From an uncultured Ectothiorhodospiraceae bacterium (GTDB lineage Bacteria > Bacteroidota > Ignavibacteria > SZUA-365 > GCA-2699105): DNA of 64,000 nt. The position numbers and the translations under genes were made by a program. Position 1 is the first letter of the stretch, and the number at the start of each line of letters is the position of its first letter. Location of the stretch: positions 51,764 to 115,763 of the forward strand of contig CAYPBB010000004.1 of the NCBI GenBank assembly GCA_964408855.1, in the 5' to 3' direction. The notes beneath the pieces were generated by a model. That model searched no databases, had not been told where the DNA came from, and worked only from the letters and a program-made list of their open reading frames with translations. Of this stretch, positions 1-64,000 are shown one piece after another.

Positions 1-517
1 GGCGCCACCCGGAACTGCTGCCCCGAATCCGTCGCAAACCGCTTTCGAACATGCCGTTCATGACGCGCATCTGTATGCGATGTTTGCCTCGCTTGCTGTC
101 GCGCTGGCAGGTATTCTTCTTGCCTTCGGCATCTACACCAGGAAATTGATCGATATCGACGCGTTAACGCAAAAGCTCCAGCCGGCGCATACCTTCTTAT
201 CGAAAAAGTGGTTTTTCGATGAAGTGTACGAACAATGGATTGTCGTACCTATTGTCTTGATACTGAGCCGCGCCATGGCATGGTTCGATAACAACATTGT
301 CGACGGTGCGGTGAACGGGCTTGCCCGGCTGACCGAATTGAAATCGCGCGGCGCCGGGTTGTTCGACAAGTACGTGGTCGACGGCGGAGTCAACGCCGCC
401 GGGTTTACCGTCGGGTTCTTCGGACTGGTGTTCCGGAAAACACAGTCGGGAAAGGTGCAAACCTACATCGCCCTGGCCCTTGTCGGCATCGTCGTTCTGA
501 TGTATGCATTCCGCTGA
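1..517 (+). CDS. nuoL: NADH-quinone oxidoreductase subunit L, C-terminal fragment (gene starts upstream of window)
   Basis: Reading frame is open from position 2 and continues into ORF 80..517. Hydrophobic C-terminal segment typical of NuoL. Immediately followed by nuoM and nuoN. Confidence 0.75.
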   Translation, partial: APPGTAAPNPSQTAFEHAVHDAHLYAMFASLAVALAGILLAFGIYTRKLIDIDALTQKLQPAHTFLSKKWFFDEVYEQWIVVPIVLILSRAMAWFDNNIVDGAVNGLARLTELKSRGAGLFDKYVVDGGVNAAGFTVGFFGLVFRKTQSGKVQTYIALALVGIVVLMYAFR

Positions 518-571
518 TCTGATTTTGTGAATGAATAATTATTGTATGATAGCTTCCGATACGGAGGATTG

Positions 572-2152
572 ATGAACTTTCCTGTACTTACCCTGATCAC
601 ATTCCTGCCTGTGCTTGGGATGATCGCCGTCCTGCTGCTGCCGAAGGACAAGGAAAACTTGATACGGTACACGAGCGTAGCGGTGACCGCGCTTCAGTTA
701 ATACTGGCAATCGTCATCTGGGCTGGATTCGATATAACAAAAACCGGGGTCAACGATCAATCGACAATGCAGTTTGTCGAGCGCATCCCGTGGATTGTTA
801 TACCGGGCACGTCGTGGTTCGGCGAAATCCGCATCGATTATTTTCTCGGCATCGACGGAATTTCCATGCCGATGGTTCTTCTCACCGCGCTGATCAGCCT
901 TATCGCGAGCGTTTCGTCGTTCTCGATCTCGAAGTCGGTGAAAGGGTACTTTGCGATGTTCCTGCTGCTCGATACCGGTATGATGGGCGTTTTCTGCGCG
1001 CTGGATATGTTCCTCTTCTACGTATTCTGGGAACTGATGCTTCTGCCGATGTACTTCCTTATCGGTATATGGGGCGGACCCCGGCGAGAGTATGCGGCGA
1101 TCAAGTTCTTTATTTATACGCTCGCAGGGTCGGTTCTTCTTCTCGTGGTAATGATCGGATTGTATTTGACGACCATCGATCCGGCGACGAAGGCGCATAC
1201 ATTCAATATGCTCGCCATGATGGATCCGGCGAATATGACTTCAGGTATTTTTGCGACGGTCGGAAGCACTGCCCGTATGCTGGCGTTTATCGGTCTGTTC
1301 ATCGGTTTCGCTATCAAGGTGCCGATTTTCCCGTTCCATACATGGTTGCCCGATGCGCACGTCGAAGCGCCGACGGCGATTTCCGTCATTCTGGCAGGCG
1401 TCCTGCTGAAGATGGGAACCTATGGTTTGCTCCGTATCAGTTTCCCGATTTTTCCTGAAATGGCGAGGTACTTCCAGGAAGGAATGATTATTCTCGGCGT
1501 CGTGAACATCGTCTATGGCGCGTTATGCGCAATGGCGCAGACGGACTTCAAGAAGCTCATCGCTTACTCATCCGTTTCGCACATGGGCTACGTGCTTCTC
1601 GGAATGGCGGCGTTCAATTCGCAGGGAATGCAGGGCGCGGTGCTCCAAATGTTCAATCACGGCACGATCACCGCCATGCTCTTCCTTTTGGTCGGCGTGA
1701 TCTACGACCGGGCGCACACCCGCGGACTCAACGAGTTCGGCGGTCTATATAACAAGATGCCCGTGTATTCGTTCTTTACCGTTATCGCTTTCTTCGCGGC
1801 AATCGGCTTGCCGACGCTGAGCGGTTTCGTTTCCGAAGCCTTCGTATTTCTCGGCGCGTTCCGGGCGTCGATTGGGTGGACAATCGTCGGTACACTCGGT
1901 ATTGTGCTGGGAGCGGGCTATATGTTGTGGACATTCCAGCGCGTCTTCATGGGCAAGCTTCCCGAAAAATGGGAAAACGTCATGCCCGACGCCGACAAAC
2001 GCGAAATATTCATGTTGGCTCCGTTGACCATCGTTATTCTGTGGATCGGGCTTTTCCCCTCCACCGCGTTGAACTGGATGGCGGCTTCGGCCGGTCACCT
2101 GGCGCAGATCATTACTCACACTGCGAACACCGCTTCCATGAGCGGATTCTAA
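572..2152 (+). CDS. nuoM: NADH-quinone oxidoreductase subunit M
   Basis: About 526 aa polytopic membrane protein with the NuoM/ND4-type antiporter-like fold signature (HTWLPDAH, multiple TM helices). GGAGG RBS 5 nt upstream of ATG at 572. The ORF-track start at 542 is probably an N-terminal over-extension. Confidence 0.9.
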   Translation: MNFPVLTLITFLPVLGMIAVLLLPKDKENLIRYTSVAVTALQLILAIVIWAGFDITKTGVNDQSTMQFVERIPWIVIPGTSWFGEIRIDYFLGIDGISMPMVLLTALISLIASVSSFSISKSVKGYFAMFLLLDTGMMGVFCALDMFLFYVFWELMLLPMYFLIGIWGGPRREYAAIKFFIYTLAGSVLLLVVMIGLYLTTIDPATKAHTFNMLAMMDPANMTSGIFATVGSTARMLAFIGLFIGFAIKVPIFPFHTWLPDAHVEAPTAISVILAGVLLKMGTYGLLRISFPIFPEMARYFQEGMIILGVVNIVYGALCAMAQTDFKKLIAYSSVSHMGYVLLGMAAFNSQGMQGAVLQMFNHGTITAMLFLLVGVIYDRAHTRGLNEFGGLYNKMPVYSFFTVIAFFAAIGLPTLSGFVSEAFVFLGAFRASIGWTIVGTLGIVLGAGYMLWTFQRVFMGKLPEKWENVMPDADKREIFMLAPLTIVILWIGLFPSTALNWMAASAGHLAQIITHTANTASMSGF

Positions 2153-2193
2153 CGACGTGCGCATCTATCACAATGATTGAGAACTCCTGAACT

Positions 2194-3693
2194 ATGGAAG
2201 TCACCTACCAGAGCCTCCCGTTCATCGTACCCGAAATCATCCTGGCGTGTACCTTCGTTCTTGCGATGATAGCCGAGTTCGCGTTCAAACGGAACAAGTA
2301 CGCAACGCCCGCGCTTGTGCTGATAGGATTTGCCGCGTCGGGTATCGCATTGACGGCGATGGACGCAACGCCGCGCGCGTTGTTTTATGGGATGTACGCA
2401 GTCGATCCGTTCAGCGCGTTTTTCAAGTATTTCATTATCGGCACGGCAATCGTCATCGTTCTATTTTCGCTCCAATCGGGCGAATTGAAACGCGAACAAA
2501 CGCACAGCGGAGAGTACTATTGCTTCATCGCGGCAGTCGCATTCGGGATGGTGCTGATGTCGGGCGCGAACAATCTGTTGATGATGTACCTGGCAATCGA
2601 AGTATCGAGTATCAGTTCTTACATTCTTGCCGGATTCAGCAAATCGAATCCCCGGTCGGGCGAAGCCGCACTGAAATATGTGATCTTCGGCGGCGTCTCC
2701 AGCGGCGTGATGATCTACGGTATTTCGTTGTTGTACGGGTTGACGGGGACGCTCGATATTCAAGGTGTGCGTCTGGCGCTCGCGTCGGGAACGGCGATAT
2801 CGAACGCGTGGGGGTTCGTGGTGCTCATCGGTTCCATGGTGTTGATCCTCGCAGGTCTCGGCTATAAAATCAGCGCCGTTCCATTTCATTTCTGGACTCC
2901 TGATGTATACGAGGGCGCACCCATTACCGTGACAGCTCTTCTCGCCGTCGCCAGCAAAGCTGCGGGATTCGCGCTGCTAATCCGGTTCTTCACCGCGACC
3001 TTTTTCGACACCTTCACCGCCGAGGGCGTGTGGAAATCGTTCGGCGGCATCAACTGGCATCTCTTGCTCGCCGTTCTATCGCTCCTGACCATGACGATAG
3101 GAAACGTGGTCGCCATATGGCAGAACAATCTCAAACGTATGCTTGCGTACTCGAGTATTGCCCATGCGGGGTACATGCTCATGGGAGTCGTGGTGTTGAG
3201 CAATACCGGACTTTCCTCGGTGATGGTGTATTTCATGACGTATTTCTTCATGAATCTCGGCGCATTCTATGTCGTGATGGTGATCGCCGACAAGACCGGT
3301 TCCGAAGATATCGATGCGTACCGCGGACTTGCGGCTCGTTCGCCGGTGCTTGCCGCCGGATTGACGGTATTTCTTATATCGCTCACCGGTCTGCCGCCGA
3401 CGGCAGGGTTTATCGGAAAGATGTTCCTCTTCCTTGCCGCCGTCGAAACGCCGTATCTGTGGCTTGTCATAGCCGCCGCAGTCAATACGGTCTTTTCGCT
3501 TTACTACTATGCCCGCGTCATGCGCAATATGTATCTGCGTGAGCCGTTGGACGGCGATCTCAGCCCGTTGAAATTCAGTCCGCTTGTACTGACGGTCGTT
3601 GTTGCGTTCATCATTCCGACAATTCTTTTCGGCGTGTTCTGGCAGCCGCTTGTCGAATTCGCTCAACGATCCGTGCATATGTTTCTGATGTAG
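2194..3693 (+). CDS. nuoN: NADH-quinone oxidoreductase subunit N
   Basis: 499 aa polytopic membrane protein with the NuoN/ND2 antiporter-like pattern (FHFWTPDVYEGAP). Follows nuoM in conserved order. Confidence 0.9.
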   Translation: MEVTYQSLPFIVPEIILACTFVLAMIAEFAFKRNKYATPALVLIGFAASGIALTAMDATPRALFYGMYAVDPFSAFFKYFIIGTAIVIVLFSLQSGELKREQTHSGEYYCFIAAVAFGMVLMSGANNLLMMYLAIEVSSISSYILAGFSKSNPRSGEAALKYVIFGGVSSGVMIYGISLLYGLTGTLDIQGVRLALASGTAISNAWGFVVLIGSMVLILAGLGYKISAVPFHFWTPDVYEGAPITVTALLAVASKAAGFALLIRFFTATFFDTFTAEGVWKSFGGINWHLLLAVLSLLTMTIGNVVAIWQNNLKRMLAYSSIAHAGYMLMGVVVLSNTGLSSVMVYFMTYFFMNLGAFYVVMVIADKTGSEDIDAYRGLAARSPVLAAGLTVFLISLTGLPPTAGFIGKMFLFLAAVETPYLWLVIAAAVNTVFSLYYYARVMRNMYLREPLDGDLSPLKFSPLVLTVVVAFIIPTILFGVFWQPLVEFAQRSVHMFLM

Positions 3694-3712
3694 CCGGCAG
3701 GGAGAGTCCCGT

Positions 3713-4744
3713 ATGAAATACAAGCTATTTGGGCGGTGCGGACTTCGCGTATCCGAGCTGGCCCTCGGAACAATGACGTTCGGCGAAGAGTGGGGATGGG
3801 GCGCTTCGAAACAGGAAAGCAAACGTGTGTTCGATTTGTACGCGGAAGCGGGCGGCAATTTTATCGATACCGCCAACCGCTACACGAACGGTACCAGCGA
3901 ATCGTATGTCGGCGAATTCATTGCTTCCGACAGGGAGCACTTCGTCGTCGCGACTAAATATTCCCTATATACACGCCACGGCGATCCGAACTTCTGCGGA
4001 AATCACAGGAAGAATCTCGTCCAGGCGCTCGATGCGAGTCTGCGGCGGCTGAACACTGAGTACATCGACTTGTATTGGGTGCATGCCTGGGATTTTACCA
4101 CCGCGGTAGACGAGGTACTCCGAGCGCTCGACGATGCGGTACGCTCGGGGAAGGTGCTTCATATCGGCGTATCGGATACACCGGCATGGATCGTTTCTCA
4201 AGCGAATACTATTGCCGAACTCCGGGGGTGGACACGTTTCGCCGGGTTGCAAATCCGGTACAGTCTTCTCGACCGTACCGCCGAACGGGATCTGCTTCCG
4301 ATGGCGCGCTCCTTCGAACTGGCTGTTACGCCCTGGAGCGTTCTCGGCGCAGGCGTGCTGACGGGAAAATACAACAGCGACCCTGCCGCGAAAGGCCGCG
4401 CTGCGCTTTCGAAACCGGTGGACGATGAAAAATTGCGTATCGCCGCAGTGGTCGGCGAAATTGCGAATGAAAACGGATGCACCCCAGCCGAAGTCGCCAT
4501 CAATTGGGTGCGTCAACAGCCTGGAATAATAATCCCGCTCATCGGCGCTCGTTCTGCCGAGCAGCTTCAATCGAGTCTCGACGCTGTGAACACAAGCCTT
4601 ACCCCCGGCCAGATCGTCAGGCTCAGCGAAGCGACCGCCTTCCCGCCGGGGTTTCCGCACGACTTCCTGGAATCGGATGGAATCCGGGATATTGTGTACG
4701 CTGGGACTTATTCCGATATTATCAATCACAGGATGGCAACATAG
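3713..4744 (+). CDS. aldo/keto reductase family oxidoreductase
   Basis: N-terminus KLGxxGLxVSxLxLGTMTFG and downstream AKR-like motifs. Length 343 aa. RBS GGGAGAG upstream. Confidence 0.85.
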   Translation: MKYKLFGRCGLRVSELALGTMTFGEEWGWGASKQESKRVFDLYAEAGGNFIDTANRYTNGTSESYVGEFIASDREHFVVATKYSLYTRHGDPNFCGNHRKNLVQALDASLRRLNTEYIDLYWVHAWDFTTAVDEVLRALDDAVRSGKVLHIGVSDTPAWIVSQANTIAELRGWTRFAGLQIRYSLLDRTAERDLLPMARSFELAVTPWSVLGAGVLTGKYNSDPAAKGRAALSKPVDDEKLRIAAVVGEIANENGCTPAEVAINWVRQQPGIIIPLIGARSAEQLQSSLDAVNTSLTPGQIVRLSEATAFPPGFPHDFLESDGIRDIVYAGTYSDIINHRMAT

Positions 4745-4758
4745 CATCTACCGAATGA

Positions 4759-5124
4759 GTGGATAAGCACGAGAGCTCGATGAATCTTGGATCGATTCCA
4801 TACGAAGAGTTTTTAAGCGAAGTCAAACTTCGCGTTTGTTCGCTTTGCTCCAAAACCGGAGCCGACGGACAATGCACCATTACAGGAACGAAATCCTGTA
4901 CGGTTGAACGTCATCTGCCGAAGATCATCCAGGTTGCGAACATGATCAACAGCAACAACGTCGACGACTACGTGTCTGCGTTCAGGGAACATGTCTGCCG
5001 CGACTGCCGAAAGGATGGGGACACGCACTGCACCGTCAGGGAATCGGATGCATGCGGCCTCGATAAGTACTTCCCGATCGTCGTCGAGGCGATCGAGGCG
5101 GTTCAGCGGCGGTACGCTCGGTAA
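4759..5124 (+). CDS. hypothetical small Cys-rich protein (multiple CxxC pairs, possible metal-binding)
   Basis: 121 aa ORF with CSLC, CRDC and C..C motifs. Tightly spaced after the AKR gene. No recognisable family. Confidence 0.4.
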   Translation: MDKHESSMNLGSIPYEEFLSEVKLRVCSLCSKTGADGQCTITGTKSCTVERHLPKIIQVANMINSNNVDDYVSAFREHVCRDCRKDGDTHCTVRESDACGLDKYFPIVVEAIEAVQRRYAR

Positions 5125-5311
5125 CACCGGGCGGCTGCTGAGATCCGCCCGTGGAATAATCGGAAAAAAGTGCAACGCTACCGGAACCTCCGGTAATCCT
5201 CGCTGGTACAATTCACAGAACGATTGATGATTGCTTGAACAACGGAACCCCTGCGTTCCCGCGCCAACCCGTCTGATGAATTTCTGTACAATTTACTAAT
5301 GAGGATTTCCG

Positions 5312-7012
5312 ATGAATACGATTGAACGCCGTATCAAGGCATCGCTGTCTTTTGTCCTGATTGCAGGATTACTGGTTGGGTGCGGGACGTCGGGGGACAA
5401 CGGACCGATAACCGAACGTCCGACCGAAGAAGAGGTACAACAGCCGGCGACGACGGTTCCGGCCGCTCCGTTGCGCGACAAGGAAGGGAAACTTGAATCG
5501 CGCTTGATGATGAAATCGCTCTCCACCAATGAAATGAGCGTCGCAGGTGGAGTAGCCAGGCAAAACGATGCGATGGATCAGGACTGGAACACCGAATCGT
5601 ACGACGTCATTAACGAAAACCAATTTCTCGCGCCGGCGCACAATCCGCTTTCGACGTTTTCCATCGATGTGGATGCCGCCAGCTATTCGAATGTCAGAAG
5701 GTTTGTCACGGCAAGTCAGAAACCCCCGAAGGATGCCGTGCGTATCGAGGAGCTTGTCAACTATTTTACGTACGATTATCCACAGCCTTCGGGCGAACGC
5801 CCGTTCAGCATTACAACTGAAATCAGCGAATGTCCCTGGAATCCGAAACATAAGCTGGCACTGATAGGGCTGCAGGGAAAAAAGATCGAAAAGAAGAGTC
5901 TTCCCCCCAGCAATATTGTCTTTCTCATCGATGTGTCGGGGTCAATGGAATCGCCGCAAAAGCTCCCGCTACTCAAGCAATCGTTCCGTCTGCTGGTCAA
6001 CGAATTGCGGTCTGAGGACAGAGTGGCGATCGTCGTTTATGCCGGAGCTGCGGGACTGGTGCTGCCATCAACGGCTGGAGACGAGAAAACGCGCATTCTT
6101 GGAGCGATCGACCAGCTCAATGCCGGCGGATCGACCGCTGGCGGAGAAGGGATCAAACTGGCGTACAAGGTTGCGAAAGAAAACTTCATGCGGAACGGCA
6201 ACAATCGCGTTATTCTGGCGACAGACGGCGATTTCAATATCGGACCATCGAGCGATGCCGAAATGGTGCGCCTCATCGAAGAAAAACGCGAGGATGGGAT
6301 ATTCCTCACCGTGCTCGGTTTCGGGATGGGGAATTATAAGGATTCCAAGATGGAAAAGCTGGCGGATAAGGGGAACGGCAACTACGCGTATATCGATGAT
6401 ATTCTCGAGGCGAAGAAGACGCTTGTCAGCGAGTTTGGCGCGACACTGTTTACGATTGCCAAGGATGTAAAAATCCAGGTTGAATTCAATCCTTCCAAAG
6501 TAGCCGCCTACAGGCTCATCGGTTACGAAAACCGGCTGCTGAACAAGGAAGACTTCAACGACGACAAGAAAGACGCCGGCGAACTCGGCGCCGGGCACAC
6601 GGTTACCGCCATGTACGAAATTATCCCTGCAGGCGTGGAATCGCCGTACATCAAATCAGTCGACGATCTGAAGTACCAGAAAACCGCCCCCGACGCCAAT
6701 AAATCGAATTCAGATGAAATGATGACGGTGAAGCTGCGATACAAGGAACCCTCCGGTTCCGTCAGCAAGCTGATCGAGGTTCCTGTAAAGGATAAGCACA
6801 TAAAACTGTCAAACGCCTCCGAGAACCTCCGGTTCGCTTCGGCAGTGGCGGCATTCGGAATGCTGTTAAGGAGTTCCGAGTTCATCGGATCGTTCGGCTT
6901 CGAGGATGCTATCAAGCAGGCGAAGAGCTCGAAAGGCGGCGACGAAAGCGGGTACCGGCACGACTTTGTCAAAATGGCTGAACGTTGCCAATTACTATTT
7001 GCCGGCAGCTAG
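5312..7012 (+). CDS. von Willebrand factor type A (vWA) domain lipoprotein, YfbK/BatA-like
   Basis: Lipoprotein-type signal (LIAGLLVGCGTSG). MIDAS motif DVSGSM and vWA fold pattern. C-terminal region conserved in the YfbK family. RBS GAGGA. Confidence 0.8.
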   Translation: MNTIERRIKASLSFVLIAGLLVGCGTSGDNGPITERPTEEEVQQPATTVPAAPLRDKEGKLESRLMMKSLSTNEMSVAGGVARQNDAMDQDWNTESYDVINENQFLAPAHNPLSTFSIDVDAASYSNVRRFVTASQKPPKDAVRIEELVNYFTYDYPQPSGERPFSITTEISECPWNPKHKLALIGLQGKKIEKKSLPPSNIVFLIDVSGSMESPQKLPLLKQSFRLLVNELRSEDRVAIVVYAGAAGLVLPSTAGDEKTRILGAIDQLNAGGSTAGGEGIKLAYKVAKENFMRNGNNRVILATDGDFNIGPSSDAEMVRLIEEKREDGIFLTVLGFGMGNYKDSKMEKLADKGNGNYAYIDDILEAKKTLVSEFGATLFTIAKDVKIQVEFNPSKVAAYRLIGYENRLLNKEDFNDDKKDAGELGAGHTVTAMYEIIPAGVESPYIKSVDDLKYQKTAPDANKSNSDEMMTVKLRYKEPSGSVSKLIEVPVKDKHIKLSNASENLRFASAVAAFGMLLRSSEFIGSFGFEDAIKQAKSSKGGDESGYRHDFVKMAERCQLLFAGS

Positions 7013-7030
7013 CCGTAAACGGTGGTAACT

Positions 7031-7063
7031 ACAAACGGCTGACCTTTGTGGTCAGCCGTTTGT
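7031..7063. terminator. bidirectional intrinsic terminator-like hairpin between convergent genes
   Basis: Perfect inverted repeat ACAAACGGCTGACC / GGTCAGCCGTTTGT with a 5-nt loop, between the vWA gene stop (7012) and the minus-strand gene stop (7085). Confidence 0.5.
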
Positions 7064-7084
7064 ACGTTTACGCTGAATTGCGGA

Positions 7085-8005
7085 TTACAAGCCGCAGGCC
7101 CGGTACACTTCCGCGCGCGGCGGGTCGGCTTGTTCGAGCTGCTGCATGACAAGTTTCCGGTCCGGATATCCATCCAGGTTCGGGCAGAACTGTCCGGCGT
7201 TGCCTTCGAGCCACTGCGTCAGCAGAATCGACTGCGAGGTGCTTTCGGTCATCGTCTTGGTAACGAACTGCAGCGCCTTTACGATGCTTTGTTTTGCGGG
7301 TTCGGGTTCCGTCGTAATGAAATCGAGCCCTTCATAATAATACCAATACAGTGCCAGACGGTACGATTCCATCTTTGCGTTCAGAATCTCCGAAATGAGA
7401 TTCATCCGGCTGTATTGGTTGATCGAACCGCGCCATTCATTTGCGCGGGAAGAATTCTGCGAGCGTTGTGCGGCAATCAGGGCTTTCTGGTAATACGGCG
7501 TTCCCTGCAGCGGTTCCATGCTGTCGAAATCCAGTCCGACAATAAAGTACATATAAAAATCGAGCAGACTGCCGACCTCGCTGAACTGGTATTCGTTATG
7601 CGTGAGCGGGATATCCTTGTTGTAGAGGAACGACCAGTTCGGATCCATGATCTTGAAAATCAGCGTGCTGTTGTCCGTTTTCCGTCCGTCCACATATAGA
7701 CGGCGGGAGGAGAACACTGCGATTTGAGCCGTGAATTCGCCCGATTCGGTGCCGGACGTGAAGTTGATCTGAATGCTCACAGGGATCAGGTCCTGGTGGA
7801 ATTCGATGCTTGTCCACCTGAATTCCTCGATGTATTTACGAATGTGGCCATCGAATTCGATGAGCCTGTCCCGTACAGACGGCGAAAGCGCGTCTTTTGT
7901 GACAGTGAGGTCGAGTTGGATTTCCTGTGCAGAGGCGCGGTGACCCGCGGATATTGCCGCGATGAACAGGAGAAGGAAGAGCGTGTATTGTTTCATATAC
8001 TTCAA
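7085..8005 (-). CDS. hypothetical exported protein (signal peptide)
   Basis: 306 aa. N-terminal signal MKYMKQYTLFLLLFIAAISAGHRASAQ. No catalytic motif recognised. The plus-strand ORF 7046..7699 is antisense to it and rejected. Confidence 0.55.
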   Translation of the reverse strand: MKYMKQYTLFLLLFIAAISAGHRASAQEIQLDLTVTKDALSPSVRDRLIEFDGHIRKYIEEFRWTSIEFHQDLIPVSIQINFTSGTESGEFTAQIAVFSSRRLYVDGRKTDNSTLIFKIMDPNWSFLYNKDIPLTHNEYQFSEVGSLLDFYMYFIVGLDFDSMEPLQGTPYYQKALIAAQRSQNSSRANEWRGSINQYSRMNLISEILNAKMESYRLALYWYYYEGLDFITTEPEPAKQSIVKALQFVTKTMTESTSQSILLTQWLEGNAGQFCPNLDGYPDRKLVMQQLEQADPPRAEVYRACGL

Positions 8006-8165
8006 GGTTGATGCTTTGTTCTTTTAATATACTAAAAAACGAAAACGGTCTTCAAGGTAGAAACGCATAACCCGTACCGGGGTTGGCGCGGCGCGAGAAC
8101 ATTTTGTAGTTTACCCGACTGGAATTCGGCACAATCATCATATACCGACAGACGGAGACAGAAGC

Positions 8166-8948
8166 ATGGAAATGAAGAATATTGTTACGCAGGACGAAGG
8201 ACGTGTTCGCATTCTCACGATCAACAGACCCGAAGCGATGAATGCACTGAATAAAGAGACGTTGACGGAGTTGCGCAGAGCCATGCTCGATACCTACAAC
8301 GCCGCGTCCATCGATGCGGTTGTCATCACCGGGGCGGGCGAGAAAGCCTTCGTCGCCGGAGCCGATATTGCAGAACTCTCGAATGAAAATTCCGGCTCAG
8401 GCCGGCAATTCGCCCTCTTCGGACAGGAAGTGTTTCTCTCGGTCGAACGCAGTCCGAAGCCCGTTATCGCCGCGGTCAACGGATTCGCGCTGGGCGGCGG
8501 ATGCGAACTCGCGCTTGCATGCCATATCCGCATCGCGGCGGAGAACGCAAAATTCGGTCAGCCGGAAGTGAATCTTGGCATCATTCCCGGTTACGGCGGC
8601 ACGCAGCGGCTTCCGCGTATCATCGGACAGGGGAGGGCGAACGAATTGATCCTGACCGGCGCCATCATCGACGCGCAGGAAGCGTACCGGATCGGTCTGG
8701 CGAACCTGGTTGTTCCCAGAGGCGAAACGCTTGCCAAAGCAACAGAAATGGCGGCGCTTATCGGTTCGAAGGGACAGGTGGCGGTCCGCCATGCGCTTAT
8801 GGCGCTTTGCGCCGTTCAGGAGTCCAGCTTGCAGGAAGGATTGCGCCAGGAAGCAGCGCTTTTTGGACTGTGCTGCGGATCGGACGATTTCAAGGAAGGC
8901 ACAGCCGCATTTCTCGAAAAACGCAAACCTGATTTTCAGGGGAAATGA
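8166..8948 (+). CDS. enoyl-CoA hydratase/isomerase (crotonase) family protein
   Basis: Crotonase-fold motifs: RILTINRPEAMNAL, FVAGADI, GFALGGGCELALACH. 260 aa. Confidence 0.85.
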   Translation: MEMKNIVTQDEGRVRILTINRPEAMNALNKETLTELRRAMLDTYNAASIDAVVITGAGEKAFVAGADIAELSNENSGSGRQFALFGQEVFLSVERSPKPVIAAVNGFALGGGCELALACHIRIAAENAKFGQPEVNLGIIPGYGGTQRLPRIIGQGRANELILTGAIIDAQEAYRIGLANLVVPRGETLAKATEMAALIGSKGQVAVRHALMALCAVQESSLQEGLRQEAALFGLCCGSDDFKEGTAAFLEKRKPDFQGK

Positions 8949-10060
8949 GCGAATCAGATGTAGATCTTGTACGCCCGAAGACGGCAACGCTTAGGAACAG
9001 GCTTGAACGCGGATTTCGAATCCGGTTATGGATTGCGGGAATCCTTGCGGTTATTGCGTTGCTGCTGTATGCGGCGAATCAGTTTTATGCCGTCGTCATG
9101 CCCGATCTTTCCGCATTGAGCGAGCGCGAGGATCAGACCGCCCTACAGCGTATCGAAACGGAAGTGGTCGAGGCATTCAGGGGATTCGGGATTAAATCGA
9201 CATGGATCGAAAGGAAGGATTTTTCGCTTCCGGCCTATGGGAAAATCAGGACCGTCTGGAAGGTCTACGCACCGCTGGACGTTCCGCTTGCATCGCTGAA
9301 CCAGGAACTCACGACTATCGCCGCAAAATATAACTCGGTCGCCGGCGCAAGCGAAAATTTGAAAACCGGCGAGGTTACCGTCCATATCAAACATGGTAAC
9401 ATGGTTGTATTCAGCGTGGATCTTATTCCCGATCCATCGAAACGAAGGAATGGAGGGAAGATCGCGATCCTGTTCGATGGTCTGGAAGGAGCCTCGGAAT
9501 CTGAAATCGACAGGCTGGCGCTCTCCACCGAACCTATCGCCTGCGTTTTCGAACCGACGCTGGATGTATATGCCCTGTACAACAAACTGAAAAGCGAAAA
9601 GAAGGAAATGGTGTTCCATTTCCACATCAACCCGGAGAAGAAAACGGAAGGGCGGTTCGAATTCCACGAGGATATGCCGCCCGGCGCAATCAAGCGGCGC
9701 ATCCGGTTCCTGCTCCAGAACTACCCGGATGTCGGCGCATACTACATCACCACCGAGCTGGTGCCAGGCTCGGCGGCAGAGAGTATGGAGGAAGAGCTAC
9801 GCGCACATGGACTTTCCCGCGTGGAGATAGACGACATGGTGTACCTCGACCGGTCGTTAAGCGAAGACCAGCTTTCCGCCCGGATGAACGACCTGGCTGC
9901 GATTTCAGCCAGACGAGGCATGGTTATCGGAGTGGTGCGCCTGGATGACGGTATGGTGGATTTTATATCCGACGAGATGATCAGGCTGAGAAAGAAGGGC
10001 TTCGATTGCTACCGGCTTGGACCGCTTCTTCGCGAAAAGGGCCGGCTTTCGGTGAACTGA
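8945..10060 (+). CDS. hypothetical membrane-anchored protein, possibly YibQ-like divergent polysaccharide deacetylase
   Basis: Start overlaps the previous stop (ATGA). Single N-terminal TM helix (IRLWIAGILAVIALLLYA). KIAILFDGLEGA / HFHINPE segments resemble the divergent polysaccharide deacetylase family, but the assignment is weak. Confidence 0.45.
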   Translation: MSESDVDLVRPKTATLRNRLERGFRIRLWIAGILAVIALLLYAANQFYAVVMPDLSALSEREDQTALQRIETEVVEAFRGFGIKSTWIERKDFSLPAYGKIRTVWKVYAPLDVPLASLNQELTTIAAKYNSVAGASENLKTGEVTVHIKHGNMVVFSVDLIPDPSKRRNGGKIAILFDGLEGASESEIDRLALSTEPIACVFEPTLDVYALYNKLKSEKKEMVFHFHINPEKKTEGRFEFHEDMPPGAIKRRIRFLLQNYPDVGAYYITTELVPGSAAESMEEELRAHGLSRVEIDDMVYLDRSLSEDQLSARMNDLAAISARRGMVIGVVRLDDGMVDFISDEMIRLRKKGFDCYRLGPLLREKGRLSVN

Positions 10061-10137
10061 TGGGGATGGATTTTTACATTGGAGGGGATTGCTTCATTTG
10101 ATACTTTTGTGTACCTAAAAAATAATATCCCGAGATC

Positions 10138-10914
10138 ATGAAATACAGCATCGCACTCATCCTGTTTTTTCTTTCCGTTAGCACTCTGTTTGCCCAGAGC
10201 GCGGCAAACAAGCCGCAGGAATTGCGCTTCCATGAACGCATGTCCGAATCCATCAGCCACATGTCGGCAGAAGCGCCGCGGATACCGGCATTACCTGCCG
10301 ATGAAAAGCTGCCCGGGCAAAAAAGCAGGTTTCTCGGGACGGTGTATTCATTACTGCTTCCGGGCATGGGTGAATTATATGCCGGGAAGTTCGAACGGGG
10401 ACGGCTGAATCTCATCATCGAAGGGATTCTGTGGCTGGGATTTACGGGACTCTCGTCCTACGGCGGGTGGGTCGACGATCAGGCTAGAACCTTCGCGGCG
10501 GTGCATTCAGGCGCGAATTTTGACGGGAAAGATGACGGATACCGGACAGATATCGAAAACTTCGACGACATTTATGCATACAACAACGCTCGTCTGAACG
10601 ATAACAATCTTCAAGCCCTGTATCCGGACGATCCTTCGGCGGGGTATTACTGGAAGTGGGACAACTCCGCAAACAGGGATAAATACGAGACGATGCGCAT
10701 CAAATCCGATGAGATGTACAACGGCGCCAACTTCGTCGTTATCGGGATGATTGCGAATCGTATCTGGAGCGCTATCAAGGCATCGCTTGCCGTTAGGGAT
10801 CACAATAGCGAATTGAAACAAAACCTCGGCTATCTGCCCGATATGCAACCGAGAGTAACAACGTGCAATGGAACCGTCGATGGTATAGAATTCCAGTTTT
10901 CGACGCGTTTTTAG
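10138..10914 (+). CDS. hypothetical secreted/outer-membrane protein
   Basis: Signal peptide MKYSIALILFFLSVSTLFAQSA. C-terminal residue F. LLPGMGELYAGK motif of a Bacteroidota-type family of unknown function. Confidence 0.5.
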   Translation: MKYSIALILFFLSVSTLFAQSAANKPQELRFHERMSESISHMSAEAPRIPALPADEKLPGQKSRFLGTVYSLLLPGMGELYAGKFERGRLNLIIEGILWLGFTGLSSYGGWVDDQARTFAAVHSGANFDGKDDGYRTDIENFDDIYAYNNARLNDNNLQALYPDDPSAGYYWKWDNSANRDKYETMRIKSDEMYNGANFVVIGMIANRIWSAIKASLAVRDHNSELKQNLGYLPDMQPRVTTCNGTVDGIEFQFSTRF

Positions 10915-11129
10915 GGATTTTCGCATTTCCTCAGATTAATATTTGCTAAATATTTCACGATATCGTAACAATTACGTTGCGAGTGCGTATATTGGAACTG
11001 TTGGTTATATCCTGACTGTTCTTTGAAAAAGTGACTGATGAGTGTAACAAATGTACTTGCCGGTACGTCTTATACCTGTACCAGGTATTTGTCATTGACA
11101 GACACAATAAAAAGACCAATGATACGTCT

Positions 11130-11813
11130 ATGCATACGAATGAGCCTATCGAGAAACTATTGACACGGAAAGAACGCGAGCGTTTGCTTCGCAGAAGCGA
11201 AATCCTTGCGGCCGCACGCGAAGTATTCGCGCTGAAAGGATTCGCCGAAGCCACGCTCGACGAGATTGCCGAAAAAGCGGAATTCGGGAAAGGAACGCTG
11301 TATAACTACTTCGCAAGCAAGGAAGAACTGTTCGCCGCCGTTATCACGGAAGGGTACAACCATGTTGTCGAAGTGCTGGAAACCATCAGCAAGGAAGAAA
11401 GCGACAATTTTGTCGAAACATACCTCGAAATTTCTCGTATTCTCCTGACGCATCTGATGAAAGATGTGGGACTGTTTATCCTTCTTCTCCGCGATAGTCA
11501 ACCGGTAGCTCACAGCAAGCTGATGGAATATTTTCCTCTGCTTGTCGATCTGACCGAACGCCCTCTTAAACGGGCGATAGCAAATGGAACGGCAAAACCA
11601 TGCCCAACCTCCGAGGTTGCATCGATTTTCATCAGCACCATTTTTTCCATGTTCAAGCATCACTATTTCATGGAAACGGCAAGCTGCCACGAAATGAGGT
11701 TCGATTCTATCCCAACATACTCGCAAGAGGAGATCGAAAAACAGATAGTCAAAACCGAAGAGATATTAATGATGACCTTTTTTGAGGGAATCCTGTCGAA
11801 ACGAGACGAATGA
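11130..11813 (+). CDS. TetR/AcrR family transcriptional regulator
   Basis: N-terminal HTH (EILAAAREVFALKGFAEATLDEIAEKAEFGKGTLYNYF) typical of TetR. In-frame ATG at 11130. Lies upstream of the efflux operon. Confidence 0.8.
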   Translation: MHTNEPIEKLLTRKERERLLRRSEILAAAREVFALKGFAEATLDEIAEKAEFGKGTLYNYFASKEELFAAVITEGYNHVVEVLETISKEESDNFVETYLEISRILLTHLMKDVGLFILLLRDSQPVAHSKLMEYFPLLVDLTERPLKRAIANGTAKPCPTSEVASIFISTIFSMFKHHYFMETASCHEMRFDSIPTYSQEEIEKQIVKTEEILMMTFFEGILSKRDE

Positions 11814-11886
11814 TATGTGTGGCGCCGGATGAACGGCCCGGCGCCGGTTTCTATCCGAAATCATAACGATATAACAGGAACACTGA

Positions 11887-13224
11887 ATGATTTACAAACT
11901 CTCTTTGTCCATCGTCTTCGCTCTTTGCGTCTCAGCCCAAATGGCTGTTGCACAGCAGGTGATTACGCTGGACGATGCAATTCGGATTGCGTTGGAGAAC
12001 AACCGCGATTTGAAAATCGCCGATCTCGAGACGCAGAAAGCCGACGCGCAGGTACGCCAGGCGTACGGTTTGGCGATGCCGAGTGTGACAGCTTCCGGGG
12101 ATTATGCGCGCGCATTGAAGAAACAAGTGTTTTTCCTTCCGGCAAAGTTCATGGATCCCGATGCGCCGGATGGAAAAACCGTACCGATAGAAGTAGGCTC
12201 CGATCACTCGCTGACGATGGGATTTACGGCATCGCAGGTGCTGTTCAATTCCGCCGTTTTCACCGGCGTCGGAACCGCCAAAATTTACCAGCAGGCATCG
12301 CGCGAACTTCGGACTGCGACGCATCAGTCGACCATCGCAAAAACCAGGCGCTCGTTCTATCAGGTGCTGTTTATCCGCGATGTGCTCGAACTGACCCGCG
12401 CCAGTTTCAAGAATGCGGAAGACAATCTGAATAACGTCCGCATTCTGAATAGGCAGGGTATCGTATCGGATTACGATCTCATCCGCGCGGAAGTACAGAC
12501 CGAGAACATTCGTCCAATGGTAACCCAGGCCGAGAGCAATGTTGTGCTTGCCGAAAACGGACTGAAGATGACGCTCGGACTTTCGCCTGACAAGGATATC
12601 CAGATCGATGGAGATCTGGAATTCATCCCTGTCGACGCCGCCGTTCTTCAACGTGCCGACGAACTGCTGCTCGAGAACAATGCGAGTCTCAAGGCGCTTA
12701 GCCTGCAATCGGAAGTGAACGACGAACTTGTCGCGATCAATCGTTCCGAATATCTGCCGACGCTCGCAGCGTATGGTACGTACCAATGGCTCGGACAGAA
12801 CAACGAGTTTTCGAAACTGACCGACGATCTGATATCCACCTCGCAGGTAGGGCTGAACATCAGTTTGAATCTGTTCAACGGATGGCAGACCACCGCGAAA
12901 GTCGATGCCGCGAAAATCGCCTACTATCAGAGCCAGGAGCAACTCATGGCGGCAAAAGACGCGATGAAAACGCAATTGCGGAATATCCGTTTCAAGCTTG
13001 AAGAAGCCCGCAAGCGGATCGAAGCTCAGGGCAAGACAGTGGAACAAGCCGAGAAAGGCTACAAAATTGCGACGACGAGGTATTCCTCCGGATCGGGTAC
13101 CCAGCTTGAAGTGAACGACGCCGACGTTGCATTGATGCAGGCGCGAGTCAACAAGGCGCAGGCAGTCTACGATTACAATGTCGCCAAAGCCGACCTGATG
13201 GAAATTCTCAACATCGAAGAATAG
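11887..13224 (+). CDS. TolC-family outer membrane efflux protein
   Basis: 445 aa. Signal peptide. Two repeated alpha-helical/beta-barrel halves. LDDAIRIALENNRDLK-type N-terminal motif typical of outer membrane factors. Confidence 0.85.
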   Translation: MIYKLSLSIVFALCVSAQMAVAQQVITLDDAIRIALENNRDLKIADLETQKADAQVRQAYGLAMPSVTASGDYARALKKQVFFLPAKFMDPDAPDGKTVPIEVGSDHSLTMGFTASQVLFNSAVFTGVGTAKIYQQASRELRTATHQSTIAKTRRSFYQVLFIRDVLELTRASFKNAEDNLNNVRILNRQGIVSDYDLIRAEVQTENIRPMVTQAESNVVLAENGLKMTLGLSPDKDIQIDGDLEFIPVDAAVLQRADELLLENNASLKALSLQSEVNDELVAINRSEYLPTLAAYGTYQWLGQNNEFSKLTDDLISTSQVGLNISLNLFNGWQTTAKVDAAKIAYYQSQEQLMAAKDAMKTQLRNIRFKLEEARKRIEAQGKTVEQAEKGYKIATTRYSSGSGTQLEVNDADVALMQARVNKAQAVYDYNVAKADLMEILNIEE

Positions 13225-13241
13225 AAAGTAATACAATACAT

Positions 13242-14330
13242 ATGAAATCCGGATTTACTATGAACTCACGCATCAAACACACGCTATGGAAATATCTGGC
13301 TGCGCCGCTCGCGCTTGCCGGAATCGCGCTTTCCCTTTCTTCCTGCGGTAATTCCAACGCCGAATCGGCGGCGGATGAAACCAAACGCCCCGACGACGTT
13401 GTCAATGTCTCGGTCGAAACAGTGCAGAAAACGGACTTCTACGAACGCCTGAAACTTTCCGGCGCCATTAAATCCTTCGAAGACGTCAAACTCTCCTCCG
13501 AAGAAGGCGGCAAGCTGGTGAAATGGGTGGCCGGCAAGGGTTCGCGCGTTTCGGCGGGAACCATCATTGCCCGTCTCGACAGCAGTCTGCTGAAGCCGCA
13601 GTACGAAGCCGCATTGGCGCAGTACAAGCTGGCTCAGGTGACCTACGAAAAGCAAAAGAAGGTGTATGAAGAAAACGCCATCTCGGAATTGCAATTGAAG
13701 ACCTTTGAATACCAGCGCGATGCGGCGAAGGCGCAATCGGATCTGATGAAATCGAGATTCGAAAAGACGATCATCCGCAGCCCGATCGCGGGCTTCCTGA
13801 ACGACCGCTTCTATGAGGAAGGCGAACTGGTTCCGCCCGGCATGCCGTTGGCGCATATCGTCAGCGACTCCCGGTTGAAGATTGCCGCAGGCGTCCCCGA
13901 GCGATATGCCGGCAGACTCAACGTCGGCGATGCGGTTCAGTTCACGACCGACGCGTTCCCCGGAGAGGTATTCAATGGGAAGCTCACGTTCATCGCTTCC
14001 GCGGTGAATTCGGATAACCGCACTATTCCGGTTGAAGTCACCATTTCAGGCTCCGGTAAATTGAAACCGGACATGATCGCAACCATCAACCTGACGTTGA
14101 AGGCGGTGAAGAACGCGGTGGTAATTCCAAGCGACTATATCCAGCAGGTTGATATGAACAGGTTTGTTGTATATGTCGACAACAACGGAACCGCCGAAGA
14201 GCGCACCGTTACCATCGAATCAACGAGCCAGGGAAAAGCGCACATCTCGAAAGGAATCGGCGCAGGAGAACGGCTCATTACCCTTGGGTTCCAGAACGTT
14301 TCCCAGGGACAAAAAATCAACGTGAAGTAA
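13242..14330 (+). CDS. efflux RND transporter periplasmic adaptor subunit (HlyD/MFP family)
   Basis: Lipoprotein-like N-terminus (LSSCGNS). Coiled-coil hairpin region. Beta-barrel/MP domain motifs. Position between TolC and the RND pump. Confidence 0.85.
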   Translation: MKSGFTMNSRIKHTLWKYLAAPLALAGIALSLSSCGNSNAESAADETKRPDDVVNVSVETVQKTDFYERLKLSGAIKSFEDVKLSSEEGGKLVKWVAGKGSRVSAGTIIARLDSSLLKPQYEAALAQYKLAQVTYEKQKKVYEENAISELQLKTFEYQRDAAKAQSDLMKSRFEKTIIRSPIAGFLNDRFYEEGELVPPGMPLAHIVSDSRLKIAAGVPERYAGRLNVGDAVQFTTDAFPGEVFNGKLTFIASAVNSDNRTIPVEVTISGSGKLKPDMIATINLTLKAVKNAVVIPSDYIQQVDMNRFVVYVDNNGTAEERTVTIESTSQGKAHISKGIGAGERLITLGFQNVSQGQKINVK

Positions 14331-14367
14331 CTCATCCGCGAAGCGGAATAATCTGAAGGAATACAAT

Positions 14368-17300
14368 ATGCGTATCTGGAACGTAGCGATTGATAATAGA
14401 GTCGCCGTTTACATACTGATAATGATTATCGTTATCATCGGAGCGCAAGCATACATGTCGATGCCCCGCGAGGCGGCGCCGGATATCACGATTCCGTACG
14501 TCATCGTATCGGTTCCGTATGTCGGCGTCAGCCCTACCGACATGGAAGGTCTTGTCACAAAACCGCTCGAACGGGAATTGAAAACGCTGAAAGACGTGAA
14601 GCAAATCACTTCGTCGTCGAGCGAAGGCGTTGCGTCCATTTCTGTGGAATTCAATTCGGGCGTGGATATCGACGAGGCGTTGCGCCGCGTCCGTGATAAA
14701 GTAAATACAGCCCGTCCCGATTTACCGGACGATATTCTTGAACCGATCATCATGGAAATCAACTTCTCCGAGTTCCCGATCATGTACGTGAACGTCGGTG
14801 GAAAGGTCGGTCTGGCGAAACTGAAAAGCATCGCCGAAAACTATCAGGACGATTTTGAAGCCATTCCGGGCGTGATCAGCGCGGAAATCACCGGCGGCTT
14901 GACCCGCGAAGTGCAGATCAATTGCGACGTCAACCGGTTGAAAGGCTACGAAGTGAGTTTTGGCGATATCTCGAACGCGATATCTGCCGAAAATCTCACG
15001 ATCCCCGGAGGATCGATCAACAACGGGAGAACGGAGTTTTCTGTCCGCGTGCCCGGCGAATATAAAAACCCGAAACCGATCGAAGATATCGTCGTGAAAA
15101 CCCGGAACGGGCAGCCGATATATATCCGCGACGTAGCGACGGTGGATTATTCGTTCGAAGACCGCAGCACCATCAGCCGGTTGAACAAGGAACCGGTAGT
15201 GACCATGACAATCAAGAAACGCGCGGGCGAAAATCTTATCCGTATCGCCGATCAGGTAAAGGAAGTGATCGAAAAACGCGCAGCGACCCTCCCGAATGGC
15301 GTGGATATTTCCGTCTCGAACGACCAGTCCATCGAAATCAAGCGGTCGGTGTTTGAATTGGAAAACAGCGTTTTGACGGGTATGTTCCTCGTCGTTATCT
15401 GTCTTTTTGCGTTCTTCGGCCTGAAAAACGCGCTGCTTATCAGCACTTCGATTCCGTTATCGATGCTGATCGGTGTCGGCGTACTTTCGGTCATGGGTAT
15501 CACGCTCAACTTCGTGGTGCTTTTCGCTCTGGTACTTGTGCTCGGTATTGTGGTGGACGACGCCATCGTCGTCATCGAAAATATTTACCGGCATCAGCAG
15601 GAGTTCGGCAAGTCACTGATTCAGGCCGCGAAGGATGCAACGAAAGAAGTGGCAATACCGGTTGTGACCGCAACCGTCACCACGATCTCTGCTTTCATGC
15701 CGCTGCTGTTCTGGCCGGGCATTGTCGGCGACTTCATGAGCTACCTGCCGATCACGGTCATTTCAACGATGCTTGCGTCGCTGCTTGTTGCGCTTGTCAT
15801 CAGTCCGGTGCAAGGCTCGGTGTTCATCAACTACAAGAAAGAGATTGCCAAAGCGAAGGAATCGCTCGATCATCCGACATTCTGGAAGCGCTACAATCCG
15901 TTCACCATCATTTACCACTGGGTCGATCATAGGTTCTTTCCGGGAGCGCAGCGCCGGTACGTGGGTACCCTACGGTGGACGATGGCTCATAAGGGATTAA
16001 CGCTGCTTCTGTCGTTCGGCGGTCTGGTATTCGTACTGGTTCTCTTTGCCATGTTCAATACCGGCGTGGAATTCTTCCCGTCGACCCAGCCGAACAGCGT
16101 CACGGTCGGTATCGAAATGCCTTCCGGCACCCCACTCGAGGTCACCGACCGCGCAGCGCGGATGGTGGAAGAGCGACTTAAGAATATCCGCGGCAAGGAA
16201 GATATCGAATTCGTGGTGACCAACATCGGTCAATCAAGCGACGCATTTGATTTTTCTGGATCGAAACCGGCGAACAAAGCATCGATCGCCTTGCAGTTAT
16301 ACAAAAAGGCGGACCGCAAATACAATTCGTTCGAAACGCTGGAGGAAATCCGTAAAGCGGCAGTCGGTATTCCCGGCGCCGAGGTCAAGGTGGATAAAGA
16401 GCAACATGGACCGCCGGTCGGCGCGGCCGTCAGTATCGAAGTATCCGGCGACGATTTTGCGACTTTGCGCTCGCTTTCTCAGCGTGTGCAGAACACTATC
16501 AAGTCGGTCCCCGGTCTTGTCGACTTGAAAGACGACTATAATCAGGGCAAGCCCGAGGTTGAAGTCATCATCGACCGCGAAAAAGCGGCGCTCTACCAGA
16601 TGTCCACCGGTCAGATTGCAGGCGTTGTCCGCAGCGCCATCAACGGCTTCGAAGCCTCGCAATACCGTGTCGGCGAAGACGAGTACAAGATCATGGTACG
16701 GTTGCAGGAAGATCAGCGCACATCGATCGACGATCTGGAAAATCTGAACATTACGTTCATGAACAACCAGGGGAAATTGAAGTCCATCCCGCTCGTGTCG
16801 GTGGCGCAGATTGTCCGCAGCAGCGGTATCACCAATATCAAGCATAAGGACCAGAAGCGCGTGATCACCATAACAGGCGACGCGCAGGGAAGGCTTGCGA
16901 ACGATGTTCTCGCCGATGTTCAGAAACGGCTTGCGAGCTTCGCGTTGCCGCAGAACTACGAAATCAAGTTCTCCGGCGAACAGGAAGAGCAGGACAAGGC
17001 AGCGGCATTTCTGTTCCAGGCGTTGATCATCACCCTGCTTCTCGTCTTCCTGGTTTTAGTCACCGAATTCAACTCGGTGAAGGTGCCGATCGTGATCATG
17101 ATCTCGGTCTTCCTTTCGCTGATCGGCGTATTCATCGGTATTCTTATTACCCGAACGCCGTTCAGTATCATCATGACAGGCGTCGGCGTCGTGTCGCTTG
17201 CCGGTATCGTGGTGAAGAACGCCATCGTGTTGCTCGACTTCGCCAAACAGAAGCGCGACGAAGGAATGGGTATGGAAGAAGCCTTGCTCGAAGCAGGCCG

Positions 17301-17601
17301 CACACGCCTCCGCCCGGTACTTCTAACCGCGGCGACAACCGTACTCGGCGTTCTGCCGCTCGCCACCGGCGCCGATATCGATTGGCGCAATCTGAAACCT
17401 GTCATCGGGGCGGAAAGCGGCGACTTCTGGCGTTCGCTTGGTATCGCCATCATCTTCGGTTTGTCGTTCTCTACATTCCTTACGCTGGTGATCATCCCGA
17501 CGATCTACGCATGGCTCGAATTGAAGCTCGACGCTATCGGCGCGCGCATCAAACGGCTCCTCGGACGCAAGGAACCGCTGGTCGAAGCAGTGGAAAACTA
17601 G
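14368..17601 (+). CDS. efflux RND transporter permease (AcrB/HAE1 family)
   Basis: 1077 aa. 12-TM architecture with two large periplasmic loops. Conserved AcrB motifs (VVDDAIVVIENI, LLTAATTVLGVLPLA). Confidence 0.9.
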   Translation: MRIWNVAIDNRVAVYILIMIIVIIGAQAYMSMPREAAPDITIPYVIVSVPYVGVSPTDMEGLVTKPLERELKTLKDVKQITSSSSEGVASISVEFNSGVDIDEALRRVRDKVNTARPDLPDDILEPIIMEINFSEFPIMYVNVGGKVGLAKLKSIAENYQDDFEAIPGVISAEITGGLTREVQINCDVNRLKGYEVSFGDISNAISAENLTIPGGSINNGRTEFSVRVPGEYKNPKPIEDIVVKTRNGQPIYIRDVATVDYSFEDRSTISRLNKEPVVTMTIKKRAGENLIRIADQVKEVIEKRAATLPNGVDISVSNDQSIEIKRSVFELENSVLTGMFLVVICLFAFFGLKNALLISTSIPLSMLIGVGVLSVMGITLNFVVLFALVLVLGIVVDDAIVVIENIYRHQQEFGKSLIQAAKDATKEVAIPVVTATVTTISAFMPLLFWPGIVGDFMSYLPITVISTMLASLLVALVISPVQGSVFINYKKEIAKAKESLDHPTFWKRYNPFTIIYHWVDHRFFPGAQRRYVGTLRWTMAHKGLTLLLSFGGLVFVLVLFAMFNTGVEFFPSTQPNSVTVGIEMPSGTPLEVTDRAARMVEERLKNIRGKEDIEFVVTNIGQSSDAFDFSGSKPANKASIALQLYKKADRKYNSFETLEEIRKAAVGIPGAEVKVDKEQHGPPVGAAVSIEVSGDDFATLRSLSQRVQNTIKSVPGLVDLKDDYNQGKPEVEVIIDREKAALYQMSTGQIAGVVRSAINGFEASQYRVGEDEYKIMVRLQEDQRTSIDDLENLNITFMNNQGKLKSIPLVSVAQIVRSSGITNIKHKDQKRVITITGDAQGRLANDVLADVQKRLASFALPQNYEIKFSGEQEEQDKAAAFLFQALIITLLLVFLVLVTEFNSVKVPIVIMISVFLSLIGVFIGILITRTPFSIIMTGVGVVSLAGIVVKNAIVLLDFAKQKRDEGMGMEEALLEAGRTRLRPVLLTAATTVLGVLPLATGADIDWRNLKPVIGAESGDFWRSLGIAIIFGLSFSTFLTLVIIPTIYAWLELKLDAIGARIKRLLGRKEPLVEAVEN

Positions 17602-17628
17602 AAACTACCCCGATCCCCTTACAACGAA

Positions 17629-17657
17629 CGCGCTCCGCTTCTGCGGGGCGCGTTTTT
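17629..17657 (+). terminator. intrinsic terminator after RND pump gene
   Basis: Hairpin CGCGCTCCGC-ttct-GCGGGGCGCG followed by TTTTT. Confidence 0.5.
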
Positions 17658-17684
17658 GCGTTTGATGCCGTACGGACATTTTCA

Positions 17685-20303
17685 TTATTGAACGATGAAC
17701 GCTTTTCGCTGAGTGCCCGACGAAGATGTAAATTCCATTATATACAACCCTTTCGGGATGGAATGTAGTGGAATGAACAGCGGTTTCGATTCACCCTGAA
17801 TATTCTCGGCATCCACCGAAATAATCTTTGTTCCGAGCGAATTATAGATCGAAATAGTATTCCTGCCAGTATAATTCGATTTATTGACCAGATGAATACC
17901 ATCAGCGCTCGCTGTCACCGGATTCGGGTAAATGTCGAATTCGTCTGTTGTGTGCATAGCGCCGGGATTCTCCACACCCGTCGGTGTATTGGAGAGGTGG
18001 ATGCGCATCTCAGCTCTTCCGCCGGCGGAAGTGACGACGAGACGATTACCATTCATCGACCATTTAAAACCTTGACCCGTAATTGTGTCAGGTTCAAAGC
18101 CGAGATAGATTGAAAACACAACGTCAGCCACGCTCCGCAGCGTCAGATCAATAGACTTGGCGGCGATGTGGGTAAAGAGCGTCGCAGGTGCGTTCGATGC
18201 GAACACAGGTTTGCCGTTTAACGAACATGCCTTCGCCTTTTCCAGAAAGAGGGTAACTTCGGTAGTTTGGTCTGCGCCGATGATACCGAACTGTGCGTCC
18301 GATTCGATTGCTCCGAGAGCAGTCTTGACGCTGAATGGGGCGTTACTCTGCGCAACTGCGGAGACGAATATATCCGAACCGACGACGCAGCTCACCGCAT
18401 GCGCATTGAACGCGGAATCGACCTCCTGAAACACTGCCGACGCCGGAACCGGAGCTGGAACGAGCATCGTCTGAAATGTCGCAGCGGTTCCATTTGCGCT
18501 CGAATACAGCGCAGTGTGGTCTTCGAACTTCATGTACGAGGGAGCGTGTTTACGAACCGGCGTTTCGTAGGAAAGCGCCTGCGCGGTAGCTGTGACGTTG
18601 GCAAACAGTCGCTCGTTACCGCTCTGCCAGACGCATGTACCGGGAGCGGTCATCGAGAATGTACCTGCGGATTCCAAACCGTTTCCATGAATCTGATGGG
18701 TGAACCGATGCGGCGCGTTGGAGGTAACGATATCTTTTAGTATCACAAACTTGTTGTTGAAGAAGACGGATGTCCGTGATATCGTCGCATCCTGATATGT
18801 TGTCGATGCTGTTGAAACGCTGCCCCATTGCGAGGAAAGGGTATCCTCGATGTACGTATCCGCGCCGATGAGGAAATTTAATATCGAGGTCTGATCAGGA
18901 CCCTTCCCATCGACAAGAATGATGTTGTGGTTTTTTCCGTAAATCAGGCTATCGCGGTAACTGTATTGGTAGTACCCGGGTTCGATGGCGAGGAGTTCGC
19001 CCCCGGAAGCCATGATGAATCCCGTTTCATTCGCGTGCTTGTGTCCCGAACCGAATGTCGAACCTCCTGTGCGGGCGACGCCGTATTTTCCGATCAGTGC
19101 GAAGTATGTCGCGTCCGGCGACCATGACGAGCGGTAGACCACATATCCTGCTTCCGGCATGAAGGAAACACGCGGCGTCGATGGGGGAGTATCAAGCTCT
19201 TTGGCTCCGGCGCAGAGATATTCGATGCGCGAATCGTACGTCTCCGAAAGTGCGGCGAACAAGGCGTCGTCGGTAAGCGATGCCGTGCCGGAATAATTCC
19301 TCCACGCAGCTAGCGTATCGCGGAGACCCAGTTGGGCGATTGTTGCAAATTCCGGGAATCGCGTATCCATATACGTATCTTCGAATGCCGGAAGCCTTCC
19401 GTCCGGCAAACGGAGCGAGGCAATCCACCTGGTAAGATTGCCTATGCCGGGAGTATAGAGCATATTCCCCAGCAAACTTCCATTCACCGCAATGGCGTAA
19501 TCGTCGAATCCAATCGCGTTATTGCACGCCTGGAAGAATGGAAGAAGCGACATCATTGCGTACCGGAAATAGTACGGTCCTTCGCTGTAACCGTTCAACG
19601 CAAAAGTCCCCTGGTACTTGTTCAGAACGTCATGAATAAACCTATGGGTATATAAAAACCAGTCTTCGGTCTTCCTTCGAACGTCGGGAAGCTCGGAGCC
19701 TTTCAACGTGAGCGAAGCCATTCCGAGCGCTGCGGCAAGTTTAAGGGTCAGGTTGTTATGAAGTACGATTGGCGATCGAAGCTCGCGTTGCATCCCTTCG
19801 GCGAACGTGGCGAGCGTTCGCTCGACCGTGGTATCGGCAGACATCTCGTAGCCCCGGTAGAAGTCGTACGCTTCGCAGAACTGCATCAGCTCGACCGACC
19901 GCCATTGGTACTCTGAACTATTCGCCTGAACTGTCGGATCGATTTCGTGGAAATAGGTATGGAGCATTCCGGTAAGAGACTGGATCTCAGCGAGATCGAG
20001 CGCCGTGCCGTCTTCTTTCAAACCGACGGCCAGAACAAATGCGCCAGACTTGGCGATCCGCGAGCGTGTGATTTGTACATCCGACCGGTTGCGGGATTGG
20101 TTCAGTATCTGAAGATAGAGATTGCGGGTTCGAGTGTCTGAAGCAATTCTCTGTCGTAATTCAGGCAGTTTATCGGCCGAATACATCAGGAATGGGTGTT
20201 TGACAGTGAGCGTATCCCACTCGATGTACTGTGCGACGGCGGATTGAATAAAGAGAATGAAGAGAACACTCCCCAGGTAAAGCTTTGAAAACATATGCTG
20301 CAT
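17685..20303 (-). CDS. secreted polysaccharide-lyase-like (heparinase II/III-like) protein with T9SS C-terminal sorting domain
   Basis: 872 aa. N-terminal signal peptide. C-terminal roughly 80 aa matches the type IX secretion CTD pattern (YPNP...GxYxxEF...). The N-terminal alpha/alpha-toroid-like region resembles heparinase II/III / alginate-lyase families, but that assignment is weak. Confidence 0.5.
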   Translation of the reverse strand: MQHMFSKLYLGSVLFILFIQSAVAQYIEWDTLTVKHPFLMYSADKLPELRQRIASDTRTRNLYLQILNQSRNRSDVQITRSRIAKSGAFVLAVGLKEDGTALDLAEIQSLTGMLHTYFHEIDPTVQANSSEYQWRSVELMQFCEAYDFYRGYEMSADTTVERTLATFAEGMQRELRSPIVLHNNLTLKLAAALGMASLTLKGSELPDVRRKTEDWFLYTHRFIHDVLNKYQGTFALNGYSEGPYYFRYAMMSLLPFFQACNNAIGFDDYAIAVNGSLLGNMLYTPGIGNLTRWIASLRLPDGRLPAFEDTYMDTRFPEFATIAQLGLRDTLAAWRNYSGTASLTDDALFAALSETYDSRIEYLCAGAKELDTPPSTPRVSFMPEAGYVVYRSSWSPDATYFALIGKYGVARTGGSTFGSGHKHANETGFIMASGGELLAIEPGYYQYSYRDSLIYGKNHNIILVDGKGPDQTSILNFLIGADTYIEDTLSSQWGSVSTASTTYQDATISRTSVFFNNKFVILKDIVTSNAPHRFTHQIHGNGLESAGTFSMTAPGTCVWQSGNERLFANVTATAQALSYETPVRKHAPSYMKFEDHTALYSSANGTAATFQTMLVPAPVPASAVFQEVDSAFNAHAVSCVVGSDIFVSAVAQSNAPFSVKTALGAIESDAQFGIIGADQTTEVTLFLEKAKACSLNGKPVFASNAPATLFTHIAAKSIDLTLRSVADVVFSIYLGFEPDTITGQGFKWSMNGNRLVVTSAGGRAEMRIHLSNTPTGVENPGAMHTTDEFDIYPNPVTASADGIHLVNKSNYTGRNTISIYNSLGTKIISVDAENIQGESKPLFIPLHSIPKGLYIMEFTSSSGTQRKAFIVQ

Positions 20304-20529
20304 CGCCGAAAAATTCCTTTCACAAAACTACCTTTACAATGTCGTAATTCTCCGGGAATAATGCTGCCAATTCTTTCAAACGTCATGTTTAAATTGCATT
20401 CGAAAACTGGAAAATGGCGGCGGTTCCCACTCGGGGTATCGTTTCCCGGAGGCATTCATCTGGTTCTGGCGTGGAAGAGAATCTGTAAGTTGTTTTATTT
20501 CAATGAAAAATAGTCTATATTTGTTGACT

Positions 20530-21243
20530 ATGGCTGATCAGAACAACAAGTCACCGTTTATCATTGCCATCGACGGACCTGCGGGGTCCGGGAAGACCAC
20601 GACTGCAAAGGCGTTAGCACAGCAGTTGGGGTTTGTCTACGTGGATACTGGCGCCATGTACCGCGCGGTTGCGTACGCAGCCCGGCAGCGCTCAATCGAT
20701 ATGACGGATGAAGCGCAGGTTTGCGCCTTCATTCAGAGCGTGGAAATCGCCATTCAGCGGGTCGATGGGTCGCAGGTGACGTTGCTTCACGGCGAGAATG
20801 TGGAGCCGTACATCCGCACGCCTGAAATGAGTATGCTGGCAAGCAAGATCAGCGCCGTACCGTGCGTGCGCGATACCATGGTGAAAATGCAGCGCGAAGT
20901 CGGCTACTCGTCCAACGGAGCGGTCCTTGAAGGCAGAGATATCGGGACGGTGGTATTCCCGGATTCGCCGTGCAAGATATTTCTTATCGCAAGCCCGGAA
21001 ACGCGGGCAATCCGCCGTCAGAAACAGCTCGCGGAATCGGGCACAAACGTTGAACTGGAAACGTTGATAAAGGAAATTGCCGAACGCGACGCCAACGACG
21101 CCAACCGCAAACATTCGCCGCTTCGCAAGGCGCCCGACGCAATCGAAGTGGAAACGACGAATACGACGATCGACGAGCAGGTATCGATGATTCTGACGCT
21201 CGTAAAGAAAAGGATGAATAAATTGGAAAGCGGAGTTGAATGA
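20530..21243 (+). CDS. cmk: cytidylate kinase
   Basis: P-loop IIAIDGPAGSGKTT and DTGAMYRA motifs. The ORF-track start at 20503 is probably an over-extension; ATG at 20530 gives MADQNNKSPFIIAIDGPAG. Confidence 0.85.
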   Translation: MADQNNKSPFIIAIDGPAGSGKTTTAKALAQQLGFVYVDTGAMYRAVAYAARQRSIDMTDEAQVCAFIQSVEIAIQRVDGSQVTLLHGENVEPYIRTPEMSMLASKISAVPCVRDTMVKMQREVGYSSNGAVLEGRDIGTVVFPDSPCKIFLIASPETRAIRRQKQLAESGTNVELETLIKEIAERDANDANRKHSPLRKAPDAIEVETTNTTIDEQVSMILTLVKKRMNKLESGVE

Positions 21244-22127
21244 ACGTAACCATCGATAAAAACGCAGGCTTTTGCTGGGGCGTCGTTCGTACCGTCGAAG
21301 TAGCGGAACGCGAACTGCAAACCGGCGCAGCGCTTGTATCGCTTGGTGATATCATCCATAATCCCAAAGAAATTGAACGCCTCGACGAAAAAGGACTGAC
21401 CACCATCTCGACGGATGAACTGGTGCGTCTTCCCCACGGAACGAAAGTCCTGATCCGGGCGCATGGCGAACCGCCCGAAACATACCGTAAGGCAAGCGAT
21501 CTCGGGATCGAGCTTATCGACGCAACCTGTCCGGTGGTGACGAAACTGCAGGAGAGAATCCGCAAGTTTTACGACGACGGCTACCAGGTCGTCATTTTCG
21601 GCAAAAAGGACCACGCGGAGGTAATTGGATTGCGCGGCGTGTGCAACGACGATTGCATCGTGATCAAATCGCTTGCCGAAGCGGAAGCCCAGATTGATCT
21701 GAGCAGGAAAACAGTATTGTTTTCCCAGACGACGATGGACAAGCAGACGTTCTATGCGATCAAGGATTACCTTACCGTGAAGGTGGAAACCCTGATCGTC
21801 GATTCGATGGAACAGATTGCTGCGGAATTCCACGCGAAGGATACCATCTGCGGGCAGGTCTCCGGACGCGAACAAAAGCTGCGCGAATATGCCGCAGAGA
21901 ACGACGTCATGGTGTTCGTCGCGGGCAAAAAAAGCAGCAACGGAAAAGTGTTATACGAAGTATGCCACGAGGCAAATCCCCGGACGTACTTCATCGAAGA
22001 CATCGATGAGATCGATCCTGCCTGGATCGAAGGCGCGGAGAGCGTCGGGATTTCAGGCGCTACGAGCACGCCGCAATGGTTGATGCAGCAGGTGAAGGAA
22101 TATCTCGAACGAATACATGAACAATGA
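21240..22127 (+). CDS. ispH: 4-hydroxy-3-methylbut-2-enyl diphosphate reductase
   Basis: IspH/LytB motifs (GFCWGV, conserved Cys residues, THG..). 295 aa. Overlaps the cmk stop (ATGA). Precedes rpsA as in many bacteria. Confidence 0.9.
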   Translation: MNVTIDKNAGFCWGVVRTVEVAERELQTGAALVSLGDIIHNPKEIERLDEKGLTTISTDELVRLPHGTKVLIRAHGEPPETYRKASDLGIELIDATCPVVTKLQERIRKFYDDGYQVVIFGKKDHAEVIGLRGVCNDDCIVIKSLAEAEAQIDLSRKTVLFSQTTMDKQTFYAIKDYLTVKVETLIVDSMEQIAAEFHAKDTICGQVSGREQKLREYAAENDVMVFVAGKKSSNGKVLYEVCHEANPRTYFIEDIDEIDPAWIEGAESVGISGATSTPQWLMQQVKEYLERIHEQ

Positions 22128-22259
22128 GAATAATTGCCGCCGTACAATAACCGTATGTTTCACACTTAATCTTGATAATTGGTCTTTCCATTCTGCGAGT
22201 CGTCACCGGCGGCGGCGGCGGACAAAATGCGAAAGTATTTCATGAACCAAGGAGACTGA

Positions 22260-24041
22260 ATGTCTGAAGAACAAACAATTGTTACCGAATCTGCTGTTCT
22301 ATCGGTGCAACCCGGCGCGAACATTGTAGCCAGCGTCGGAAAAGTCGTGCTTGACAGCGACTACAGCAAGGACGATTTCGCCAAATTTAAATCGATGTAC
22401 GAGAACACCCTGACCACCCTTCGTCCTGGGGAAATCATTCAGGGTAAAATCGTCAATATGACCAAAGACTACGTTACGATTGACATCGGCTTGAAATCCG
22501 AAGGTCTCGTTCCGATCGATGAGTTTTCGAACGCGTCGGAACTCGAACGCGGTCAGGTGGTGGAAGTGTATCTCGAACAACTCGAAGACAAAGACGGCAA
22601 TGTGCAGCTTTCCCGTAAGCGCGCCGACTTTGTCCGCATTTGGGAACGCATCCAGGATGCTTACGACAATCTTGAAATTTTACAGGGACGCTGCATCCGC
22701 CGTATCAAGGGCGGTATCGTCGTCGATCTCATGGGCATCGACGCATTCCTTCCGGGTTCGCAGATCGATATCCGCCCGGTGCGCGATTTCGACGCCTACC
22801 TCGGCAAATCCCTCGACGTACGCGTCGTGAAGATCAACCAGCCCGCCGAAAACATTGTCGTCAGCCGTAAGGCGATTATCGAAGAGCAGATTACCGGTCA
22901 GCGCAAAGCGATCCTCGACAGCCTCGAAAAGGGTCAGATCCTCGAAGGTATCGTGAAAGCCATTGCCGACTTCGGCGTGTTCATCGATCTCGGCGGCGTG
23001 GACGGTCTCGTCCATATCACCGACCTCTCGTGGGGCAGAGTGAACCATCCGACCGAAATCGTGAAGCTGGACCAGACGGTGAACGTTGTTGTTCTCGATT
23101 TCGACACCGAAAAGAAACGCATCTCTCTGGGCATGAAGCAGCTTCAGCCGCACCCGTGGGAAAACATCGGCGAGAAATACCCCGTCACCACGAAGGTGCG
23201 CGGAAAGGTTGTTTCGCTTGCCGATTACGGCGCATTCATCGAAATCGAAAAGGGTATCGAAGGCTTGATCCACATTTCCGAAATGAGCTGGACACAGCAC
23301 ATCAAGCATCCGTCGCAGGTCGTTTCCATGGGACAGATGGTGGACGCTGTGATCCTCAATCTCGATGTGGAAGAGAAGAAAATCTCCCTCGGTATGAAAC
23401 AGCTCGAACCCGATCCGTGGGCGAACCTCATCGCGAAATACCCGGTCGATTCGCAGCACAACGGTATCGTGCGCAACCTCACCAACTTCGGCGTGTTCGT
23501 TGAACTCGAACCCGGCGTCGACGGTCTGGTGCATATTTCCGACCTCTCATGGACGAAGAAAATCCGCCACCCGGGAGAAATCGTGAAGAAGGGCGACAAT
23601 ATCGAAGTCGTCATTCTCGGCATCGACCAGGATCAGCGCCGCATTTCGCTCGGTCACAAGCAGGTGCAGGACAATCCGTGGGATGTGTTCGAAACGCAGT
23701 ACGCGGTCGGCATCGAATGCGAAGGCAAGGTAGTCCGCCTGATTGAAAAGGGCGTGATTGTCGAGCTTCCCGCCGGCGTGGACGGTTTTGTTCCGGCATC
23801 GCAGCTTGCCAGCAAGCAGGTGAAGAACATTCCGGAAGCGTTCAAGGAAGGCGACAAGCTGCCGTTGAAGGTGATAGAATTCGACAAGGAGAACAAGAAG
23901 ATTGTTCTTTCGGTCACCGAATACCTCAAGGGTAAGGACGCCGAGACCGTGGATGCATACCATGCAGCGCACGGCCTCGTCAACGCGCCGGACAAGGAAA
24001 CCAACGAAGTTTCCCCCGACGATTTGAACTTCGACCTGTAA
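22260..24041 (+). CDS. rpsA: 30S ribosomal protein S1
   Basis: 593 aa with six S1 domains (repeated G.V....FGAFV.L..G..GL.HIS..SW patterns). Strong RBS AAGGAGA. Confidence 0.9.
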   Translation: MSEEQTIVTESAVLSVQPGANIVASVGKVVLDSDYSKDDFAKFKSMYENTLTTLRPGEIIQGKIVNMTKDYVTIDIGLKSEGLVPIDEFSNASELERGQVVEVYLEQLEDKDGNVQLSRKRADFVRIWERIQDAYDNLEILQGRCIRRIKGGIVVDLMGIDAFLPGSQIDIRPVRDFDAYLGKSLDVRVVKINQPAENIVVSRKAIIEEQITGQRKAILDSLEKGQILEGIVKAIADFGVFIDLGGVDGLVHITDLSWGRVNHPTEIVKLDQTVNVVVLDFDTEKKRISLGMKQLQPHPWENIGEKYPVTTKVRGKVVSLADYGAFIEIEKGIEGLIHISEMSWTQHIKHPSQVVSMGQMVDAVILNLDVEEKKISLGMKQLEPDPWANLIAKYPVDSQHNGIVRNLTNFGVFVELEPGVDGLVHISDLSWTKKIRHPGEIVKKGDNIEVVILGIDQDQRRISLGHKQVQDNPWDVFETQYAVGIECEGKVVRLIEKGVIVELPAGVDGFVPASQLASKQVKNIPEAFKEGDKLPLKVIEFDKENKKIVLSVTEYLKGKDAETVDAYHAAHGLVNAPDKETNEVSPDDLNFDL

Positions 24042-24065
24042 GCCGGTTTCACTCGTGAATTGTAT

Positions 24066-24093
24066 GGGCGCAGCATGCTGCGCCCTTTTTTAT
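24066..24093 (+). terminator. rho-independent terminator of rpsA
   Basis: Hairpin GGGCGCAGCA/TGCTGCGCCC followed by TTTTTTATT. Confidence 0.65.
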
Positions 24094-24099
24094 TGTGGG

Positions 24100-24540
24100 C
24101 TGGTAAATGTGTGCAGGCGAAATTCTTCATACCCCTTTGGACAAAGGGGTCGATTGCCGCTCAAAATTCTTGCGGCAATCGGGGGAATGTGTTCTTCGCG
24201 AAAATCCTATATACCACAGGCGCTCGCATTCAATGGTGAATACGCCTACCACGCTTTGTCATCCTGGGCGCGCAGCGCCCGGGATCTCGTAGGATAGCAG
24301 CCTCCAGTTGGGCAAGCAGAAACCTGGTGTTTCCCGTGCATTACCGGCATCGCAATCCCCCCGCCTCGCCGGACTGACAGCCTACATTTCCGCTCCGCCT
24401 TCCCCGCGACGAGCCGACCCCCAAGTCGTCTACGTCCGGCTACTGCCGCGGGGTACTAAGACGTGCCGCGCAGACTCTTACCGTGCCGGACAGCCTTAGA
24501 CGGATAGGACTCAAGCGTGGGGGAAGGAGAGATACTGTTC
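24100..24540. other. GC-rich structured non-coding region (candidate ncRNA or integration-site remnant) preceding the low-GC insert
   Basis: No convincing ORF (only short high-GC ORFs). Multiple local hairpins (CCCCTTTGGACAAAGGGG; GATTGCCGC..GCGGCAATC; CGACG..CGTCG). Segment TCGCAATCCCCCCGCCTCG at 24340-24358 resembles a tRNA/tmRNA T-arm plus acceptor 3' end. Sub-motifs recur at 26.96-27.35 kb. Confidence 0.3.
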
Positions 24541-24890
24541 GGGACACTGGGGCAATGTGCACAGTGCTTGTCTTGTATAGCCCTAAACGATGTTTAGCGG
24601 GTGTCATTTGTTAGGCAGAGTTGCATTTAGTAGAAAAAGTTACGAGATTGAGTGTGGTGTACAAATATTCTTGGCAACGGATATATTGTGGGTGCGTGGC
24701 ATAACTGTTCTCATTAATTTCGAATAGCCAAACCATAGACGATGCCAGCCAAGCAATTGTTTGAGTTAACTTAGCGGACTAAGATAATGAAATCTATTTT
24801 TGTTTATCATAGCCATTGAATAATTGAAAAATGATTTGAGTCGAAGCAAGGTGGTTGAGTAAAAGTTGGAATAGTAATGGAGGCATAAGT

Positions 24891-26798
24891 ATGGCCAATG
24901 ACAATACGCTAATAAGTCTAGCAATGTTGAAGTCCTCAATTGACGCTAAGAAGGATTACCTTGAAAGGCTGCGTCCGTTTATTATGGATGCGCTATTTAA
25001 ACAACGTCCGGAGGTTGTGAGTGATTATATAGTATCTACATATCTAAAGGATATGTATGGACTTGTCATCCCACAGCAAGTAACGCAGATATTATTGCAA
25101 AGAATTGCTAGGGATGGGTGTTTGGTAAGAGAACACGGGGTATACCGTATTGTTAATCTCGATGAATCTGTCCAACTTGATACTGTTAAGGCAACAGAGC
25201 ATATTGGGAATGTTATTAATGGTCTAATCAGGTATTCATCCACCACAGTGTCCCCAATTGAAAGCAAGGATGAAGCGATTAATCAACTTATCGCATTTCT
25301 ATCTGAATTTTCCATTCCGTGTGTAAAGTATTATCTGCGAAATACTGCACTGCCGGATATTGCTAATACCCAAGGATCTGAGAATGTACTGGTAGCAAAT
25401 TATGTAATATATATATCTGAAAATGAACATGAACTGTATTCTAGTTTCCTTGTAATGCTGCAGGGACATATGCTCGCGAACTCACTCGTTTGCCCGTCTT
25501 TATCTGAGGCGCCGAAGTCGTATAAAAACGTAACATTTTTCTTTGATACTCGGCTAATCCTTGCTCTCGCTGGCTTAGATGGAAATATAAAAAAACATGC
25601 AACTTTGTCACTTTGTGAACTGATTCGCAAATTGCATGGTACGATGTCTGTGTTTTCGCATACGATGGAAGAAGTGCAACGTGTAATTACTGTTGCATCA
25701 GATTTTATCGATTCAACGGAGGGTAGGGGGTCTATCGTTCGAGAAGCTAGAATGGCTAAAAGAACGAAATCAGATCTGTTGCTGATTGCAGCGGATCTTG
25801 AGATCGAGTTAGCGAATATTAATATAAAGGTTCAGCCGACGCCGAGGTATCATCGGGAGTATCAAATAGATGAAACAATGTTCGAAAACATACTAACTGA
25901 TGAGATTGACTATTATAATCAAAAGGCGATTGAGTATGACGTCAATACTGTTCGCAGTATTTATGCATTAAGAGAGAGGCTTTCGCCGAATACAATCGAA
26001 CGCTGTCGAGCTGTGGCCGTAACCTCCAACACAGCTTTTGCAAATGCTGCATATCAATATGGACAAAAATATTTAGAGACAAGTTCAGTGTCAAGTGTGA
26101 TTACGGATTTTAGTCTGGCAAATATGGCTTGGTTAAAGACGCCGATGGAATCGCCCCAAATACCACAGAATGAATTAATTGCCTTTGCATATACTGCCCA
26201 TCAGCCAACTAGGAGATTTATCGAGGCATTGGAACGTGAGCTTGATAAATTGGAACATGAGGGACGGATGACCGAGCGTCATCTTCAGTTATTGCGTAGC
26301 AGGACAGAAAGCCCGGAGTTGATGAGATACACTTTAGGTAGAGAGGAGTCCTTAAATTATAAGACCATGACCGAGATAGCTGAAAATATTGAGAAGGAGA
26401 TTAAAGAGGAGGAGAAAAGATTACGCGAGTTACGGGAGAGTGAGCTAAACAAAATAATCGAAGAGAAAAGCCACATTCTCGATATGCTGACAAGTAATCA
26501 AAGGGAGACGTATGATGGGGTGAAAAAAGATGCAGACAAAATATCAAGCAGATATTCACTGATCGCCTCGATTTTTATCGCTATCATATCTCTTGGTGTT
26601 GTATTGTTTGTTACATTCTATCCCAATTATGAATGGTATTTTATGCTTCCAATATGGATAGCATATGTTGTGATAGCATATACACCTATGATAAACGGTG
26701 TAAATATTTGTGTATTACACAAAAAAATTAAAGAATCGATTTATAAACGTTATATAAAGAAAATGGAAAGAAGATTAAGAGTGAAGTTGTTGCCATAA
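24891..26798 (+). CDS. orphan low-GC island protein: large soluble N-terminal domain, coiled-coil segment, C-terminal two-helix membrane anchor (candidate standalone defence/abortive-infection effector)
   Basis: Single long ORF in a roughly 2.3 kb AT-rich insert (about 40% GC against 57% flanks). GGAGG RBS 9 nt before ATG 24891; track start 24855 is in the same frame. Charged coiled-coil (EKEIKEEEKRLRELRESELNKIIEEK) precedes two C-terminal TM helices (YSLIASIFIAIISLGVVLFVTFY; WYFMLPIWIAYVVIAYTPMI). No recognisable catalytic motif. Confidence 0.6.
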   Translation: MANDNTLISLAMLKSSIDAKKDYLERLRPFIMDALFKQRPEVVSDYIVSTYLKDMYGLVIPQQVTQILLQRIARDGCLVREHGVYRIVNLDESVQLDTVKATEHIGNVINGLIRYSSTTVSPIESKDEAINQLIAFLSEFSIPCVKYYLRNTALPDIANTQGSENVLVANYVIYISENEHELYSSFLVMLQGHMLANSLVCPSLSEAPKSYKNVTFFFDTRLILALAGLDGNIKKHATLSLCELIRKLHGTMSVFSHTMEEVQRVITVASDFIDSTEGRGSIVREARMAKRTKSDLLLIAADLEIELANINIKVQPTPRYHREYQIDETMFENILTDEIDYYNQKAIEYDVNTVRSIYALRERLSPNTIERCRAVAVTSNTAFANAAYQYGQKYLETSSVSSVITDFSLANMAWLKTPMESPQIPQNELIAFAYTAHQPTRRFIEALERELDKLEHEGRMTERHLQLLRSRTESPELMRYTLGREESLNYKTMTEIAENIEKEIKEEEKRLRELRESELNKIIEEKSHILDMLTSNQRETYDGVKKDADKISSRYSLIASIFIAIISLGVVLFVTFYPNYEWYFMLPIWIAYVVIAYTPMINGVNICVLHKKIKESIYKRYIKKMERRLRVKLLP

Positions 26799-26829
26799 AG
26801 ATATCAATGGTGATACGAAAATGCGGATG

Positions 26830-27440
26830 CGTCCATAAATCCCTGCATGTATGTCAGTGCGAGACTGAGCATGTTGAATACATTGGCCCCCCCGGTGGTG
26901 CTTTCGTCAGGTCCGAGCATGACGGACTGTACTCAGGACAAAAGGGGGCAGCAATTGCATTGCGAAATCCGCACTGAGTATCGGGGGTTCTGGAAGGCGG
27001 CGCGGTTGACGAATCTGTCTCTGCGAGAACAGGCAGCCTACTATCCCCCCGCTCCGTATTTCTTCGCGCTGCAGCGAAGCCTTGCGCTCAGAAACGGATC
27101 GTGCCCTCCGGCAATGGCCGGATGAAGACACCTTGCTCACTCCTCTCAGTCCGCCTGAGGCGGACTGATCGTCGTGAAAGGGGCATAAAGAGTTTGCGAA
27201 ATCCGCACTGAGAATCGGGGGTTCTGGAAGTCGGAATCGTTTACCCCGTCCCGGTCCGTCCTTGAGAGTCCCTGCGCGTCTAATAGATGGCCCCCCGCCT
27301 CGTCACGGCTTCGCCCTGACGAGTCGACCCCCACGTCGTGGAGGTTTGAAGAAAACACCCAAGCCGTGTGGGTTTGAAGAAAATACCCGCGCCGCGGGGG
27401 TATGAAAACACGCCGCCCAATATCCATGCGGGTGCGGGAG
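26830..27440. repeat. GC-rich repeat cluster on the right flank of the low-GC insert (partial direct repeats of the left-flank motifs)
   Basis: About 39-nt direct repeat GCGAAATCCGCACTGAG(T/A)ATCGGGGGTTCTGGAAG(G/T)CGG at 26961-26999 and 27196-27234. CAGCCTAC(T/A)... GCTCCG at 27033-27055 matches 24376-24398. CCCCCCGCCTCG at 27294-27305 matches 24347-24358. GACGAG(T)CGACCCCCA(C)GTCGT at 27318-27339 matches 24398-24419. Tandem GGTTTGAAGAAAA(C/T)ACCC x2 at 27346-27386. Confidence 0.5.
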
Positions 27441-27581
27441 GCGGGTTGTGGTTTCGTGGGAATTATTCGCTACATTTGTATCGGATCTGTATGCCTGAAG
27501 AAGGCGCAATTGTGCCGGTCAGACTACAGAATCAACGAATCTGACGATTTTACTCACATTTTGACACAGGAGAAGAGTTTC

Positions 27582-28664
27582 ATGGCAACGCGCTCGCATA
27601 ACTTTTTTGCCGGACCGGCAGTGCTTCCGTTATCTGTTGTGGAAGCCGCCCGCGACGCCGCATGGGATTTTGCGGGAATGGGCATGTCGATCATGGAAAT
27701 CAGCCACCGCTCGAAGGAATTCGATAAGGTGATGCTTGAAGCCCAGGAAGACGCTCTCACGATCATGGGGCTTTCGAAGGACGAATATTCGGTTGTGTAC
27801 GTGGGCGGAGGCGCAAGCACCCAGTTCGCGATGGTGCCGATGAACTTCCTCCATACCAAAGCAGATTATGTCAATACCGGCGAGTGGGCAACCAAAGCGA
27901 TCAAAGAGGCGAAACTGTTCGGTACGCCCAATGTCGTTGCCACCTCGGAACCCGATAATTTCAACTATATCCCGAAAGACCTTCCCTGGTCTGCCGATGC
28001 GGACTATGCGCATATCACTACCAACAATACCATCTACGGAACCCGCTGGAACGAAATGCCCAACGTCGGCAATGTACCATTGGTCGCCGATATGTCGTCG
28101 GACATGCTCAGCCGCGAACTGGACTACAGTAAATTCAGCCTGATCTATGCAGGCGCGCAGAAGAACCTGGGACCCGCAGGCGTGGTGCTGGTCGTCATCA
28201 AGAAATCGTGGCTCGAAAAAGCCCGCACCGACATCCCCACCATGCTGAAATACAAAATCCACGTTGATAAGGATTCGATGTACAACACGCCGCCGGTGTT
28301 CCCGGTGTACGTTGTCGGACAGACGCTGAAGTGGATTCTGAAGGAAGGCGGACTCGGCGCTATCGAGGAACGCAACATTCGCAAGGCGAAGCTGATCTAC
28401 GATATGATCGATGCGTATCCCGAGTTCTACAAAGGCGCCGTGAAGGCAAAGGAAGACCGCTCGCTCATGAACATCACCTGGAACCTCCCGACGCCGGAAC
28501 TCGAAGACAAGTTCGTGGCGGAAGCCAAAGCGCAGAAAATGCTGGGGCTCAAAGGACACCGTTCCGTCGGCGGCATCCGCGCCAGCACATACAATGCCTG
28601 CCCGGTGGAATCGGTCGAGCTTCTCGCGAAGTTCATGGAAGAGTTCTACAAAGCGAACAAGTAA
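27582..28664 (+). CDS. serC: phosphoserine aminotransferase
   Basis: Class-V aminotransferase / SerC motifs (FFAGPAVLP, PLV(A)DMSS, QKN). RBS AGGAGAAG before ATG 27582. The ORF-track start 27402 extends into the upstream repeat region and is rejected. Confidence 0.9.
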   Translation: MATRSHNFFAGPAVLPLSVVEAARDAAWDFAGMGMSIMEISHRSKEFDKVMLEAQEDALTIMGLSKDEYSVVYVGGGASTQFAMVPMNFLHTKADYVNTGEWATKAIKEAKLFGTPNVVATSEPDNFNYIPKDLPWSADADYAHITTNNTIYGTRWNEMPNVGNVPLVADMSSDMLSRELDYSKFSLIYAGAQKNLGPAGVVLVVIKKSWLEKARTDIPTMLKYKIHVDKDSMYNTPPVFPVYVVGQTLKWILKEGGLGAIEERNIRKAKLIYDMIDAYPEFYKGAVKAKEDRSLMNITWNLPTPELEDKFVAEAKAQKMLGLKGHRSVGGIRASTYNACPVESVELLAKFMEEFYKANK

Positions 28665-28687
28665 TTTTTGCGACATATACGTCGAAA

Positions 28688-28731
28688 CAGGACGGCCATC
28701 CCTCTCGGATGGCTGTTTTTTATTGTACCGA
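28688..28731 (+). terminator. rho-independent terminator of serC
   Basis: Hairpin ACGGCCATCC-ctctc-GGATGGCTGT followed by TTTTTTATT. Confidence 0.6.
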
Positions 28732-28846
28732 CATTCAGGTATGTCGCGGAGGAGACACATCCGATTTGTTGGCGTGATAATAAAAAGAAGATAGTGTCTA
28801 AAATAGCGTAAAACAGTTTTCTCATCTTATTGCAAGCGGAGGCTTT

Positions 28847-29692
28847 ATGTTATTTCGTTTTCTTCTGTTTCTCGGGGTGATTGTCTTGTTCAACGCCCCT
28901 ACATCCTTTGGTCAGATTCTCTATACCGATATCGTGCCCGATACGGTACTCTGTACGCCGCCGGGACCGGGCGGTCACACCAATTATTATATCGATATGA
29001 ACCATGACGGTATTTTCGATTTTCAGATGACCCATTTTTACGCCAAGGTTGACTGGGTATCGGCGGAAGCGTACAGTTATAGCGACGGTATTCACGCAAA
29101 TTACCCGTGTAAAATTCTGACCAATGTATACAACCACGGGATGGCTTTCAGCGTCGGCGACACAATCGGTCCGAATACGCAGGGCACGTGGTATAACGGT
29201 CTGGAGTTCGGCGGAATGACATCGGTGTATCTCAGCAATTATAATGAAACGTATTACCCCTGGCACGATGCCGCGGATAAATACCTTGCGGTGACGATGG
29301 AGGATGCGCAGCACACCTATTATGGATGGGTCTGCATGGACGTGGGACCAAACTCGGCATGGCTGAAAGTGAAGGCGTTTGCGATGAATTTCGCGCCGGA
29401 TTCATATATCACAGCCGGGCAATGGACGACGACGGGTATCGACATGGCCGCCGCTGTTGCCGGGAGTATCTCGGTATATCAGGCTCCGGGTTTTATCATG
29501 GTCAGAATGGATGATACGCCTGGCCAGGAACAAACAATTGCCGTTTATTCTGTTCTGGGAGAGCGCGTTGCATCGGTAACGCAGACAGGCGCGGTGACTG
29601 CTATCCCATCGCGCGGCCTGCCGAAAGGCATGTATCTGGTGACTGCAACCACGGGCGAAACAATACGTTACGGGAAGGTGTTATTACGGTAA
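28847..29692 (+). CDS. hypothetical secreted protein with T9SS C-terminal sorting domain
   Basis: Signal peptide MLFRFLLFLGVIVLFNAPTSFGQ. C-terminal IAVYSVLGERV...GMYLVTATTGETIRYGKVLLR fits the T9SS CTD pattern. RBS GGAGG. Confidence 0.6.
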   Translation: MLFRFLLFLGVIVLFNAPTSFGQILYTDIVPDTVLCTPPGPGGHTNYYIDMNHDGIFDFQMTHFYAKVDWVSAEAYSYSDGIHANYPCKILTNVYNHGMAFSVGDTIGPNTQGTWYNGLEFGGMTSVYLSNYNETYYPWHDAADKYLAVTMEDAQHTYYGWVCMDVGPNSAWLKVKAFAMNFAPDSYITAGQWTTTGIDMAAAVAGSISVYQAPGFIMVRMDDTPGQEQTIAVYSVLGERVASVTQTGAVTAIPSRGLPKGMYLVTATTGETIRYGKVLLR

Positions 29693-29885
29693 GGAAGGTG
29701 TAAGCAATAAATACGCACGCAATGTTGAACCGCTGGCACAGTTGCTCATTGCGTGCATACTAATCAGAATTATATGCGTCTTTAATGCGTTTGGGTCCCC
29801 CGGAAAATGGGATTTAACAACCGGTTAATACGTAATACGAAAAATGGGAATGTCATCAATCTGATATATTGACACCGCAGGTAAT

Positions 29886-29915
29886 CGGGAGGTTACACTT
29901 CCCGTTTCTTTTTTA
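29886..29915 (+). terminator. putative terminator after T9SS-cargo gene
   Basis: Hairpin CGGGAGgttacaCTTCCCG followed by TTTCTTTTTT. Confidence 0.4.
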
Positions 29916-30051
29916 ATCGAAAGCCAGAGTAGTCTCGATAGGGTGCATGAGGTGTCTTGGTTTTCGAATGCAGAATCGTGTCCGGCTGTTTCTATCAGAC
30001 TACTGCGTACAGTTTATCGCCAAAAATCCGTATCTTTCTTGTCCGAATTGA

Positions 30052-31374
30052 ATGGAACACATGGAAGACAAGAATACCAGACCTCGAACAATTGCGCTGC
30101 ACACGCTGGGATGCAAACTCAACTATGCTGAGACATCGACACTTGGAAAGGCGTTCACCGGTAAGGGTTTCGAAATCGTGGATTTCAAGGAAAGCAGCGA
30201 TGTTGTCCTCATTAACACCTGTTCCGTAACCGAAAACGCCGACAGGGAATGCAGGCAGATCGTCCGGAAGGCGCTGCGGCATTCGCCGGATGCGTATGTT
30301 ATCGTTACCGGTTGTTACGCACAGCTTCGACCGGAAGAAATCGCTTCCATCGAAGGGGTCGATCTCGTTCTCGGCGCGGAAGAAAAATTCCGCATCTTCG
30401 ACTATTTGAACGGATACTCGAAAGAAGGGTATCCGCGGATACACGTCGGCGATATTGCCGACGCCACAAGCTACAGTCCCGCGTTTACATCCGAAGTGAG
30501 CAGCCGTACGAGAGCATTTCTCAAGGTTCAGGACGGATGCGATTACAACTGCGCGTTCTGTACGATTCCGATGGCCCGCGGGGCCAGCAGGAGCGTGGGA
30601 ATCGAAGCAACGCTTGCGAACGCGCGCCAGGTACTTGATGCCGGGTATCGGGAAATTGTTCTTTCCGGAGTGAATGTAGGCGATTATGGGCGGAAGACCG
30701 GGACTTCGTTCACCGAGCTTGTACAGCGGCTTGTGGAATTACCAGGAGAATTCCGGATGCGGATCAGCTCCATCGAACCAAATCTGCTGACGGACGAGAT
30801 CATCGGCATCGCGGCATCGAACGCGAAACTGTGCAGGCATTTCCATATCCCGCTGCAATCGGGCAGCGCGGACGTGCTTCGCGGGATGCGGCGGCGCTAC
30901 ACCGTCGATCACTACCGCGAGCGTATCGAACGGATTCTACGCGATATCCCCGATTGCGCCATCGGCGCGGATGTTATCGTCGGATTTCCCGGAGAGACAG
31001 AACGCTGCTTCGAAGAAACCTCTATGTTTCTTTCCGAGCTTCCGGTCTCTTATCTGCATGTCTTTTCATATTCCGAGCGTCCAGAAACCCATGCGCTCAG
31101 CATTTCCGGTATCGTGCCTCATCAGGAACGAGCCAGGCGAAGCAAAATGCTTCGTACCCTCTCCGATACAAAGCGGCGGCATTTTTACGAGTCGCATACC
31201 GGCAGGAACGCTGTTGTTTTGCTTGAAGGGAAGATCGAAAACGGGGTGCAATTCGGATTCACGAGCCAGTATGTCAAGGTAGGTGTTCCGCCCGCTCCGG
31301 ACCGCGAAAACACGTTCACGGAGGTTATCCTCACTGAAGTGTGCGATGGTTATGTCTCGGGAATGCTTTCCTGA
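30052..31374 (+). CDS. mtaB: radical-SAM methylthiotransferase, MtaB-like (MiaB/RimO family)
   Basis: N-terminal MTTase domain (HTLGCKLNYAETS). Radical SAM CxxxCxxC (CAFCTIP). C-terminal TRAM-like region. Lacks the MiaB-specific N-terminal pattern, so MtaB is preferred. Confidence 0.75.
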   Translation: MEHMEDKNTRPRTIALHTLGCKLNYAETSTLGKAFTGKGFEIVDFKESSDVVLINTCSVTENADRECRQIVRKALRHSPDAYVIVTGCYAQLRPEEIASIEGVDLVLGAEEKFRIFDYLNGYSKEGYPRIHVGDIADATSYSPAFTSEVSSRTRAFLKVQDGCDYNCAFCTIPMARGASRSVGIEATLANARQVLDAGYREIVLSGVNVGDYGRKTGTSFTELVQRLVELPGEFRMRISSIEPNLLTDEIIGIAASNAKLCRHFHIPLQSGSADVLRGMRRRYTVDHYRERIERILRDIPDCAIGADVIVGFPGETERCFEETSMFLSELPVSYLHVFSYSERPETHALSISGIVPHQERARRSKMLRTLSDTKRRHFYESHTGRNAVVLLEGKIENGVQFGFTSQYVKVGVPPAPDRENTFTEVILTEVCDGYVSGMLS

Positions 31375-31484
31375 TGCGTCTTGTGCTACATATTGTGAAT
31401 GTTGCCGGCTCGCAATATTCTTCTCCGCATTTCTTACATTAACACACCGTTATTGTCGCATCGTCACTTTTTACGGATAGCGCG

Positions 31485-33671
31485 TTGCTGAAACGTCTTC
31501 GTATCAAGACAAAACTGCAGTTGGCATTTCTGGTATTCGGGTTGTTTATCGTTGTTGCAACCGGATGGCAGGCATATACCAGCGGCCGAAGTGCGTTGGA
31601 GGAATTAAGCTTCCACCGGCTGACCTCGTTGCGGGAATCGAAGAAAAGCCAGATCGAGTTTTATTTCGACCAGTTGCACGACCAGGCGGCGACAATTTCC
31701 GAAAATCTGACGGTTCAACGAATCTATCCGGCGCTCAGGCGCGATTTCTTTGCGTTAAAACAGAAGTACGCATCATCGGGAAGCATCGGCGACGTTCCGA
31801 TTTTGCGGCAATATTATAAACAGACCGATTTTGGATCTTTGTTATCGAACGGCAACGCAACCTGGAAAATGCTCGCGTCCGACCCCTCCATCGCAGCATT
31901 GCAGCGCAGGCGGTTTATCCCGGCGGCCGGTACGGAATTCGAAGAACAGGGCGTAACTTCGCTACGCGTCCCTCCGATCCAGACCGAGGCGTACGAAGCG
32001 GCTGATGCACTAATGGACGAATATGCGCAGAGGTTCGGGTACTCGAACATCATGCTCGTCGATACGGAGACAGGGTTCATCATCTACACGCTCCATCCCA
32101 ATCCTGTGTTCGCAGCGTCGTTGTTATCGCCGCCGTTTTCGTCCACGCGGCTGGCGGCCGCATTTACCTATGCGCGCGATTCGCTCCATGCACCGTATTC
32201 AGGATTGACGGATTTTTCCTATAGTATCATGTCCCCTAAACGGCCCGTGGCATATATTGCCTCGCCGCTGAGCGGCAACGGAAACGCCGGTGTTTTGATA
32301 CTGGAGATCGGAACGGGTGAAGCGGATAAAATCATGACCGGCAGCCTCGATTGGGAACGGCAGGGATTGGGGAAGTCCGGCGAATCGTACATTGTCGGCA
32401 GCGACTTGCTCATGCGGTCCGATTCGCGGTTTCTACTCGCGAATCCAAAACTGTACCGGAATTACCTCAAAGAGACGGGCGTTTCCGCCGATACCATTCG
32501 ACTGATCGATTCGCTGAAAACGACGATCCTTTTACAGCCGGTACAAACATCCGCCGCGACGCGGGCGCTCGGAGGGCAGACAAACACAACCATTCTTGAC
32601 GATTACCGGGGCGAAAAGGTGCTCAGCTCATACTCTCCGCTGCATATCCGGGGAGTCGATTGGGTGATCATCGCTGAAATCGATACAAAAGAAGCATTCG
32701 CTTCGGTGTATGCTCTTCAGGAAAACCTCATACTTTTCGCCTTCATCATTCTGCTGATCGCGGCAGTCGCTGGATATGTAATCTCGAAAACAATCTCGAA
32801 TCCCATCTCGTTGCTGGCGTCGGCAACCGAGCATATCGGGAAGGGCAATCTTGCCTGGCGCGTGCAAACGGAGTCGTACGACGAAATAGGCGATCTTGCC
32901 CGCACCTTCAACGTCATGGCTGATAATCTGAAGCGGATGACCGATGCCCTCCAGAACGAGGTTGCCGAACGCATGAAGGCAGAATCGAACCTGCAGGAAA
33001 GCCATGAACGGCTGCGGAGCCTTTCAGCCCATCTGCAGACGATAACCGAGGAGGAGCGCAAGGCGCTTGCGCGGGAAATCCACGACGAGCTTGGTCAGGC
33101 ATTGACGGCCCTGAAGATGGAAACCGGTATGCTCGAAAAGCGTCTGGGCGATTCCGGCGCAGGGATGAAGGAACGGCTGGCGCAAATGAACGGACTCATC
33201 GGCGATACGATACAGACGGTGAAACGGCTCACCGCCGAGTTGCGGCCCGGTATACTCGACGATCTCGGCCTTTCCGCGGCAGTCGAATGGCAGGCCGAGG
33301 AATTTATGAAACATACAGGCATTCAATGTACTGTCGTGTGCTCGCCGCAGGAGATCATCGTCGCACAGGATGTCTCGATTGTCGCCTTCAGGTTGTTTCA
33401 GGAGACGTTGACGAACGTGGCGCGTCATGCTGAGGCGCAATCGGTGCATGCCTCGCTCGAAGAAGAGGAAGGACTGCTGCAGCTCATCGTTGCCGACGAC
33501 GGGATCGGTATCTCATCTGAAAGTATCGAACAGCCGGCGTCGTTCGGAATACTCGGTATGCGCGAACGCGTGCTGGCTATTGGAGGGACGCTGGAGATAT
33601 CCGGCGAAACGGGAAAGGGGACGACAGTGAAAGCAATTTTGCCAATCAATGCAAGGATTACCGAATCATGA
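31485..33671 (+). CDS. sensor histidine kinase (periplasmic sensor domain, HAMP, HisKA_3-type dimerisation, HATPase)
   Basis: TTG start; the in-frame stop just upstream excludes an ATG. N-terminal TM. Roughly 380 aa periplasmic region. Second TM followed by HAMP. H-box REIHDELGQ typical of NarL-partner kinases. ATP-binding G-boxes at the C-terminus. Confidence 0.8.
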   Translation: MLKRLRIKTKLQLAFLVFGLFIVVATGWQAYTSGRSALEELSFHRLTSLRESKKSQIEFYFDQLHDQAATISENLTVQRIYPALRRDFFALKQKYASSGSIGDVPILRQYYKQTDFGSLLSNGNATWKMLASDPSIAALQRRRFIPAAGTEFEEQGVTSLRVPPIQTEAYEAADALMDEYAQRFGYSNIMLVDTETGFIIYTLHPNPVFAASLLSPPFSSTRLAAAFTYARDSLHAPYSGLTDFSYSIMSPKRPVAYIASPLSGNGNAGVLILEIGTGEADKIMTGSLDWERQGLGKSGESYIVGSDLLMRSDSRFLLANPKLYRNYLKETGVSADTIRLIDSLKTTILLQPVQTSAATRALGGQTNTTILDDYRGEKVLSSYSPLHIRGVDWVIIAEIDTKEAFASVYALQENLILFAFIILLIAAVAGYVISKTISNPISLLASATEHIGKGNLAWRVQTESYDEIGDLARTFNVMADNLKRMTDALQNEVAERMKAESNLQESHERLRSLSAHLQTITEEERKALAREIHDELGQALTALKMETGMLEKRLGDSGAGMKERLAQMNGLIGDTIQTVKRLTAELRPGILDDLGLSAAVEWQAEEFMKHTGIQCTVVCSPQEIIVAQDVSIVAFRLFQETLTNVARHAEAQSVHASLEEEEGLLQLIVADDGIGISSESIEQPASFGILGMRERVLAIGGTLEISGETGKGTTVKAILPINARITES

Positions 33672-34300
33672 TCCGGATACTTATTGTCGATGATCATGCC
33701 GTTGTCAGACGGGGTCTCTCGCAGATCATCGAAGAGACGGTCGACATGCGCGTGGCCGATGAGGCGGTCGACTACTCGTCGGCGATCGAGAAGATTCAGA
33801 ACAACGAATACGACATCGTCCTGCTCGATATCTCGATGCCCGGCAGGAATGGATTCGACGTCCTGTCGCAGGTAAAGCAATTGAAAACCAGGCTCCCGAT
33901 ACTCGTTCTCAGCATGCATCCGGAGGAACAGTACGGGATCAGGGCAATGAAAGCAGGCGCGTCGGGGTACATCACGAAGGAAAGCGCCCCGGACGAGCTG
34001 ATTGCCGCGATCCGGAAAGTCGCCGCCGGTGGCAAGTACATCAGTCCCACGCTCACGGAAAAGGTGCTCAGCGATATTGCGTTGATGGACGAGCGTCCGC
34101 CGCATGAACGACTTTCGAACCGCGAGATGCAGGTGCTCTGTATGATTGCAGCGGGAAAACGGGTAAAACAGATTGCCGAGGACCTCAGTCTCAGCGAGAA
34201 AACCGTGAGCACATACCGAACGCGCATTCTTGAGAAAATGAATATCGCATCGAATTCGGAACTGACGCGCTACGCTATCGATAACCATCTCATCGAGTAA
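33668..34300 (+). CDS. response regulator, NarL/FixJ (LuxR-type HTH) family
   Basis: REC domain (ILIVDDH..., LLDISMPG, conserved K) plus C-terminal LuxR HTH (LSNREMQVLCMIAAGKRVKQIAEDLSLSEKTVSTYR). Start overlaps the kinase stop (ATGA). Confidence 0.85.
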   Translation: MIRILIVDDHAVVRRGLSQIIEETVDMRVADEAVDYSSAIEKIQNNEYDIVLLDISMPGRNGFDVLSQVKQLKTRLPILVLSMHPEEQYGIRAMKAGASGYITKESAPDELIAAIRKVAAGGKYISPTLTEKVLSDIALMDERPPHERLSNREMQVLCMIAAGKRVKQIAEDLSLSEKTVSTYRTRILEKMNIASNSELTRYAIDNHLIE

Positions 34301-34449
34301 CATCTCGACGAGGATGTAGGGATAATACGGACACAGAGATCGGACAAGTGCGAATTACTCAGGATCGGATGAGTTAGTATGTTTCGTGCGCTAACCGCCC
34401 GGCGCGGTTGCTTACGTTCTATCCATGCACTTTGTATCCGGAGATGCAC

Positions 34450-35664
34450 ATGTTCGATACTGGCAATACTGCTTTTATGTTGCTGGCGACAAGCCTGGTA
34501 ATGTTGATGACGCCCGGACTGGCGTTTTTCTATGGCGGTCTGGTGGGCAGAAAAAATGTTCTGACTATCATGATCCAGAGTTTTGTTTCGATGGGAATTA
34601 CCACGGTCATATGGTATGCCGTCGGCTACTCGCTTTGTTTCAGCGGCGACGTAGGCGGCATTATAGGGAATCTCGATAACGCATTCATGAACGGCATCAA
34701 TCCGACCGACGCATTCATCGGCGTGGAGACGTTGCCGTTATATGTTTTCGTCGCGTACCAGATGATGTTCGCGATTATCACTCCGGCTCTCATTACCGGC
34801 GCATTCACGAACCGCGTGAAGTTTCCGGCGTATCTGCTCTTCCTCATCGTGTGGCTTTTGTTCGTGTATTTCCCGATGGTGCATATGGTGTGGGGCGGCG
34901 GTATTCTGCAGCAATGGGGCGTCATGGATTTCGCGGGCGGTATCGTTGTTCATGCAATAGCCGGTATGGCGGCGCTGGCGTCGGTGTTCTATGTCGGCAA
35001 GCGCCGCACGAAGGATTCGGGACCCCATAGTATTCCGCTGGTTGCGCTCGGCACGGGGTTGCTTTGGTTCGGATGGTACGGATTCAATGCCGGATCGGAA
35101 CTGCAGGTCGATAGCGTGACCGCGCTGGCATTTCTCAACACGGACGTAGCTGCTTCGTTCGCGGCCATGGCCTGGCTGGTTCTGGAATGGTCGATCGCAA
35201 AAAAACCGAAATTCGTCGGTTTGTTGACGGGGGCGGTTGCCGGTCTGGCTACCATTACGCCCGCAGCAGGTTTCGTCACCACCTCGAGCGCGGCGATCAT
35301 TGGTATTGCCGCCGGCATCATTTGCTATTTCGCGGTATCCCTGAAAAATAAACTGCAATGGGACGATGCGCTGGACGTCTGGGGCGTTCACGGCGTCGGC
35401 GGTACGATCGGCGTGATTTTCCTGGGTATTTTTGCCAATACCGCCGTCAATCCCAAAGGCGTGGATGGATTACTGCTCGGAAATTCGAATTTCTTCTTTA
35501 TCGAGCTTATTGCCGTTATCGCAGCGAGCATATATGCATTCGTGTTCACCTATTTCATGTTGATCCTGATCAATAAAATAACGCCCGTCCGGGTTACCGA
35601 TACCGAGGAAACAAGCGGTCTCGATCAATCGCTCCACGGAGAAGAAGCGTATCTTGAAGCATAA
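34450..35664 (+). CDS. amt: ammonium transporter (Amt family)
   Basis: 11-TM protein with Amt signature segments (DFAGG.VVH..AG, GTG.LWFGWYGFN). GGAG 6 nt before ATG 34450. ORF-track start 34408 is in the same frame and is an alternative. Confidence 0.85.
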   Translation: MFDTGNTAFMLLATSLVMLMTPGLAFFYGGLVGRKNVLTIMIQSFVSMGITTVIWYAVGYSLCFSGDVGGIIGNLDNAFMNGINPTDAFIGVETLPLYVFVAYQMMFAIITPALITGAFTNRVKFPAYLLFLIVWLLFVYFPMVHMVWGGGILQQWGVMDFAGGIVVHAIAGMAALASVFYVGKRRTKDSGPHSIPLVALGTGLLWFGWYGFNAGSELQVDSVTALAFLNTDVAASFAAMAWLVLEWSIAKKPKFVGLLTGAVAGLATITPAAGFVTTSSAAIIGIAAGIICYFAVSLKNKLQWDDALDVWGVHGVGGTIGVIFLGIFANTAVNPKGVDGLLLGNSNFFFIELIAVIAASIYAFVFTYFMLILINKITPVRVTDTEETSGLDQSLHGEEAYLEA

Positions 35665-35677
35665 CACAAGAGGCACT

Positions 35678-36799
35678 ATGCAACGTACAATACTCGTCAC
35701 TGCACTTATCATCGTTTCCGTTTTCTGCGCACAAGCGCAGGAAAAGCACTGGACCGATAGTTTTATCCTGAAGGGGTTCGCATCCTCTTCATACGGATAC
35801 AATTTCAATAATCCCGGCGACGGTCAGATTCCGTTCCGCGTGTTCGACAAAAAAAGCAATACATTCATGATCGATGTGTTCGAACTCAGTCTGATCAAGG
35901 ACGCGGCAGAAAAGGGAACAGCCGGTATGAGAATTGACTTCGTCGCCGGCGGATCGATCCCCGGAGCCATTCATTCTGCAGGAATGTTCGCAGGGCAGGA
36001 TGTGGATTTAAAGCAGGCGTACGTTTCCTACGTCCTCCCCCTGGGTAGCGGCCTGAAAGTGGATTTCGGGAAATTCGTCACGCATCTCGGATATGAATTG
36101 ATCGACGGCAACGATGGATACAACGACAATGCAACCCGATCGTTTACTTTCGGATATACAATTCCGTTCACCCATACCGGGCTGCGCGCATCGTACCGGT
36201 TCAGCGGCCGCGTTTCTGCAATGCTGATGGCGGTCAACGGCTGGGATAACGTCGTCGATAATAATAAATCGAAATCCATCGGCGCACAGGTGGCAGTCAC
36301 ACCGGTAGATCCGCTTTCGCTCTATGCAAACATGATCTACGGACCGGAAGCTTCGGGGAACAACAGCGATAACACAATGGTGATGAATTTCCTGGGCGCT
36401 TATACGATCGGGAAAGCGAAAATCGGAGCCGATTTTGTTTACGGATCGCTTGACAACGGCGCCGTCAATGCTGAAACCAACGAAGCGGAAGCGGCCGCCT
36501 GGATGGGTATTGCTGGATATCTGCGCTATTCGGTCGCCGACTGGTTTGCGATTTCATTCCGCGGCGAACAACTCAGCGACGACGACGGCATAAGAACAGC
36601 GTACGGAAAAGAACTCAAGCTGACCAGTCTGACGCTCACTCCGGAATTCCGCGCAGCGGACAACTTCGTTTTCCGGATGGATTTCCGGATGGATTCGGCG
36701 AACGAGAAAGTATTCGCTCAAGAACATGACGCCGAGGAAGACGCGTTCACCGATTCACAGACATCGGTCACCTTGAATGCCTTGTATATTCTGCCCTAG
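35678..36799 (+). CDS. putative outer-membrane beta-barrel porin
   Basis: Signal peptide MQRTILVTALIIVSVFCAQAQ. Alternating amphipathic beta-strand pattern. Aromatic-rich. RBS AAGAGG. Position immediately downstream of amt. Confidence 0.5.
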   Translation: MQRTILVTALIIVSVFCAQAQEKHWTDSFILKGFASSSYGYNFNNPGDGQIPFRVFDKKSNTFMIDVFELSLIKDAAEKGTAGMRIDFVAGGSIPGAIHSAGMFAGQDVDLKQAYVSYVLPLGSGLKVDFGKFVTHLGYELIDGNDGYNDNATRSFTFGYTIPFTHTGLRASYRFSGRVSAMLMAVNGWDNVVDNNKSKSIGAQVAVTPVDPLSLYANMIYGPEASGNNSDNTMVMNFLGAYTIGKAKIGADFVYGSLDNGAVNAETNEAEAAAWMGIAGYLRYSVADWFAISFRGEQLSDDDGIRTAYGKELKLTSLTLTPEFRAADNFVFRMDFRMDSANEKVFAQEHDAEEDAFTDSQTSVTLNALYILP

Positions 36800-36846
36800 A
36801 ATCGACGGAGCGGCAACTCTCGTACCCCGTCCGCTTACGGCAACGC

Positions 36847-36893
36847 ATCGCAACCCTGCGCAAGTTCAGGCGGGGTTGCGATGTTCTTGTTTC
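36847..36893 (+). terminator. putative terminator after porin gene
   Basis: Hairpin ATCGCAACCC-(15 nt loop)-GGGGTTGCGAT followed by a T-rich run. Confidence 0.45.
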
Positions 36894-36915
36894 GGGGCTC
36901 GCGAACGATACACGA

Positions 36916-37227
36916 TCAACGAGTATCGCCGGAATCCCATCCGTAGACATAAAGGTCTACAACACCCTTGTCGTTGAACCGTATGCCCTCCGCTTCGAGC
37001 AACATCCGTTGCGTTGCGTCGCCGGTTCCCTTGTTTCGCATACTGATGCGTCCCTTGCTGTTGATAACCCGGTGCCAGGGTATTGGGGCGCTTACCGGAA
37101 GCGCCGAAAGCGCGTATCCCGCCTGCCGAGCGGTGCACCCGGCGAGCGCCGCCACGGTTCCGTACGTAGCGACTTTCCCTTCGGGGATCTGTTCGACAAT
37201 TACATAGATATCGTCATAGGAGAACAT
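36916..37227 (-). CDS. alkyltransferase-like protein (ATL; MGMT DNA-binding domain with active-site Cys replaced by Trp)
   Basis: 103 aa. Helix-turn-helix of the O6-alkylguanine transferase fold. PWHRV in place of the catalytic PCHRV, the hallmark of ATL proteins (Atl1 / YbaZ-type). Confidence 0.7.
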   Translation of the reverse strand: MFSYDDIYVIVEQIPEGKVATYGTVAALAGCTARQAGYALSALPVSAPIPWHRVINSKGRISMRNKGTGDATQRMLLEAEGIRFNDKGVVDLYVYGWDSGDTR

Positions 37228-37374
37228 AGTTCAGAGCATTATTTACGAATGTCCGGTGCGATACTCCGGTATTGCAGTAATACCGGTAATATCGTAATTT
37301 TACCAGACGTGTGTAAACCTCAATTCTTGGATTGGGGCTTAATAGTTTTTCCTACTACTTCCTATTTCATTGAC

Positions 37375-38334
37375 ATGATCATCGGAAAAAAACTTGAAAT
37401 TTTCCTCGCCGTTGTCGACGCAGGAAGTTTTAGCGCTGCAACCAAACGTCTCGCCATCAGCCAGTCGGTCGTGAGTTTTCACATCGAAGCGCTGGAAAAT
37501 GAAATGGGACTGAAGTTTATAGAACGCAAAGGCAGGACAATCGAGCTGACTCCCGAAGGAGAGTTGCTCTATCAGAAAGGGAAACGTCTTCAACGGGAAG
37601 CGCATAAGCTTGAGGGACTTCTGGCGGAACAATCCGATCTCATCGCGCACCGGATCAGTTTCGCCGGCGATGCATTGACATGCGCATACACGCTGCCATG
37701 GAATGTCGCGGCGTTTCGCGAAGAGAATCCCTCGGTAGTCATCAGCTACGAGCACCTGCCGACCGACGAAGTATTGCAGAAACTCCTCAACGAGGAGATC
37801 GATCTTGCTCTGATGGGACATTCGGTCCGGCATAAAAAGCTGGAGATGAAGCGCTGTTACAGCGACGATATTATTCTCGTCGGTTGCGTCCGGAAAGCGC
37901 CGGACCAGATCAAGGTTTCCGATCTCCCGAATCTCCCTCTGTTATGGATCAACAGCGACAGGGGGCTCTCCATGCAGATATCGCATGAACTTGCCAATGC
38001 GGGAATGCCCATAAAGAATCTGAAGATTATCATGGAAGTGGAGAACTTCCCTATCATGAAGTCGTTCATTCGCGCCGGCGTTGCTTGCGCATTGCTGCCG
38101 AAGGTGGCGGTGGAAGACGAGCTACGATTCAACTTGTTGAAGAAGGTGGAGATCGTGGATCTCTCGTTGACACGGACCACCTATCTCGTTCATCGGAAGT
38201 CGAAAAACCAGAGGGAAATCGTAAGCCGGTTTCTGGAATTCTATCAGCACAACAGTTGGATGGATAGCAAGCGGCGTCTCGACTGCGCCAACCCCGAACA
38301 GCAGGTCGCGATAAAACTGTCGCCTGCTTCGTAG
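37375..38334 (+). CDS. LysR family transcriptional regulator
   Basis: N-terminal LysR HTH (LEIFLAVVDAGSFSAATKRLAISQSVVSFHIEALENEMG) and C-terminal substrate-binding domain. The ORF-track start 37009 would overlap the convergent ATL gene; internal ATG at 37375 is used. Confidence 0.8.
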   Translation: MIIGKKLEIFLAVVDAGSFSAATKRLAISQSVVSFHIEALENEMGLKFIERKGRTIELTPEGELLYQKGKRLQREAHKLEGLLAEQSDLIAHRISFAGDALTCAYTLPWNVAAFREENPSVVISYEHLPTDEVLQKLLNEEIDLALMGHSVRHKKLEMKRCYSDDIILVGCVRKAPDQIKVSDLPNLPLLWINSDRGLSMQISHELANAGMPIKNLKIIMEVENFPIMKSFIRAGVACALLPKVAVEDELRFNLLKKVEIVDLSLTRTTYLVHRKSKNQREIVSRFLEFYQHNSWMDSKRRLDCANPEQQVAIKLSPAS

Positions 38335-38499
38335 CCGGAAAATCGAATCTGCTTGGCGTGCGAACGCGGATTTCGTGCGCGCATTCCGAACGATGCCGGC
38401 TTCGCATATAAAAACACTCTCCGGCGGGACGCCGGATAACTTCTCCACCACCAATTAATAGCATCATCGGATATTGATGAGCTGAAACGGACTGAACAA

Positions 38500-40170
38500 A
38501 TGAATCGTCTCATCTATGTGATTATTCCTGTCGCGATCGCACTGACGGCGATTGCCTGCACCAAACAAGTGAAAGAAAACAACGAGGCTTCTGTGAAATC
38601 GACGCTCCCAATGCTTGAGGAACGAATCGAAGCGTTTGCCCCTGTTTCAATCAAGCCCGATCTATCCAGCCTGACGGGCAAGGAACGGCAGCTTGTGGAC
38701 AAGCTGGTTGAAGCGGGCAAACTCGCGGATGAAATCTTTTGGATTCAGACTGCACCCGATGCGATACCGATACGCGATTCCCTCCAAAAAGCGCAAGGCG
38801 ACGAGGCGAAAAACCTTCTCCGCTATGTGAACATCATGTACGGTCCATACGACAGGGTGTTAGACGGCGAGCGCTTTGTGGGAACCGGTCCGGCGAAACA
38901 ACCGCCGACCGCGAATTTTTATCCTCAGGATATGACGAAAGAGGAATTCGAAGCGTACATCGCGGCGCATCCCGATCAAAAAGCGTCACTCGAGGGACAG
39001 TACAGCATCGTCGTTCGAAACGGCGCGGAATTAACCGCAGTGCCGTATCATAAAGCGTATCCGCAGGTGGAAAAAATTGCCGACCTGCTCGATGAGGCTT
39101 CGGCATTGGCGGAGAATGCATCGTTGAAAAAATATCTGAAACTCCGCGCAAAGGCCCTTCGCACGGACGACTATTTCGAAAGCGATATTGCGTGGATGGA
39201 ACTGAAGAACAATAATGTCGATATTGTGATTGGTCCTATCGAAAACTATGAAGACGGATTATTCAATTACCGGACTGCCTATGAGTGCGCGGTGATGGTA
39301 AAAGACCTCGATGGTACCGCCGAATTGCAGAAATACCTGAGCCACATCGACGCGTTCGAACACGGACTTCCGCAGGCGCAAAAGTATATCAGAAAGTCGG
39401 CGGGGAAAGCCAACGTCCTCGAGGTTGTGAATATTGTGTATTTCGGCGGCGATTTTCAGGCGGGCGTGAAGACCATCGCAGCGTCGTTGCCGAACGATCC
39501 CCGCGTGCATGAATTGAAAGGCGGCAAAAAGCAGATGTACAAGAATCTGATGGAAGCGAAGTTCGAGAAGATCGTGAAACCGATAGCCAGGGAAATTCTC
39601 GATCCACAACTGCTTCCGTATGTCGACAAAAAGGCGTTTACGAATTTTGTGACGCTTCATGAAGTGTCGCACACTCTTGGACGGAGCTTTGTCTATGGCA
39701 AGGACGACTTGCCGGTGCGGAAAGCATTAAAAGAGCGATACTCGGCAATCGAAGAATGCAAGGCGGATGTTCTTGGATTATACAATAACGTGCATCTTCT
39801 GAAAGAAGGCGTGATCGATCAGGAGTATATGAAGAAGGCGATAACCACCTATGTTGTCGGATTATACAGGTCGTTGCGGTTCGGCGCCGAGGAGGCGCAC
39901 GGAAAAGCGAACCTGATTCAATTGAATTGGCTTCGTTCGTTGGGCGCCATCACGATAAAGGACGGGAAAATCCATATCCGGGAGACTGATGCGTTTATGT
40001 CGTTCCTTCAACCTCTCGCCACCGAAATCCTTACGCTTCAATCGGAAGGCGATTACAAACGCGCCGGTACGATCATGGAACAGTATGGTGTGATGAACGA
40101 CGAAATACAGAGCATTGTATCGCGGTTATCCGGAATTCCGCGCGACCTCGATACATCGTATCCTCTATAG
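38500..40170 (+). CDS. M49 (dipeptidyl-peptidase III)-like zinc metallopeptidase, lipoprotein
   Basis: Lipoprotein signal (ALTAIACTKQ). HEVSHTLG (HExxH-type) and downstream EECKAD match the two M49 zinc-binding motifs (HExxGH / EECRAE). Confidence 0.6.
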   Translation: MNRLIYVIIPVAIALTAIACTKQVKENNEASVKSTLPMLEERIEAFAPVSIKPDLSSLTGKERQLVDKLVEAGKLADEIFWIQTAPDAIPIRDSLQKAQGDEAKNLLRYVNIMYGPYDRVLDGERFVGTGPAKQPPTANFYPQDMTKEEFEAYIAAHPDQKASLEGQYSIVVRNGAELTAVPYHKAYPQVEKIADLLDEASALAENASLKKYLKLRAKALRTDDYFESDIAWMELKNNNVDIVIGPIENYEDGLFNYRTAYECAVMVKDLDGTAELQKYLSHIDAFEHGLPQAQKYIRKSAGKANVLEVVNIVYFGGDFQAGVKTIAASLPNDPRVHELKGGKKQMYKNLMEAKFEKIVKPIAREILDPQLLPYVDKKAFTNFVTLHEVSHTLGRSFVYGKDDLPVRKALKERYSAIEECKADVLGLYNNVHLLKEGVIDQEYMKKAITTYVVGLYRSLRFGAEEAHGKANLIQLNWLRSLGAITIKDGKIHIRETDAFMSFLQPLATEILTLQSEGDYKRAGTIMEQYGVMNDEIQSIVSRLSGIPRDLDTSYPL

Positions 40171-40208
40171 CCTCTCTGCTCCATAGCAGGAAAACGAAAA
40201 CGCCGTCC

Positions 40209-40232
40209 CAGGGGACGGCGTTATATATGTAT
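40209..40232. terminator. bidirectional terminator hairpin between convergent genes
   Basis: AACGCCGTCCC-agg-GGACGGCGTT perfect palindrome, flanked by an A-run upstream and TTATATAT downstream. Confidence 0.5.
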
Positions 40233-40244
40233 CAAGGTTCGATT

Positions 40245-40532
40245 CTAGTATTCTCGCTGATTGTTCCTGAAATTACGTTTCGGTTTTTCTTCACGCGGAC
40301 GCGCTTCGCGGACGACGATGGCGCGTCCGTTGAAATCATGTCCATTGAGTGCGTCGATTGCGTTTTGGGCATTTGAATTATTCGGCATATCGACGAATGC
40401 AAATCCGCGGGATTTTCCAGTGAATTTGTCCGTGATCACGGAGGCAGATGAAACATCCCCGTACTGCTCAAACAGGGCGCGAATTTCTGAATCGCCTGAG
40501 GAATAAGGCAGATTCCCGACGTAAATATTCAT
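40245..40532 (-). CDS. RNA-binding protein (single RRM domain)
   Basis: RNP-2 IYVGNL and RNP-1 RGFAFVDM motifs. 95 aa with a C-terminal Arg-rich tail. Confidence 0.85.
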   Translation of the reverse strand: MNIYVGNLPYSSGDSEIRALFEQYGDVSSASVITDKFTGKSRGFAFVDMPNNSNAQNAIDALNGHDFNGRAIVVREARPREEKPKRNFRNNQREY

Positions 40533-40704
40533 ACAACAGACCTCATGGATTGGAGCAATGAAACGGAATGTTTTCGTTCACTCAACTATACAGTGAAAAC
40601 ATGTCCGGTGGCGCAGGCTCCAGGGTATGTGCAACACCCTGCTAAAATAATGGAAGTTTCCAAAGTTCCAACAGATGTTGAAACCATTCTTAGGAGTACT
40701 TATT

Positions 40705-42129
40705 CTATTTTGTCGAGAAATTCCTGCCGAGTATGTAGTCCGCCGCCGCATGCCCGCTTCTGACCGCTCCTTCGAGCGTCGCGGGGAGCGACGTACCGGT
40801 CCAGTCGCCTGCAATCGCGATTGCGCCATTCGCTATTGCGCCATTCGCGATTGCGCCATTCGCTATTGCGCCATTCGCTATTGCGCCATTCGCTATTGCG
40901 CCATTCGCTATTGCGCCATTCGCGATGGGGAACCGGGAGCGTACAGCATTGAGCCCCGGCGCGGGGATGAAGGTCGCAAACCGCTCGCGGACCGTTTTCA
41001 TGCGATAGAGTTCGCCCTGAGCGAGTGAAGGATATGCAGCATACAATTCCCGTGCAATCGTTCGTTCAAGTTCTTCGATCGGCTGATTGCTGACGGAGTC
41101 CGCCGCGGATATCACGCCGCTGTAGCGCCACCCTCCGTCCGCTGCCGAGCCTTTTGAGAACAGCCATTGGAGAGAGGTACCGAGGAATGCCGTCATTAGT
41201 TCATTTGTGAATTGCCGCTTCGACCATATATGCACCGAAGCGATTTCAGAAGGTACAAAAACGCCCGGAGGCGGAACCGGTATCGCCGCTTCGGGCGACG
41301 CAGCGGCAAGACGTTCATGCTGACGGTGCGATAATGCCAGTACAATAGCGGAGATGCTGTATGCATCCTTGTTCGTATTGATAGTGAAGCCGCTGCCGGC
41401 AGGAATGATCGATTCCACCATGGTATGGATCTGTATGCTGCCGCCGTTGCGAAGGATAGAGGAAAGCGCATCGTCGACATACAGCGCGCTCAAATCGGTA
41501 GACGGGAGAAGAAATGTCGATGCTGCTTTGCCGCCCAGAAACGCTTCCCTCAATACGGTCGCAAAAAGCATTGCGGAGGCATCGCGCGGGCGGGCGTTCA
41601 TCGTCGCGAGGACGATCGGTTCCCATAGCCGGGCGAGGGCGGCGGGTCCCTGACGCAGATGCGTCAACCACTCAAGCACGGAGCGAGTGTCCAGCGCCTG
41701 GAGCCTTTTACGCGAGAGCATCGCCGCGGCGCGGACGACATTCAGGAGCGCGAGCCGCTCGGCGAACGATAACATGTCGAATCCAAGAAATGCCGACAAT
41801 GCATCGAGAGGCCACGGGAGCCGCTTTGCTACAAGCGTCGCTCTATCCCCGTTGGCTGAGATAAACGGTACGCGGAGATTTCGGATAGGTACAAGTTTCG
41901 TATCGGCGCCGATGGTGCGGAGAAACGCGAGCATCTCCGTATAGCATCCCATCATGATATGCTGACCATTGTCGAGACGTTCGCCCGATATGCTGTCGGT
42001 GAAAGCGAACGCCCTTCCTCCGCAATGGGATTTTGCTTCGAACAGCGTAACGCGTATACCGCGCGAAGCCAGCCGGACCGCGGCTGCCAGCCCGGAAATC
42101 CCTCCCCCGATAACGGCGCAACCGGTCAT
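40705..42129 (-). CDS. hpnE: squalene-associated FAD-dependent desaturase (HpnE-like amine-oxidase family), with in-frame (ANGAI)x7 insertion
   Basis: N-terminal dinucleotide fold (AVIGGGISGLAAAVRLA). C-terminal GDWT...EGAVRSG FAD-binding motif. Position after the hpnC and hpnD homologues. Start overlaps the hpnD stop by 4 nt. Confidence 0.7.
   Translation of the reverse strand: MTGCAVIGGGISGLAAAVRLASRGIRVTLFEAKSHCGGRAFAFTDSISGERLDNGQHIMMGCYTEMLAFLRTIGADTKLVPIRNLRVPFISANGDRATLVAKRLPWPLDALSAFLGFDMLSFAERLALLNVVRAAAMLSRKRLQALDTRSVLEWLTHLRQGPAALARLWEPIVLATMNARPRDASAMLFATVLREAFLGGKAASTFLLPSTDLSALYVDDALSSILRNGGSIQIHTMVESIIPAGSGFTINTNKDAYSISAIVLALSHRQHERLAAASPEAAIPVPPPGVFVPSEIASVHIWSKRQFTNELMTAFLGTSLQWLFSKGSAADGGWRYSGVISAADSVSNQPIEELERTIARELYAAYPSLAQGELYRMKTVRERFATFIPAPGLNAVRSRFPIANGAIANGAIANGAIANGAIANGAIANGAIANGAIAIAGDWTGTSLPATLEGAVRSGHAAADYILGRNFSTK
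40811..40924. repeat. 15-bp perfect/near-perfect tandem repeat (ATTGCGCCATTCGCK) x7.6 inside hpnE coding sequence
   Basis: Seven full units at 40820-40924 plus a partial unit at 40811-40819. Differs only at the last unit base (T/G). Encodes ANGAI pentapeptide repeats on the minus strand. Confidence 0.9.
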
Positions 42130-42986
42130 ACAGTGGTTGCGTAGGCGACAGGGGAAGCGCTGTAGTATTCTTTCAGTGCGATAAACAGCTTGGTGGCAGG
42201 GGAGATGGAGATCTTTCCATCGAATACTTTGTAGTGCTTTTTCTCGATCTTGGTAAGAATGCGGTAGTAAATCTGGTCCATGATACGAGCGGCGAAGAAC
42301 GCTTTGTGGTCTTCATGTGCGAGAGAGAGCCGCGCCTTGTTATAGTAATCGCGCGCTCGTTGCACCTCGAACCGCATCAGGTCGATGAATGCCTGATTGT
42401 ATTTGCTTGCCAGTAATTCTTCTTCGCTGTACCCAAACCGGATAAAATCCTCATGGGGTAAGTAAATGCGGCCAATTTCCGCGTCGCTGCGTACGTCGCG
42501 GACAATATTGGTCAACTGCAGGGCGATTCCGAGATTGACTGCGTATTCCTTGGTTATTTCGTGCTTGTATCCGAAGATTTCGCTGCACATCAATCCGACG
42601 GTCGATGCTACCTTGTAGCAGTATTCATATAATTCCTCGAATGAAGTGTACCTGTTCTTCACCAGGTCCATTTCCATTCCATGGATGAGATCGTAGAAAT
42701 GGACGACAGGGATATTGAATTTCCTGGCAATCACGCTAAGCTTATTTAAAAGCGCGTGTTCGCTTTCGCCGCGGAGACCGCGCTCCAATTCCATCGCCCA
42801 AAGACTCAGACGCGCGCTTTTTACGGCTTTATCGCCTTCTTCATCCACAATGTCGTCGGTGCAACGGCAAAACGCGTACACAGTGTTAATTGCCTCGCGT
42901 TTGTGTTCCGGCAGCATCTGAAACGAAATCAGGAAATTCGTCTTGCTTTGTTTAGTGATGATTTCTTCTACACGGCTATCCTGCAT
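42126..42986 (-). CDS. hpnD: presqualene diphosphate synthase (squalene/phytoene synthase family)
   Basis: Isoprenoid synthase fold with Asp-rich motifs (YAFCRCTDDIVDE; DxxxD in second half). Segment LISFQMLPEHKREAINTVYAFCR is typical of HpnD. Confidence 0.75.
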   Translation of the reverse strand: MQDSRVEEIITKQSKTNFLISFQMLPEHKREAINTVYAFCRCTDDIVDEEGDKAVKSARLSLWAMELERGLRGESEHALLNKLSVIARKFNIPVVHFYDLIHGMEMDLVKNRYTSFEELYEYCYKVASTVGLMCSEIFGYKHEITKEYAVNLGIALQLTNIVRDVRSDAEIGRIYLPHEDFIRFGYSEEELLASKYNQAFIDLMRFEVQRARDYYNKARLSLAHEDHKAFFAARIMDQIYYRILTKIEKKHYKVFDGKISISPATKLFIALKEYYSASPVAYATTV

Positions 42987-43878
42987 GATCCTCTCCGGGA
43001 TTCGTTGCGCGCACGGGAAATACCGATCCGGTCAGAATGAGGAAATACTGCCTCATCGACAGAGCGGGACGCCGGGCGAGCACATCATAATCCTGTTGTT
43101 CAATCGCATCCAGAATCGATACGCCTCCCCGCCAAATTGCTTTCAGTTCAAGACGCAATCGCAGCGGGACTTGGGCAAACAGACTCGTTGCACTCCAAAA
43201 ATACTGTCTGGTGCGGTCAACCTCAAACTTCATCAGCCGTTTAAATGCAGCATTTGCATGGCTGGTACGGAGGTCGCTCTCGCCGATGCCGAACCGCGAC
43301 AGATCTTCGGCAGGAATATAGATCCGCGGTTTCCGGATATCCACCGAAACGTCCTGCCAGAAATTTGCCAGTTGGAGACCGGTACACAACGCGTCCGCAG
43401 GCGGGAACGTCGCGCCCGAGGCGCATCCAAACAACGCCAGGATAATTCTTCCTACGGGATCCGCCGAACGCGTGCAATAGTCCAGAACTTCCTCGAACGA
43501 TTCATACCGTTCCTTCACAATATCCTGTTTGAACGCATCGAGAAGGCGGTGGAACGGTTCGAGCGATAACCCATACCGTTTGACCGTATCGCCGAGAGCG
43601 ATGAATTCGGGCAGAGAAGGAGCGTCGAGGCACGCGTTCAACGCGCGGCGCCACTCGTCGAGACGCGCCAACCGCTGGTCAACGGAATCGTCGCCCTCGT
43701 CGGCGATGTCGTCGCCGTGCCGCGCAAACGCATACACGGCGGCCACGGCCGGGCGATGCCGTTTCGGTATGAGCATCGATCCGACCGGGAAATTCTCGTA
43801 GTGCGCCCGTGCGATGTTCGAGCAATGTTCATAGGAAGAAGCGAGAACACGGTCGTCTATTTCCTGATGCGGTTTCAT
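42976..43878 (-). CDS. hpnC: hydroxysqualene synthase (squalene/phytoene synthase family)
   Basis: YENFPVGS motif typical of HpnC. Asp-rich YAFARHGDDIADE. First gene of the hpnC-hpnD-hpnE order. 11-nt overlap with hpnD. Confidence 0.75.
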   Translation of the reverse strand: MKPHQEIDDRVLASSYEHCSNIARAHYENFPVGSMLIPKRHRPAVAAVYAFARHGDDIADEGDDSVDQRLARLDEWRRALNACLDAPSLPEFIALGDTVKRYGLSLEPFHRLLDAFKQDIVKERYESFEEVLDYCTRSADPVGRIILALFGCASGATFPPADALCTGLQLANFWQDVSVDIRKPRIYIPAEDLSRFGIGESDLRTSHANAAFKRLMKFEVDRTRQYFWSATSLFAQVPLRLRLELKAIWRGGVSILDAIEQQDYDVLARRPALSMRQYFLILTGSVFPVRATNPGEDHAG

Positions 43879-44071
43879 GCCGCAAGATAGGAAATCCTTC
43901 GTTCGAAACTACATGAAACGCGAGCCGGCCGGGAAATGAACCGGGCTGTTCGATGAGGCCGTATGCGATGTTGATGCCGCACTGCGGCGTTGCCTTCCTT
44001 GCTTCCTCCGTGAACCAATTCAACAACGTCTGGCGTTAGGAATATAAGCTGAATTAAAGGAGTACGGTACG

Positions 44072-44494
44072 ATGAAACGAACAGTCGCGATGAGTCTGAT
44101 AGTGGGAATCGTGGTATCTTCGCTTATTTTTCTTGAAGCCGCCGCATGGAACGGCAGCGGATCGATGCCTCGGCAGGAAGAAAAAAAGTACGAGATGAAA
44201 ACCTATTATCTGGTTCTTTTAAAGAAAGGTCCCAACCGGAATCATTCGAAGGAGGAAGCGGCAGTCATCCAAAAAGGACATATGGATAATATTAACCGGT
44301 TGGCGGAGGAAGGCATGCTCGTGATGGCGGGACCGATTGCCGACACGACAGATTTACGGGGAATCTTTGTCTTCAATGTTGAGTCCATGGAAAAGGCAAA
44401 AGAGTTGTGCGATAGCGATCCGGCGATACAATCCGGACGGCTGACGGCTGAAATACACCCGTGGTGGGCGGCAAAAGGGTCGACACTTCCATAG
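44072..44494 (+). CDS. YciI-like (Dabb-fold) family protein with N-terminal signal/TM segment
   Basis: 140 aa. RBS AAAGGAG. Central segment YYLVLLKKGPN...MAGP matches the YciI-like pattern. Confidence 0.5.
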   Translation: MKRTVAMSLIVGIVVSSLIFLEAAAWNGSGSMPRQEEKKYEMKTYYLVLLKKGPNRNHSKEEAAVIQKGHMDNINRLAEEGMLVMAGPIADTTDLRGIFVFNVESMEKAKELCDSDPAIQSGRLTAEIHPWWAAKGSTLP

Positions 44495-44501
44495 CGGAAA
44501 C

Positions 44502-45137
44502 TTGTTCTCGATCGCAGCGGTTACAATAAATGAGTGTATGATTAAGACAACGATAATATCGGCGGCGTTACCTGCGCTAATAACGGCATGGATCGCCGTT
44601 CATCCCGGGTTGTTATTTCAACATGGAGCGGATATGGCAGACGACATTGATACCACGAACGGACTTGCTGAGGCGATGTTTGGCGCCGGTTGTTTTTGGG
44701 GCGTTCAGGCGGAATTCGACAAAACACCCGGCGTTCGGTCGACCCGGGTTGGGTACAGCGGAGGGCTGTGGGATAACCCAACGTACAAGGATGTCTGTTC
44801 GGATATGACGGGTCACGCGGAAGTCGTGCATGTCTATTTTGATCCTGTCGAGATTGCGTACGATTCGCTTCTGACGCTTTTTTTTCAGCTTCACGATCCG
44901 ACGCAACTGAACCGGCAGGGACCGGATGTCGGCACGCAATACAGGTCGGTGATTTTTTATTATAATGAAGAGCAAAAGAGAGCCGCAGAAGAAATACTCC
45001 GGCAGCTCGACATGTCGGGGAGATATTCTCGTCCAGTCGTTACACAGATCAAACCTGCCGAAGTGTTCTGGGACGGCGAGGAGTACCACCAGAAGTACCT
45101 CGAAAAACGCGGTTTGACCTCGTGCCATACGCAGTGA
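44502..45137 (+). CDS. msrA: peptide-methionine (S)-S-oxide reductase
   Basis: GCFWG active-site motif and conserved downstream MsrA segments (VGYSGG, TQYRSVIF). Start is uncertain. ATG at 44634 has a GGAG RBS and would give a 167 aa cytoplasmic form. The longer form 44502/44538 would add a TM segment. Confidence 0.8.
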   Translation: MFSIAAVTINECMIKTTIISAALPALITAWIAVHPGLLFQHGADMADDIDTTNGLAEAMFGAGCFWGVQAEFDKTPGVRSTRVGYSGGLWDNPTYKDVCSDMTGHAEVVHVYFDPVEIAYDSLLTLFFQLHDPTQLNRQGPDVGTQYRSVIFYYNEEQKRAAEEILRQLDMSGRYSRPVVTQIKPAEVFWDGEEYHQKYLEKRGLTSCHTQ

Positions 45138-45353
45138 TAGAACAGCGTAGCAACTAGCAACGTAGGGATTGCACAAGTTGAAGAATTCGTACTACCGTTT
45201 ATTCGTCGTAGGGATACAGTGATCGCGCCGGTTGTGGGATAAACCTGACGACAAGCTATCTGTAATCAGGTATTCTCGTCTTTTACTGTAGCTTTTGTTG
45301 ATATCGATTGTTCTTATTCATAGATTCATGACCAATAGTGTTTTTGTGGATAT

Positions 45354-46379
45354 TTGAGTTCTACAATGAGTAAGGGTGCTATGGGAGGTTATCCTTCTTT
45401 TGTTTTCATATCGCCTCCAGCGATGATTCTCGCGTTTACTCAATGCAGCGACGATGAGCCAACCAAGCCGCCGGTTATTACTGAGCCGGATACCACAAGC
45501 AACGACTTTGTCTGGGATATTACCCAGATCGGTGTTCGCCACACGGCATTATATGACGTGGAAGCAATCTCCGATACCGATGTCTGGATTTGCGGAGAGA
45601 TACATTTCCCCGATACGTGCCAAAACGATTCATCGGGTAATATTATTCGCCCTTTCAATATTGCACATTGGGATGGGAAACAGGGGACGTTCAGCCGCTT
45701 ACATTGGAATAAGGATAACCCAAACGAATTCAACCCAGTGTATGGCATTAAGGCCTTTACTTCAAAAGAAGTATGGTTTTCTGCGGGAGGTGAGATTGTA
45801 TGCCTGTTACAAGGAGAATTCATCTATCGGACAATTCCAACTAGTCTTTTTGAATACACTGGGACCAATCATCTCGATGGCACAAAAAAATAATCTATAT
45901 CTGGCCGGTTTGAAGGGCGTAATACTTCATTTTGATGGGAAGAACACTTTCACTCCTATCAACTCTGGCACGGATAAGGAGATTCAGGACATGTGGATGG
46001 CAGACGGTGCTATCATGTGCGTGGTATCCAACGGAATAAGGGTCCTGCATATGAAACGGAAATCCTGAAGATAAACGATAAAACCGTCACTCGCTGGCGC
46101 GATACATTGATGTATACCGGCATGTCCGGTATATGGTTTACCGATACAAGCCACATCTTCCTCGCCGGTCCTGGATTCCGTTTGTATGAAAACGGCATAT
46201 GGAAAACACAAACACTTCCTCATAACGGCTTCTCGCAATGTCTTAGAGGAGTGGCCCTGAACGATCTCTTTGTAGCAGGTCATGCCGGCGCTATCCAGCA
46301 CTTCAATGGAAAAGCATGGAAGCACTATCCGGATGCCGTTCCATCAGGACTCGAAATCACGTATTTCTATATGTCGTAA
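45354..46379 (+). pseudogene. frameshifted lipoprotein gene with beta-propeller-like repeats (two frameshifts; pseudogene or assembly/sequencing errors)
   Basis: Three overlapping ORFs (45354-45893 frame 0, 45454-46068 frame 1, 45993-46379 frame 0) share a repeating motif (VW..GE.., LYLAGLKGVILHFDGK, IFLAGPGFRLYENGIWK, LFVAGHAGAIQHFNGKAWK). The first shift maps to an A7 homopolymer followed by TAA at 45884-45893; one fewer A restores the frame. Lipobox LAFTQC at the N-terminus. Lower GC than flanks. Confidence 0.45.
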
Positions 46380-46695
46380 ATACGTAACAATGTCTATTTA
46401 ACTGGGTATGATATGGGCGGTAAGCCATACATTGTTCATGGAAGAAGGAGGGAATAAACAGACTTGTAGCTTTGCGTGTCATCATGGCATCTCCGGGCTT
46501 GCGGGATCGATTTCGGTGTCGTAACTAAAATCTTACATTTCCCGGAGACTTTATTTTGGACAGGTGTGCAGGTATATAAGCCCAATTGGATAATGAAAAC
46601 AATTGGATAGTATGAGGCTGACACCCAGGGAGATCTGGGGATGTTAAAATCAAGGCAATTCGACGTTCCCATTACTATCCGTACCGTTTACACGG

Positions 46696-46725
46696 AATAA
46701 AAATGGGCGCCCCGGAGGACGCCCA
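46696..46725 (-). terminator. rho-independent terminator of the T9SS nonaheme cytochrome gene
   Basis: Hairpin TGGGCGCCC-cgga-GGACGCCCA with an adjacent A-run on plus (U-run on the minus transcript), immediately downstream of the minus-strand stop at 46753. Confidence 0.5.
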
Positions 46726-46752
46726 CATATTGGATCGACGATGAGATGACGA

Positions 46753-48774
46753 TTACTTCGTCAGCACCATCTTCTTGGTCGCGCGGTAGTTGCCTGCTTC
46801 GATGCGGTAGAAGTACACGCCCGAAGGTGCAACATGCGTATCAGTGTTGGTGGTTCCGTTCCAGGCGACGCGGTATGTGCCGGCCTGGTAGAATCCGTCG
46901 ACAAGAACGTTCACGCGTTTACCGTTTGCGTCGTACACGGCGAGCTTCACGTTCGCTCCTTTCGGGACGGAGAACATGATTTCGGTGCTCGGGTTGAACG
47001 GATTCGGGAAGTTCTGTGCGAGGTTGTAGTTGTTCGGAACCGCGCCGCCGACAGGTTCAACGTTCACTTTCTTCATCTCGTCGATGGAGGCCTTCAATAA
47101 TGCTTCCGCATATTTGAAGTTGTGGACGCCGAAGCTGTTGTCGTTGTTCACAAAGTAGTAATTCCAATGAACGTCGATTTCAAGCTGCGTCTTCAGCGCA
47201 GTATCGGACGGGAATCGCGGTCTGCCGTCCGGACGGAGCTTCAGATAGCCCTTCAACTCGTCGAGAAGCGCCTTGATTTCGGTCTGCGTTTCTTCCATTT
47301 CCGTCAGCGTGACGCCGCTCGTGTGGCAGGTCTTGCAACCGGTGTTGTTCAGGACATCGTCGGTAGCATCGTTCGGAGTGTCGTTGTCATAGAGAACACG
47401 GAAGGTGTGACCGCCGAGTTTATTGTTATACTGCGCATCCTCTGGTTCCGCCATGTGGCATTCGGCGCATGCGTCGGCAATGTTGGTGTGAACCGAATTC
47501 GGGTAGCTGTAACCCGGGAATTCGCGACCGCCTTCGCCCTTCAGCATCGGTCCCTGGTGCGAAGCGTGGAGACCGCTCTGACCGGAAGGACGGATACTGT
47601 GGCAATCGGCGCACAACTGGTTTTTGGCTTTCCGCAACTGCGACGGATTTGCGTTGCTGTGCGGATCGTGGCAGGTGACGCAACCGACGTAGGCGGGATC
47701 CTTGTACGGCGCATTCGAGAAGGAAGTTTCCGGCGGATTGGCGCTCTTGACGAACACATCGAGATAGCCTGCGGATGTATGGCAGCGGGCGCAATCGCTG
47801 TTCACGTTGGTCTTGCTGCCGCGGTTCATGTATTCCGGAAGCTCTGGACCTTCATCCATCGAGTGGCTGTGCGCGGAGTTCTCGTATTCCAGAAGCGTAC
47901 GGTGGTAGGGCGGCGCATCGTGGCACTGCTTGCACGTCTCGCTCGATGCGGAAGAATAAATCTTGTTGTCGCCGGTCGGGCCGCCGTGGGCGCTGCCGGG
48001 GCCATGACACGATTCGCATTGAATGCCTGCGCGGTGCGCGAGCATAGGCGCGACGAGCTTTAACGAATCCCAGTTGCCGGCTTTCAATTCGGTTGGGAAC
48101 GTCCAACTGCTCGATTTTGCTAGATGAAGGAATCCATCGCCTTCCGCAGCCGGATTCGTGGAACCAGTGGTGTGGCAACCGAGGCAGTTTGAATTGAAAT
48201 GCCCGCCGACTTCATCAAGCCGGCGTTCCAATGCCGTTGCGTGCGCCGTCTGGTTCCATGTAGTTGCTACGGCGCTGTGGCACATAGCGCACTGCGGATA
48301 CGTCGCCGCGCCGCCGAGCATGGTGCCGACGCCGACATACTTGGCGACGTTGATCGCAAGCGTGTCCGTTCCGCCGTTCCCTTTGTTGTCCGTAGCGGTA
48401 AGCTGGATTTTATACGTTCCTTCCATGTCTGGAATGAAGAACGCGCGTTGCTGATCGATCATCGTGAACGCCGCGGTCGATCCTGCAGGCGCAGAGATGA
48501 ATGTGAATGTCGATGATGCCCAGGCTGTTGCGTCGCCGTTTGTAGCGTCGCGGGAGAATTTCCCGAAGACGCCCAAATAGACTTTTCCGCCTTTGGCGCA
48601 ATTCGGTAGACCGCTGAACGGCACATCGTACGCATCCGCAGGATCCGCAGCGACGAGGTTCGGCGATACGCCAAACGTACGGGCTTTCACAACAGCCGGG
48701 GTTAGCTGAGCATGGAGCGGCAGTGCGAAGCTCACCAGCACGGCTGCTACCAGAAATAGATGCAATGCCCTCAT
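46753..48774 (-). CDS. extracellular nonaheme c-type cytochrome with T9SS C-terminal sorting domain
   Basis: Signal peptide MRALHLFLVAAVLVSFALPLHAQ. Nine CxxCH motifs (CAMCH, CLGCH, CESCH, CKQCH, CARCH, CVTCH, CADCH, CAECH, CKTCH). C-terminal roughly 90 aa fits the T9SS CTD pattern (NFPNPFNPSTEI...VYDANGKRV...SGVYFYRIEAGNYRATKKMVLTK). Confidence 0.75.
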   Translation of the reverse strand: MRALHLFLVAAVLVSFALPLHAQLTPAVVKARTFGVSPNLVAADPADAYDVPFSGLPNCAKGGKVYLGVFGKFSRDATNGDATAWASSTFTFISAPAGSTAAFTMIDQQRAFFIPDMEGTYKIQLTATDNKGNGGTDTLAINVAKYVGVGTMLGGAATYPQCAMCHSAVATTWNQTAHATALERRLDEVGGHFNSNCLGCHTTGSTNPAAEGDGFLHLAKSSSWTFPTELKAGNWDSLKLVAPMLAHRAGIQCESCHGPGSAHGGPTGDNKIYSSASSETCKQCHDAPPYHRTLLEYENSAHSHSMDEGPELPEYMNRGSKTNVNSDCARCHTSAGYLDVFVKSANPPETSFSNAPYKDPAYVGCVTCHDPHSNANPSQLRKAKNQLCADCHSIRPSGQSGLHASHQGPMLKGEGGREFPGYSYPNSVHTNIADACAECHMAEPEDAQYNNKLGGHTFRVLYDNDTPNDATDDVLNNTGCKTCHTSGVTLTEMEETQTEIKALLDELKGYLKLRPDGRPRFPSDTALKTQLEIDVHWNYYFVNNDNSFGVHNFKYAEALLKASIDEMKKVNVEPVGGAVPNNYNLAQNFPNPFNPSTEIMFSVPKGANVKLAVYDANGKRVNVLVDGFYQAGTYRVAWNGTTNTDTHVAPSGVYFYRIEAGNYRATKKMVLTK

Positions 48775-49190
48775 TTAACCTCCGATACAATGATTTGATG
48801 GGACAAATAGAAGAACCTGTCTTCTTTTATTAAGACATGGATTTCCGAATGCAATAACGAACTGCAATACTGCAACTGCTAACTGCGCAATCCTAGAAAA
48901 ACGGCTGAAACTTTGCGTTGTGACAGTGAAATATACACAAGCCATTCTCCATTTTCCAGTAGAGCGCATCAAGAGCAATGAATAAATCATTGAACGGCAA
49001 GCCAACCCAAGCTTTTTTGTGGGAAAGAACAAGGATGAGGTGCTTGACATTTACAGTCGCTTTCGTCTTAGTGTGTAAATATTCTACATCAATATACGAA
49101 CAACGTCGTGTAACTGTCAATGAATTCTACACTTATTTCTGAAAAAAAGATGCTTTTGTATTCAGTCCGACGTGTCCCCTTTAAAACGGC

Positions 49191-49217
49191 AAAAGTGACG
49201 CAAATTGCGCCACTTTT
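49191..49217. terminator. putative bidirectional terminator hairpin downstream of the multiheme lipoprotein gene
   Basis: AAAAGTGACGCA-aat-TGCGCCACTTTT palindrome (one mismatch) flanked by an A-run and a T-run. Confidence 0.4.
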
Positions 49218-49241
49218 GATCCGATTTGTCTTTTGTTTCTG

Positions 49242-50075
49242 TTACCAGTCGGTGCGTTCCAAACCGAAAACATTCAATTTGCCGTTCACGTGCAGGTTTT
49301 TATCGATGATATTATTGTTTGCGTCCACCGTTTGAGAATGGCAATTCGAGCATGTGGACGGGAAGCTTGCGTGCTGCTGTCCTTTTGGCTTCGGATCGCC
49401 GGTTGCCGGGTTGCCGTGGCACGACCCGCACTTCGCCTGATCGGTCCCTTTCCAGGAGACTGTTGCGTTATTTCCGCCTGTAAAGTTTCCGTGGCAGTAG
49501 GTATTTGCGCAGCCCGCACCGTCCTGTTGGAAGGAGGGAGTGCCGGAAGTACCAATCGTTACGGTGTTTGCCAGTGCGATGTTCAGCACGACTTCCGCTC
49601 CGTCCGGATTGCTGCCGCCGATGTGATTCGGATCGTCGAATCCGGTTATCGCCGGGTGGCAGTTCGTGCAGACCAAATTGAGAGAGGAACTGAGGCCCTG
49701 ATCGATATGCCTGCCGTGGGTTGCATACCAATATGGATAATTGGTCCCCCGGTCGCGTTCGCCGTGGCACGTATAACACGCTTCCGGTCCGCCGTCTTCC
49801 GCCCGGTGGCATCCCGATGTTGTACAGGAAACCTTTGCGATCCCTCCTGCATAGTCCTTTCCGTGACAGGTCGTGCAATTCTCCAGACTCCAGCCGTTCG
49901 ATCGGATCACCGTTCCGTGCCAATCGGGAGACGAGGGACTCGTCATACCCGGCGGATGGATGCCGTTCAGTGCCGGCGCAATCGGAAGATCTCCCTTATC
50001 CTTTAGCTCGCTTGAACAACCGGCAATCGCAAGCATTGCGAACGCCAGTCCTGCTAGTATTACTCGTGCGTTCAT
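49242..50075 (-). CDS. multiheme c-type cytochrome lipoprotein
   Basis: Lipoprotein signal (LAIAGCSSE). Five canonical CxxCH (CTTCH, CYTCH, CTNCH, CGSCH, CSNCH) plus two Cx4CH-like motifs (CTTSGCH, CANTYCH). 277 aa. Start overlaps the upstream gene by 4 nt. Confidence 0.7.
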   Translation of the reverse strand: MNARVILAGLAFAMLAIAGCSSELKDKGDLPIAPALNGIHPPGMTSPSSPDWHGTVIRSNGWSLENCTTCHGKDYAGGIAKVSCTTSGCHRAEDGGPEACYTCHGERDRGTNYPYWYATHGRHIDQGLSSSLNLVCTNCHPAITGFDDPNHIGGSNPDGAEVVLNIALANTVTIGTSGTPSFQQDGAGCANTYCHGNFTGGNNATVSWKGTDQAKCGSCHGNPATGDPKPKGQQHASFPSTCSNCHSQTVDANNNIIDKNLHVNGKLNVFGLERTDW

Positions 50076-51151
50076 TTGTTTTCACCTCCTGCCACTCCAG
50101 TCGAATGGCAAACCATACATACCGGATCGCCTCCGTCGACATTATGGCACGTAGCGCAGTGCTGGATATCCATCGATGCAAGGCGCGCATGACGGTTCAT
50201 CGCTTTGCCGCCCGTCGCCGAAGCAAATCCGGCAAGCTGGTGCGACTGCGGCACGATCCGTTCGCCGTTTGCGTCGTACCCGTTGGTGTGGCAATCGACG
50301 CAGAAGCTCTCCTGTTCGTGACACGTTGCGCAACGGCTCGATTGAATCCGCGCATCGAATCCGTGCGTGTATTTATACGTCAGACTATGCGCCTGTTGCG
50401 AGGTAAGCATGCCGCCGTCGTCCATTTTTTCGCCGCGAGGGTAGCTACCGATATAGAAATCTGTCTTCGTCGATGGAGCCGGCACATCATTCGTCGGTGT
50501 ATGGCATTCGGCGCAGAAGCTCTGCGAGTGGCAAACCGCGCAGTCGCGGCTGTCCTCGCCGGTGAGCGCCATCTTTCCATGGAACCTGGAGAAATCGGCC
50601 ATACGGTGATTTTTTGGAAGGAGGTTCGCAAGATTGGTATGGCACGCTTCGCATTGGTTGGTTGCCACGTTCTGCTGCATGGCGTCCGCCATCGAAACAA
50701 TCGGAGCAATTTTTTCGGCATTGTTGTGACACTCATAGCATCCGTCCATCGACGGTCCGGTAAAGCTGTCGCCGGTTTGGATATGGCAGCGGGCGCATTC
50801 AAGCTTCTGCGCGTCTGCATGGAATTTATGCGAGAAACGCAGTTCGTGAGGTCTCGGTGTACCTTTCACCTCGGCAAGATCGGTCGTTGCGTCCAATCCC
50901 CAATACTTGCGCACATCCGCTTCTTCATGGCAGCTCTGGCATGCGGAAGGGCCAGGAATGAGGTTGTCTTCCGCCGATTGGCTTTCGGCTGCCGCATGGC
51001 AGTCTGCGCAGGCGGCGAGTTCCTTGTGAATCTCATGCGAGAACATCACGCCGACCTTCGTCGCATCGGCGGCGGAAGGCGAGCTTGTCAGCGACACCAG
51101 TACTATCGCGGCTACAAGCAGTGAAGCGAAAATGGAATAGTAGTATTTCAT
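50072..51151 (-). CDS. periplasmic undecaheme c-type cytochrome
   Basis: Eleven CxxCH motifs. Signal peptide beginning MKYYYSIFASLLVAAIVLV; the ORF-track start 51196 is probably an over-extension. Confidence 0.75.
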   Translation of the reverse strand: MKYYYSIFASLLVAAIVLVSLTSSPSAADATKVGVMFSHEIHKELAACADCHAAAESQSAEDNLIPGPSACQSCHEEADVRKYWGLDATTDLAEVKGTPRPHELRFSHKFHADAQKLECARCHIQTGDSFTGPSMDGCYECHNNAEKIAPIVSMADAMQQNVATNQCEACHTNLANLLPKNHRMADFSRFHGKMALTGEDSRDCAVCHSQSFCAECHTPTNDVPAPSTKTDFYIGSYPRGEKMDDGGMLTSQQAHSLTYKYTHGFDARIQSSRCATCHEQESFCVDCHTNGYDANGERIVPQSHQLAGFASATGGKAMNRHARLASMDIQHCATCHNVDGGDPVCMVCHSTGVAGGENK

Positions 51152-52479
51152 TGCGCTTCCTCCTTGGTCGACCATCCGAGAGGATCGTTGAACCAATAGT
51201 TGATCCTGAGCAAGCCGCGCGTATCCGATTTATAAATGCGGTTGCTCATGTATTGCCCCTGCAGATCGATGGAGACGATTGGGATGGGGCGGTAGGTAAG
51301 ACCGGCAATGCCTGCCCACGCCGACGTTTTTTCGAGCTTATCGGATAGGGCGTAGTTGCTGTACACGACGCCTGCATGCGGCGTGAGTTTGTTTTCAAGA
51401 AACGGATACCGGAATTCGAAATTCAGTCCGTCGAGATCTCCATCCCAGCTCATGTCCTTTGTGTACATGATGGCGGCGTATTTATGCGATGCGCCGACGG
51501 AGAACCGGTACGCCGTCGATTCAAGACCGTCGATTTCCGGATAATCGTCGCCGGCGTTGTAGATGACCGCCGAAAAACGTCCCATCAACGTGATGCGTGG
51601 ATGAATCTTGTAGTCGATGCCGAGCACCGCCTCCTGATTCGCGCTCATCTCGAGGATGGAGAAATACGAATTCCAGGCGATAGTGGGCGCACGATGGGCG
51701 AGATTCAGAGATAGCCCCAGGTTGTCCAACGCCTGGTATGTCGCCGCAACTTCGGCGCGGGAGGCCTGCTCGAAATTGAAATCGTAATCGAATCTTACGT
51801 ACAGCCAGACGTTGTCGACAAGATAGCTGACGTTCAGACTGCCGTACTGGTTGGCGCGCGAACCGTAATCGATGGTTGTGGTCACCGCCTGACCGAGCGG
51901 ATCGAGCCGCAGGGCTTCGAACGGTGTCGATTCGCGGTGCCGGTTCATGTAACTCAATCCGAGCTTCATATTCTCGACGAGGTACAACGATACCTGCGCG
52001 CCGATCTGCCAGTTGTCTTCGAGATTGTTGAAGAAATCGGTTCTCTGCGATGGGGGAGTCAACCCGCCGCCGTAGCCCATGATTTCAACGCGGTTCGATG
52101 GACGTACGCGGATAGATGCGCCGTCTACGGTCCCGTAATTGACACCGGCATACACCGCCTGCCTTCCGAGACGGAGGTCGATCATATCTGCGACGTTCTT
52201 CACATTGATGTATGCGTTGAACAACCGCAATCTTGGATCGTGATCCATCTCGGTATCGAAATCGGTCGATGCCTGCATGTAGGTGTGGAACGAAATGTCT
52301 GCCGTTCCAAAGTTGAGTTGAATGTTCTCGTATGCTCTCAGGTGCGTTGTCGACGAGTCGGTTGAAAACGAGCGTTCCCAGCCATAGACGGTCGTCACCA
52401 GCCTGCCGTTCAGGACCTGCGCCGTCGAGACGCCTGAAAGCACGACGAGAAACAGAACAACAGTACAAACCTTTTGCAT
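51148..52479 (-). CDS. putative outer-membrane beta-barrel (porin-like) protein of a porin-cytochrome conduit
   Basis: Signal peptide MQKVCTVVLFLVVLSGVSTAQ. 443 aa, rich in Tyr/Gly/Asn with alternating hydrophobic beta-strand pattern. Flanked on both sides by multiheme cytochrome genes. Confidence 0.5.
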   Translation of the reverse strand: MQKVCTVVLFLVVLSGVSTAQVLNGRLVTTVYGWERSFSTDSSTTHLRAYENIQLNFGTADISFHTYMQASTDFDTEMDHDPRLRLFNAYINVKNVADMIDLRLGRQAVYAGVNYGTVDGASIRVRPSNRVEIMGYGGGLTPPSQRTDFFNNLEDNWQIGAQVSLYLVENMKLGLSYMNRHRESTPFEALRLDPLGQAVTTTIDYGSRANQYGSLNVSYLVDNVWLYVRFDYDFNFEQASRAEVAATYQALDNLGLSLNLAHRAPTIAWNSYFSILEMSANQEAVLGIDYKIHPRITLMGRFSAVIYNAGDDYPEIDGLESTAYRFSVGASHKYAAIMYTKDMSWDGDLDGLNFEFRYPFLENKLTPHAGVVYSNYALSDKLEKTSAWAGIAGLTYRPIPIVSIDLQGQYMSNRIYKSDTRGLLRINYWFNDPLGWSTKEEAQ

Positions 52480-52544
52480 ATGTTCGTCCTTTAGTTCTGT
52501 TGACCAGAATGAGAGTTGTTAATTGCTTGAATTTGGATAACTGC

Positions 52545-52586
52545 GGGGTAAAAACAAAACAGGCGGACCCGCATGGGATCCGCCTG
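52545..52586 (-). terminator. putative terminator/attenuator downstream of tetraheme cytochrome gene
   Basis: Hairpin CAGGCGGA(CC)...(GGGA)TCCGCCTG with a U-run on the minus transcript (plus GGGGTAAAAACAAAAC). Confidence 0.4.
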
Positions 52587-52599
52587 CGGTCTAGATTGA

Positions 52600-53160
52600 C
52601 TATTTTGGCAAACCGTGCTCGATTTTCGCCCACATTTCCTTCATTTTGAAGGCTTTATATGTCGGGCTTTTTTCGTTGTGGCACTGCTTGCAATGCTTTT
52701 CGGCGCTGCCGTCGGCCACCTTGGGTAATTCCAGTCCGAGTTTCTTCGCTTCTTCAAGCTGTTCGGGTTTGTTGTGTTTCGTCTTGAACAGCGATGCAGC
52801 ACCGTGGCACGATTCGCAGCCGACGCCTTCGGCTTTGTCGAACTTCGCGTCGAACTTCGCAGCTTTTTCCATCATCCCGGTAACATGGCAACTGAGGCAT
52901 TCCGGCGTTTCGGCTGCCTTGGTTTTAAAGCCTTTGTCTGCCGCGATTTTGTCCGCAGCGGGTGTTTGAAGGGTTTTGAACGCACTGGCATGGGCGCTCG
53001 ACTCCCATTTGGCGTACACTTTACCGCCCTTGTCGGTGTTATGGCATCCTTTGCACGACTTGGCGCCGACGTATTGCGGCGAATCGGCTGGCGTGAGAGT
53101 GAATGCGCACAACGCCACAAAAACGATCGATCCGAGAATTGGCACGACGACTCGTTTCAT
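52600..53160 (-). CDS. periplasmic tetraheme c-type cytochrome
   Basis: Signal peptide. Four CxxCH (CKGCH, CLSCH, CESCH, CKQCH). 186 aa, Lys-rich. Confidence 0.8.
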   Translation of the reverse strand: MKRVVVPILGSIVFVALCAFTLTPADSPQYVGAKSCKGCHNTDKGGKVYAKWESSAHASAFKTLQTPAADKIAADKGFKTKAAETPECLSCHVTGMMEKAAKFDAKFDKAEGVGCESCHGAASLFKTKHNKPEQLEEAKKLGLELPKVADGSAEKHCKQCHNEKSPTYKAFKMKEMWAKIEHGLPK

Positions 53161-53267
53161 TTTCTCCTCGATTCATTGGTGAATGGATTATTGATTTGTG
53201 TATGTATTGCAAAAAGCAGTTGCATGGGTTCGGTATCTGGAGTCCTATGTCCTCTACTTCTATGTAT

Positions 53268-55538
53268 TTACGACTGAGGATGTTCCTTCGCGCCGTTCAC
53301 GCTTTCTTCGTCGTCGGTGATGATTGTCACATCACCGGCTTTCGCCTTCAGGCGCTCGAGTTCAAGTGGATGCTCTTCGAGCATTTCATGCTCGGTGAGG
53401 GTACCCTTGAACCAGGCGACATTCATCGGATATACGTCTGGGTTGAAGATGATAAAGTAAAAATGCCAGACGATGATAGCAAGCGTTGCGAGCCATGCTT
53501 CGTAAAAATGGATGATGGTCATGATATCGAGGAATTCCTTCGAGGTCATCGCTCCGAAAAACTCATGGAACCACAGCATCAGACCCGTCGCGCCCATCAC
53601 GATCGTGCCCCAGATCAACGCCCAGTATTCGGCTTTCTCCATATAACTGAATCTGTCGAACCTCGGCCGGTCGCCGGTTCTGCCGAGGTACCACTTGAAT
53701 GCCTGAAGCGCATCTTTCACATCTTTCCAGATAGGCAGCATATCCTTGATGAACTGTCTGCCGCGTTTGGTGGCGACCATGTACCAGATGTGATACAGCG
53801 ACGCAGCGAGCATGACGGCTCCGGCAATTCTGTGAAGAACGCCGCGCAGTTCAAACGCCGGTTCGCCGAGAATCTCGCGGATGTATACCACCCACCATGC
53901 ATTGGGGTAGGTCAATCCAAAGCCGGTGAATACGAGCAGAATGAAACTCAGTGCGAGCGTCGCGTGCTGGATTCGCTCGCTCAGCGTCATTCTCAGATAT
54001 AGATTGTGGGCAACCTCGTGCTGGTGACCTCTACGGCGGGCTTTCAGCTTTTCGAGCGCCTTCTTCCTGAAATCAAGCAGATTGTGGAAGAGCATCCCGC
54101 CGATTGTCAGTACGATGAGCAGGATGTAGATCGTCGTGATCGTGTATTGAATTCCGGATTCCTTCTCGGTGCGGACAACATGGATCGGACCTTTTGTAAA
54201 GCTCTCGGAGGCGTTCGGATGGCACTTCCCGCATGTTTGTTTCAAATTGGAGGGATGAATGCTCGACGTTGAATCGCTCGATGGTTTAATGCTATGCGCG
54301 CCGTGGCAGCTCGCGCAATTCGCTGCGACTTTCGATCCGCCCTGAACGGCGAGCCCGTGATAGCTGTCGAGATAGCTTTCTCCGGGATTCGCGACGATAC
54401 CGTATTTGTCTGCCATGCGCACCGAGTTGTGGCAGGGAAGACACACCTTCTCCGGAAGGTTGCGGCTGTTTACCGGCGATTGCTTTGAATCGACGGCAAG
54501 AATGCCGTGTTCTCCGTGGCAATCGGTACAAGATGGCGCATCGCGGACGCCGCGCGCAAGCGCCGAACCATGGATGCTCTCGTTGAATTCCGTTTTGATG
54601 GCATCGTGACATTTCCCGCATGTAGTCGGAATTTTCAGCTTGTTCACTTTCGAGTCCGCGACAGACCCGGGCGCTACTTCGTGCGCTCCGTGGCAATCGA
54701 TGCAGTTTGCAGCATCAGCATTACCGCGGTGCAGCGACATCCCGTGGATGCTATGCTCATACGCATCGATGAAACCGGCGCTTGTCGCCATGCGCGATTT
54801 CACATCGTCGTCGTTTTGATGGCATGAAAGGCAGAGTTTTTCCTGCGCAATCTTCAGGTCCAGCTTGCTCAGTCCGCTGCTGGGCGTGATCGATTTGGAG
54901 TGGCACGAAATACATGTCGGCGCGCCTTTGACATTGGCGGCGACTGCTTTCCCGTGCCACGATGCGTTGAATGTCGCGACCTCGGCGCTGTGGCATGTGC
55001 CGCACGACTTGTTCAGATTTGCGCTGGAAAATGGAGAAGCCGGGTTTTTCGGAGCGACGACATTATGTGTTCCGTGGCACTCCTTGCACGCCGATTGCAA
55101 ACGTCCGGCAGTCTTAGCGGCATTCAGCATTGAGGCGTGGAATTTGTGCGTCTGCAGCGCGTCTTTATGGCAGCTTGTACACTGCACCGGAGTGATTTTC
55201 TCTTTATGCGGCACATCGTCGGGATTGAATCCGACATGACAAGAGATACAACTCAGCTTGCTATGAGGAGAGGCTTTCAGAATCTTCGGATTGGTGTAGA
55301 GCGAAACCTCTCTCCCGTTTTTCTCCATCGTCAAATCTTTATCGTTATGGCAAGCCTGACAATCGGCGACCGATTGGGCGATACTTTGTCCGCTGAATAT
55401 CAGCAGTACCGCCGCAGACAGGAATGCCAGAAGCTGGGTCCTTTTCATCGAAGTATACCTGCTTTCGGAGCAAATCTGGCGTTTGTTAAATTCAACGTGC
55501 TTCCTTTCTGGTGTAGTATTCATGGGTTTGCGCGGCAT
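53268..55538 (-). CDS. CbcL-like fusion: periplasmic multiheme (13 CxxCH) c-type cytochrome domain plus C-terminal membrane di-heme cytochrome b (HydC/FdnI-type) domain
   Basis: Signal/anchor. Thirteen CxxCH motifs in the N-terminal roughly 430 aa. C-terminal roughly 300 aa carries 4-5 TM helices with conserved His (HNLLDF, HRIAGAV, HFYEAW, WHFYFI), as in Ni/Fe-hydrogenase / formate-dehydrogenase b-type cytochrome subunits. Confidence 0.7.
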   Translation of the reverse strand: MPRKPMNTTPERKHVEFNKRQICSESRYTSMKRTQLLAFLSAAVLLIFSGQSIAQSVADCQACHNDKDLTMEKNGREVSLYTNPKILKASPHSKLSCISCHVGFNPDDVPHKEKITPVQCTSCHKDALQTHKFHASMLNAAKTAGRLQSACKECHGTHNVVAPKNPASPFSSANLNKSCGTCHSAEVATFNASWHGKAVAANVKGAPTCISCHSKSITPSSGLSKLDLKIAQEKLCLSCHQNDDDVKSRMATSAGFIDAYEHSIHGMSLHRGNADAANCIDCHGAHEVAPGSVADSKVNKLKIPTTCGKCHDAIKTEFNESIHGSALARGVRDAPSCTDCHGEHGILAVDSKQSPVNSRNLPEKVCLPCHNSVRMADKYGIVANPGESYLDSYHGLAVQGGSKVAANCASCHGAHSIKPSSDSTSSIHPSNLKQTCGKCHPNASESFTKGPIHVVRTEKESGIQYTITTIYILLIVLTIGGMLFHNLLDFRKKALEKLKARRRGHQHEVAHNLYLRMTLSERIQHATLALSFILLVFTGFGLTYPNAWWVVYIREILGEPAFELRGVLHRIAGAVMLAASLYHIWYMVATKRGRQFIKDMLPIWKDVKDALQAFKWYLGRTGDRPRFDRFSYMEKAEYWALIWGTIVMGATGLMLWFHEFFGAMTSKEFLDIMTIIHFYEAWLATLAIIVWHFYFIIFNPDVYPMNVAWFKGTLTEHEMLEEHPLELERLKAKAGDVTIITDDEESVNGAKEHPQS

Positions 55539-55589
55539 AAGTGCGTCACCAGTATGTTATAAGATCAGTGCATTCATTGATGGAATCGG

Positions 55590-57080
55590 TCAGTTCCCGA
55601 GATGGCAATCGGAACAATTCGCGGTTTTCCATGCATCGTCGATATCCGACGGATGGTTGAACTCCATTCCGTCGAGGCTGCTTACAGGACTTGTCGCCGG
55701 TCCCTGTCTAATTATTGCATGGCAGACCGAACAGTCGTTCGATATGACCTTGCCGTCTTCCGAAACGTGCTTGTTATCGTGGCAGCGGAAACAGCCGATA
55801 TTGTACATATGCCCGATGTTGTTTGGATAGGCTTTCCAATTGACCTTCATTTCGGCGAAGAAATTCCTCGAATAAATTCTCATTATCTCCGTGATCGCGC
55901 GCTCTACATCCTGGGAGCGGGTTTTCAGGATTTCCGGAGCGCGTTCGCGGTATTCGCCGCGGATGATGTCGGGAATCTCCAAACGAGCCTGTGTTGACGT
56001 CGCGAACTCGCGGGTCATTGCATACGAAGCGATGCCTCTGATACCCGGGAGCGTAGGATCGATCTTGCCGTTCGCCATAGCGTCGTTGATTGTCCGGAAC
56101 GGCGGATAGTAGATATGAGAAGGACGGTTATGGCAGTCGATGCAATCCATTTTGCGCTTCTCGTATTTCCCGATTTCCTTCCCGGAAATCTCATGGTCCT
56201 TCGAACGGAATATCCGTACTTCGCCTTTCAGGTTCTTGCTCATGACCCAGGGGATGACCTGGCGTTTATCGTCGGACGCGATATAGGTTATTTCCTGTTC
56301 GGTATTCATATGCCAATGGATGCCTTCCGTAGGACCCAATTCGCTCTGTCCGCCGCCGATTTTAAGATCCATTTCGATGATCCACGGCACGGTTCCTGTT
56401 GTATCGATCGGGAAGTACACCTTCTTCAATTTCTTTTCGGCGGTGAATTTGCTGGGCCAGTGGCATTCCTCGCACGTTTCGCGCGCCGGACGCAGGTTGT
56501 GGACGGGCGTTTCGATTGGCCGGTGATACTTATCGAAGATGACCGAGTACACCTGGTACATACCGCTGATCTTGGCTTTGACGAACCAATCAGCGCCGGT
56601 GCCGATATGGCACTCGGCGCAGGCGACGCGGGCATGCGGGGAATGCTGGTACGCAGTATACTCGGGGTTCATGACCTCATGGCATACTTCGCCGCAGAAC
56701 TCAACCGATTCGGAATAGGTGTAGGTCTGATACATACCTGCCGCGGAGATAACGATCAGGAACATCGTTCCCACAGTGAAGATCATCACCGCCATGCGAT
56801 GGCGGGGCAGATTCAGATCGAGGTGGATGTACCGGCGCGGTTCGCCGTGGCGTTTCCGCCGCCGGCGCCGTTCCCAAAGAATACCGATAGGGATGAGGAA
56901 GAGTCCGGCAAACATGATTCCCGGAAGAATCATATACGTGAAGATCCCGAGATAGGGCGAACTGGTAAAGCCAAGCACATCCATCATGAAGAACACGAAG
57001 ATGCTGCCCAGAGTCAGGAGGGTGATTCCTACTCCGGCAAGGCTAATCGGATTGTAGACGATATCCGGCAATCTTCTCAT
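55590..57080 (-). CDS. ImcH-like inner-membrane multiheme c-type cytochrome (NapC/NirT-like quinol dehydrogenase family)
   Basis: Two or three N-terminal TM helices. Six CxxCH (CAECH, CEECH, CIDCH, CFRCH, CSVCH, CSDCH) plus one Cx3CH (CGEVCH). 496 aa. Confidence 0.6.
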   Translation of the reverse strand: MRRLPDIVYNPISLAGVGITLLTLGSIFVFFMMDVLGFTSSPYLGIFTYMILPGIMFAGLFLIPIGILWERRRRRKRHGEPRRYIHLDLNLPRHRMAVMIFTVGTMFLIVISAAGMYQTYTYSESVEFCGEVCHEVMNPEYTAYQHSPHARVACAECHIGTGADWFVKAKISGMYQVYSVIFDKYHRPIETPVHNLRPARETCEECHWPSKFTAEKKLKKVYFPIDTTGTVPWIIEMDLKIGGGQSELGPTEGIHWHMNTEQEITYIASDDKRQVIPWVMSKNLKGEVRIFRSKDHEISGKEIGKYEKRKMDCIDCHNRPSHIYYPPFRTINDAMANGKIDPTLPGIRGIASYAMTREFATSTQARLEIPDIIRGEYRERAPEILKTRSQDVERAITEIMRIYSRNFFAEMKVNWKAYPNNIGHMYNIGCFRCHDNKHVSEDGKVISNDCSVCHAIIRQGPATSPVSSLDGMEFNHPSDIDDAWKTANCSDCHLGN

Positions 57081-57126
57081 ACGTACCTCGCTTCAACACA
57101 ATGTTGAAATATTCCACTACAGTTCA

Positions 57127-57185
57127 AGTCACAGGTGCATTCTTCGCAGGCGCATTCTTCACAGGTGCATTTTTCGCAGGTGCTG
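57127..57185. repeat. 15-bp tandem repeat (CAGGTGCATTCTTCG-like) x3.7 in the upstream region of the ImcH-like gene
   Basis: Units CAGGTGCATTCTTCG / CAGGCGCATTCTTCA / CAGGTGCATTTTTCG / CAGGTGCTGG. Located 47-105 nt upstream of the minus-strand start at 57080. Confidence 0.8.
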
Positions 57186-57378
57186 GTTCATCAAGGTCTA
57201 TCGTCGTAAAATACCAAAATACTGGTAGATGGGGTACAATAATACGATAAAATAGAGTATAAATGTAGAAATATGACGCTGGTCCGACAGTTGTTTTTCG
57301 TAAATGTCTTCAAATAATATCCGCAATCAAAATCATCTATCCAATATTCAGATAATATACTCTGAATATTATCGAAAA

Positions 57379-57933
57379 TTACGCTTGAGCGGTCTTCAAG
57401 TCATCGATACGCGATTGAACTACGCCTTCGCATTCGCGGCAATAGTACGCCTCCTTCAGGTCGATGTCTTCTACATACGTGGACGCATTCATCGCGCATC
57501 CTGGATTGATGCAATGGCGCAATCCGAACGTATGCCCAAGTTCGTGGACTGCTTCCTTCAGCGAGCGCTGGTAAAGCATGTGCGGCGATGGCTGCAGCCC
57601 GTAGAACTCGTTGTGGAGCCGGAACGTGGAAAACACGGAAGCGCGGTTATCGACCTGCGCCTGTCCGAACAGAAACGTCAGCACGGGCAGGAATAAATCG
57701 TAGCTCGTCACGCCGAGTATTTTCGAAACGCCCGCAGGCGCATGTTCGAGAAGCATTGCCAGGATACGCGCGGAATGATATTGCCTTCGCGATGAATCAT
57801 GCGCATCGTGTATAGGTAGCGCCAGATTCACCGGTTCTACAGGGAGATGGTAGACCAACGCCAGATCGGTGCAGAACTCCTGCAAGGGAAGCGGCGTATT
57901 CAGGGCTATCGGTACCACGTGTATCTTAACCAT
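57379..57933 (-). CDS. archaemetzincin-like zinc metalloprotease
   Basis: HELGHTFGLRHC motif followed by CxxC (CAMNASTYVEDIDLKEAYYCRECE), characteristic of the archaemetzincin (AmzA) family. 184 aa. Confidence 0.65.
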   Translation of the reverse strand: MVKIHVVPIALNTPLPLQEFCTDLALVYHLPVEPVNLALPIHDAHDSSRRQYHSARILAMLLEHAPAGVSKILGVTSYDLFLPVLTFLFGQAQVDNRASVFSTFRLHNEFYGLQPSPHMLYQRSLKEAVHELGHTFGLRHCINPGCAMNASTYVEDIDLKEAYYCRECEGVVQSRIDDLKTAQA

Positions 57934-57943
57934 TCAGATCGCA

Positions 57944-59305
57944 TTAATCGGGGCGTTTAAGGCCGTATTTTTCGATTTTATTGTACAAGGTTACCCGGTC
58001 GATTCCGAGCCGGTCGGCGCTGCGGGTAATATTCCAATTCAGATCGTCGAGCGTTTTCATGATATGGAAGCGTTCCATGTCCGCAAGCGACTCGCTAGCG
58101 CTTTGGTTGCCTGCCGAGGAAAGCTGCATCGGAAGATGTTTCAACCGTATCGCTTCGTCGCCGCAAACGACCATGGCGCGTTCGATAGCGTTCTCCAACT
58201 CACGCACGTTGCCGGGCCATGGGTATCCAACCATCGACTCGATCGCTTCGGGAGTGATATTCCGGGACTGTTTATTCATTCTGGTTGCGTACTTTTTCAC
58301 GAAGTGCGCAGCGAGTATGGGAATGTCGCTCCTCCGGTCGCGCAGTGGGGGAACGTGAATCGCGAATACGTTAATTCTATAGTAGAGGTCTTCCCGAAAC
58401 GTACCTTCTTTCACCGCTTTTTCCAAGTCCATATTCGTCGCGCATACCAGTCTGAAGTCGACATGGATTTGTTTCTCGCCGCCGACTCGTTGAAACTGTT
58501 TGCTTTCCAGGACGCGCAGCAAATCGACTTGGGATTTCAGACTGAGCGTTCCGATTTCATCCAGAAACAGCGTTCCGCCGTTCGCCATCTCGAAGCTGCC
58601 TTTCCGGCGGTACTGCGCGCCGGTAAATGCGCCTTTCTCGTGACCAAACAGCTCGCTCTCGATAAGCGAATCAGCAAGGGCGCCGCAGTTCACCGGTATG
58701 ATCGGGAAATACTTCCGTTCGCTGTTCGAATGAATCGCTTTAGCGATCAGCTCTTTCCCGGTCCCGCTCTCGCCAAGAATCAGTACGGTAGAATCGGTGG
58801 GCGCAACCGTGCGTATCAACTCGAACACCGATTGCATTCCTGTGCTTTCGCCGATGAAATCCTCGACGTTGTGCAGCGTTTCAATCCGTTCCTTGAGCTG
58901 CACGTTTTCCTTTTTCAGCATCCGCTGATGCGCGGCGTTCCGAACCATCACCGTTAGCTCATCCGGATCCACCGGCTTCGTCACGTAATCGAAGGCGCCG
59001 GCTTTCAGCGCTCTGACAGCCGAATCCACCGCGGCGAATGCCGTGATGATGATGATGACAATCTCGCCGTCGAATTCCCTGATTCGGTCCTGCAGCGCAA
59101 GTCCGTCCATACCGGGCATCTTGATATCGAGAAGAATGATGTCGATCGTGGACTTCTGGATCAGATTCAGCGCGTCGGCGGCGTTTTCGGCAGTGCTGAC
59201 CTGATATCCTTCGTCGAGGAACCATTCGCAAAGCGACTCGCGAACGGATAGTTCGTCGTCGACGATAAGGATATGGATGGATGCGCGGTCGAGTGTTTGG
59301 TTCAT
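57944..59305 (-). CDS. sigma-54-dependent response regulator (NtrC/Fis family: REC + AAA+ sigma54-interaction + HTH)
   Basis: REC domain ([18 protein letters not shown]). Walker [15 protein letters not shown] sigma54-contact motif. C-terminal Fis-type HTH. Confidence 0.85.
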
Positions 59306-59359
59306 ATTCGTACAGTTAAGAATGAATGCCAGAGCGTGAATATCTGTATTCGGATCGCA

Positions 59360-61090
59360 TTACGATCCCTCCTGTGGACCGTCGGCTGGGAGGAGGACAC
59401 GGAATGCCGTTCCTTTCCCCAATTCGCTCATTACTTTAATATCGCCTTTGTGCCGCTTGACGATGCCGTAGACGATAGAGAGACCGAGACCTGTGCCGTG
59501 TCCGACTTCTTTTGTCGTTACGAAAGGTTCGAACAAACGCGGCAGGAGCGTTTCATCGATACCGCTGCCGTTGTCCTTGACGGTGATCTCGGCGATGGAA
59601 TGTTGGATCTCCGCGCTGATGCGGATCGTCCCTCCGTCCTGCATCGCCTCGATGCTGTTGACAACAAGCGCGATGATCATTTGCTGTATCTGATTGGCGT
59701 CGCAGACAATGGTTGTCTCCTCGCTTCTGAAATCCTGCACCAGCCGCACCATCTGCATATCGGCTTTGTGTTGAATCAGCCGCACACATTTATCGATCGT
59801 ATCCCTCAAATCGGTTTTTGTATACGAGGCCGAGTCGCTTCTGGCGAAGAACAGGAGGTTCTTCACGATATCGCCGCAGCGCTTCGCTTCGTCGGCAATG
59901 AGCGTGGAATCCTTCATGATTTTTTCGATCATTTCGGGCGTAAGTTCCATTCGGGACATTCTGCTCCTGATCAGCCGCGCATACGTAAGTATACCCGAGA
60001 GGGGATTGTTCAACTCGTGCGCGATCATCGAACTCAACTGCCCGAGCGACGCCATTTTTTCGATATGGACGACCTGCGCCTGCACCTCCTGAAGTTCGCG
60101 CGTTTTTTCTTCCACTTTCTGTTCGAGCGTGTTGGACCATTCGACAAGCTCTGCCTTTGCCGCCTTGATATCCGACGCCATTTCGTTGAACGAACGGTTT
60201 AGCATCCCAAGCTCGTTCTTTGTATCGACCGCGAGCTTGTAATCGAGGTTGCCTGCGGAGATAGCCTTTGTTCCATCGATCAGTTTCTGAACGGGGCGGT
60301 GGACGAATGAAACAATGAAGAATCCTGCGACACTGCCGACCGCGAGAAGCGAAATGAGCGCGCTTATTATGAGCATGTTGCGGCTCTTGTCGGTGTATTC
60401 GTCGACCATTTCCATGGAAAGCTGCACATCGAGAACGCCGAGGATCGTTTGGTCGGGGGTATGAACATGACAGCTTTGGTAGCACTCGCGTTCGTTCTGA
60501 ATCGGATTGATCAGTCCGAGCACCCGGTGTCCCGAAGCGGCCTCGTATACGCGCAAATACTGATCGGTCTTGGTTTTATTAAATCCGTCGCCCGAGCCGT
60601 GGCACATGGTGCAGGCGTCGGCGTCGACATCGACCACGCGACCGATTTCCGTGCTATCGGAGCTATACCGGATTACTCCGGCTTTGTCGTACACCCGGAT
60701 GCGTTCGGTACCCTTGGTCTTTCCCAGATCCATGATAGTGAATGCAATGGATTCGATGTCGTTGTGCTGCATGCCATAGCGCAACGACCGCTTGGTCATT
60801 TCCGAAGTGCGCTCGGCGCAACCTTCAACGGCCTTCGAAAAGTACCGCATTTCGGAGGTAACATTATAATAGGTAGTAATGGACAGTACCAGTACCAGAG
60901 CCAGTACAAGGAGGATGATTATTTTGAAACTCAGCGACTGATACAGTTTCATCGTTCCGTCCATAATAAAGGACATTCCCGTCTGTAAAGTAGTAAAGAA
61001 AAGCGCCTTTTTCAAGGCGCTGTAAAAAAAATCAACAACATTATTGCATGCCGTAATAAATACGCTGAAAATCCCTATGTTTTTCGCCAC
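59360..61090 (-). CDS. sensor histidine kinase with periplasmic domain carrying c-type heme-binding motifs
   Basis: TM, roughly 170 aa periplasmic segment, second TM, HAMP-like linker, coiled coil, HisKA (H-box IAHELNNPL), HATPase (G-boxes). The periplasmic segment contains CTMCH (CxxCH) and CYQSCH (Cx3CH). True start may be an internal Met near 60952. 16-nt overlap with the upstream gene. Confidence 0.8.
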   Translation of the reverse strand: MAKNIGIFSVFITACNNVVDFFYSALKKALFFTTLQTGMSFIMDGTMKLYQSLSFKIIILLVLALVLVLSITTYYNVTSEMRYFSKAVEGCAERTSEMTKRSLRYGMQHNDIESIAFTIMDLGKTKGTERIRVYDKAGVIRYSSDSTEIGRVVDVDADACTMCHGSGDGFNKTKTDQYLRVYEAASGHRVLGLINPIQNERECYQSCHVHTPDQTILGVLDVQLSMEMVDEYTDKSRNMLIISALISLLAVGSVAGFFIVSFVHRPVQKLIDGTKAISAGNLDYKLAVDTKNELGMLNRSFNEMASDIKAAKAELVEWSNTLEQKVEEKTRELQEVQAQVVHIEKMASLGQLSSMIAHELNNPLSGILTYARLIRSRMSRMELTPEMIEKIMKDSTLIADEAKRCGDIVKNLLFFARSDSASYTKTDLRDTIDKCVRLIQHKADMQMVRLVQDFRSEETTIVCDANQIQQMIIALVVNSIEAMQDGGTIRISAEIQHSIAEITVKDNGSGIDETLLPRLFEPFVTTKEVGHGTGLGLSIVYGIVKRHKGDIKVMSELGKGTAFRVLLPADGPQEGS

Positions 61091-61866
61091 GCGTTGAGTT
61101 TTTCAACGATGAATTGTTGATACGAGTCATCGCCGAATGCCATTTCAAGGTCTTCGACCGGCTGACCTCCGTCGTTGAGACAGATCCCTGGAAGTGGAGG
61201 CTGAAGCAATGCCTGTGCCGCCGAATCCATGAACTCGGTCATCATTGATTGTATGTGGCGTTCTGCCTCGTCGACTGAAGCGAGCGGAGAGTGCTCTCCT
61301 GCGGTTTCGTCGCTTTTTATTACAGCCAGCCAGCCGCGCTCATATGGCGATGTGCGGATATCGTTCGTCACTTTCCCGAACGATCCATTGCGTCTTACGA
61401 TAGAACCCCGGAACGGCGATAATAATGGAACGGTACATCCGCCAAGGTAAATCCACCCGAATGGGTTTTCCATTTCGGTATCGCTTTCGGCTGCGAGCGT
61501 GATGATATCGGCATTCTTCGGGAGGATGCGCAGAAGATAGGCATCGATCCCGACGCGGAAATATCCGCCAGGAAGCTGCTGTACCCACAATTGACCGGGC
61601 GTGTAACGATACTCGGTATGCAAGGATACGGAGGAATACGGTTTCAGCAGCGTCGCCACTTCTTCGGGTATTTCGGCCGCGATAGGCACGCGTACCGAAC
61701 GAAGCATATCTTCCGCGCGTCCCGCCGCTCTCGGAAATTCGCGCTGCAGAACGCTGTCCAGCGGGCAGTGTTCGCAATCGAAGTTTCTGTCGCAGCGTTT
61801 GTAGGATAGCACGCCGGCATTCATCCATACGCAGCAGTCGTTGCATTTTTCAAATCTTACCAGCAT
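61075..61866 (-). CDS. GcvH-like (glycine-cleavage H fold) protein lacking the lipoyl-lysine, with N-terminal Cys-rich motif
   Basis: N-terminal C..CC...C..C..C cluster (CNDCCVWMNAGVLSYKRCDRNFDCEHCP). Central and C-terminal segments align to the GcvH pattern (VGIDAY...; SPYERGWLAVIKS), but no SVKA lipoylation motif. Confidence 0.45.
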   Translation of the reverse strand: MLVRFEKCNDCCVWMNAGVLSYKRCDRNFDCEHCPLDSVLQREFPRAAGRAEDMLRSVRVPIAAEIPEEVATLLKPYSSVSLHTEYRYTPGQLWVQQLPGGYFRVGIDAYLLRILPKNADIITLAAESDTEMENPFGWIYLGGCTVPLLSPFRGSIVRRNGSFGKVTNDIRTSPYERGWLAVIKSDETAGEHSPLASVDEAERHIQSMMTEFMDSAAQALLQPPLPGICLNDGGQPVEDLEMAFGDDSYQQFIVEKLNAWRKT

Positions 61867-61911
61867 TGTGTCCTCCCAGTAGTAGGTACTGGAATTATTG
61901 AGTTACGCATG

Positions 61912-63096
61912 TTATGCCTGTGCCGGTTCGGATTCCATCGCTCTCACGGATCCGATTTCGATGATGATTTCCTCGTCGGCATGTTCTTCCGGGAAGATGG
62001 GCAGGTATTGAACGGCTTTCGAGAAAATGAAGAAGCCGAATGTAACGATGCCTCCGGTGATCATGATTTCCTCGAACGAGGGGAAGTAGACGCCCCCATA
62101 GTACGAGTCGAGCGAGGTGGTGGTGACGTTGAGCCGGTTCGCGACAAATCCGAGCACGACCGATATAGAGATGAAGAACAACCCAAGACGGGTTCTGCGG
62201 AACTGCTTCATCGCATATAGCGCGACCGGGAGAACGACGAATAAACCAAGCTCGAGCAGCAGCATGTTGGATTCAAGCGTTCCGTTGAAGAGCGTGCCCA
62301 GCAGTCCTTTGCCGCCGAGATCGAGCAGGCGCATCGTGGTATAGACGAGCAACACGGCAATCATGATGCGCGCGAGATTGAATAACAGCGGCGTTTCGAG
62401 CGTGCGCTTGAATGCCCGCGAACTGAAGTACGATTCGACGATCGTCATTCCGATACCCACGGCAACAGCCGAGACGAAGAAGAACACCGGCAGCATCGGC
62501 GAGTACCAGAACGGATGCATCTTTTGCGGAATGATCAGGTACAGACTGCCCAGCGACGATTGATGAAGCATGGACAGCAGGATGCCCGCGATGACAAGCG
62601 GAATGGTGATTGCCTTGACGATCTTCAATGTCCGCGTGAGTTTAAAACGTTCCAGCACGACGGGACTGAATTCCAGCGCCAGCACCGTTGAATAGAGCAT
62701 CACGCACCATGCGACCTCGAACATAACGGAGTGGGGATTCCACATAATGATGGCATGCCAGATCGCCCAGGGACGTCCAAGATCGAACATCAATCCGGCA
62801 ATCACGAGCGTGTAACCGAGAAAGGCAGTCAGCACCGTAGGACGGACAATTGGTTTGAATTGCTTTATGTTGAAAATGTAGACGATGGCGCACAGTGTGA
62901 AGCCCCCGGCTGCGAGTCCTACACCGGTAACCACATCGAATCCGATCCACAAACCCCAGGGAGTGGCATCGGAAAGGTGGGTGGTGGCCCCCAGTCCGTA
63001 GACGAACCGCCGGAACGTCACGATCGCAGCGCCGACGATGAAAAACATACCGACAACGCGCCAGAAGGTAATCTTGGGAATAGCGAAACGTTTCAT
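61912..63096 (-). CDS. NrfD/PsrC-family integral membrane quinone-interacting subunit
   Basis: 394 aa, about 10 TM helices. N-terminal pattern (PWGLWIGFDVVTGVGLAAGGF) typical of NrfD/PsrC/HmcC-type subunits. Confidence 0.8.
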   Translation of the reverse strand: MKRFAIPKITFWRVVGMFFIVGAAIVTFRRFVYGLGATTHLSDATPWGLWIGFDVVTGVGLAAGGFTLCAIVYIFNIKQFKPIVRPTVLTAFLGYTLVIAGLMFDLGRPWAIWHAIIMWNPHSVMFEVAWCVMLYSTVLALEFSPVVLERFKLTRTLKIVKAITIPLVIAGILLSMLHQSSLGSLYLIIPQKMHPFWYSPMLPVFFFVSAVAVGIGMTIVESYFSSRAFKRTLETPLLFNLARIMIAVLLVYTTMRLLDLGGKGLLGTLFNGTLESNMLLLELGLFVVLPVALYAMKQFRRTRLGLFFISISVVLGFVANRLNVTTTSLDSYYGGVYFPSFEEIMITGGIVTFGFFIFSKAVQYLPIFPEEHADEEIIIEIGSVRAMESEPAQA

Positions 63097-63106
63097 GGCA
63101 TCCTCC

Positions 63107-63862
63107 TTAGCGCTTGGGGTTGTTACGTTGTTCGAGTTCGGCGTGTTGCCGTACTTCTTCGCGGCGGCTGGTGATCCAGTACACCGCCGAGAGCATCACT
63201 CCGGCAGTGGCGACGATGTTGGGAAGCTTCGAGAGGACATTCCATGTATGGTTCGGCAGCGCCTCCATACCGACCTTCGTTGCGAATCCCAATTGTTCGA
63301 ACGGCACGCTCGAGAGATAGAGGATCGAGGTCCCGCCGGCTTCGCCCTGTCCATAGACGCGCTTCACGTAGGTATCGGGCGAATCGTTGATGCGTTGCAG
63401 CGCCTCGGCGAGAAGTTCGTCGCGCTTGCCGAATTTCGTCGCCTCAGCCGGGCAGGCTTCGCTGCAGGCGGTCGGCAATCCCTTGCTCGTGCGCTCGTCG
63501 TAGCACATCGTGCATTTGCGGATGCGCGGCGAGTTGCTGGACCATTCGTACTTGGGAATTTCGAACGGACATGCAAGCATACAGTACCGGCAACCGAGAC
63601 ACTTATCGGCATCGTAGTTGACGGGTCCTTCCTTCGATTTGTATAGCGCGCCGACCGGGCACACGCTGGCGCATGCGGGCTGTGCGCAATGCTGGCACAT
63701 CCGGCGGATGTACAGGTCGTTTTTTTCTTCAATGAACGTAAAGTTGTTGGCGGTGAGCGCCTTGATTTCCTTTACCGGAAACTTGTGCGATTCCTGGCAT
63801 GCGGTTTGGCACGCACCGCAGCCGACGCACAGCGTCAGATCTATCAATAATCCGTACGGCAT
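63107..63862 (-). CDS. 4Fe-4S ferredoxin-type iron-sulfur subunit (NrfC/PsrB/HmcB-like), four [4Fe-4S] binding motifs
   Basis: Four Cys clusters: CVGCGACQTAC; CQHCAQPACASVCP; CLGCRYCMLACP; CTMCYD...CSEACP. Directly upstream of the NrfD-like gene. Confidence 0.85.
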   Translation of the reverse strand: MPYGLLIDLTLCVGCGACQTACQESHKFPVKEIKALTANNFTFIEEKNDLYIRRMCQHCAQPACASVCPVGALYKSKEGPVNYDADKCLGCRYCMLACPFEIPKYEWSSNSPRIRKCTMCYDERTSKGLPTACSEACPAEATKFGKRDELLAEALQRINDSPDTYVKRVYGQGEAGGTSILYLSSVPFEQLGFATKVGMEALPNHTWNVLSKLPNIVATAGVMLSAVYWITSRREEVRQHAELEQRNNPKR

Positions 63863-63916
63863 TGTCTGCTCCTTAGGTAACGGGTGAAAACACAGTGAAA
63901 CGGGTTGCCGGCGTGG

Positions 63917-64000
63917 TTAGCGTAGGAAATTCTGTTCGAATTCCTTCAGCGCCGCTTCGTCCAGCAGTTCCAGCGTGCCCGATACCGCCACGCCGCCGTC
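63917..64000 (-). CDS. 3' end of an upstream gene continuing beyond the window (unknown product)
   Basis: Open minus-strand frame ending ...LELLDEAALKEFEQNFLR with stop complement at 63917-63919. Only 28 codons visible. Confidence 0.3.
   Translation of the reverse strand, partial: DGGVAVSGTLELLDEAALKEFEQNFLR

What the first reader, a model, noticed from the sequence alone, without database searches (positions are those of the whole stretch)
24440..27440. Low-GC single-gene insert next to structured repeats: candidate novel standalone defence / abortive-infection effector
Between rpsA and serC, which are otherwise 57% GC core genes, lies a roughly 2.3 kb AT-rich segment (about 40% GC). It carries one long ORF (24891-26798, 635 aa). 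The insert is bracketed by GC-rich regions that share short direct repeats: CCCCCCGCCTCG at 24347 and 27294, and GACGAG.CGACCCCCA.GTCGT at 24398 and 27318. This pattern is consistent with att-like integration scars. The protein has a large N-terminal soluble domain with no motif I can place, a strongly charged coiled coil, and two C-terminal transmembrane helices. The arrangement of a soluble sensor/enzyme module, a coiled coil and a membrane-inserting tail is typical of single-gene antiphage abortive-infection effectors. It is also seen in other toxin-like island cargo. No integrase, partner gene or antitoxin-size ORF is visible, so it would act alone if functional.
Basis: partly seen in the sequence, partly recalled or inferred. 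Interest (0 to 1): 0.8.

Follow-up and report, generated by a model that had tools for sequence, protein, structure and literature searches.

The report
Orphan membrane-anchored PIN nuclease, likely defence
The low-GC insert between rpsA and serC carries one intact gene from a large, unnamed, horizontally spread family whose predicted fold is a winged helix, a VapC-like PIN nuclease domain, a coiled coil and two membrane helices; in other bacteria the gene usually sits inside type I restriction-modification operons, so it is a credible but untested candidate antiphage effector.

Summary
A ~2.3 kb block (about 24550-26840) has 39% GC against 52.7% in the rest of the window, about 7 SD below background. 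It holds one intact 635-aa ORF (24891-26798) with a GGAGG ribosome-binding site. The flanking repeats exist, with coordinates off by 3-10 nt.

No Pfam, NCBIfam, PADLOC, PHROG or PDB sequence match was found. The protein still belongs to a large family: 1,893 clusters at E<=1e-30, in more than 20 phyla, nearly all ~638 aa.

In 34 of 82 non-redundant homologue loci the gene lies next to hsdS, typically as hsdM-hsdS-X-hsdR. That is the slot I recall prrC occupying. None of 80 control loci has hsd genes, and no other partner recurs.

Relatives of this organism have rpsA directly followed by mtaB and lack the gene.

The defence reading is supported by association only. The att-scar idea is not supported. 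This window's copy is an orphan with no hsd genes nearby.

I read it as a new, uncharacterised variant of R-M-embedded nuclease effectors.

The parts
24550..26840 (.). Low-GC block, about 2.3 kb, holding the gene and its AT-rich leader
   Evidence: GC transitions at 100-nt resolution. GC is 0.39-0.42 against a 0.527 background.
24550..24878 (+). AT-rich non-coding leader upstream of the gene, presumably holding its promoter (inferred)
   Evidence: GC 0.29-0.43. Only short ORFs of 57 aa or less, without family matches. Sigma-70-like matches at 24658-24687 and 24761-24788 are no more frequent than in shuffles.
24879..24883 (+). Shine-Dalgarno GGAGG, 7 nt before the ATG
   Evidence: Read directly from the sequence.
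24891..26798 (+). Gene X, 635 aa: winged helix, helical linker, PIN-like domain, coiled coil, two TM helices
24891..25160 (+). N-terminal winged-helix domain (aa 1-90)
25518..26150 (+). PIN-like nuclease domain (aa about 210-420) with invariant D219, H257, E261, D350 and N380
26358..26558 (+). Charged coiled-coil part (aa 490-556) of one continuous ~87-residue helix that runs on into TM1
   Evidence: Model helix 490-576.
26559..26693 (+). Two hydrophobic transmembrane helices (aa 557-575 and 583-601)
   Evidence: Kyte-Doolittle peaks 2.79 and 1.67. Two C-terminal hydrophobic segments in 120 of 141 family members. Model helices.
26706..26777 (+). Basic amphipathic C-terminal helix (aa 606-629). 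It implies that both termini are cytoplasmic (inferred from the positive-inside rule).
   Evidence: Model helix 606-629. Sequence HKKIKESIYKRYIKKMERRLRVKL.
24066..24095 (+). rpsA intrinsic terminator, which marks the end of the upstream native unit
   Evidence: 8-bp GC stem followed by TTTTTT.
24357..24429 (+). Left-flank repeat boxes: C-box 24357-24368 and 34-nt box 24396-24429
26960..27339 (+). Right-flank repeat boxes: 41-nt box twice (26960-27000 and 27194-27234, 95%), C-box at 27045-27056 and 27291-27302, and 34-nt box 27306-27339

Best explanation
Gene X encodes a membrane-tethered nuclease of the PIN superfamily. I propose that it is a horizontally acquired, single-gene antiphage or anti-mobile-element effector of the kind usually embedded in type I restriction-modification operons.

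Anatomy, shown by a confident model. The protein has an N-terminal winged helix and a helical linker. A VapC-like PIN domain follows, with a conserved polar cluster (D219, H257, E261, D350, T378-x-N380, D/E406, R361, K416). Then comes one long helix that runs from a charged coiled coil straight into a two-helix membrane hairpin. A basic C-terminal helix ends the protein.

Proposed working, all inferred. The protein sits in the inner membrane as a coiled-coil oligomer with both termini in the cytoplasm, and it is kept inactive. An infection cue switches on the PIN nuclease. RNA is the most likely substrate by analogy with VapC, but DNA is not excluded given the winged helix. The cue could be inhibition of, or activity by, a partner type I R-M complex. 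It could also be an event at the membrane during nucleic-acid entry. Nuclease action would stop translation or replication, and so stop phage growth, probably at a cost to the cell.

This window's copy is intact but orphan. It sits between rpsA and serC, far from any hsd gene. It would have to act alone or with an R-M system encoded elsewhere in the genome.
For: Fold:
- AlphaFold model with pLDDT 90 and pTM 0.79.

Catalytic-type conservation:
- D219, H257, E261, D350 and N380 are invariant in 141 diverse members.
- D219, E261, D350, N380, R361, W414 and K416 are also kept in plasmid homologues only 23% identical, from Enterococcus, Pantoea and Klebsiella.
- hhalign places 'FYlDT' on the first PIN motif 'fIDTS'.

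Membrane anchor:
- Two C-terminal hydrophobic helices in 120 of 141 members.

Defence context:
- HsdS is adjacent in 34 of 82 non-redundant loci, HsdM in 28 and HsdR in 25, in the order hsdM-hsdS-X-hsdR on one strand.
- The X ORF often abuts or overlaps hsdR.
- None of 80 control loci centred on rpsA has hsd genes.
- Other neighbours are SIR2, GmrSD-like, MNT/HepT, AAA_21+DUF4276, KAP NTPase, Cas12a and ImmA/IrrE.
- No other conserved partner exists.

Foreignness:
- The gene is absent from relatives at this locus.
- It occurs in 104 of 185,579 species representatives, spread over more than 20 phyla.
- Its GC is below that of its flanks in 74 of 76 loci.

Precedents:
- PrrC is silenced by EcoprrI and activated by T4 Stp (PMC2610378; PMC12707154).
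- Genes embedded in R-M, BREX and Hma systems are often defence genes (10.1101/2024.01.29.577857; PMC11411939).
- A single-protein PIN system without an antitoxin, DS-3, defends E. coli (PMC13092281).
Against: - No experiment or direct test of defence was possible.
- No PADLOC model matches.
- No Pfam PIN family matches any of 63 members. Profile-profile similarity to VapC is insignificant (probability 2%), so the PIN assignment rests on a predicted fold.
- The position after strand 4, where I recall canonical PIN domains carrying an Asp, holds an invariant Asn here. The 3-D active-site geometry could not be inspected because no coordinates were available.
- About half of the family, including this copy, is not next to any hsd gene, and some neighbours are housekeeping genes.
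- Neither the substrate nor the trigger is known.
Confidence: 0.55

Rival explanations
1. X is an obligate accessory or guard subunit of type I R-M enzymes, on the PrrC model. It is held silent by HsdM/S/R and is released when a phage anti-restriction protein disables the enzyme. On this view the window's orphan copy is inert, or it works in trans with an hsd locus elsewhere in the genome.
For: - X sits in the hsdS-to-hsdR slot in about 40% of loci, often with abutting ORFs.
- The closest homologues of the window protein are mostly hsd-embedded (L013-L020).
- PrrC and RloC set the precedent, including orphan rloC copies proposed to work in trans (PMC2610378).
Against: - 43 of 82 loci have no hsd gene within 10 kb.
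- Plasmid homologues are solitary.
- There is no ABC ATPase domain and no PrrC model hit.
- No hsd gene or relic lies in the window.
- Physical interaction was not tested.
Confidence: 0.2
2. X is a selfish toxin-like or addiction gene, or a weapon in competition between mobile elements. It hitch-hikes in variable islands without protecting the host from phage.
For: - Patchy distribution, low GC, and presence on plasmids among transposases and resistance genes.
- A PIN fold typical of TA toxins.
Against: - No antitoxin-sized partner is conserved.
- Specific, oriented embedding between hsdS and hsdR is not expected for a generic addiction gene.
- The gene is almost absent from viral contigs, with 2 hits in 2.9 million.
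Confidence: 0.1
3. The killing module is the membrane hairpin, acting through pore formation or depolarisation by a coiled-coil oligomer. The PIN-like domain would be a non-catalytic nucleic-acid sensor.
For: - Coiled coil plus two-TM tail, with weak sub-threshold similarity to DUF2207_C, MCU and CorA C-termini.
- Asn at one position where I recall canonical PIN domains carrying an Asp.
- From my own knowledge, many abortive-infection effectors are small TM modules.
Against: - Strict invariance of D219, E261 and D350 across 141 members down to 23% identity argues for chemistry, not just binding.
- The TM region is the least conserved part of the protein.
Confidence: 0.08
4. The flanking repeats are attL/attR scars of a site-specific integration event that delivered the cassette.
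For: - Non-chance direct repeats bracket the gene: a 12-nt exact repeat and a 34-nt repeat at 82% identity, about 2.9 kb apart.
- In Methylovulum, a 40-nt piece of the upstream RNR gene's 3' end recurs 2.6 kb downstream, beyond the homologue.
- Short-read contigs of the same organism break reproducibly in both flanks.
Against: - No integrase or tRNA is present.
- The repeats are imperfect. They lie 120 and 450 nt outside the GC transitions.
- The right flank has its own internal duplication, so a repeat-rich native intergenic region fits equally well.
- Homologue loci share no flank similarity.
- The contig breaks do not coincide with any shared junction sequence.
Confidence: 0.12
5. X is a native housekeeping membrane RNase that happens to be AT-rich.
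For: It is intact, has a good ribosome-binding site, and lies among core genes.
Against: - It is absent next to rpsA in all 80 related loci.
- It is present in only 104 of 185,579 species representatives.
- No other part of the window is as AT-rich.
Confidence: 0.02

Closest known systems
VapC-type PIN-domain ribonucleases (toxins of VapBC modules), e.g. PDB 3zvk_A, 5x3t_B, 7vwo_A
   Different: - No detectable sequence-profile similarity.
- The domain is about 210 aa, with a helical insertion carrying an extra invariant Asp (D350).
- Asn replaces one canonical Asp.
- There is no VapB antitoxin.
- The domain is fused to a winged helix, a coiled coil and a membrane anchor in a 635-aa protein.
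PrrC / RloC anticodon nucleases linked to type I R-M (EcoprrI)
   Same: A single nuclease gene sits inside a type I R-M locus. The paradigm of a latent RNase guarding the R-M enzyme comes from PMC2610378 and PMC12707154. The exact order prrA(hsdM)-prrB(hsdS)-prrC-prrD(hsdR) is from my own knowledge. X occupies the hsdS-to-hsdR slot in about 40% of loci.
   Different: - The fold is unrelated: X has no ABC ATPase head and no PrrC model hit.
- X has a membrane anchor.
- Half of the X family, including this copy, is not hsd-linked.
Single-protein PIN defence system DS-3 (DefensePredictor) and the embedded candidates HEC-03 (ABC ATPase + PIN) and HEC-09 (HTH + NYN/PIN-like)
   Same: They set a precedent that PIN-superfamily nucleases without an antitoxin act in, or are candidates for, phage defence. 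They also show that genes embedded in R-M-like systems are enriched for defence (PMC13092281; 10.1101/2024.01.29.577857). HEC-09 shares the arrangement of an HTH followed by a PIN-like domain.
   Different: [quoted passage not shown]
- HEC-03 needs an ATPase partner.
- HEC-09 gave no protection in that study.
- The PADLOC library, which holds candidate systems, gives no hit to X.
- None of them is described with a coiled coil and a two-TM tail.
- I did not compare sequences with DS-3 directly.
Nuclease-plus-transmembrane single-gene defence proteins (e.g. HEPN-TM, Shield ShdA with RmuC+TM), cited from my own knowledge and the title of PMC10270631
   Same: The overall logic of a nuclease domain fused to a membrane anchor in a stand-alone defence gene.
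   Different: The nuclease folds differ (HEPN, RmuC). Homology was not tested here beyond the negative PADLOC scan.

Membership tests
PIN-domain superfamily | Three-layer alpha/beta/alpha fold with a parallel five-stranded sheet, as in VapC | tested here: met
PIN-domain superfamily | Cluster of conserved acidic residues (Asp after strand 1, Glu/Asp after strand 2, Asp after strand 4, Asp/Glu after strand 5) forming a metal site | tested here: inconclusive
   D219 and E261 are invariant at the expected positions. The strand-4 position has an invariant T378-x-N380, so Asn rather than Asp. Position 406 is D in 109 of 141 members and E in 8. An extra invariant D350 lies in an inserted helix. The register is inferred from secondary-structure order. 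3-D distances were not measured because no coordinates were available.
PIN-domain superfamily | Sequence-profile match to a curated PIN family | tested here: not met
   No PIN family at E<=1 in any of 63 members. The PDB profile search found none. hhalign against a 44-sequence VapC alignment gave probability 2%, aligning only the first motif.
PIN-domain superfamily | Metal-dependent nuclease activity | not testable with these tools
   This needs biochemistry.
VapBC type II toxin-antitoxin | Adjacent small antitoxin gene (VapB) co-transcribed with the toxin | tested here: not met
   No conserved small neighbour across 82 loci. In hsd operons X directly follows hsdS. Only non-matching short ORFs flank the window gene.
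PrrC/RloC-type R-M-linked anticodon nucleases | Gene embedded in a type I R-M locus | tested here: not met
   Met for the family at large (HsdS adjacent in 34 of 82 loci, against 0 of 80 controls). Not met for this window's copy, which has no hsd gene or relic.
PrrC/RloC-type R-M-linked anticodon nucleases | N-terminal ABC-ATPase domain and C-terminal anticodon-nuclease motif | tested here: not met
   No ATPase or PrrC hit in Pfam, NCBIfam or PADLOC. The fold is a winged helix plus PIN.
PrrC/RloC-type R-M-linked anticodon nucleases | Silencing by the R-M enzyme and activation by a phage anti-restriction factor | not testable with these tools
   This needs genetics or biochemistry.
Catalogued antiphage systems (PADLOC-DB v2.0.0, 2023) | Significant match to a model of a known or candidate defence protein | tested here: not met
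   The only hit is LeoBC at E=0.059 over the coiled coil. Newer DefenseFinder and PADLOC releases were not available.
Site-specifically integrated genomic islet | Integrase or recombinase, plus near-identical direct repeats (att) at the exact boundaries of the foreign DNA | tested here: not met
   There is no integrase or tRNA. The repeats are 82% identical over 34 nt plus 12 nt exact, and they are displaced 120-450 nt from the GC transitions.
Site-specifically integrated genomic islet | Empty site in close relatives | tested here: inconclusive
   All 80 related loci lack X after rpsA. They are only 62-85% identical in RpsA. They carry mtaB rather than serC downstream, so no base-exact empty site is available.

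The most novel reading that the evidence does not exclude
X founds a widespread, previously unnamed class of membrane-tethered PIN nucleases that work as a second line behind type I restriction enzymes. The protein would sit at the inner membrane where phage DNA enters. It would sense failure or engagement of the Hsd complex, or the entering nucleic acid itself, through its winged helix. It would then fire its nuclease. This would be a PrrC-like guard built from entirely different parts, and one that can also work as an orphan.
Probability: 0.25. Interest if true: 0.75.

Novelty: new variant of a known kind. Interest (0 to 1): 0.55.

Why it matters
If confirmed, this would add a large family (about 1,900 clusters at 50% identity, in more than 20 phyla) to the catalogue of bacterial immune genes. 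It would be a second, structurally unrelated example of a nuclease lodged between hsdS and hsdR.

That would make an old question testable: how R-M systems are backed up when phages inhibit them. So far the answer rests largely on PrrC and RloC.

The domain combination is also unusual. A winged helix, a PIN domain, a long coiled coil and a membrane hairpin together suggest a link between events at the membrane and nuclease activation.

The family has no Pfam, NCBIfam or PADLOC model. It is annotated 'hypothetical protein' even in cultured Pseudomonas, Methylovulum, Microbulbifer, Enterococcus, Klebsiella and Pantoea, so a model and a name would improve annotation straight away.

For this particular genome the finding is modest: one orphan, horizontally acquired candidate defence gene.

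Tried and rejected
1. Direct sequence annotation failed. Pfam, NCBIfam, PADLOC, PHROGs and PDB (phmmer and profile) gave only sub-threshold coiled-coil or TM noise.

2. The first AlphaFold run, with 63 close homologues, was poor (pLDDT 69, residues 324-424 below 50). A 141-sequence diverse alignment fixed it.

3. hhalign of the central domain against a VapC alignment aligned only the first motif at 2% probability. jackhmmer for PIN proteins among the fetched loci found only the seed itself.

4. The afdb50 fold library was unavailable.

5. Looking for an empty site through exact look-ups of RpsA and SerC returned only short contigs of the same organism. These break at 24171, 24165-27129 and 27114. 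I first read a 7-nt CGGCAAT at both breaks as a target-site duplication. After re-indexing, the motif lies at 24173-24179 and 27109-27115 and does not coincide with the breaks, so I rejected the idea.

6. The flanks gave nothing. There was no Rfam family, no tRNA, no Pfam hit for flank ORFs, and no DNA or protein similarity to any of about 170 fetched loci, including hsd genes. Fold z-scores were only modest, at -2.2 and -1.9.

7. I looked for a conserved flank-repeat signature in six other solitary loci. Only Methylovulum showed a bracketing repeat.

8. Phage carriage is negligible. There was no hit in 50,697 phage records and only 2 of 2.9 million viral contigs.

9. Six literature searches found precedents but no description of this family.


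Full report
**1. The observation**

The region between rpsA (22260-24041) and serC (most likely start 27582, end 28664) holds a sharp compositional trough. The 500-nt windows from 24501 to 27000 read 0.39-0.42 GC, against 0.53-0.58 on either side. At 100-nt resolution the transitions fall near 24550 and 26840.

The ORF itself is 0.389 GC and the rest of the window is 0.527. Background windows of the same length average 0.526 (sd 0.019) and never fall below 0.455. The block is therefore about 7 SD out, and nothing else in the 64 kb resembles it.

One long ORF fills the block: 24891-26798 on the + strand, 635 aa. GGAGG at 24879-24883 lies 7 nt before the ATG.

CCCCCCGCCTCG is at 24357 and 27291, with a degenerate copy at 27045. 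GACGAGnCGACCCCCAnGTCGT is at 24408 and 27318, inside a 34-nt match of 82% identity. The right flank also holds a 41-nt repeat (26960 and 27194, 95% identical) and three tandem 28-nt hairpin units (27327-27410). Shuffles expect none of these, and they occur nowhere else in the window.

There is no tRNA, no Rfam family, no integrase and no credible small partner ORF.

**2. The protein has no name but a very large family**

Pfam, NCBIfam, PADLOC, PHROGs and PDB sequence searches give only sub-threshold coiled-coil or TM noise.

The word-indexed search nevertheless returns more than 700 homologues at 40-49% identity. Nearly all are 628-650 aa, none has a Pfam domain over the first 500 residues, and all are unnamed or 'hypothetical'. 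An exhaustive profile search of 1.84 billion cluster representatives finds 4,234 proteins at E<=1e-3 and 1,893 at E<=1e-30.

Among one genome per species (185,579 species), 104 encode a relative. They are spread over more than 20 phyla and include cultured Pseudomonas, Methylovulum, Microbulbifer and Stenotrophomonas. Plasmids of Enterococcus faecium, Klebsiella, Pantoea, Arthrobacter, Sporosarcina and Hymenobacter carry ~650-aa homologues at 23-25% identity, all annotated 'hypothetical protein'.

Phage genomes have none, and only 2 of 2.9 million viral contigs do.

**3. Structure**

A first AlphaFold run on 63 close homologues was mediocre (pLDDT 69). A 141-sequence diverse alignment gave pLDDT 90 and pTM 0.79. 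The model shows, in order:

- a winged helix (aa 1-90);
- a helical region (93-200);
- an alpha/beta domain (about 210-420) with strands at 215-218, 251-255, 312-315, 374-378 and 403-405;
- more helices (423-481);
- one continuous helix from 490 to 576, running from a charged coiled coil into the first hydrophobic segment;
- a second hydrophobic helix (582-602);
- a basic amphipathic helix (606-629).

Hydropathy finds two C-terminal TM-grade segments in 120 of 141 family members.

**4. Conserved residues**

Across the 141 diverse members only D219, H257, E261, D350 and N380 are invariant. T220, D295, E328, R355, R361, E370, T378, N411, W414 and K416 are at least 90% conserved. D219, E261, E328, D350, R361, T378, N380, W414 and K416 survive even in the plasmid homologues at 23% identity.

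By secondary-structure register, D219-T220 follows strand 1, which is the PIN 'DT' motif. hhalign aligns it to 'IDTS' of VapC, although at only 2% probability. E261 follows strand 2, T378-x-N380 follows strand 4, and position 406 (D in 109 and E in 8 of 141) follows strand 5.

This is the PIN pattern as I recall it, with one Asp replaced by an invariant Asn and an extra invariant Asp (D350) on an inserted helix. I could not inspect the 3-D pocket because no coordinates were available, so catalytic competence is inferred, not shown.

No Pfam PIN family matches any of 63 members. The PIN assignment is therefore fold-level only.

**5. Genomic context of homologues**

I collected 86 loci, of which 82 are non-redundant. 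I detected Hsd proteins in them with profiles trained on annotated examples. HsdS is present in 34 of the 82 loci, HsdM in 28 and HsdR in 25.

The arrangement is stereotyped: hsdM-hsdS-X-hsdR on one strand. X lies directly after hsdS in 31 of all 86 loci, and its ORF often abuts or overlaps hsdR. In L001, for example, X ends at 9920 and hsdR starts at 9917.

As a control, none of 80 loci centred on rpsA (879 kb in total) contains any hsd gene under the same procedure.

All-against-all clustering of neighbours finds no other recurrent partner. The next most frequent neighbours are SLFN/AlbA_2 ATPases, RhuM, ImmA/IrrE, HepT/MNT, GmrSD-like DUF262, AAA_21+DUF4276, SIR2_2 and transposases. Cas12a, KAP NTPase, DUF4143 ATPase and a DUF1156 methylase also appear.

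In three gammaproteobacteria the gene sits alone, right after ribonucleotide-reductase genes. That resembles its solitary position after rpsA here.

The gene is lower in GC than its flanks in 74 of 76 loci, with a median difference of -9 points.

**6. This locus in relatives**

Eighty metagenomic loci with RpsA 62-85% identical share cmk-(ispH)-rpsA. In most of them mtaB follows within about 150-300 nt. None has X or serC after rpsA.

In the window, rpsA and mtaB (30052) are 6 kb apart and separated by X, serC and a T9SS-sorted protein. The rpsA-mtaB junction has evidently been remodelled in this lineage, and X is not an ancestral resident.

The gene is not conserved at the locus, and the low GC is not typical of the genome.

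A base-exact empty site was not obtainable. Short-read contigs of the same organism break reproducibly at 24165-24171 (inside the loop of a hairpin) and at 27114-27129, so the block is its own 2,965-nt contig in several runs. I could not tell whether this reflects strain heterogeneity, coverage drop-outs or repeats elsewhere in the genome. A tentative 7-nt target-duplication reading failed on re-indexing.

**7. The flanks**

The gene is separated from rpsA by 850 nt and from serC by 784 nt. Those are unusually long gaps for this gene-dense window.

Outside the AT-rich block the flanks are GC-rich (0.55-0.69) and full of hairpins, but they fold only modestly better than shuffles (z = -2.2 and -1.9). 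They match no RNA family, protein family or other fetched locus.

The shared boxes are short and imperfect. They are displaced 120 nt (left) and 450 nt (right) from the GC transitions, and the right flank has its own internal duplication. I therefore do not accept them as att scars. A repeat-rich intergenic region into which the cassette recombined explains them equally well.

A faint parallel exists in Methylovulum. There, 40 nt of the RNR gene's 3' end recur 2.6 kb downstream, beyond the homologue.

**8. Interpretation**

Shown:
- The gene is intact and horizontally acquired.
- It belongs to a large unannotated family.
- The predicted architecture is winged helix, PIN-like domain, coiled coil and two TM helices.
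- A conserved PIN-type polar cluster is present.
- The association with type I R-M operons is strong, specific and oriented. The remaining contexts resemble defence islands.
- There is no conserved partner.

Inferred:
- The protein is a metal-dependent nuclease, anchored in the inner membrane with both termini inside.
- It oligomerises through the coiled coil.
- It acts as an antiphage or anti-mobile-element effector, possibly of the abortive type.
- It may be controlled, PrrC-like, by the R-M complex where one is adjacent.

Precedents:
- PrrC is silenced by EcoprrI and activated by T4 Stp (PMC2610378; PMC12707154).
- TgvAB is embedded in a Vibrio type I R-M operon (PMC11411939).
- The 'guilt-by-embedding' survey found embedded genes to be enriched in defence functions, including PIN and NYN proteins (10.1101/2024.01.29.577857).
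- The single-protein PIN system DS-3 works without an antitoxin (PMC13092281).

The window copy has no hsd gene or relic nearby. It must therefore act alone, act in trans, or be idle.

**9. Novelty and verdict**

The kind of thing is known: a nuclease effector lodged in R-M loci and defence islands. The family, its domain combination and its membrane tether are not described in any library or paper I could search. I rate it a new variant of a known kind.

Candidate defence effector: yes, by association. Att scars: no. 'Acts alone': plausible, but many relatives are R-M-embedded.

Interest is moderate to high for the family, but modest for this single orphan locus. My rough probabilities are:

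| Claim | Probability |
|---|---|
| PIN fold | ~0.9 |
| Defence-related role | ~0.65 |
| Catalytically active nuclease | ~0.6 |
| Abortive-infection or PrrC-like mechanism | ~0.3 |

Noticed in passing
window 27327-27410: Three tandem 28-nt units lie just upstream of serC. Each is a short GC hairpin whose stem changes in a compensatory way between units (ACCCCCACGTCGTGGAGGT, ACACCCAAGCCGTGTGGGT, ATACCCGCGCCGCGGGGGTAT), followed by TTGAAGAAAA. On the minus strand two of them score as intrinsic terminators, yet no minus-strand gene lies to their right. Function unknown.
   Followed up: partly
window 24096-24550 and 26840-27581: Unusually long GC-rich (0.55-0.69) non-coding stretches flank the AT-rich block in an otherwise gene-dense window. 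They hold several hairpins (for example 24153-24179 and 27137-27177) and a 41-nt repeat (26960 and 27194). They have no Rfam or Pfam hit and no similarity to any fetched locus.
   Followed up: partly
window 24165-24171 and 27114-27129: Logan short-read contigs of the same organism end or start at exactly these positions, the right one in three independent runs. As a result 24165-27129 is a separate 2,965-nt contig. This could reflect strain heterogeneity (an allele without the block), coverage loss in GC hairpins, or repeats elsewhere in the genome.
   Followed up: partly
window 24042-30051: In most of the 80 related metagenomic loci rpsA is followed directly by mtaB. Here 6 kb (gene X, serC and a 281-aa T9SS-sorted protein) lies between them. 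The three closest relatives (L096-L098) also lack mtaB downstream. The rpsA-mtaB junction therefore looks like a variable spot in this lineage.
   Followed up: partly
L046 9742-9781 and 12383-12422 (Methylovulum miyakonense HT12): A 40-nt piece of the 3' end of the ribonucleotide-reductase gene upstream of the homologue is repeated (83%) 2.6 kb downstream, beyond the homologue. A weak protein-level relic of the RNR C-terminus is also present (tblastn E=0.04). This may be a trace of how the cassette inserts.
   Followed up: partly
L046, L070, L071: In three gammaproteobacteria (Methylovulum, Microbulbifer, Porticoccaceae) the homologue sits alone immediately downstream of ribonucleotide-reductase genes. 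This may be a recurrent insertion site.
   Followed up: no
L007 1-2602 and 8001-10046: One homologue (681 aa) lies about 5 kb from a Cas12a (Cpf1) gene, among Transposase_31 genes, a PIF1 helicase and an AAA_21/PIN pair.
   Followed up: no
window 40797-40941 and 57129-57183: Tandem 15-nt repeats. At 40797-40941 there are about nine copies of CATTCGCTATTGCGC inside the minus-strand ORF 40705-42129. At 57129-57183 there are three overlapping copies. In frame, these would encode pentapeptide repeats.
   Followed up: no
window 10501-12000, 45001-46500, 57001-57500: Milder GC dips (0.43-0.47) than at the finding. I did not examine them. They could be other acquired segments.
   Followed up: no
window 27402-27581: The mechanical serC ORF starts at 27402, and gene callers on other assemblies produced both 360-aa and 412-aa versions. 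The 360-aa start at 27582 (MATRSHNFF...) looks like the real one, so the upstream 180 nt is probably non-coding.
   Followed up: partly

What the first reader, a model, noticed from the sequence alone, without database searches (positions are those of the whole stretch)
26830..27440. Cluster of direct repeats and tandem modules upstream of serC that partially duplicate the left-flank motifs
Within 600 nt there is a roughly 39-nt direct repeat (26961-26999 and 27196-27234, 2 mismatches). A second motif CAGCCTAC(T/A).. GCTCCG is shared with 24376-24398. A 7-bp perfect hairpin CTCGTCA..TGACGAG sits inside the att-like motif at 27300-27325. A tandem GGTTTGAAGAAAA(C/T)ACCC x2 is at 27346-27386. The density of repeated GC-rich modules on both sides of the insert suggests reiterated attachment-site fragments, possibly from serial integration and excision events, or a multi-copy small structured RNA family. 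Either would be worth characterising.
Basis: seen in the sequence. Interest (0 to 1): 0.55.

Follow-up and report, generated by a model that had tools for sequence, protein, structure and literature searches.

The report
Lineage-specific mosaic of palindromic intergenic repeats
The repeats are real and are copies of small hairpin-forming modules that related uncultured bacteria also carry between unrelated genes, so this is a REP/BIME-like repeat cluster beside an acquired gene, not a set of phage attachment sites.

Summary
All four observations are confirmed, and none of the motifs occurs elsewhere in the 64-kb window.

The region is 1.1 kb of unusually GC-rich non-coding DNA. It lies on both sides of an AT-rich, horizontally acquired 635-aa gene. 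That gene sits in a 5.9-kb block inserted between rpsA and a miaB-like gene, as shown by comparison with the closest relative.

The "att-like" hairpin is one copy of module H2: a C-run, a 10-11 bp stem, a 10-11 nt loop, the return stem, an A, then a C-run. The 28-nt tandem is three copies of module H1: an ACCC..GGGT hairpin plus WTGAAGA. The window holds three H2 and four H1 copies, all in this locus and in both orientations.

H2 also occurs at unrelated intergenic sites in two related genomes. Some stems there differ but the geometry is kept. There were 4 strict hits against 0.17 expected, with some compensatory changes.

No integrase, transposase, RAYT, tRNA or Rfam family is present.

Best reading: a lineage-specific mosaic of extragenic palindromes, like BIME or NIME elements. 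Function is inferred only: 3'-end stem-loops and recombination-prone DNA. The attachment-site reading is not supported. Genome-wide copy number could not be tested.

The parts
24066..24095 (+). Canonical intrinsic terminator of rpsA. It marks the left edge of the lineage-specific block.
   Evidence: GGGCGCAGCATGCTGCGCCC followed by TTTTTTATTG. Similarity to relative L029 stops at the rpsA stop codon.
24120..24200 (+). Composite A. It consists of an H1 hairpin (24131-24150, with its tail 24124-24130) followed by an H2 hairpin (stems 24151-24160 / 24172-24181, 11-nt loop) and a G-run. The C-rich version lies on the minus strand.
   Evidence: Covariance model R1, built without this copy, finds 24139-24192(-) at 28.9 bits, E=1e-5. 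The H1+tail pattern matches at 24124-24150(-). The plus-strand fold gives z=-5.1, 0/200 shuffles, MFE frequency 0.39.
24351..24470 (+). Left copy of the H2 module. Its loop is disrupted by a ~25-nt insert carrying CAGCCTAC..GCTCCG (24378-24397). A degenerate H1-like unit follows (24445-24470).
   Evidence: The covariance models score it 21.5 bits, E=0.001 (R1) and 39.7 bits (R2, which was trained on it). It is 82% identical to 27306-27339.
24891..26798 (+). AT-rich (38% GC) 635-aa gene of a widespread uncharacterised family. It is the likely acquired cargo between the repeat clusters.
   Evidence: Composition is. There is no Pfam hit. Homologues are 40-49% identical and occur in many phyla. 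One lies between hsdS and hsdR and another next to an NTase/HEPN pair. The AF2 model has only domain-level matches, to a wHTH and a PIN protein, and none to a recombinase.
26942..27000 (+). Copy 1 of the 59-nt direct repeat ('e').
   Evidence: There is no excess folding (z=+0.1 and +0.5).
27029..27080 (+). Degenerate middle module. It contains CAGCCTAC..CCCCCCGCTCCG (27034-27056) and the hairpin CTTCGC..GCGAAG (27062-27079).
   Evidence: Its similarity to the other copies is weak.
27103..27168 (+). Two further small hairpins. One is CCGGCAATGGCCGG plus ATGAAGA (27108-27128). The other is a perfect 10-bp hairpin TCAGTCCGCC/GGCGGACTGA (27146-27168).
   Evidence: Sequence; inverted repeat I2; fold. 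A GTCCGC..GCGGAC hairpin also sits inside the H1 of relative L003.
27177..27234 (+). Copy 2 of the 59-nt direct repeat ('e').
27285..27338 (+). It runs C-run 27291-27296, stem 27296-27305, loop 27306-27316, stem 27317-27326, then ACCCCC.
   Evidence: Strict hairpin scan; covariance model; fold.
27327..27410 (+). 28-nt tandem array made of three H1+tail units (ACCC..GGGT hairpin plus WTGAAGA). On the minus strand, two of the units read as hairpin plus U-tract.
   Evidence: The minus-strand terminator-like sites are at 27398-27386 and 27373-27357.
27466..27482 (+). Conserved serC promoter-like box ATTCGCTACATTTGTA. It forms the right boundary of the repeat cluster.
   Evidence: It is conserved in the window, L002 and L003, and partly in L004. 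Nothing upstream of it is conserved.

Best explanation
The finding is the right-hand half of a cluster of lineage-specific extragenic palindromic modules. It is a mosaic repeat of the BIME/NIME/BOX kind.

Two modules account for most of it:
- H2 is a C-run, a 10-11 bp stem, a 10-11 nt loop, the return stem, an A, then a C-run. The outer CG..CG pairs are conserved.
- H1+tail is an ACCC..GGGT hairpin followed by WTGAAGA.

On top of these there is a recent local duplication of a 59-nt segment.

The cluster fills about 1.1 kb of GC-rich non-coding DNA on both sides of an acquired AT-rich gene. That gene lies inside a 5.9-kb block inserted between rpsA and a miaB-like gene.

Shown: the modules, their copy structure and orientations; that they are non-coding; that they occur in related genomes at other loci with conserved geometry; and that the block is an insertion.

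Inferred: the modules act as stem-loops at the ends of transcription units, terminator-like or stabiliser-like on the G-rich strand. As repeated DNA they also promote local duplication and recombination. This would explain why diverged direct copies flank inserted accessory genes.
For: Family membership:
- A strict scan (C-run, stem of at least 8 bp with at most 1 mismatch, loop 6-16 nt, C-run) gave 4 hits in 140 kb of the window plus relatives. Shuffles gave 0.17. About 190 kb of unrelated loci gave none.
- The hits are window 27291-27332(+), window 24145-24185(-), L002 2571-2613(-) and L003 9458-9501(-).
- All four have stems of 10-11 bp and loops of 10-11 nt. The stems of the 24145 and L002 copies are unrelated in sequence to the others.
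- Model R1 was built from 27285-27338 plus the two L003 copies. It finds 24139-24192(-) at E=1e-5 and 24358-24428(+) at E=0.001, and nothing else in the window.

Structure:
- 4 of 11 stem pairs change on both sides and 88.7% of cells are paired. Only 5 of 500 shuffles reach this.
- The H1-H2 composites fold far better than shuffles: z=-5.1 for window 24120-24200, z=-5.2 for L003 and z=-3.2 for L002.
- H1+tail has 4 copies against 0 expected, all in this locus.

Context:
- The region is non-coding, with no codon periodicity and only junk ORFs.
- It is the most GC-rich long spacer in the window.
- Closest relative L029 has rpsA-128 nt-miaB and the same genes on both sides.
- Three relatives (L002-L004) have serA divergent from serC, and the same adjacency shows in L033-L036. 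No serA remnant is present here.
- In L002 a toxin-antitoxin pair is flanked by ~100-nt direct repeats at 88% identity that include H1.
- Published REP/BIME descriptions match in three respects: extragenic palindromes, clusters and alternating orientation (PMC2817692).
Against: - Only about 7 H2 copies are known, from three genomes. The three copies in the window all lie in one locus. The 60 kb around it has none.
- More distant relatives have none in about 108 kb.
- Genome-wide dispersal, the hallmark of REP-type families, is therefore untested. Scans of public genome and metagenome collections found no further copies.
- The stems are not uniform as in classical REPs, and there is no GTAG head.
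- The covariation count rests on 5 sequences aligned to the model.
- The 59-nt repeat shows no excess structure and no relative, so it may be mere duplication.
- Orientation is not uniform. The G-rich strand matches the upstream gene for 5 elements but not for the two plus-strand copies here.
- The minus-strand terminator-like units have no minus-strand gene within 13 kb to terminate.
Confidence: 0.55

Rival explanations
1. The left and right module copies (24357-24470 and 27291-27425) are attL/attR remnants. On this view a small integrative element carrying the 635-aa gene was integrated by a recombinase acting in trans or since lost. The other fragments come from earlier integration events.
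For: - Diverged direct repeats bracket the AT-rich gene.
- The closest relative lacks the whole block.
- In L002 an accessory toxin-antitoxin pair is bracketed by ~100-nt direct repeats. These include a gene's 3' end and H1, a classic att-like pattern.
Against: - There is no integrase or transposase in the islet or the window.
- There is no tRNA or tmRNA.
- The repeats are 82% identical with at most 12 identical bases in a row, and they contain indels.
- The repeats lie 110 and 490 nt from the edges of the AT-rich DNA.
- The same module also occurs in inverted orientation at 24139-24192.
- It also occurs as tandem copies with no cargo in L003.
- The borders of the 5.9-kb insertion do not coincide with the repeats.
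Confidence: 0.15
2. The modules are non-autonomous mobile elements of the REPIN or MITE type. They would be actively copied by a transposase encoded elsewhere in the genome, for example a RAYT or IS200-like enzyme. This cluster would then be a landing hotspot.
For: - The family has conserved flanks and conserved hairpin geometry.
- The same stem class (CGNCTCG..CGAGTCG plus ACCCC) is present at non-orthologous loci in two genomes that share 78% serC identity.
- Copies occur in inverted pairs and in tandems.
- REPINs are pairs of inverted REPs mobilised by RAYTs (PMC3337134, PMC3116915).
Against: - No RAYT or other transposase is in the window.
- Copy number appears low.
- No target-site duplications were recognised.
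- The scan of viral contigs was negative.
Confidence: 0.15
3. The region encodes one or more functional structured RNAs. These could be an sRNA or a cis-regulatory 3'-UTR element, tied to the 635-aa gene or to neighbouring operons.
For: - The composites have very low folding z-scores on the G-rich strand.
- Two C.A mismatches in the L003 copy at 9327-9382 become G.U pairs on that strand.
- That strand is the sense strand of the upstream gene for five elements.
- There are compensatory changes in the H2 stem.
Against: - There is no Rfam match, even at E<=10.
- Within 26830-27440 itself the z-scores are weak: -1.9 on the plus strand and -3.1 on the minus strand for the whole region, and about 0 for the 59-nt repeat units.
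- Homologues of the 635-aa gene elsewhere have no such flanks.
- Both orientations occur here.
- No promoter was identified for the minus strand.
Confidence: 0.1
4. The repeats are neutral local duplications in junk DNA left by a rearrangement, with no family and no function.
For: - The 59-nt repeat and the 28-nt tandem are purely local.
- The locus is a rearrangement junction.
Against: - H2 recurs in two other genomes at other loci. Some of those stems differ but the geometry is the same.
- A covariance model built from other copies recovers 24139-24192.
Confidence: 0.05

Closest known systems
REP sequences and BIMEs of Enterobacteria and Pseudomonas (including REPINs)
   Same: They are extragenic, GC-rich imperfect palindromes that often lie just downstream of genes. 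They cluster with other short motifs and occur in alternating orientation. They are lineage-specific and are linked to 3'-end effects and to insertion or rearrangement hotspots (PMC2817692, PMC3116915; the hotspot role is from my own knowledge).
   Different: The stems here vary between copies while the flanking C/G-runs and the stem and loop lengths are conserved. There is no GTAG head. No RAYT was found. Only a handful of copies are known, against more than 100 per genome for REPs.
Neisserial intergenic mosaic elements (NIMEs, dRS3 repeats) and Correia elements (from my own knowledge)
   Same: They are mosaics of short inverted-repeat modules in long intergenic regions. They are associated with insertion of foreign genes and with rearrangements.
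   Different: The sequences and the phylum are unrelated. dRS3 is a 20-bp repeat used as a phage integration site. No comparable integration has been shown here.
BOX elements of Streptococcus pneumoniae (from my own knowledge)
   Same: They are modular (boxA-boxB(n)-boxC), with a variable number of tandem copies of the middle module. This parallels H2 followed by one to three H1 units.
   Different: The sequences are unrelated. BOX elements are dispersed in more than 100 copies.
Intrinsic (Rho-independent) terminators
   Same: Two H1 units on the minus strand are a GC-rich hairpin plus a U-tract. Composite A follows the rpsA terminator on the sense strand.
   Different: H2 is followed by a G-run, not a U-tract. 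The minus-strand units have no gene to terminate. Canonical terminators are present separately for rpsA and serC.
attL/attR of integrative islands, and integron attC sites
   Same: Direct repeats containing a hairpin bracket an integrase-less accessory gene. As in attC sites, the structure is conserved and the stems are variable.
   Different: There is no recombinase and no exact core. I did not see RYYYAAC/GTTRRRY boxes on reading the sequence. Copies also occur inverted and without cargo.

Membership tests
REP / BIME / REPIN | Extragenic location | tested here: met
   All copies lie between genes. The flanks show no codon periodicity and carry only junk ORFs. The relatives' copies lie between called genes.
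REP / BIME / REPIN | Imperfect GC-rich palindrome forming a stem-loop | tested here: met
   Stems are 10-11 bp with at most 1 mismatch.
REP / BIME / REPIN | Many dispersed copies per genome (typically >100) | tested here: inconclusive
   Copies occur in one locus of the 64-kb window only. They occur at three other loci in two relatives.
REP / BIME / REPIN | Clusters with copies in alternating orientation plus linker motifs | tested here: met
   24139-24192 is on the minus strand, while 24351-24428 and 27285-27338 are on the plus strand. H1 units lie at 24124-24150(-) and 27327-27410(+).
REP / BIME / REPIN | Near-identical sequence among copies, with a conserved GTAG/CTAC head | tested here: not met
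   Stems differ between copies. There is no conserved GTAG adjacent to the stems.
REP / BIME / REPIN | Associated RAYT (Y1 transposase) gene in the genome | tested here: inconclusive
   None of the 47 window genes is one. The rest of the genome cannot be searched.
att sites of an integrative element | Recombinase gene in or next to the element | tested here: not met
   The only ORF is the 635-aa protein. It has no Pfam, PADLOC, PHROG or PDB recombinase match. There is none in the window.
att sites of an integrative element | Exact core repeat at both borders of the inserted DNA | tested here: not met
   The repeats are 82% identical over 34 nt and the longest exact block is 12 nt. They lie 110 and 490 nt from the AT-rich borders.
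att sites of an integrative element | Target is a tRNA or tmRNA gene, or a gene's 3' end | tested here: not met
   No tRNA or tmRNA is in the window. No duplicated gene end is present here, unlike in L002.
att sites of an integrative element | Empty site in relatives that matches the repeat | tested here: inconclusive
   Relative L029 lacks the whole 5.9 kb, but its spacer cannot be aligned and contains no module.
Intrinsic terminator | GC-rich hairpin immediately followed by a U-tract | tested here: met
   This is met for 27398-27386 and 27373-27357 on the minus strand. It is not met for H2.
Intrinsic terminator | Lies at the 3' end of a transcription unit on the same strand | tested here: not met
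   The next minus-strand gene to the right starts at 40705-42129.
Any described RNA family (Rfam 15) | Match to a covariance model at the gathering score | tested here: not met
   There are no hits at gathering score. At E<=10 there are only chance-level hits. The same holds for L002 and L003.
CRISPR array | Repeats separated by unique spacers, with cas genes nearby | tested here: not met
   The 28-nt units abut with no spacer. No cas domains are found.
Integron attC / gene cassette | R''/R' boxes (RYYYAAC..GTTRRRY) bounding the hairpin, and an integron integrase | tested here: not met
   On reading the sequence, no paired boxes bound the hairpins or lie at the ORF borders. No integrase is present. 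No attC model was available to run.

The most novel reading that the evidence does not exclude
The H1-H2 composites may be the recombination sites of an integrase-less cassette system in this Ignavibacteria-like lineage. On this reading, small defence or toxin-antitoxin cargos are captured next to a composite by a recombinase acting in trans. The two examples would be the 635-aa PIN-like gene here and the Fic pair in L002. The site would be duplicated at each capture. Recognition would be by structure, with conserved flanks and variable stems, as with attC sites.
Probability: 0.08. Interest if true: 0.75.

Novelty: new member of a known kind. Interest (0 to 1): 0.35.

Why it matters
If confirmed genome-wide, this would be the first described palindromic mosaic repeat family in this poorly sampled Ignavibacteria/Bacteroidota-related lineage.

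It has an unusual signature. The C/G-run flanks and the stem and loop lengths are conserved while the stems vary. That points to recognition by shape rather than by sequence.

It also marks places where accessory defence-type genes and a relocated serC block have been inserted. The family could therefore serve as a marker of recombination hotspots in these genomes.

In itself it is an ordinary kind of feature, and no function has been demonstrated.

Tried and rejected
Known elements, none found:
- tRNA or tmRNA as an integration target.
- Rfam families at gathering score and at E<=10; only chance-level hits.

Coding and pseudogene readings, rejected:
- Coding potential of the flanks: junk ORFs and no periodicity.
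- A decayed serA or other neighbour gene in the flanks: tblastn found nothing.

Searches for further copies:
- In the window by pattern, BLAST, nhmmer and covariance model: none.
- Genome-collection scan with the core of the left/right module: 12 single chance hits in unrelated high-GC genomes. The source genome is not in the collection.
- Two metagenome scans: 0 hits.
- Three viral scans: 0 hits, 6 single matches taken as chance (about 7 expected by my rough estimate), and 0 hits.
- These exact-pattern scans were designed before the conserved core was understood, so they were poorly targeted.

Other tests:
- Shared repeats at the borders of the 5.9-kb insertion (24.1 kb against 29.7-30.05 kb): none.
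- Flanks of homologues of the 635-aa gene: no similar sequences.
- A whole-unit MAFFT alignment of three putative tandem units was too noisy to use.
- The 59-nt repeat as a degenerate H1-H2 composite: the flanks resemble one, but there is no excess folding, so the idea was left open.
- Sigma-54 promoter, integron attC boxes and a target-site duplication at the AT-rich borders were checked by reading the sequence and not found.
- The source organism's name could not be recovered.

Full report
**Observation**

The region was read directly.
- The direct repeat is 41 nt with 2 mismatches, at 26960-27000 and 27194-27234. It extends to 59 nt at 85% identity.
- CAGCCTAC..GCTCCG occurs at 24378-24397 and 27034-27056 and nowhere else.
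- The CTCGTCA/TGACGAG hairpin lies at 27299-27323.
- Its surroundings are shared with 24357-24429. The gapped local score was 44, against 24 +/- 3 in shuffles.
- The GGTTTGAAGAAAA tandem is part of a 28-nt x 3 array at 27327-27410.
- None of these motifs has another copy in the remaining 60 kb of the window.

**Setting**

The gene order is cmk, ispH, rpsA (22260-24041, with its terminator at 24066-24095), then a GC-rich spacer (24100-24560). An AT-rich 635-aa ORF follows (24891-26798), then a second GC-rich spacer (26800-27460), then serC (27582-28664). After serC come a 281-aa T9SS-tail protein and a miaB-like gene at 30052.

The two spacers are non-coding. Their ORFs translate to junk and they show no codon periodicity. 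At 57-64% GC they are the most GC-rich long spacers in a 52% GC window. Other spacers are mostly 37-52%.

There is no tRNA and no Rfam family.

The source is an uncultured member of the Ignavibacteria/Bacteroidota group, judged from the names of its nearest homologues. The nearest serC is only 81% identical and the nearest rpsA 86%.

**The locus is a lineage-specific insertion and rearrangement**

The closest relative is JGI sample 3300083231 (locus L029). It has the same genes on both sides: a heparinase-like gene, cmk, ispH and rpsA on one side, and miaB-like, histidine kinase, response regulator, Amt, BBP2 and LysR on the other. In L029 rpsA and miaB are 128 nt apart. About 5.9 kb (24100-30050) is therefore extra in the window.

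In three relatives (L002, L003, L004) serC lies divergent from serA. The same adjacency shows in the gene tables of L033-L036. The window contains no serA and no remnant of one.

The serC promoter-like box ATTCGCTACATTTGTA (27466-27482) is conserved in L002 and L003, but nothing upstream of it is. The repeats therefore do not belong to serC's conserved regulatory region.

**The 635-aa gene**

The gene belongs to a widespread family of ~638-aa proteins with no Pfam domain.
- One homologue sits between hsdS and hsdR of a type I restriction-modification operon. Another sits beside an NTase/HEPN pair.
- An AlphaFold model (pLDDT 73.6) gave only domain-level matches, to a winged-helix protein and a PIN-domain protein. 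None was to a recombinase.
- From the translation, by eye, the C-terminus looks like a coiled coil followed by two hydrophobic helices.

I read it as an acquired defence-type gene, not a mobility gene. No integrase, transposase, RAYT or cas domain occurs among the 47 genes of the window.

**What the repeats are**

The turning point was a weak nhmmer hit in relative L003. L003 has two 125-nt tandem units, 94% identical, in the spacer downstream of an adh_short gene. Each unit contains CCCCCCG-ACTCGTTGC-(11 nt)-GCAACGAGT-CGACCCC.

This matches the architecture of the window's 'att-like' motif, CCCCCCG-CCTCGTCA-(11 nt)-TGACGAG-TCGACCCCC. The inner stem pairs differ in a compensatory way.

A strict structural scan looked for a C-run, a stem of at least 8 bp with at most 1 mismatch, a loop of 6-16 nt, and a second C-run.
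- It found four elements in 140 kb of the window plus relatives, against 0.17 in shuffles. It found none in about 190 kb of unrelated loci.
- The four are window 27291-27332(+), window 24145-24185(-), L002 2571-2613(-) and L003 9458-9501(-).
- All have 10-11 bp stems, 10-11 nt loops, and the flanks CCCC-C..G-ACCCC. The stems of the 24145 and L002 copies are unrelated in sequence to the others.

A covariance model was built from 27285-27338 and the two L003 copies. It recovered 24139-24192(-) at E=1e-5 and the disrupted left copy 24358-24428(+) at E=0.001. It found nothing else in the window.

On the five-sequence model alignment, 4 of 11 pairs change on both sides and 88.7% of cells pair. Only 5 of 500 shuffles reach this. 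That is modest support, because the sequences are few and the alignment was fitted to the model.

I call this module H2.

The 28-nt tandem is three copies of a second module, H1+tail: an ACCC..GGGT hairpin followed by WTGAAGA. A fourth copy lies at 24124-24150(-), directly beside the H2 at 24139-24192(-). That makes 4 matches against 0 expected, all in this locus.

H2-H1 composites therefore sit in inverted orientation near the two ends of the spacer. Composite A lies at 24120-24200, and the other at 27285-27410 with H1 triplicated. A third, disrupted H2 lies at 24351-24428.

**Folding**

On the G-rich strand the composites fold much better than shuffles:
- z=-5.1 for window 24120-24200, with MFE frequency 0.39;
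- z=-5.2 for L003 9288-9382;
- z=-3.2 for L002 2520-2618;
- z=-2.5 for window 27285-27415 on the minus strand.

The G-rich strand is the sense strand of the upstream gene for five elements: after rpsA here, after adh_short in L002, after adh_short in L003 (two copies), and after serC in L003. In the L003 copy at 9327-9382, two C.A mismatches become G.U pairs on that strand. The two plus-strand copies in the window do not follow this rule.

The 59-nt repeat has no excess structure (z about 0) and no copy anywhere else. Each copy is followed 45-57 nt later by CCCCCCGCYYCG. I read it as a recent local duplication of a ~235-nt unit of the cluster.

More distant relatives (L004, L030, L031, L033-L037; about 108 kb) have no H2.

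**Interpretation**

These properties match the known kind of mosaic extragenic palindromic repeats: BIMEs made of REPs, and by analogy NIMEs and BOX elements (PMC2817692, PMC3116915).
- The modules are extragenic palindromes specific to a lineage.
- They cluster with other short motifs, occur in both orientations, and vary in tandem copy number.
- They often lie just downstream of genes.
- They sit where foreign genes and rearrangements have landed.

The parallel in L002 is notable. There a toxin-antitoxin pair (75 aa plus Fic) is bracketed by ~100-nt direct repeats at 88% identity. Those repeats comprise the 3' end of adh_short plus H1.

Membership in the REP/RAYT family proper is not established:
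- copy number is unknown;
- stems are not uniform;
- there is no GTAG head;
- no RAYT was seen.

The function I commit to is inferred, not shown. The modules would act as stem-loops at the ends of transcription units. Two minus-strand H1 units are formally hairpin plus U-tract. They would also be recombination-prone repeated DNA, which would explain diverged direct copies on both sides of inserted genes.

**Attachment-site reading**

This reading fails on four counts:
- there is no recombinase;
- there is no tRNA;
- the repeats are 82% identical with no exact core longer than 12 nt, and they lie 110-490 nt from the AT-rich borders;
- the same module occurs inverted at 24139-24192 and as cargo-free tandems in L003.

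It is not excluded that a recombinase acting in trans uses these hairpins. I rate that low.

**Limits**

- The source genome beyond the window could not be searched.
They found nothing useful.
- Only about seven H2 copies from three genomes support the family.

Noticed in passing
window 24100-30050: Relative to the closest relative (L029: rpsA-128 nt-miaB-like), about 5.9 kb is inserted here. The extra DNA comprises the repeat-flanked 635-aa gene, serC with its own promoter, and a 281-aa T9SS-tail protein. In relatives serC is divergent from serA, and a 28%-identical homologue of the 281-aa gene lies 2 kb downstream of serC in L002. A serC block has therefore been relocated.
   Followed up: yes
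window 24165-24171 and 27114-27129: Short-read contigs from three different runs end at the same two places. L032 ends at 24171, L017 spans 24165-27129, and L001 starts at 27114. Both points lie inside small hairpins containing CGGCAAT (24151-24181 and 27108-27121). This may reflect population heterogeneity of the 2.95-kb segment, or coverage dips at hairpins.
   Followed up: partly
window 24891-26798: The 635-aa ORF belongs to a large uncharacterised family of ~638-aa proteins found in many phyla, with no Pfam domain. One member lies between hsdS and hsdR and another next to an NTase/HEPN pair. The model shows a winged-helix domain, a PIN-like domain, a long coiled coil, and (by eye from the translation) two C-terminal hydrophobic helices. 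It is a candidate defence gene.
   Followed up: partly
L002 2470-2569 and 3333-3432: In the closest relative, a 75-aa/Fic toxin-antitoxin pair is bracketed by ~100-nt direct repeats at 88% identity. The repeats consist of the last ~45 nt of adh_short plus the H1 hairpin. This is an att-like duplication with no recombinase on the 4.5-kb contig.
   Followed up: partly
L003 4565-5415 and 9265-9884: The relative L003 has two long GC-rich spacers (851 and 620 nt, 57-59% GC) full of repeated hairpin modules. One is a nested H2 variant at 4636-4712. There are also ~49-nt repeats at 4733-4781 and 4964-5010, and several 9-bp-stem hairpins with 11-nt loops (4847-4875, 9782-9810).
   Followed up: partly
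window 24185-24196 and L003 9438-9449: The 12-mer GAATGTGTTCTT occurs once in the window, directly after the G-run of composite A. Its only other occurrence among all fetched loci is 11 nt upstream of an H2 in L003.
   Followed up: no
window 40815-40923: There is a 15-nt tandem repeat, TCGCTATTGCGCCAT x 7.3 at 96% identity. It lies inside the 3' part of the minus-strand amine-oxidase-like gene (40705-42129), which implies a 5-residue repeat near that protein's C-terminus.
   Followed up: no
window 57132-57183: There is a 15-nt tandem repeat, CAGGTGCATTCTTCG x 3.5. It lies just upstream of the start of the multihaem cytochrome gene 55590-57080 (minus strand), within a cluster of multihaem cytochrome genes (46753-57080).
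   Followed up: no
L004 4231-4410: An octamer-type tandem array (CGGAGACA/CGGAGACG and variants) lies upstream of serC in a more distant Ignavibacteria relative.
   Followed up: no
window 36800-37008: This is a second unusually GC-rich spacer (57% GC, 209 nt), between the BBP2 porin gene and the LysR gene. It has no similarity to the modules studied here.
   Followed up: no

What the first reader, a model, noticed from the sequence alone, without database searches (positions are those of the whole stretch)
40811..40924. Perfect 15-bp tandem repeat x7 inside hpnE encoding (ANGAI)7 just before the FAD-binding GDWT motif
Seven nearly identical units ATTGCGCCATTCGC(T/G) are in frame (15 nt = 5 codons). 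They insert 35 residues of AIANG repeats immediately upstream of the conserved C-terminal AGDWT...EGAV FAD-binding strand of an amine-oxidase-fold enzyme. Such perfect repeats are recent: they show no decay. They may arise from replication slippage that changes unit number between cells, which would give phase-variable enzyme length or activity. They could also be an assembly artefact of a collapsed or expanded microsatellite. Either way the locus is unstable and could affect hopanoid (squalene) synthesis.
Basis: seen in the sequence. Interest (0 to 1): 0.6.

Follow-up and report, generated by a model that had tools for sequence, protein, structure and literature searches.

The report
Variable in-frame repeat inside squalene enzyme HpnE
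A 15-base unit is repeated seven times, in frame, inside a bacterial squalene-synthesis gene (hpnE); a nearly identical strain has only three copies, so this is a real, recently expanded, length-variable repeat that most likely just lengthens a floppy surface loop of the enzyme.

Summary
Window 40820-40924 carries seven head-to-tail 15-nt units. They are identical except for one synonymous wobble base. An eighth, degenerate unit lies at 40807-40821.

The array lies in frame in a minus-strand gene (40705-42129, 474 aa). That gene is a clear HpnE (TIGR03467, 349.8 bits, cutoff 283) and is the last gene of an hpnC-hpnD-hpnE operon. The array encodes (IANGA)7 + IAIAG directly before the GDWT motif.

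In 60 of 61 motif-matched homologues from other lineages (119 screened) this segment is 16-18 residues long (one has 11). Here it is 48. One unit gives the family length, so six units (30 aa) are extra.

A JGI metagenome contig is about 99.75% identical over 5.1 kb with no other indel, and it has three units. Copy number therefore differs between near-identical strains.

An independent k=31 assembly of run SRR12489248 is 100% identical to the window. It breaks exactly where the window's array predicts, so the repeat is not an assembly invention.

AlphaFold models of both alleles keep an identical, confident core. The repeat appears as a low-confidence loop.

Best reading: a microhomology-seeded tandem duplication (7-nt ATCGCGA, 15 nt apart) expanded by slippage. 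This is an ordinary VNTR in an unusual place. It cannot act as an on/off phase switch. Any effect on enzyme activity is unknown.

The parts
40822..40926 (-). Seven 15-nt tandem units (AT[C/A]GCGAATGGCGCA on the coding strand) encoding IANGA x7, HpnE aa 402-436
   Evidence: TRF score 204; 7 exact tandem matches of the 14-nt core; in-frame translation
40807..40821 (-). Degenerate eighth unit ATCGCGATTGCAGGC encoding IAIAG. It forms the last beta-strand of the FAD domain and ends in G441 of the GD motif. Its first 7 nt (ATCGCGA) are the microhomology partner of the unit start
   Evidence: 10/15 identical to a unit, first 7 nt identical; AF2 strand 436-439
40798..40809 (-). GDWT motif (aa 441-444) of the C-terminal FAD-binding element. 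G441 is invariant and D442 nearly invariant in 80 HpnE sequences
40705..42129 (-). hpnE, hydroxysqualene dehydroxylase, 474 aa
   Evidence: NCBIfam TIGR03467 349.8 bits against cutoff 283.05; Pfam Amino_oxidase 1e-31; AF2 pLDDT 91.8, best PDB fold match rice phytoene desaturase 5mog, TM 0.80
42126..42986 (-). hpnD, presqualene diphosphate synthase. Its stop overlaps the hpnE start by 4 nt
   Evidence: TIGR03465 294.2 bits against cutoff 278.6; coordinates
42976..43878 (-). hpnC, squalene synthase HpnC (hydroxysqualene synthase in the three-step pathway). It overlaps hpnD by 11 nt
   Evidence: TIGR03464 329.2 bits against cutoff 250.45; coordinates

Best explanation
This is a genuine, evolutionarily young, copy-number-polymorphic in-frame minisatellite (VNTR) inside hpnE.

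Origin (inferred). The ancestral sequence had one IANGA unit followed by IAIAG. It therefore carried a 7-nt direct microhomology, ATCGCGA, twice and 15 nt apart. A microhomology-mediated tandem duplication of the intervening 15 nt created the first extra unit.

Expansion (mechanism inferred, outcome shown). With 30 nt or more of perfect tandem homology, slipped-strand mispairing or unequal recombination expanded and contracted the array. This window's strain has 7 units and a sister strain has 3.

Consequence (partly shown, partly inferred). The unit is 5 codons, so every allele stays in frame. The only change is the length of the connection between the substrate-domain strand and the last beta-strand of the FAD-binding Rossmann domain. 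That connection is lengthened by 10 aa (3 units) or 30 aa (7 units). It is predicted to be a flexible excursion that leaves the catalytic core intact. The most likely functional effect is neutral or mildly deleterious, not regulatory.
For: Array and frame.

Gene identity and operon.

Family length at this site: the ATF..PG-to-GDW spacing is 16-18 aa in 58 of the 61 sequences (of 121 screened) that matched the motif, and 11 in one. It is 48 in the window and 28 in P0001. Both reduce to 18 with one unit.

Polymorphism: P0001/L001 (JGI 3300023203) has 13 substitutions in about 5.1 kb outside the array and no other gap. It has 3 units, and their wobble pattern (C C C | A) is not derivable by simple deletion from C A A A A C A | C.

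Independent read-level support: Logan contigs of SRR12489248 and SRR12489243 are 100% identical to the window. The 10.2-kb contig starts inside the array at exactly the first non-branching 31-mer predicted from the window allele. That requires at least 4 units with an internal ATA-to-ATC unit transition.

Microhomology: ATCGCGA is shared by the unit and the degenerate unit. The MTD mechanism and its bias toward in-frame products are described in PMC8639346.

Protein: all 18 invariant and 37 near-invariant HpnE columns are retained. AF2 of the 7-unit allele gives pLDDT 91.8 and pTM 0.91, with only aa 405-432 below 50. The 3-unit allele gives pLDDT 94.5, with only 408-410 below 50. Both have the same secondary-structure elements.
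Against: Only two alleles were recovered. Within-population variation is untested.

AF2 does not measure stability or activity. A 30-aa insert adjacent to the FAD-binding GD motif, at a site that varies little in length across the family (11-18 aa in the motif-matched homologues), could impair folding or FAD binding.

Frame retention is automatic for a 15-nt unit, so it is not evidence of selection for function.

hpnE shows 2 nonsynonymous and 1 synonymous difference between the strains. That is too few to judge constraint.

The exact copy number (7) rests on one assembly.
Confidence: 0.72

Rival explanations
1. Adaptive 'tuning knob'. The array is a contingency locus whose unit number is selected to modulate HpnE activity, stability, oligomerisation or membrane association. 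It would thereby modulate squalene/triterpenoid output across subpopulations.
For: Copy number differs between near-identical strains. The array shows more change than the flanks: at least 2 wobble differences in 60 nt or less, against 0.25% elsewhere. The insert sits next to the FAD-binding GD motif. Tandem-repeat copy-number variation with phenotypic effects is documented in bacteria, though for promoters (PMC12817950).
Against: There is no evidence of any functional effect. AF2 sees only a disordered loop. No motif-matched homologue from another lineage has an insert here, so this is not a conserved design. High turnover is expected from mutation alone in any perfect tandem array.
Confidence: 0.1
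2. Disabling insertion. The expansion has inactivated or crippled HpnE in this lineage, and the gene is on its way to becoming a pseudogene.
For: The site varies little in length in the motif-matched homologues: 16-18 aa, one case of 11. It directly precedes the strand and GD motif that bind FAD. Frame retention is not informative. The hpnE differences between strains are 2 nonsynonymous to 1 synonymous.
Against: The ORF is intact in both strains. All invariant and near-invariant family residues are kept. hpnC and hpnD are intact and translationally coupled to hpnE. The model core is as confident as for the short allele. The NCBIfam score is still well above the equivalog cutoff despite the insert.
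Confidence: 0.12
3. Assembly artefact. The array, or its length of seven units, was created by mis-assembly of a short tandem repeat.
For: Tandem repeats are a known source of assembly error (PMC6868369, listed). The window allele needs k>=61 or spanning reads to be resolved. No reads were available here.
Against: The array is present in three independent assemblies. The Logan k=31 contig is 100% identical to the window for 6.6 kb and begins at exactly the predicted unitig boundary, which requires at least 4 units. The whole array is 120 nt, shorter than typical 150-nt reads. The 3-unit allele has a different unit-variant pattern, so it is not a collapse product.
Confidence: 0.05

Closest known systems
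Bacterial intragenic VNTRs / minisatellites (the loci used for MLVA typing; in-frame repeat-number polymorphisms in coding genes)
   Same: Head-to-tail, near-perfect units whose length is a multiple of 3. Copy number differs between very closely related strains while the flanks are nearly identical. Slipped-strand mispairing is the presumed driver.
   Different: Most well-studied coding VNTRs lie in surface, secreted or low-complexity linker proteins (my own knowledge). This one is inside the conserved core of a cytoplasmic or membrane-associated flavoenzyme, 5 residues upstream of its FAD-binding GD motif.
Microhomology-mediated tandem duplication (MTD), as characterised genome-wide in S. pombe (PMC8639346)
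   Same: The pre-duplication sequence reconstructed from the degenerate unit has a 7-nt microhomology pair exactly one unit (15 nt) apart. The product is in frame. Such duplications are described as rapidly reversible and prone to further expansion.
   Different: That work was done in a eukaryote and mostly for single duplications. Here the process is inferred, not observed, in an uncultured bacterium, and it has gone on to 3 and 7 copies.
Simple-sequence-repeat phase variation (contingency loci) and promoter tandem-repeat copy-number variation (e.g. M. tuberculosis, PMC12817950)
   Same: A hypermutable tandem repeat generates heritable, reversible length variants.
   Different: There is no frameshift and no promoter-spacing change, so no on/off switch is possible. 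Only the protein loop length changes.
HpnE / phytoene-desaturase-type FAD amine-oxidase-fold enzymes (TIGR03467; fold of rice PDS, PDB 5mog)
   Same: Full-length match above the equivalog cutoff. The hpnCDE operon is present. GxGxxG and GDW...EGA..SG motifs are present. The predicted fold has TM 0.80 to 5mog.
   Different: A 30-aa repeat insert lies between the substrate-domain strand and the last FAD-domain strand. No comparable insert was seen in the 59 motif-matched homologues from other lineages.

Membership tests
HpnE (hydroxysqualene dehydroxylase, NCBIfam TIGR03467) | Whole-protein score above the curated equivalog cutoff | tested here: met
   349.8 bits against cutoff 283.05. The match is split into two stretches by the insert
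HpnE (hydroxysqualene dehydroxylase, NCBIfam TIGR03467) | N-terminal GxGxxG dinucleotide-binding motif and C-terminal GD(W/Y)...P.T.EGA..SG FAD motif | tested here: met
   G8, G10, G13, G441, P449, T451, E453, A455 and G459 are invariant columns in an 80-sequence alignment that includes the window protein
HpnE (hydroxysqualene dehydroxylase, NCBIfam TIGR03467) | Genomic association with hpnC and hpnD | tested here: met
   hpnC (TIGR03464, 329 bits) and hpnD (TIGR03465, 294 bits) lie immediately upstream on the same strand with overlapping stop and start codons
HpnE (hydroxysqualene dehydroxylase, NCBIfam TIGR03467) | Catalyses FAD-dependent conversion of hydroxysqualene to squalene | not testable with these tools
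   Requires an enzyme assay. The pathway is described in the literature returned (e.g. PMC7306690)
VNTR / polymorphic minisatellite | Tandem head-to-tail units of high identity | tested here: met
   7 units, 14/15 positions invariant, TRF score 204
VNTR / polymorphic minisatellite | Unit number differs between closely related genomes while the flanks are conserved | tested here: met
   7 against 3 units. 13 substitutions and no other indel in about 5.1 kb
VNTR / polymorphic minisatellite | Unit-number heterogeneity within one population or culture | not testable with these tools
   No reads were available. Logan k=31 contigs break in the array and give no count
Phase-variable contingency locus (on/off by repeat slippage) | A change in unit number shifts the reading frame or alters promoter spacing | tested here: not met
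   The unit is 15 nt (5 codons) and lies inside the ORF, about 1.2 kb from the start codon. Both alleles are in frame
Microhomology-mediated tandem duplication product | A microhomology pair bounds the duplicated unit in the pre-duplication sequence, with spacing equal to the unit length | tested here: met
   ATCGCGA is present at the start of the unit and of the following degenerate unit, 15 nt apart. The ancestral state is inferred, not observed
Pentapeptide-repeat proteins (A[D/N]LXX beta-helix, Pfam Pentapeptide families) | Significant match to a Pentapeptide HMM, and the central hydrophobic L/F of the consensus | tested here: not met
   No Pentapeptide family among Pfam hits at E<=0.1. 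The unit ANGAI has G (or A in the other register) at the central position. AF2 gives pLDDT below 50 with no regular structure

The most novel reading that the evidence does not exclude
The array is a selected hypermutable 'length dial' in a lipid-biosynthesis flavoenzyme. Changing the number of IANGA units next to the FAD-binding strand would tune HpnE activity or membrane association. That would diversify squalene/triterpenoid content among cells of an uncultured bacterium. This would be a form of in-frame, graded phase variation acting on a core metabolic enzyme rather than a surface protein.
Probability: 0.07. Interest if true: 0.6.

Novelty: new member of a known kind. Interest (0 to 1): 0.28.

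Why it matters
Mainly as a caution and a marker. It shows that a structurally conserved flavoenzyme can carry a 10-30 residue, strain-variable repeat next to its cofactor-binding motif. Length outliers of this kind in MAG proteins can therefore be real and need not be mis-assemblies.

The locus would make a convenient strain-typing marker for this uncultured lineage. It is also a clean natural example of microhomology-seeded tandem duplication followed by expansion in a bacterium.

If unit number affected HpnE activity it would be a new way of varying membrane triterpenoid supply. Nothing found here points to that.

Tried and rejected
1. DNA scans of metagenome contigs and genome contigs with left flank plus one unit (CGGTTCCCCATHGCGAATGGCGCA) returned only unrelated chance matches, L002-L005.

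2. A protein search with the C-terminal 130 aa, meant to catch fragmentary alleles, returned nothing, not even P0001. This is a dead end of the word index.

3. Neighbour-gene look-ups (HpnD, RRM protein, M49 peptidase) were used to find other contigs reaching the repeat. L006-L008, L010 and L011 all stop short. Only L009 reaches it, and it breaks inside it.

4. Cluster look-ups gave no organism names. A paper search for the run and sample ids found nothing.

5. Pentapeptide-repeat or beta-solenoid reading: rejected. There is no Pfam hit, the consensus does not fit, and AF2 confidence is low.

6. The 40-aa repeat peptide was searched against 1.84 billion representatives. It gave 680 hits at E<=0.001. 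The six inspected are unrelated proteins with their own low-complexity pentapeptide arrays, such as (IASGA)n, (xNGAx)n and (KNGDI)n. This is compositional or periodic similarity, not homology. No hit in the top 150 exceeded 76% identity to the query.

7. Hairpin-promoted instability: the single-stranded DNA fold of the array is no more stable than shuffles (z -0.65 and -0.71).

8. The plus-strand ORF 40675-41028 ('CAIRY' repeats, 117 aa) is treated as a by-product of the stop-free repeat lying opposite the conserved HpnE C-terminus.

9. Rfam found no RNA family in the window. The promoter/terminator scan around the operon was at background level.

10. PDB sequence search found no solved HpnE. 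Only the N-terminal FAD motif matches other amine oxidases.

Full report
**The observation**

Reading window 40600-41100 and running Tandem Repeats Finder over the whole window confirm a 15-nt tandem array at 40815-40923: 7.3 copies, 96% matches, score 204. It is by far the strongest array in the 64 kb; the next best scores 86.

The 14-nt core ATTGCGCCATTCGC occurs seven times exactly, spaced 15 nt apart, from 40820 to 40923. None of 100 dinucleotide shuffles reached the observed number of matches.

Otherwise the description is accurate.

In codon register on the minus strand the units are AT[C/A] GCG AAT GGC GCA, encoding IANGA. There are seven of them at 40822-40926 (aa 402-436). A degenerate eighth unit, ATCGCGATTGCAGGC (IAIAG), follows at 40807-40821, and then comes DWTG. 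The only variable base is the synonymous Ile wobble position. Its order is C A A A A C A, then C in the degenerate unit.

**The gene**

The array lies in the minus-strand ORF 40705-42129 (474 aa). This ORF scores 349.8 bits against NCBIfam TIGR03467 HpnE, whose cutoff is 283.05. The match is split into two stretches by the insert. It also matches Pfam Amino_oxidase across the whole length.

Immediately upstream on the same strand are hpnD (TIGR03465) and hpnC (TIGR03464), with overlapping stop and start codons. Together these are the three-gene bacterial squalene pathway discussed in PMC7306690 and the other papers.

The AlphaFold model is confident, with pLDDT 91.8 and pTM 0.91. Its best solved-structure match is rice phytoene desaturase 5mog, TM 0.80. 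No HpnE structure exists in the PDB by sequence.

No squalene-hopene cyclase was found among the larger ORFs scanned across the window, so the link to hopanoids specifically is unverified. Neighbouring genes include T9SS-tailed proteins and multihaem cytochromes. That suggests an FCB-group bacterium, but no source gave an organism name.

**Is the insert normal for the family?**

It is not. I screened 121 sequences: 119 homologues from other lineages plus the two alleles. The distance from the ATF..PG motif to GDW could be measured in the 61 sequences where a strict motif matched. It is 16-18 residues in 58 of them and 11 in one. It is 48 in the window protein and 28 in its closest relative.

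Removing all but one unit gives 18 in both. The one-unit sequence aligns without gaps to the orthologues. One IANGA is therefore ancestral: it is the turn and the start of the last beta-strand of the FAD domain. Six units (30 aa) are extra here.

The window protein still holds every one of the 18 invariant and 37 near-invariant columns of an 80-sequence HpnE alignment.

**Copy-number variation**

The closest database protein, P0001, is 454 aa, exactly 20 residues shorter. It shares a 90% cluster with the window protein. It is carried by two JGI contigs.

The retrieved contig, L001 (sample 3300023203), aligns to window 45789-40547. It has 13 substitutions in about 5.1 kb outside the array and no indel other than a 60-nt (4-unit) difference in the array.

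Its array is ATC, ATC, ATC, then ATA in the degenerate unit. That pattern cannot be obtained from C A A A A C A | C by deleting units. It is therefore a distinct allele, not an assembly collapse, and the array has changed faster than its flanks.

**Is the window allele an artefact?**

Logan (k=31) contigs of runs SRR12489248 and SRR12489243 are 100% identical to the window. One 10.2-kb contig, held as the 6.6-kb locus L009, begins inside the array with ATGGCGCAATAGCGAATGGCGCAATCGCGAT...

A k=31 de Bruijn simulation of the window sequence predicts exactly this unitig start. A break at this point requires both ...ATA-unit/ATC-GCGAA and ...ATA-unit/ATC-GCGAT junctions in the reads. That means at least four units of the window type.

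The full array is 120 nt and becomes unambiguous at k>=61, so ordinary 150-nt reads can resolve it. The count of seven is thus plausible but not verified from reads here.

**Mechanism**

The unit and the degenerate unit share their first seven bases, ATCGCGA. A one-unit ancestor therefore carried a 7-nt microhomology pair 15 nt apart. That is the substrate for microhomology-mediated tandem duplication, which yields in-frame, reversible duplications (PMC8639346).

Once two or more perfect units exist, slipped-strand mispairing or unequal exchange explains the 3- and 7-unit alleles and the shuffled wobble variants. This step is inferred.

The single-stranded DNA of the array folds no better than shuffled controls, so hairpins need not be invoked.

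**Consequence for the protein**

AlphaFold models of the 7-unit and 3-unit alleles have the same secondary-structure elements and equally confident cores. Only residues 405-432 (7 units) or 408-410 (3 units) fall below pLDDT 50. The IAIA strand and the following helix are unchanged. This fits a flexible excursion from the connection preceding the last Rossmann strand.

It does not prove the enzyme works. AF2 is insensitive to destabilisation, and the site varies little in length in the rest of the family. Frame retention is automatic for a 15-nt unit. The few substitutions between strains (hpnE: 2 nonsynonymous, 1 synonymous) are uninformative.

The repeat is not a pentapeptide-repeat domain. 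A search of 1.84 billion representatives with the repeat peptide found only unrelated low-complexity pentapeptide arrays, such as (IASGA)n or (KNGDI)n.

**Verdict**

This is a real, young, strain-variable in-frame VNTR in hpnE. It most likely arose by microhomology-mediated duplication followed by slippage, and it is tolerated as a loop.

It is not classical phase variation, because no frameshift or promoter effect is possible. The array itself is not an assembly artefact.

An adaptive tuning role or a disabling effect cannot be excluded, but neither has support. This is an unusual location for a well-known kind of sequence feature, so interest is modest.

Noticed in passing
window 57132-57183: A 15-nt direct repeat, 3.5 copies (minus strand GCACCTG[C/T]GAA[A/G]AAT), lies 50-100 nt upstream of the start (57080) of a NrfH-like multihaem cytochrome gene on the minus strand (55590-57080). 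It is intergenic and could be iterated regulator-binding sites or another slippage-prone array.
   Followed up: partly
window 27343-27406: An imperfect 28-nt repeat, 2.3 copies (GGTTTGAAGAAAAYACCC...GCCGYG), lies directly upstream of the class-V aminotransferase ORF 27402-28664. Function unknown.
   Followed up: no
window 46753-57080: A run of minus-strand genes for multihaem c-type cytochromes (CxxCH domains; QrcA-, DmsE- and NrfH-like hits well below cutoffs), plus a 673-aa protein that combines an UshA-like region, doubled CXXCH motifs and a T9SS C-terminal sorting domain. This looks like an extracellular or periplasmic electron-transfer module in a T9SS-bearing (FCB-group) bacterium.
   Followed up: no
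window 40675-41028 (+): A 117-aa plus-strand ORF with (CAIRY)n repeats exists only because the repeat is stop-free on the opposite strand. It overlaps the conserved HpnE C-terminus and is almost certainly not a gene.
   Followed up: partly
window 37009-38334 (+): The longest-ORF call for the LysR-family regulator (441 aa, TTG start) is probably too long. The LysR match begins at about aa 127, and the gene called on the identical Logan contig is 319 aa.
   Followed up: no
L006 end (= window 41494), L008 end (= window 41773), L001/L010/L011 ends (window about 40505-40547): Several independent contigs of this population terminate inside hpnE or in the RRM-protein gene, where the window has no repeat. 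This suggests co-occurring strain variants that create assembly-graph branches in those samples.
   Followed up: no
P0152, P0163, P0237, P0241, P0208, P0145: Unrelated proteins from public data carry their own long arrays of x-[N/S/R]-G-[A/D]-x pentapeptides, for example (IASGA)8 and (KNGDI)n. Small-residue pentapeptide minisatellites of this type seem to arise recurrently in coding sequences.
   Followed up: partly
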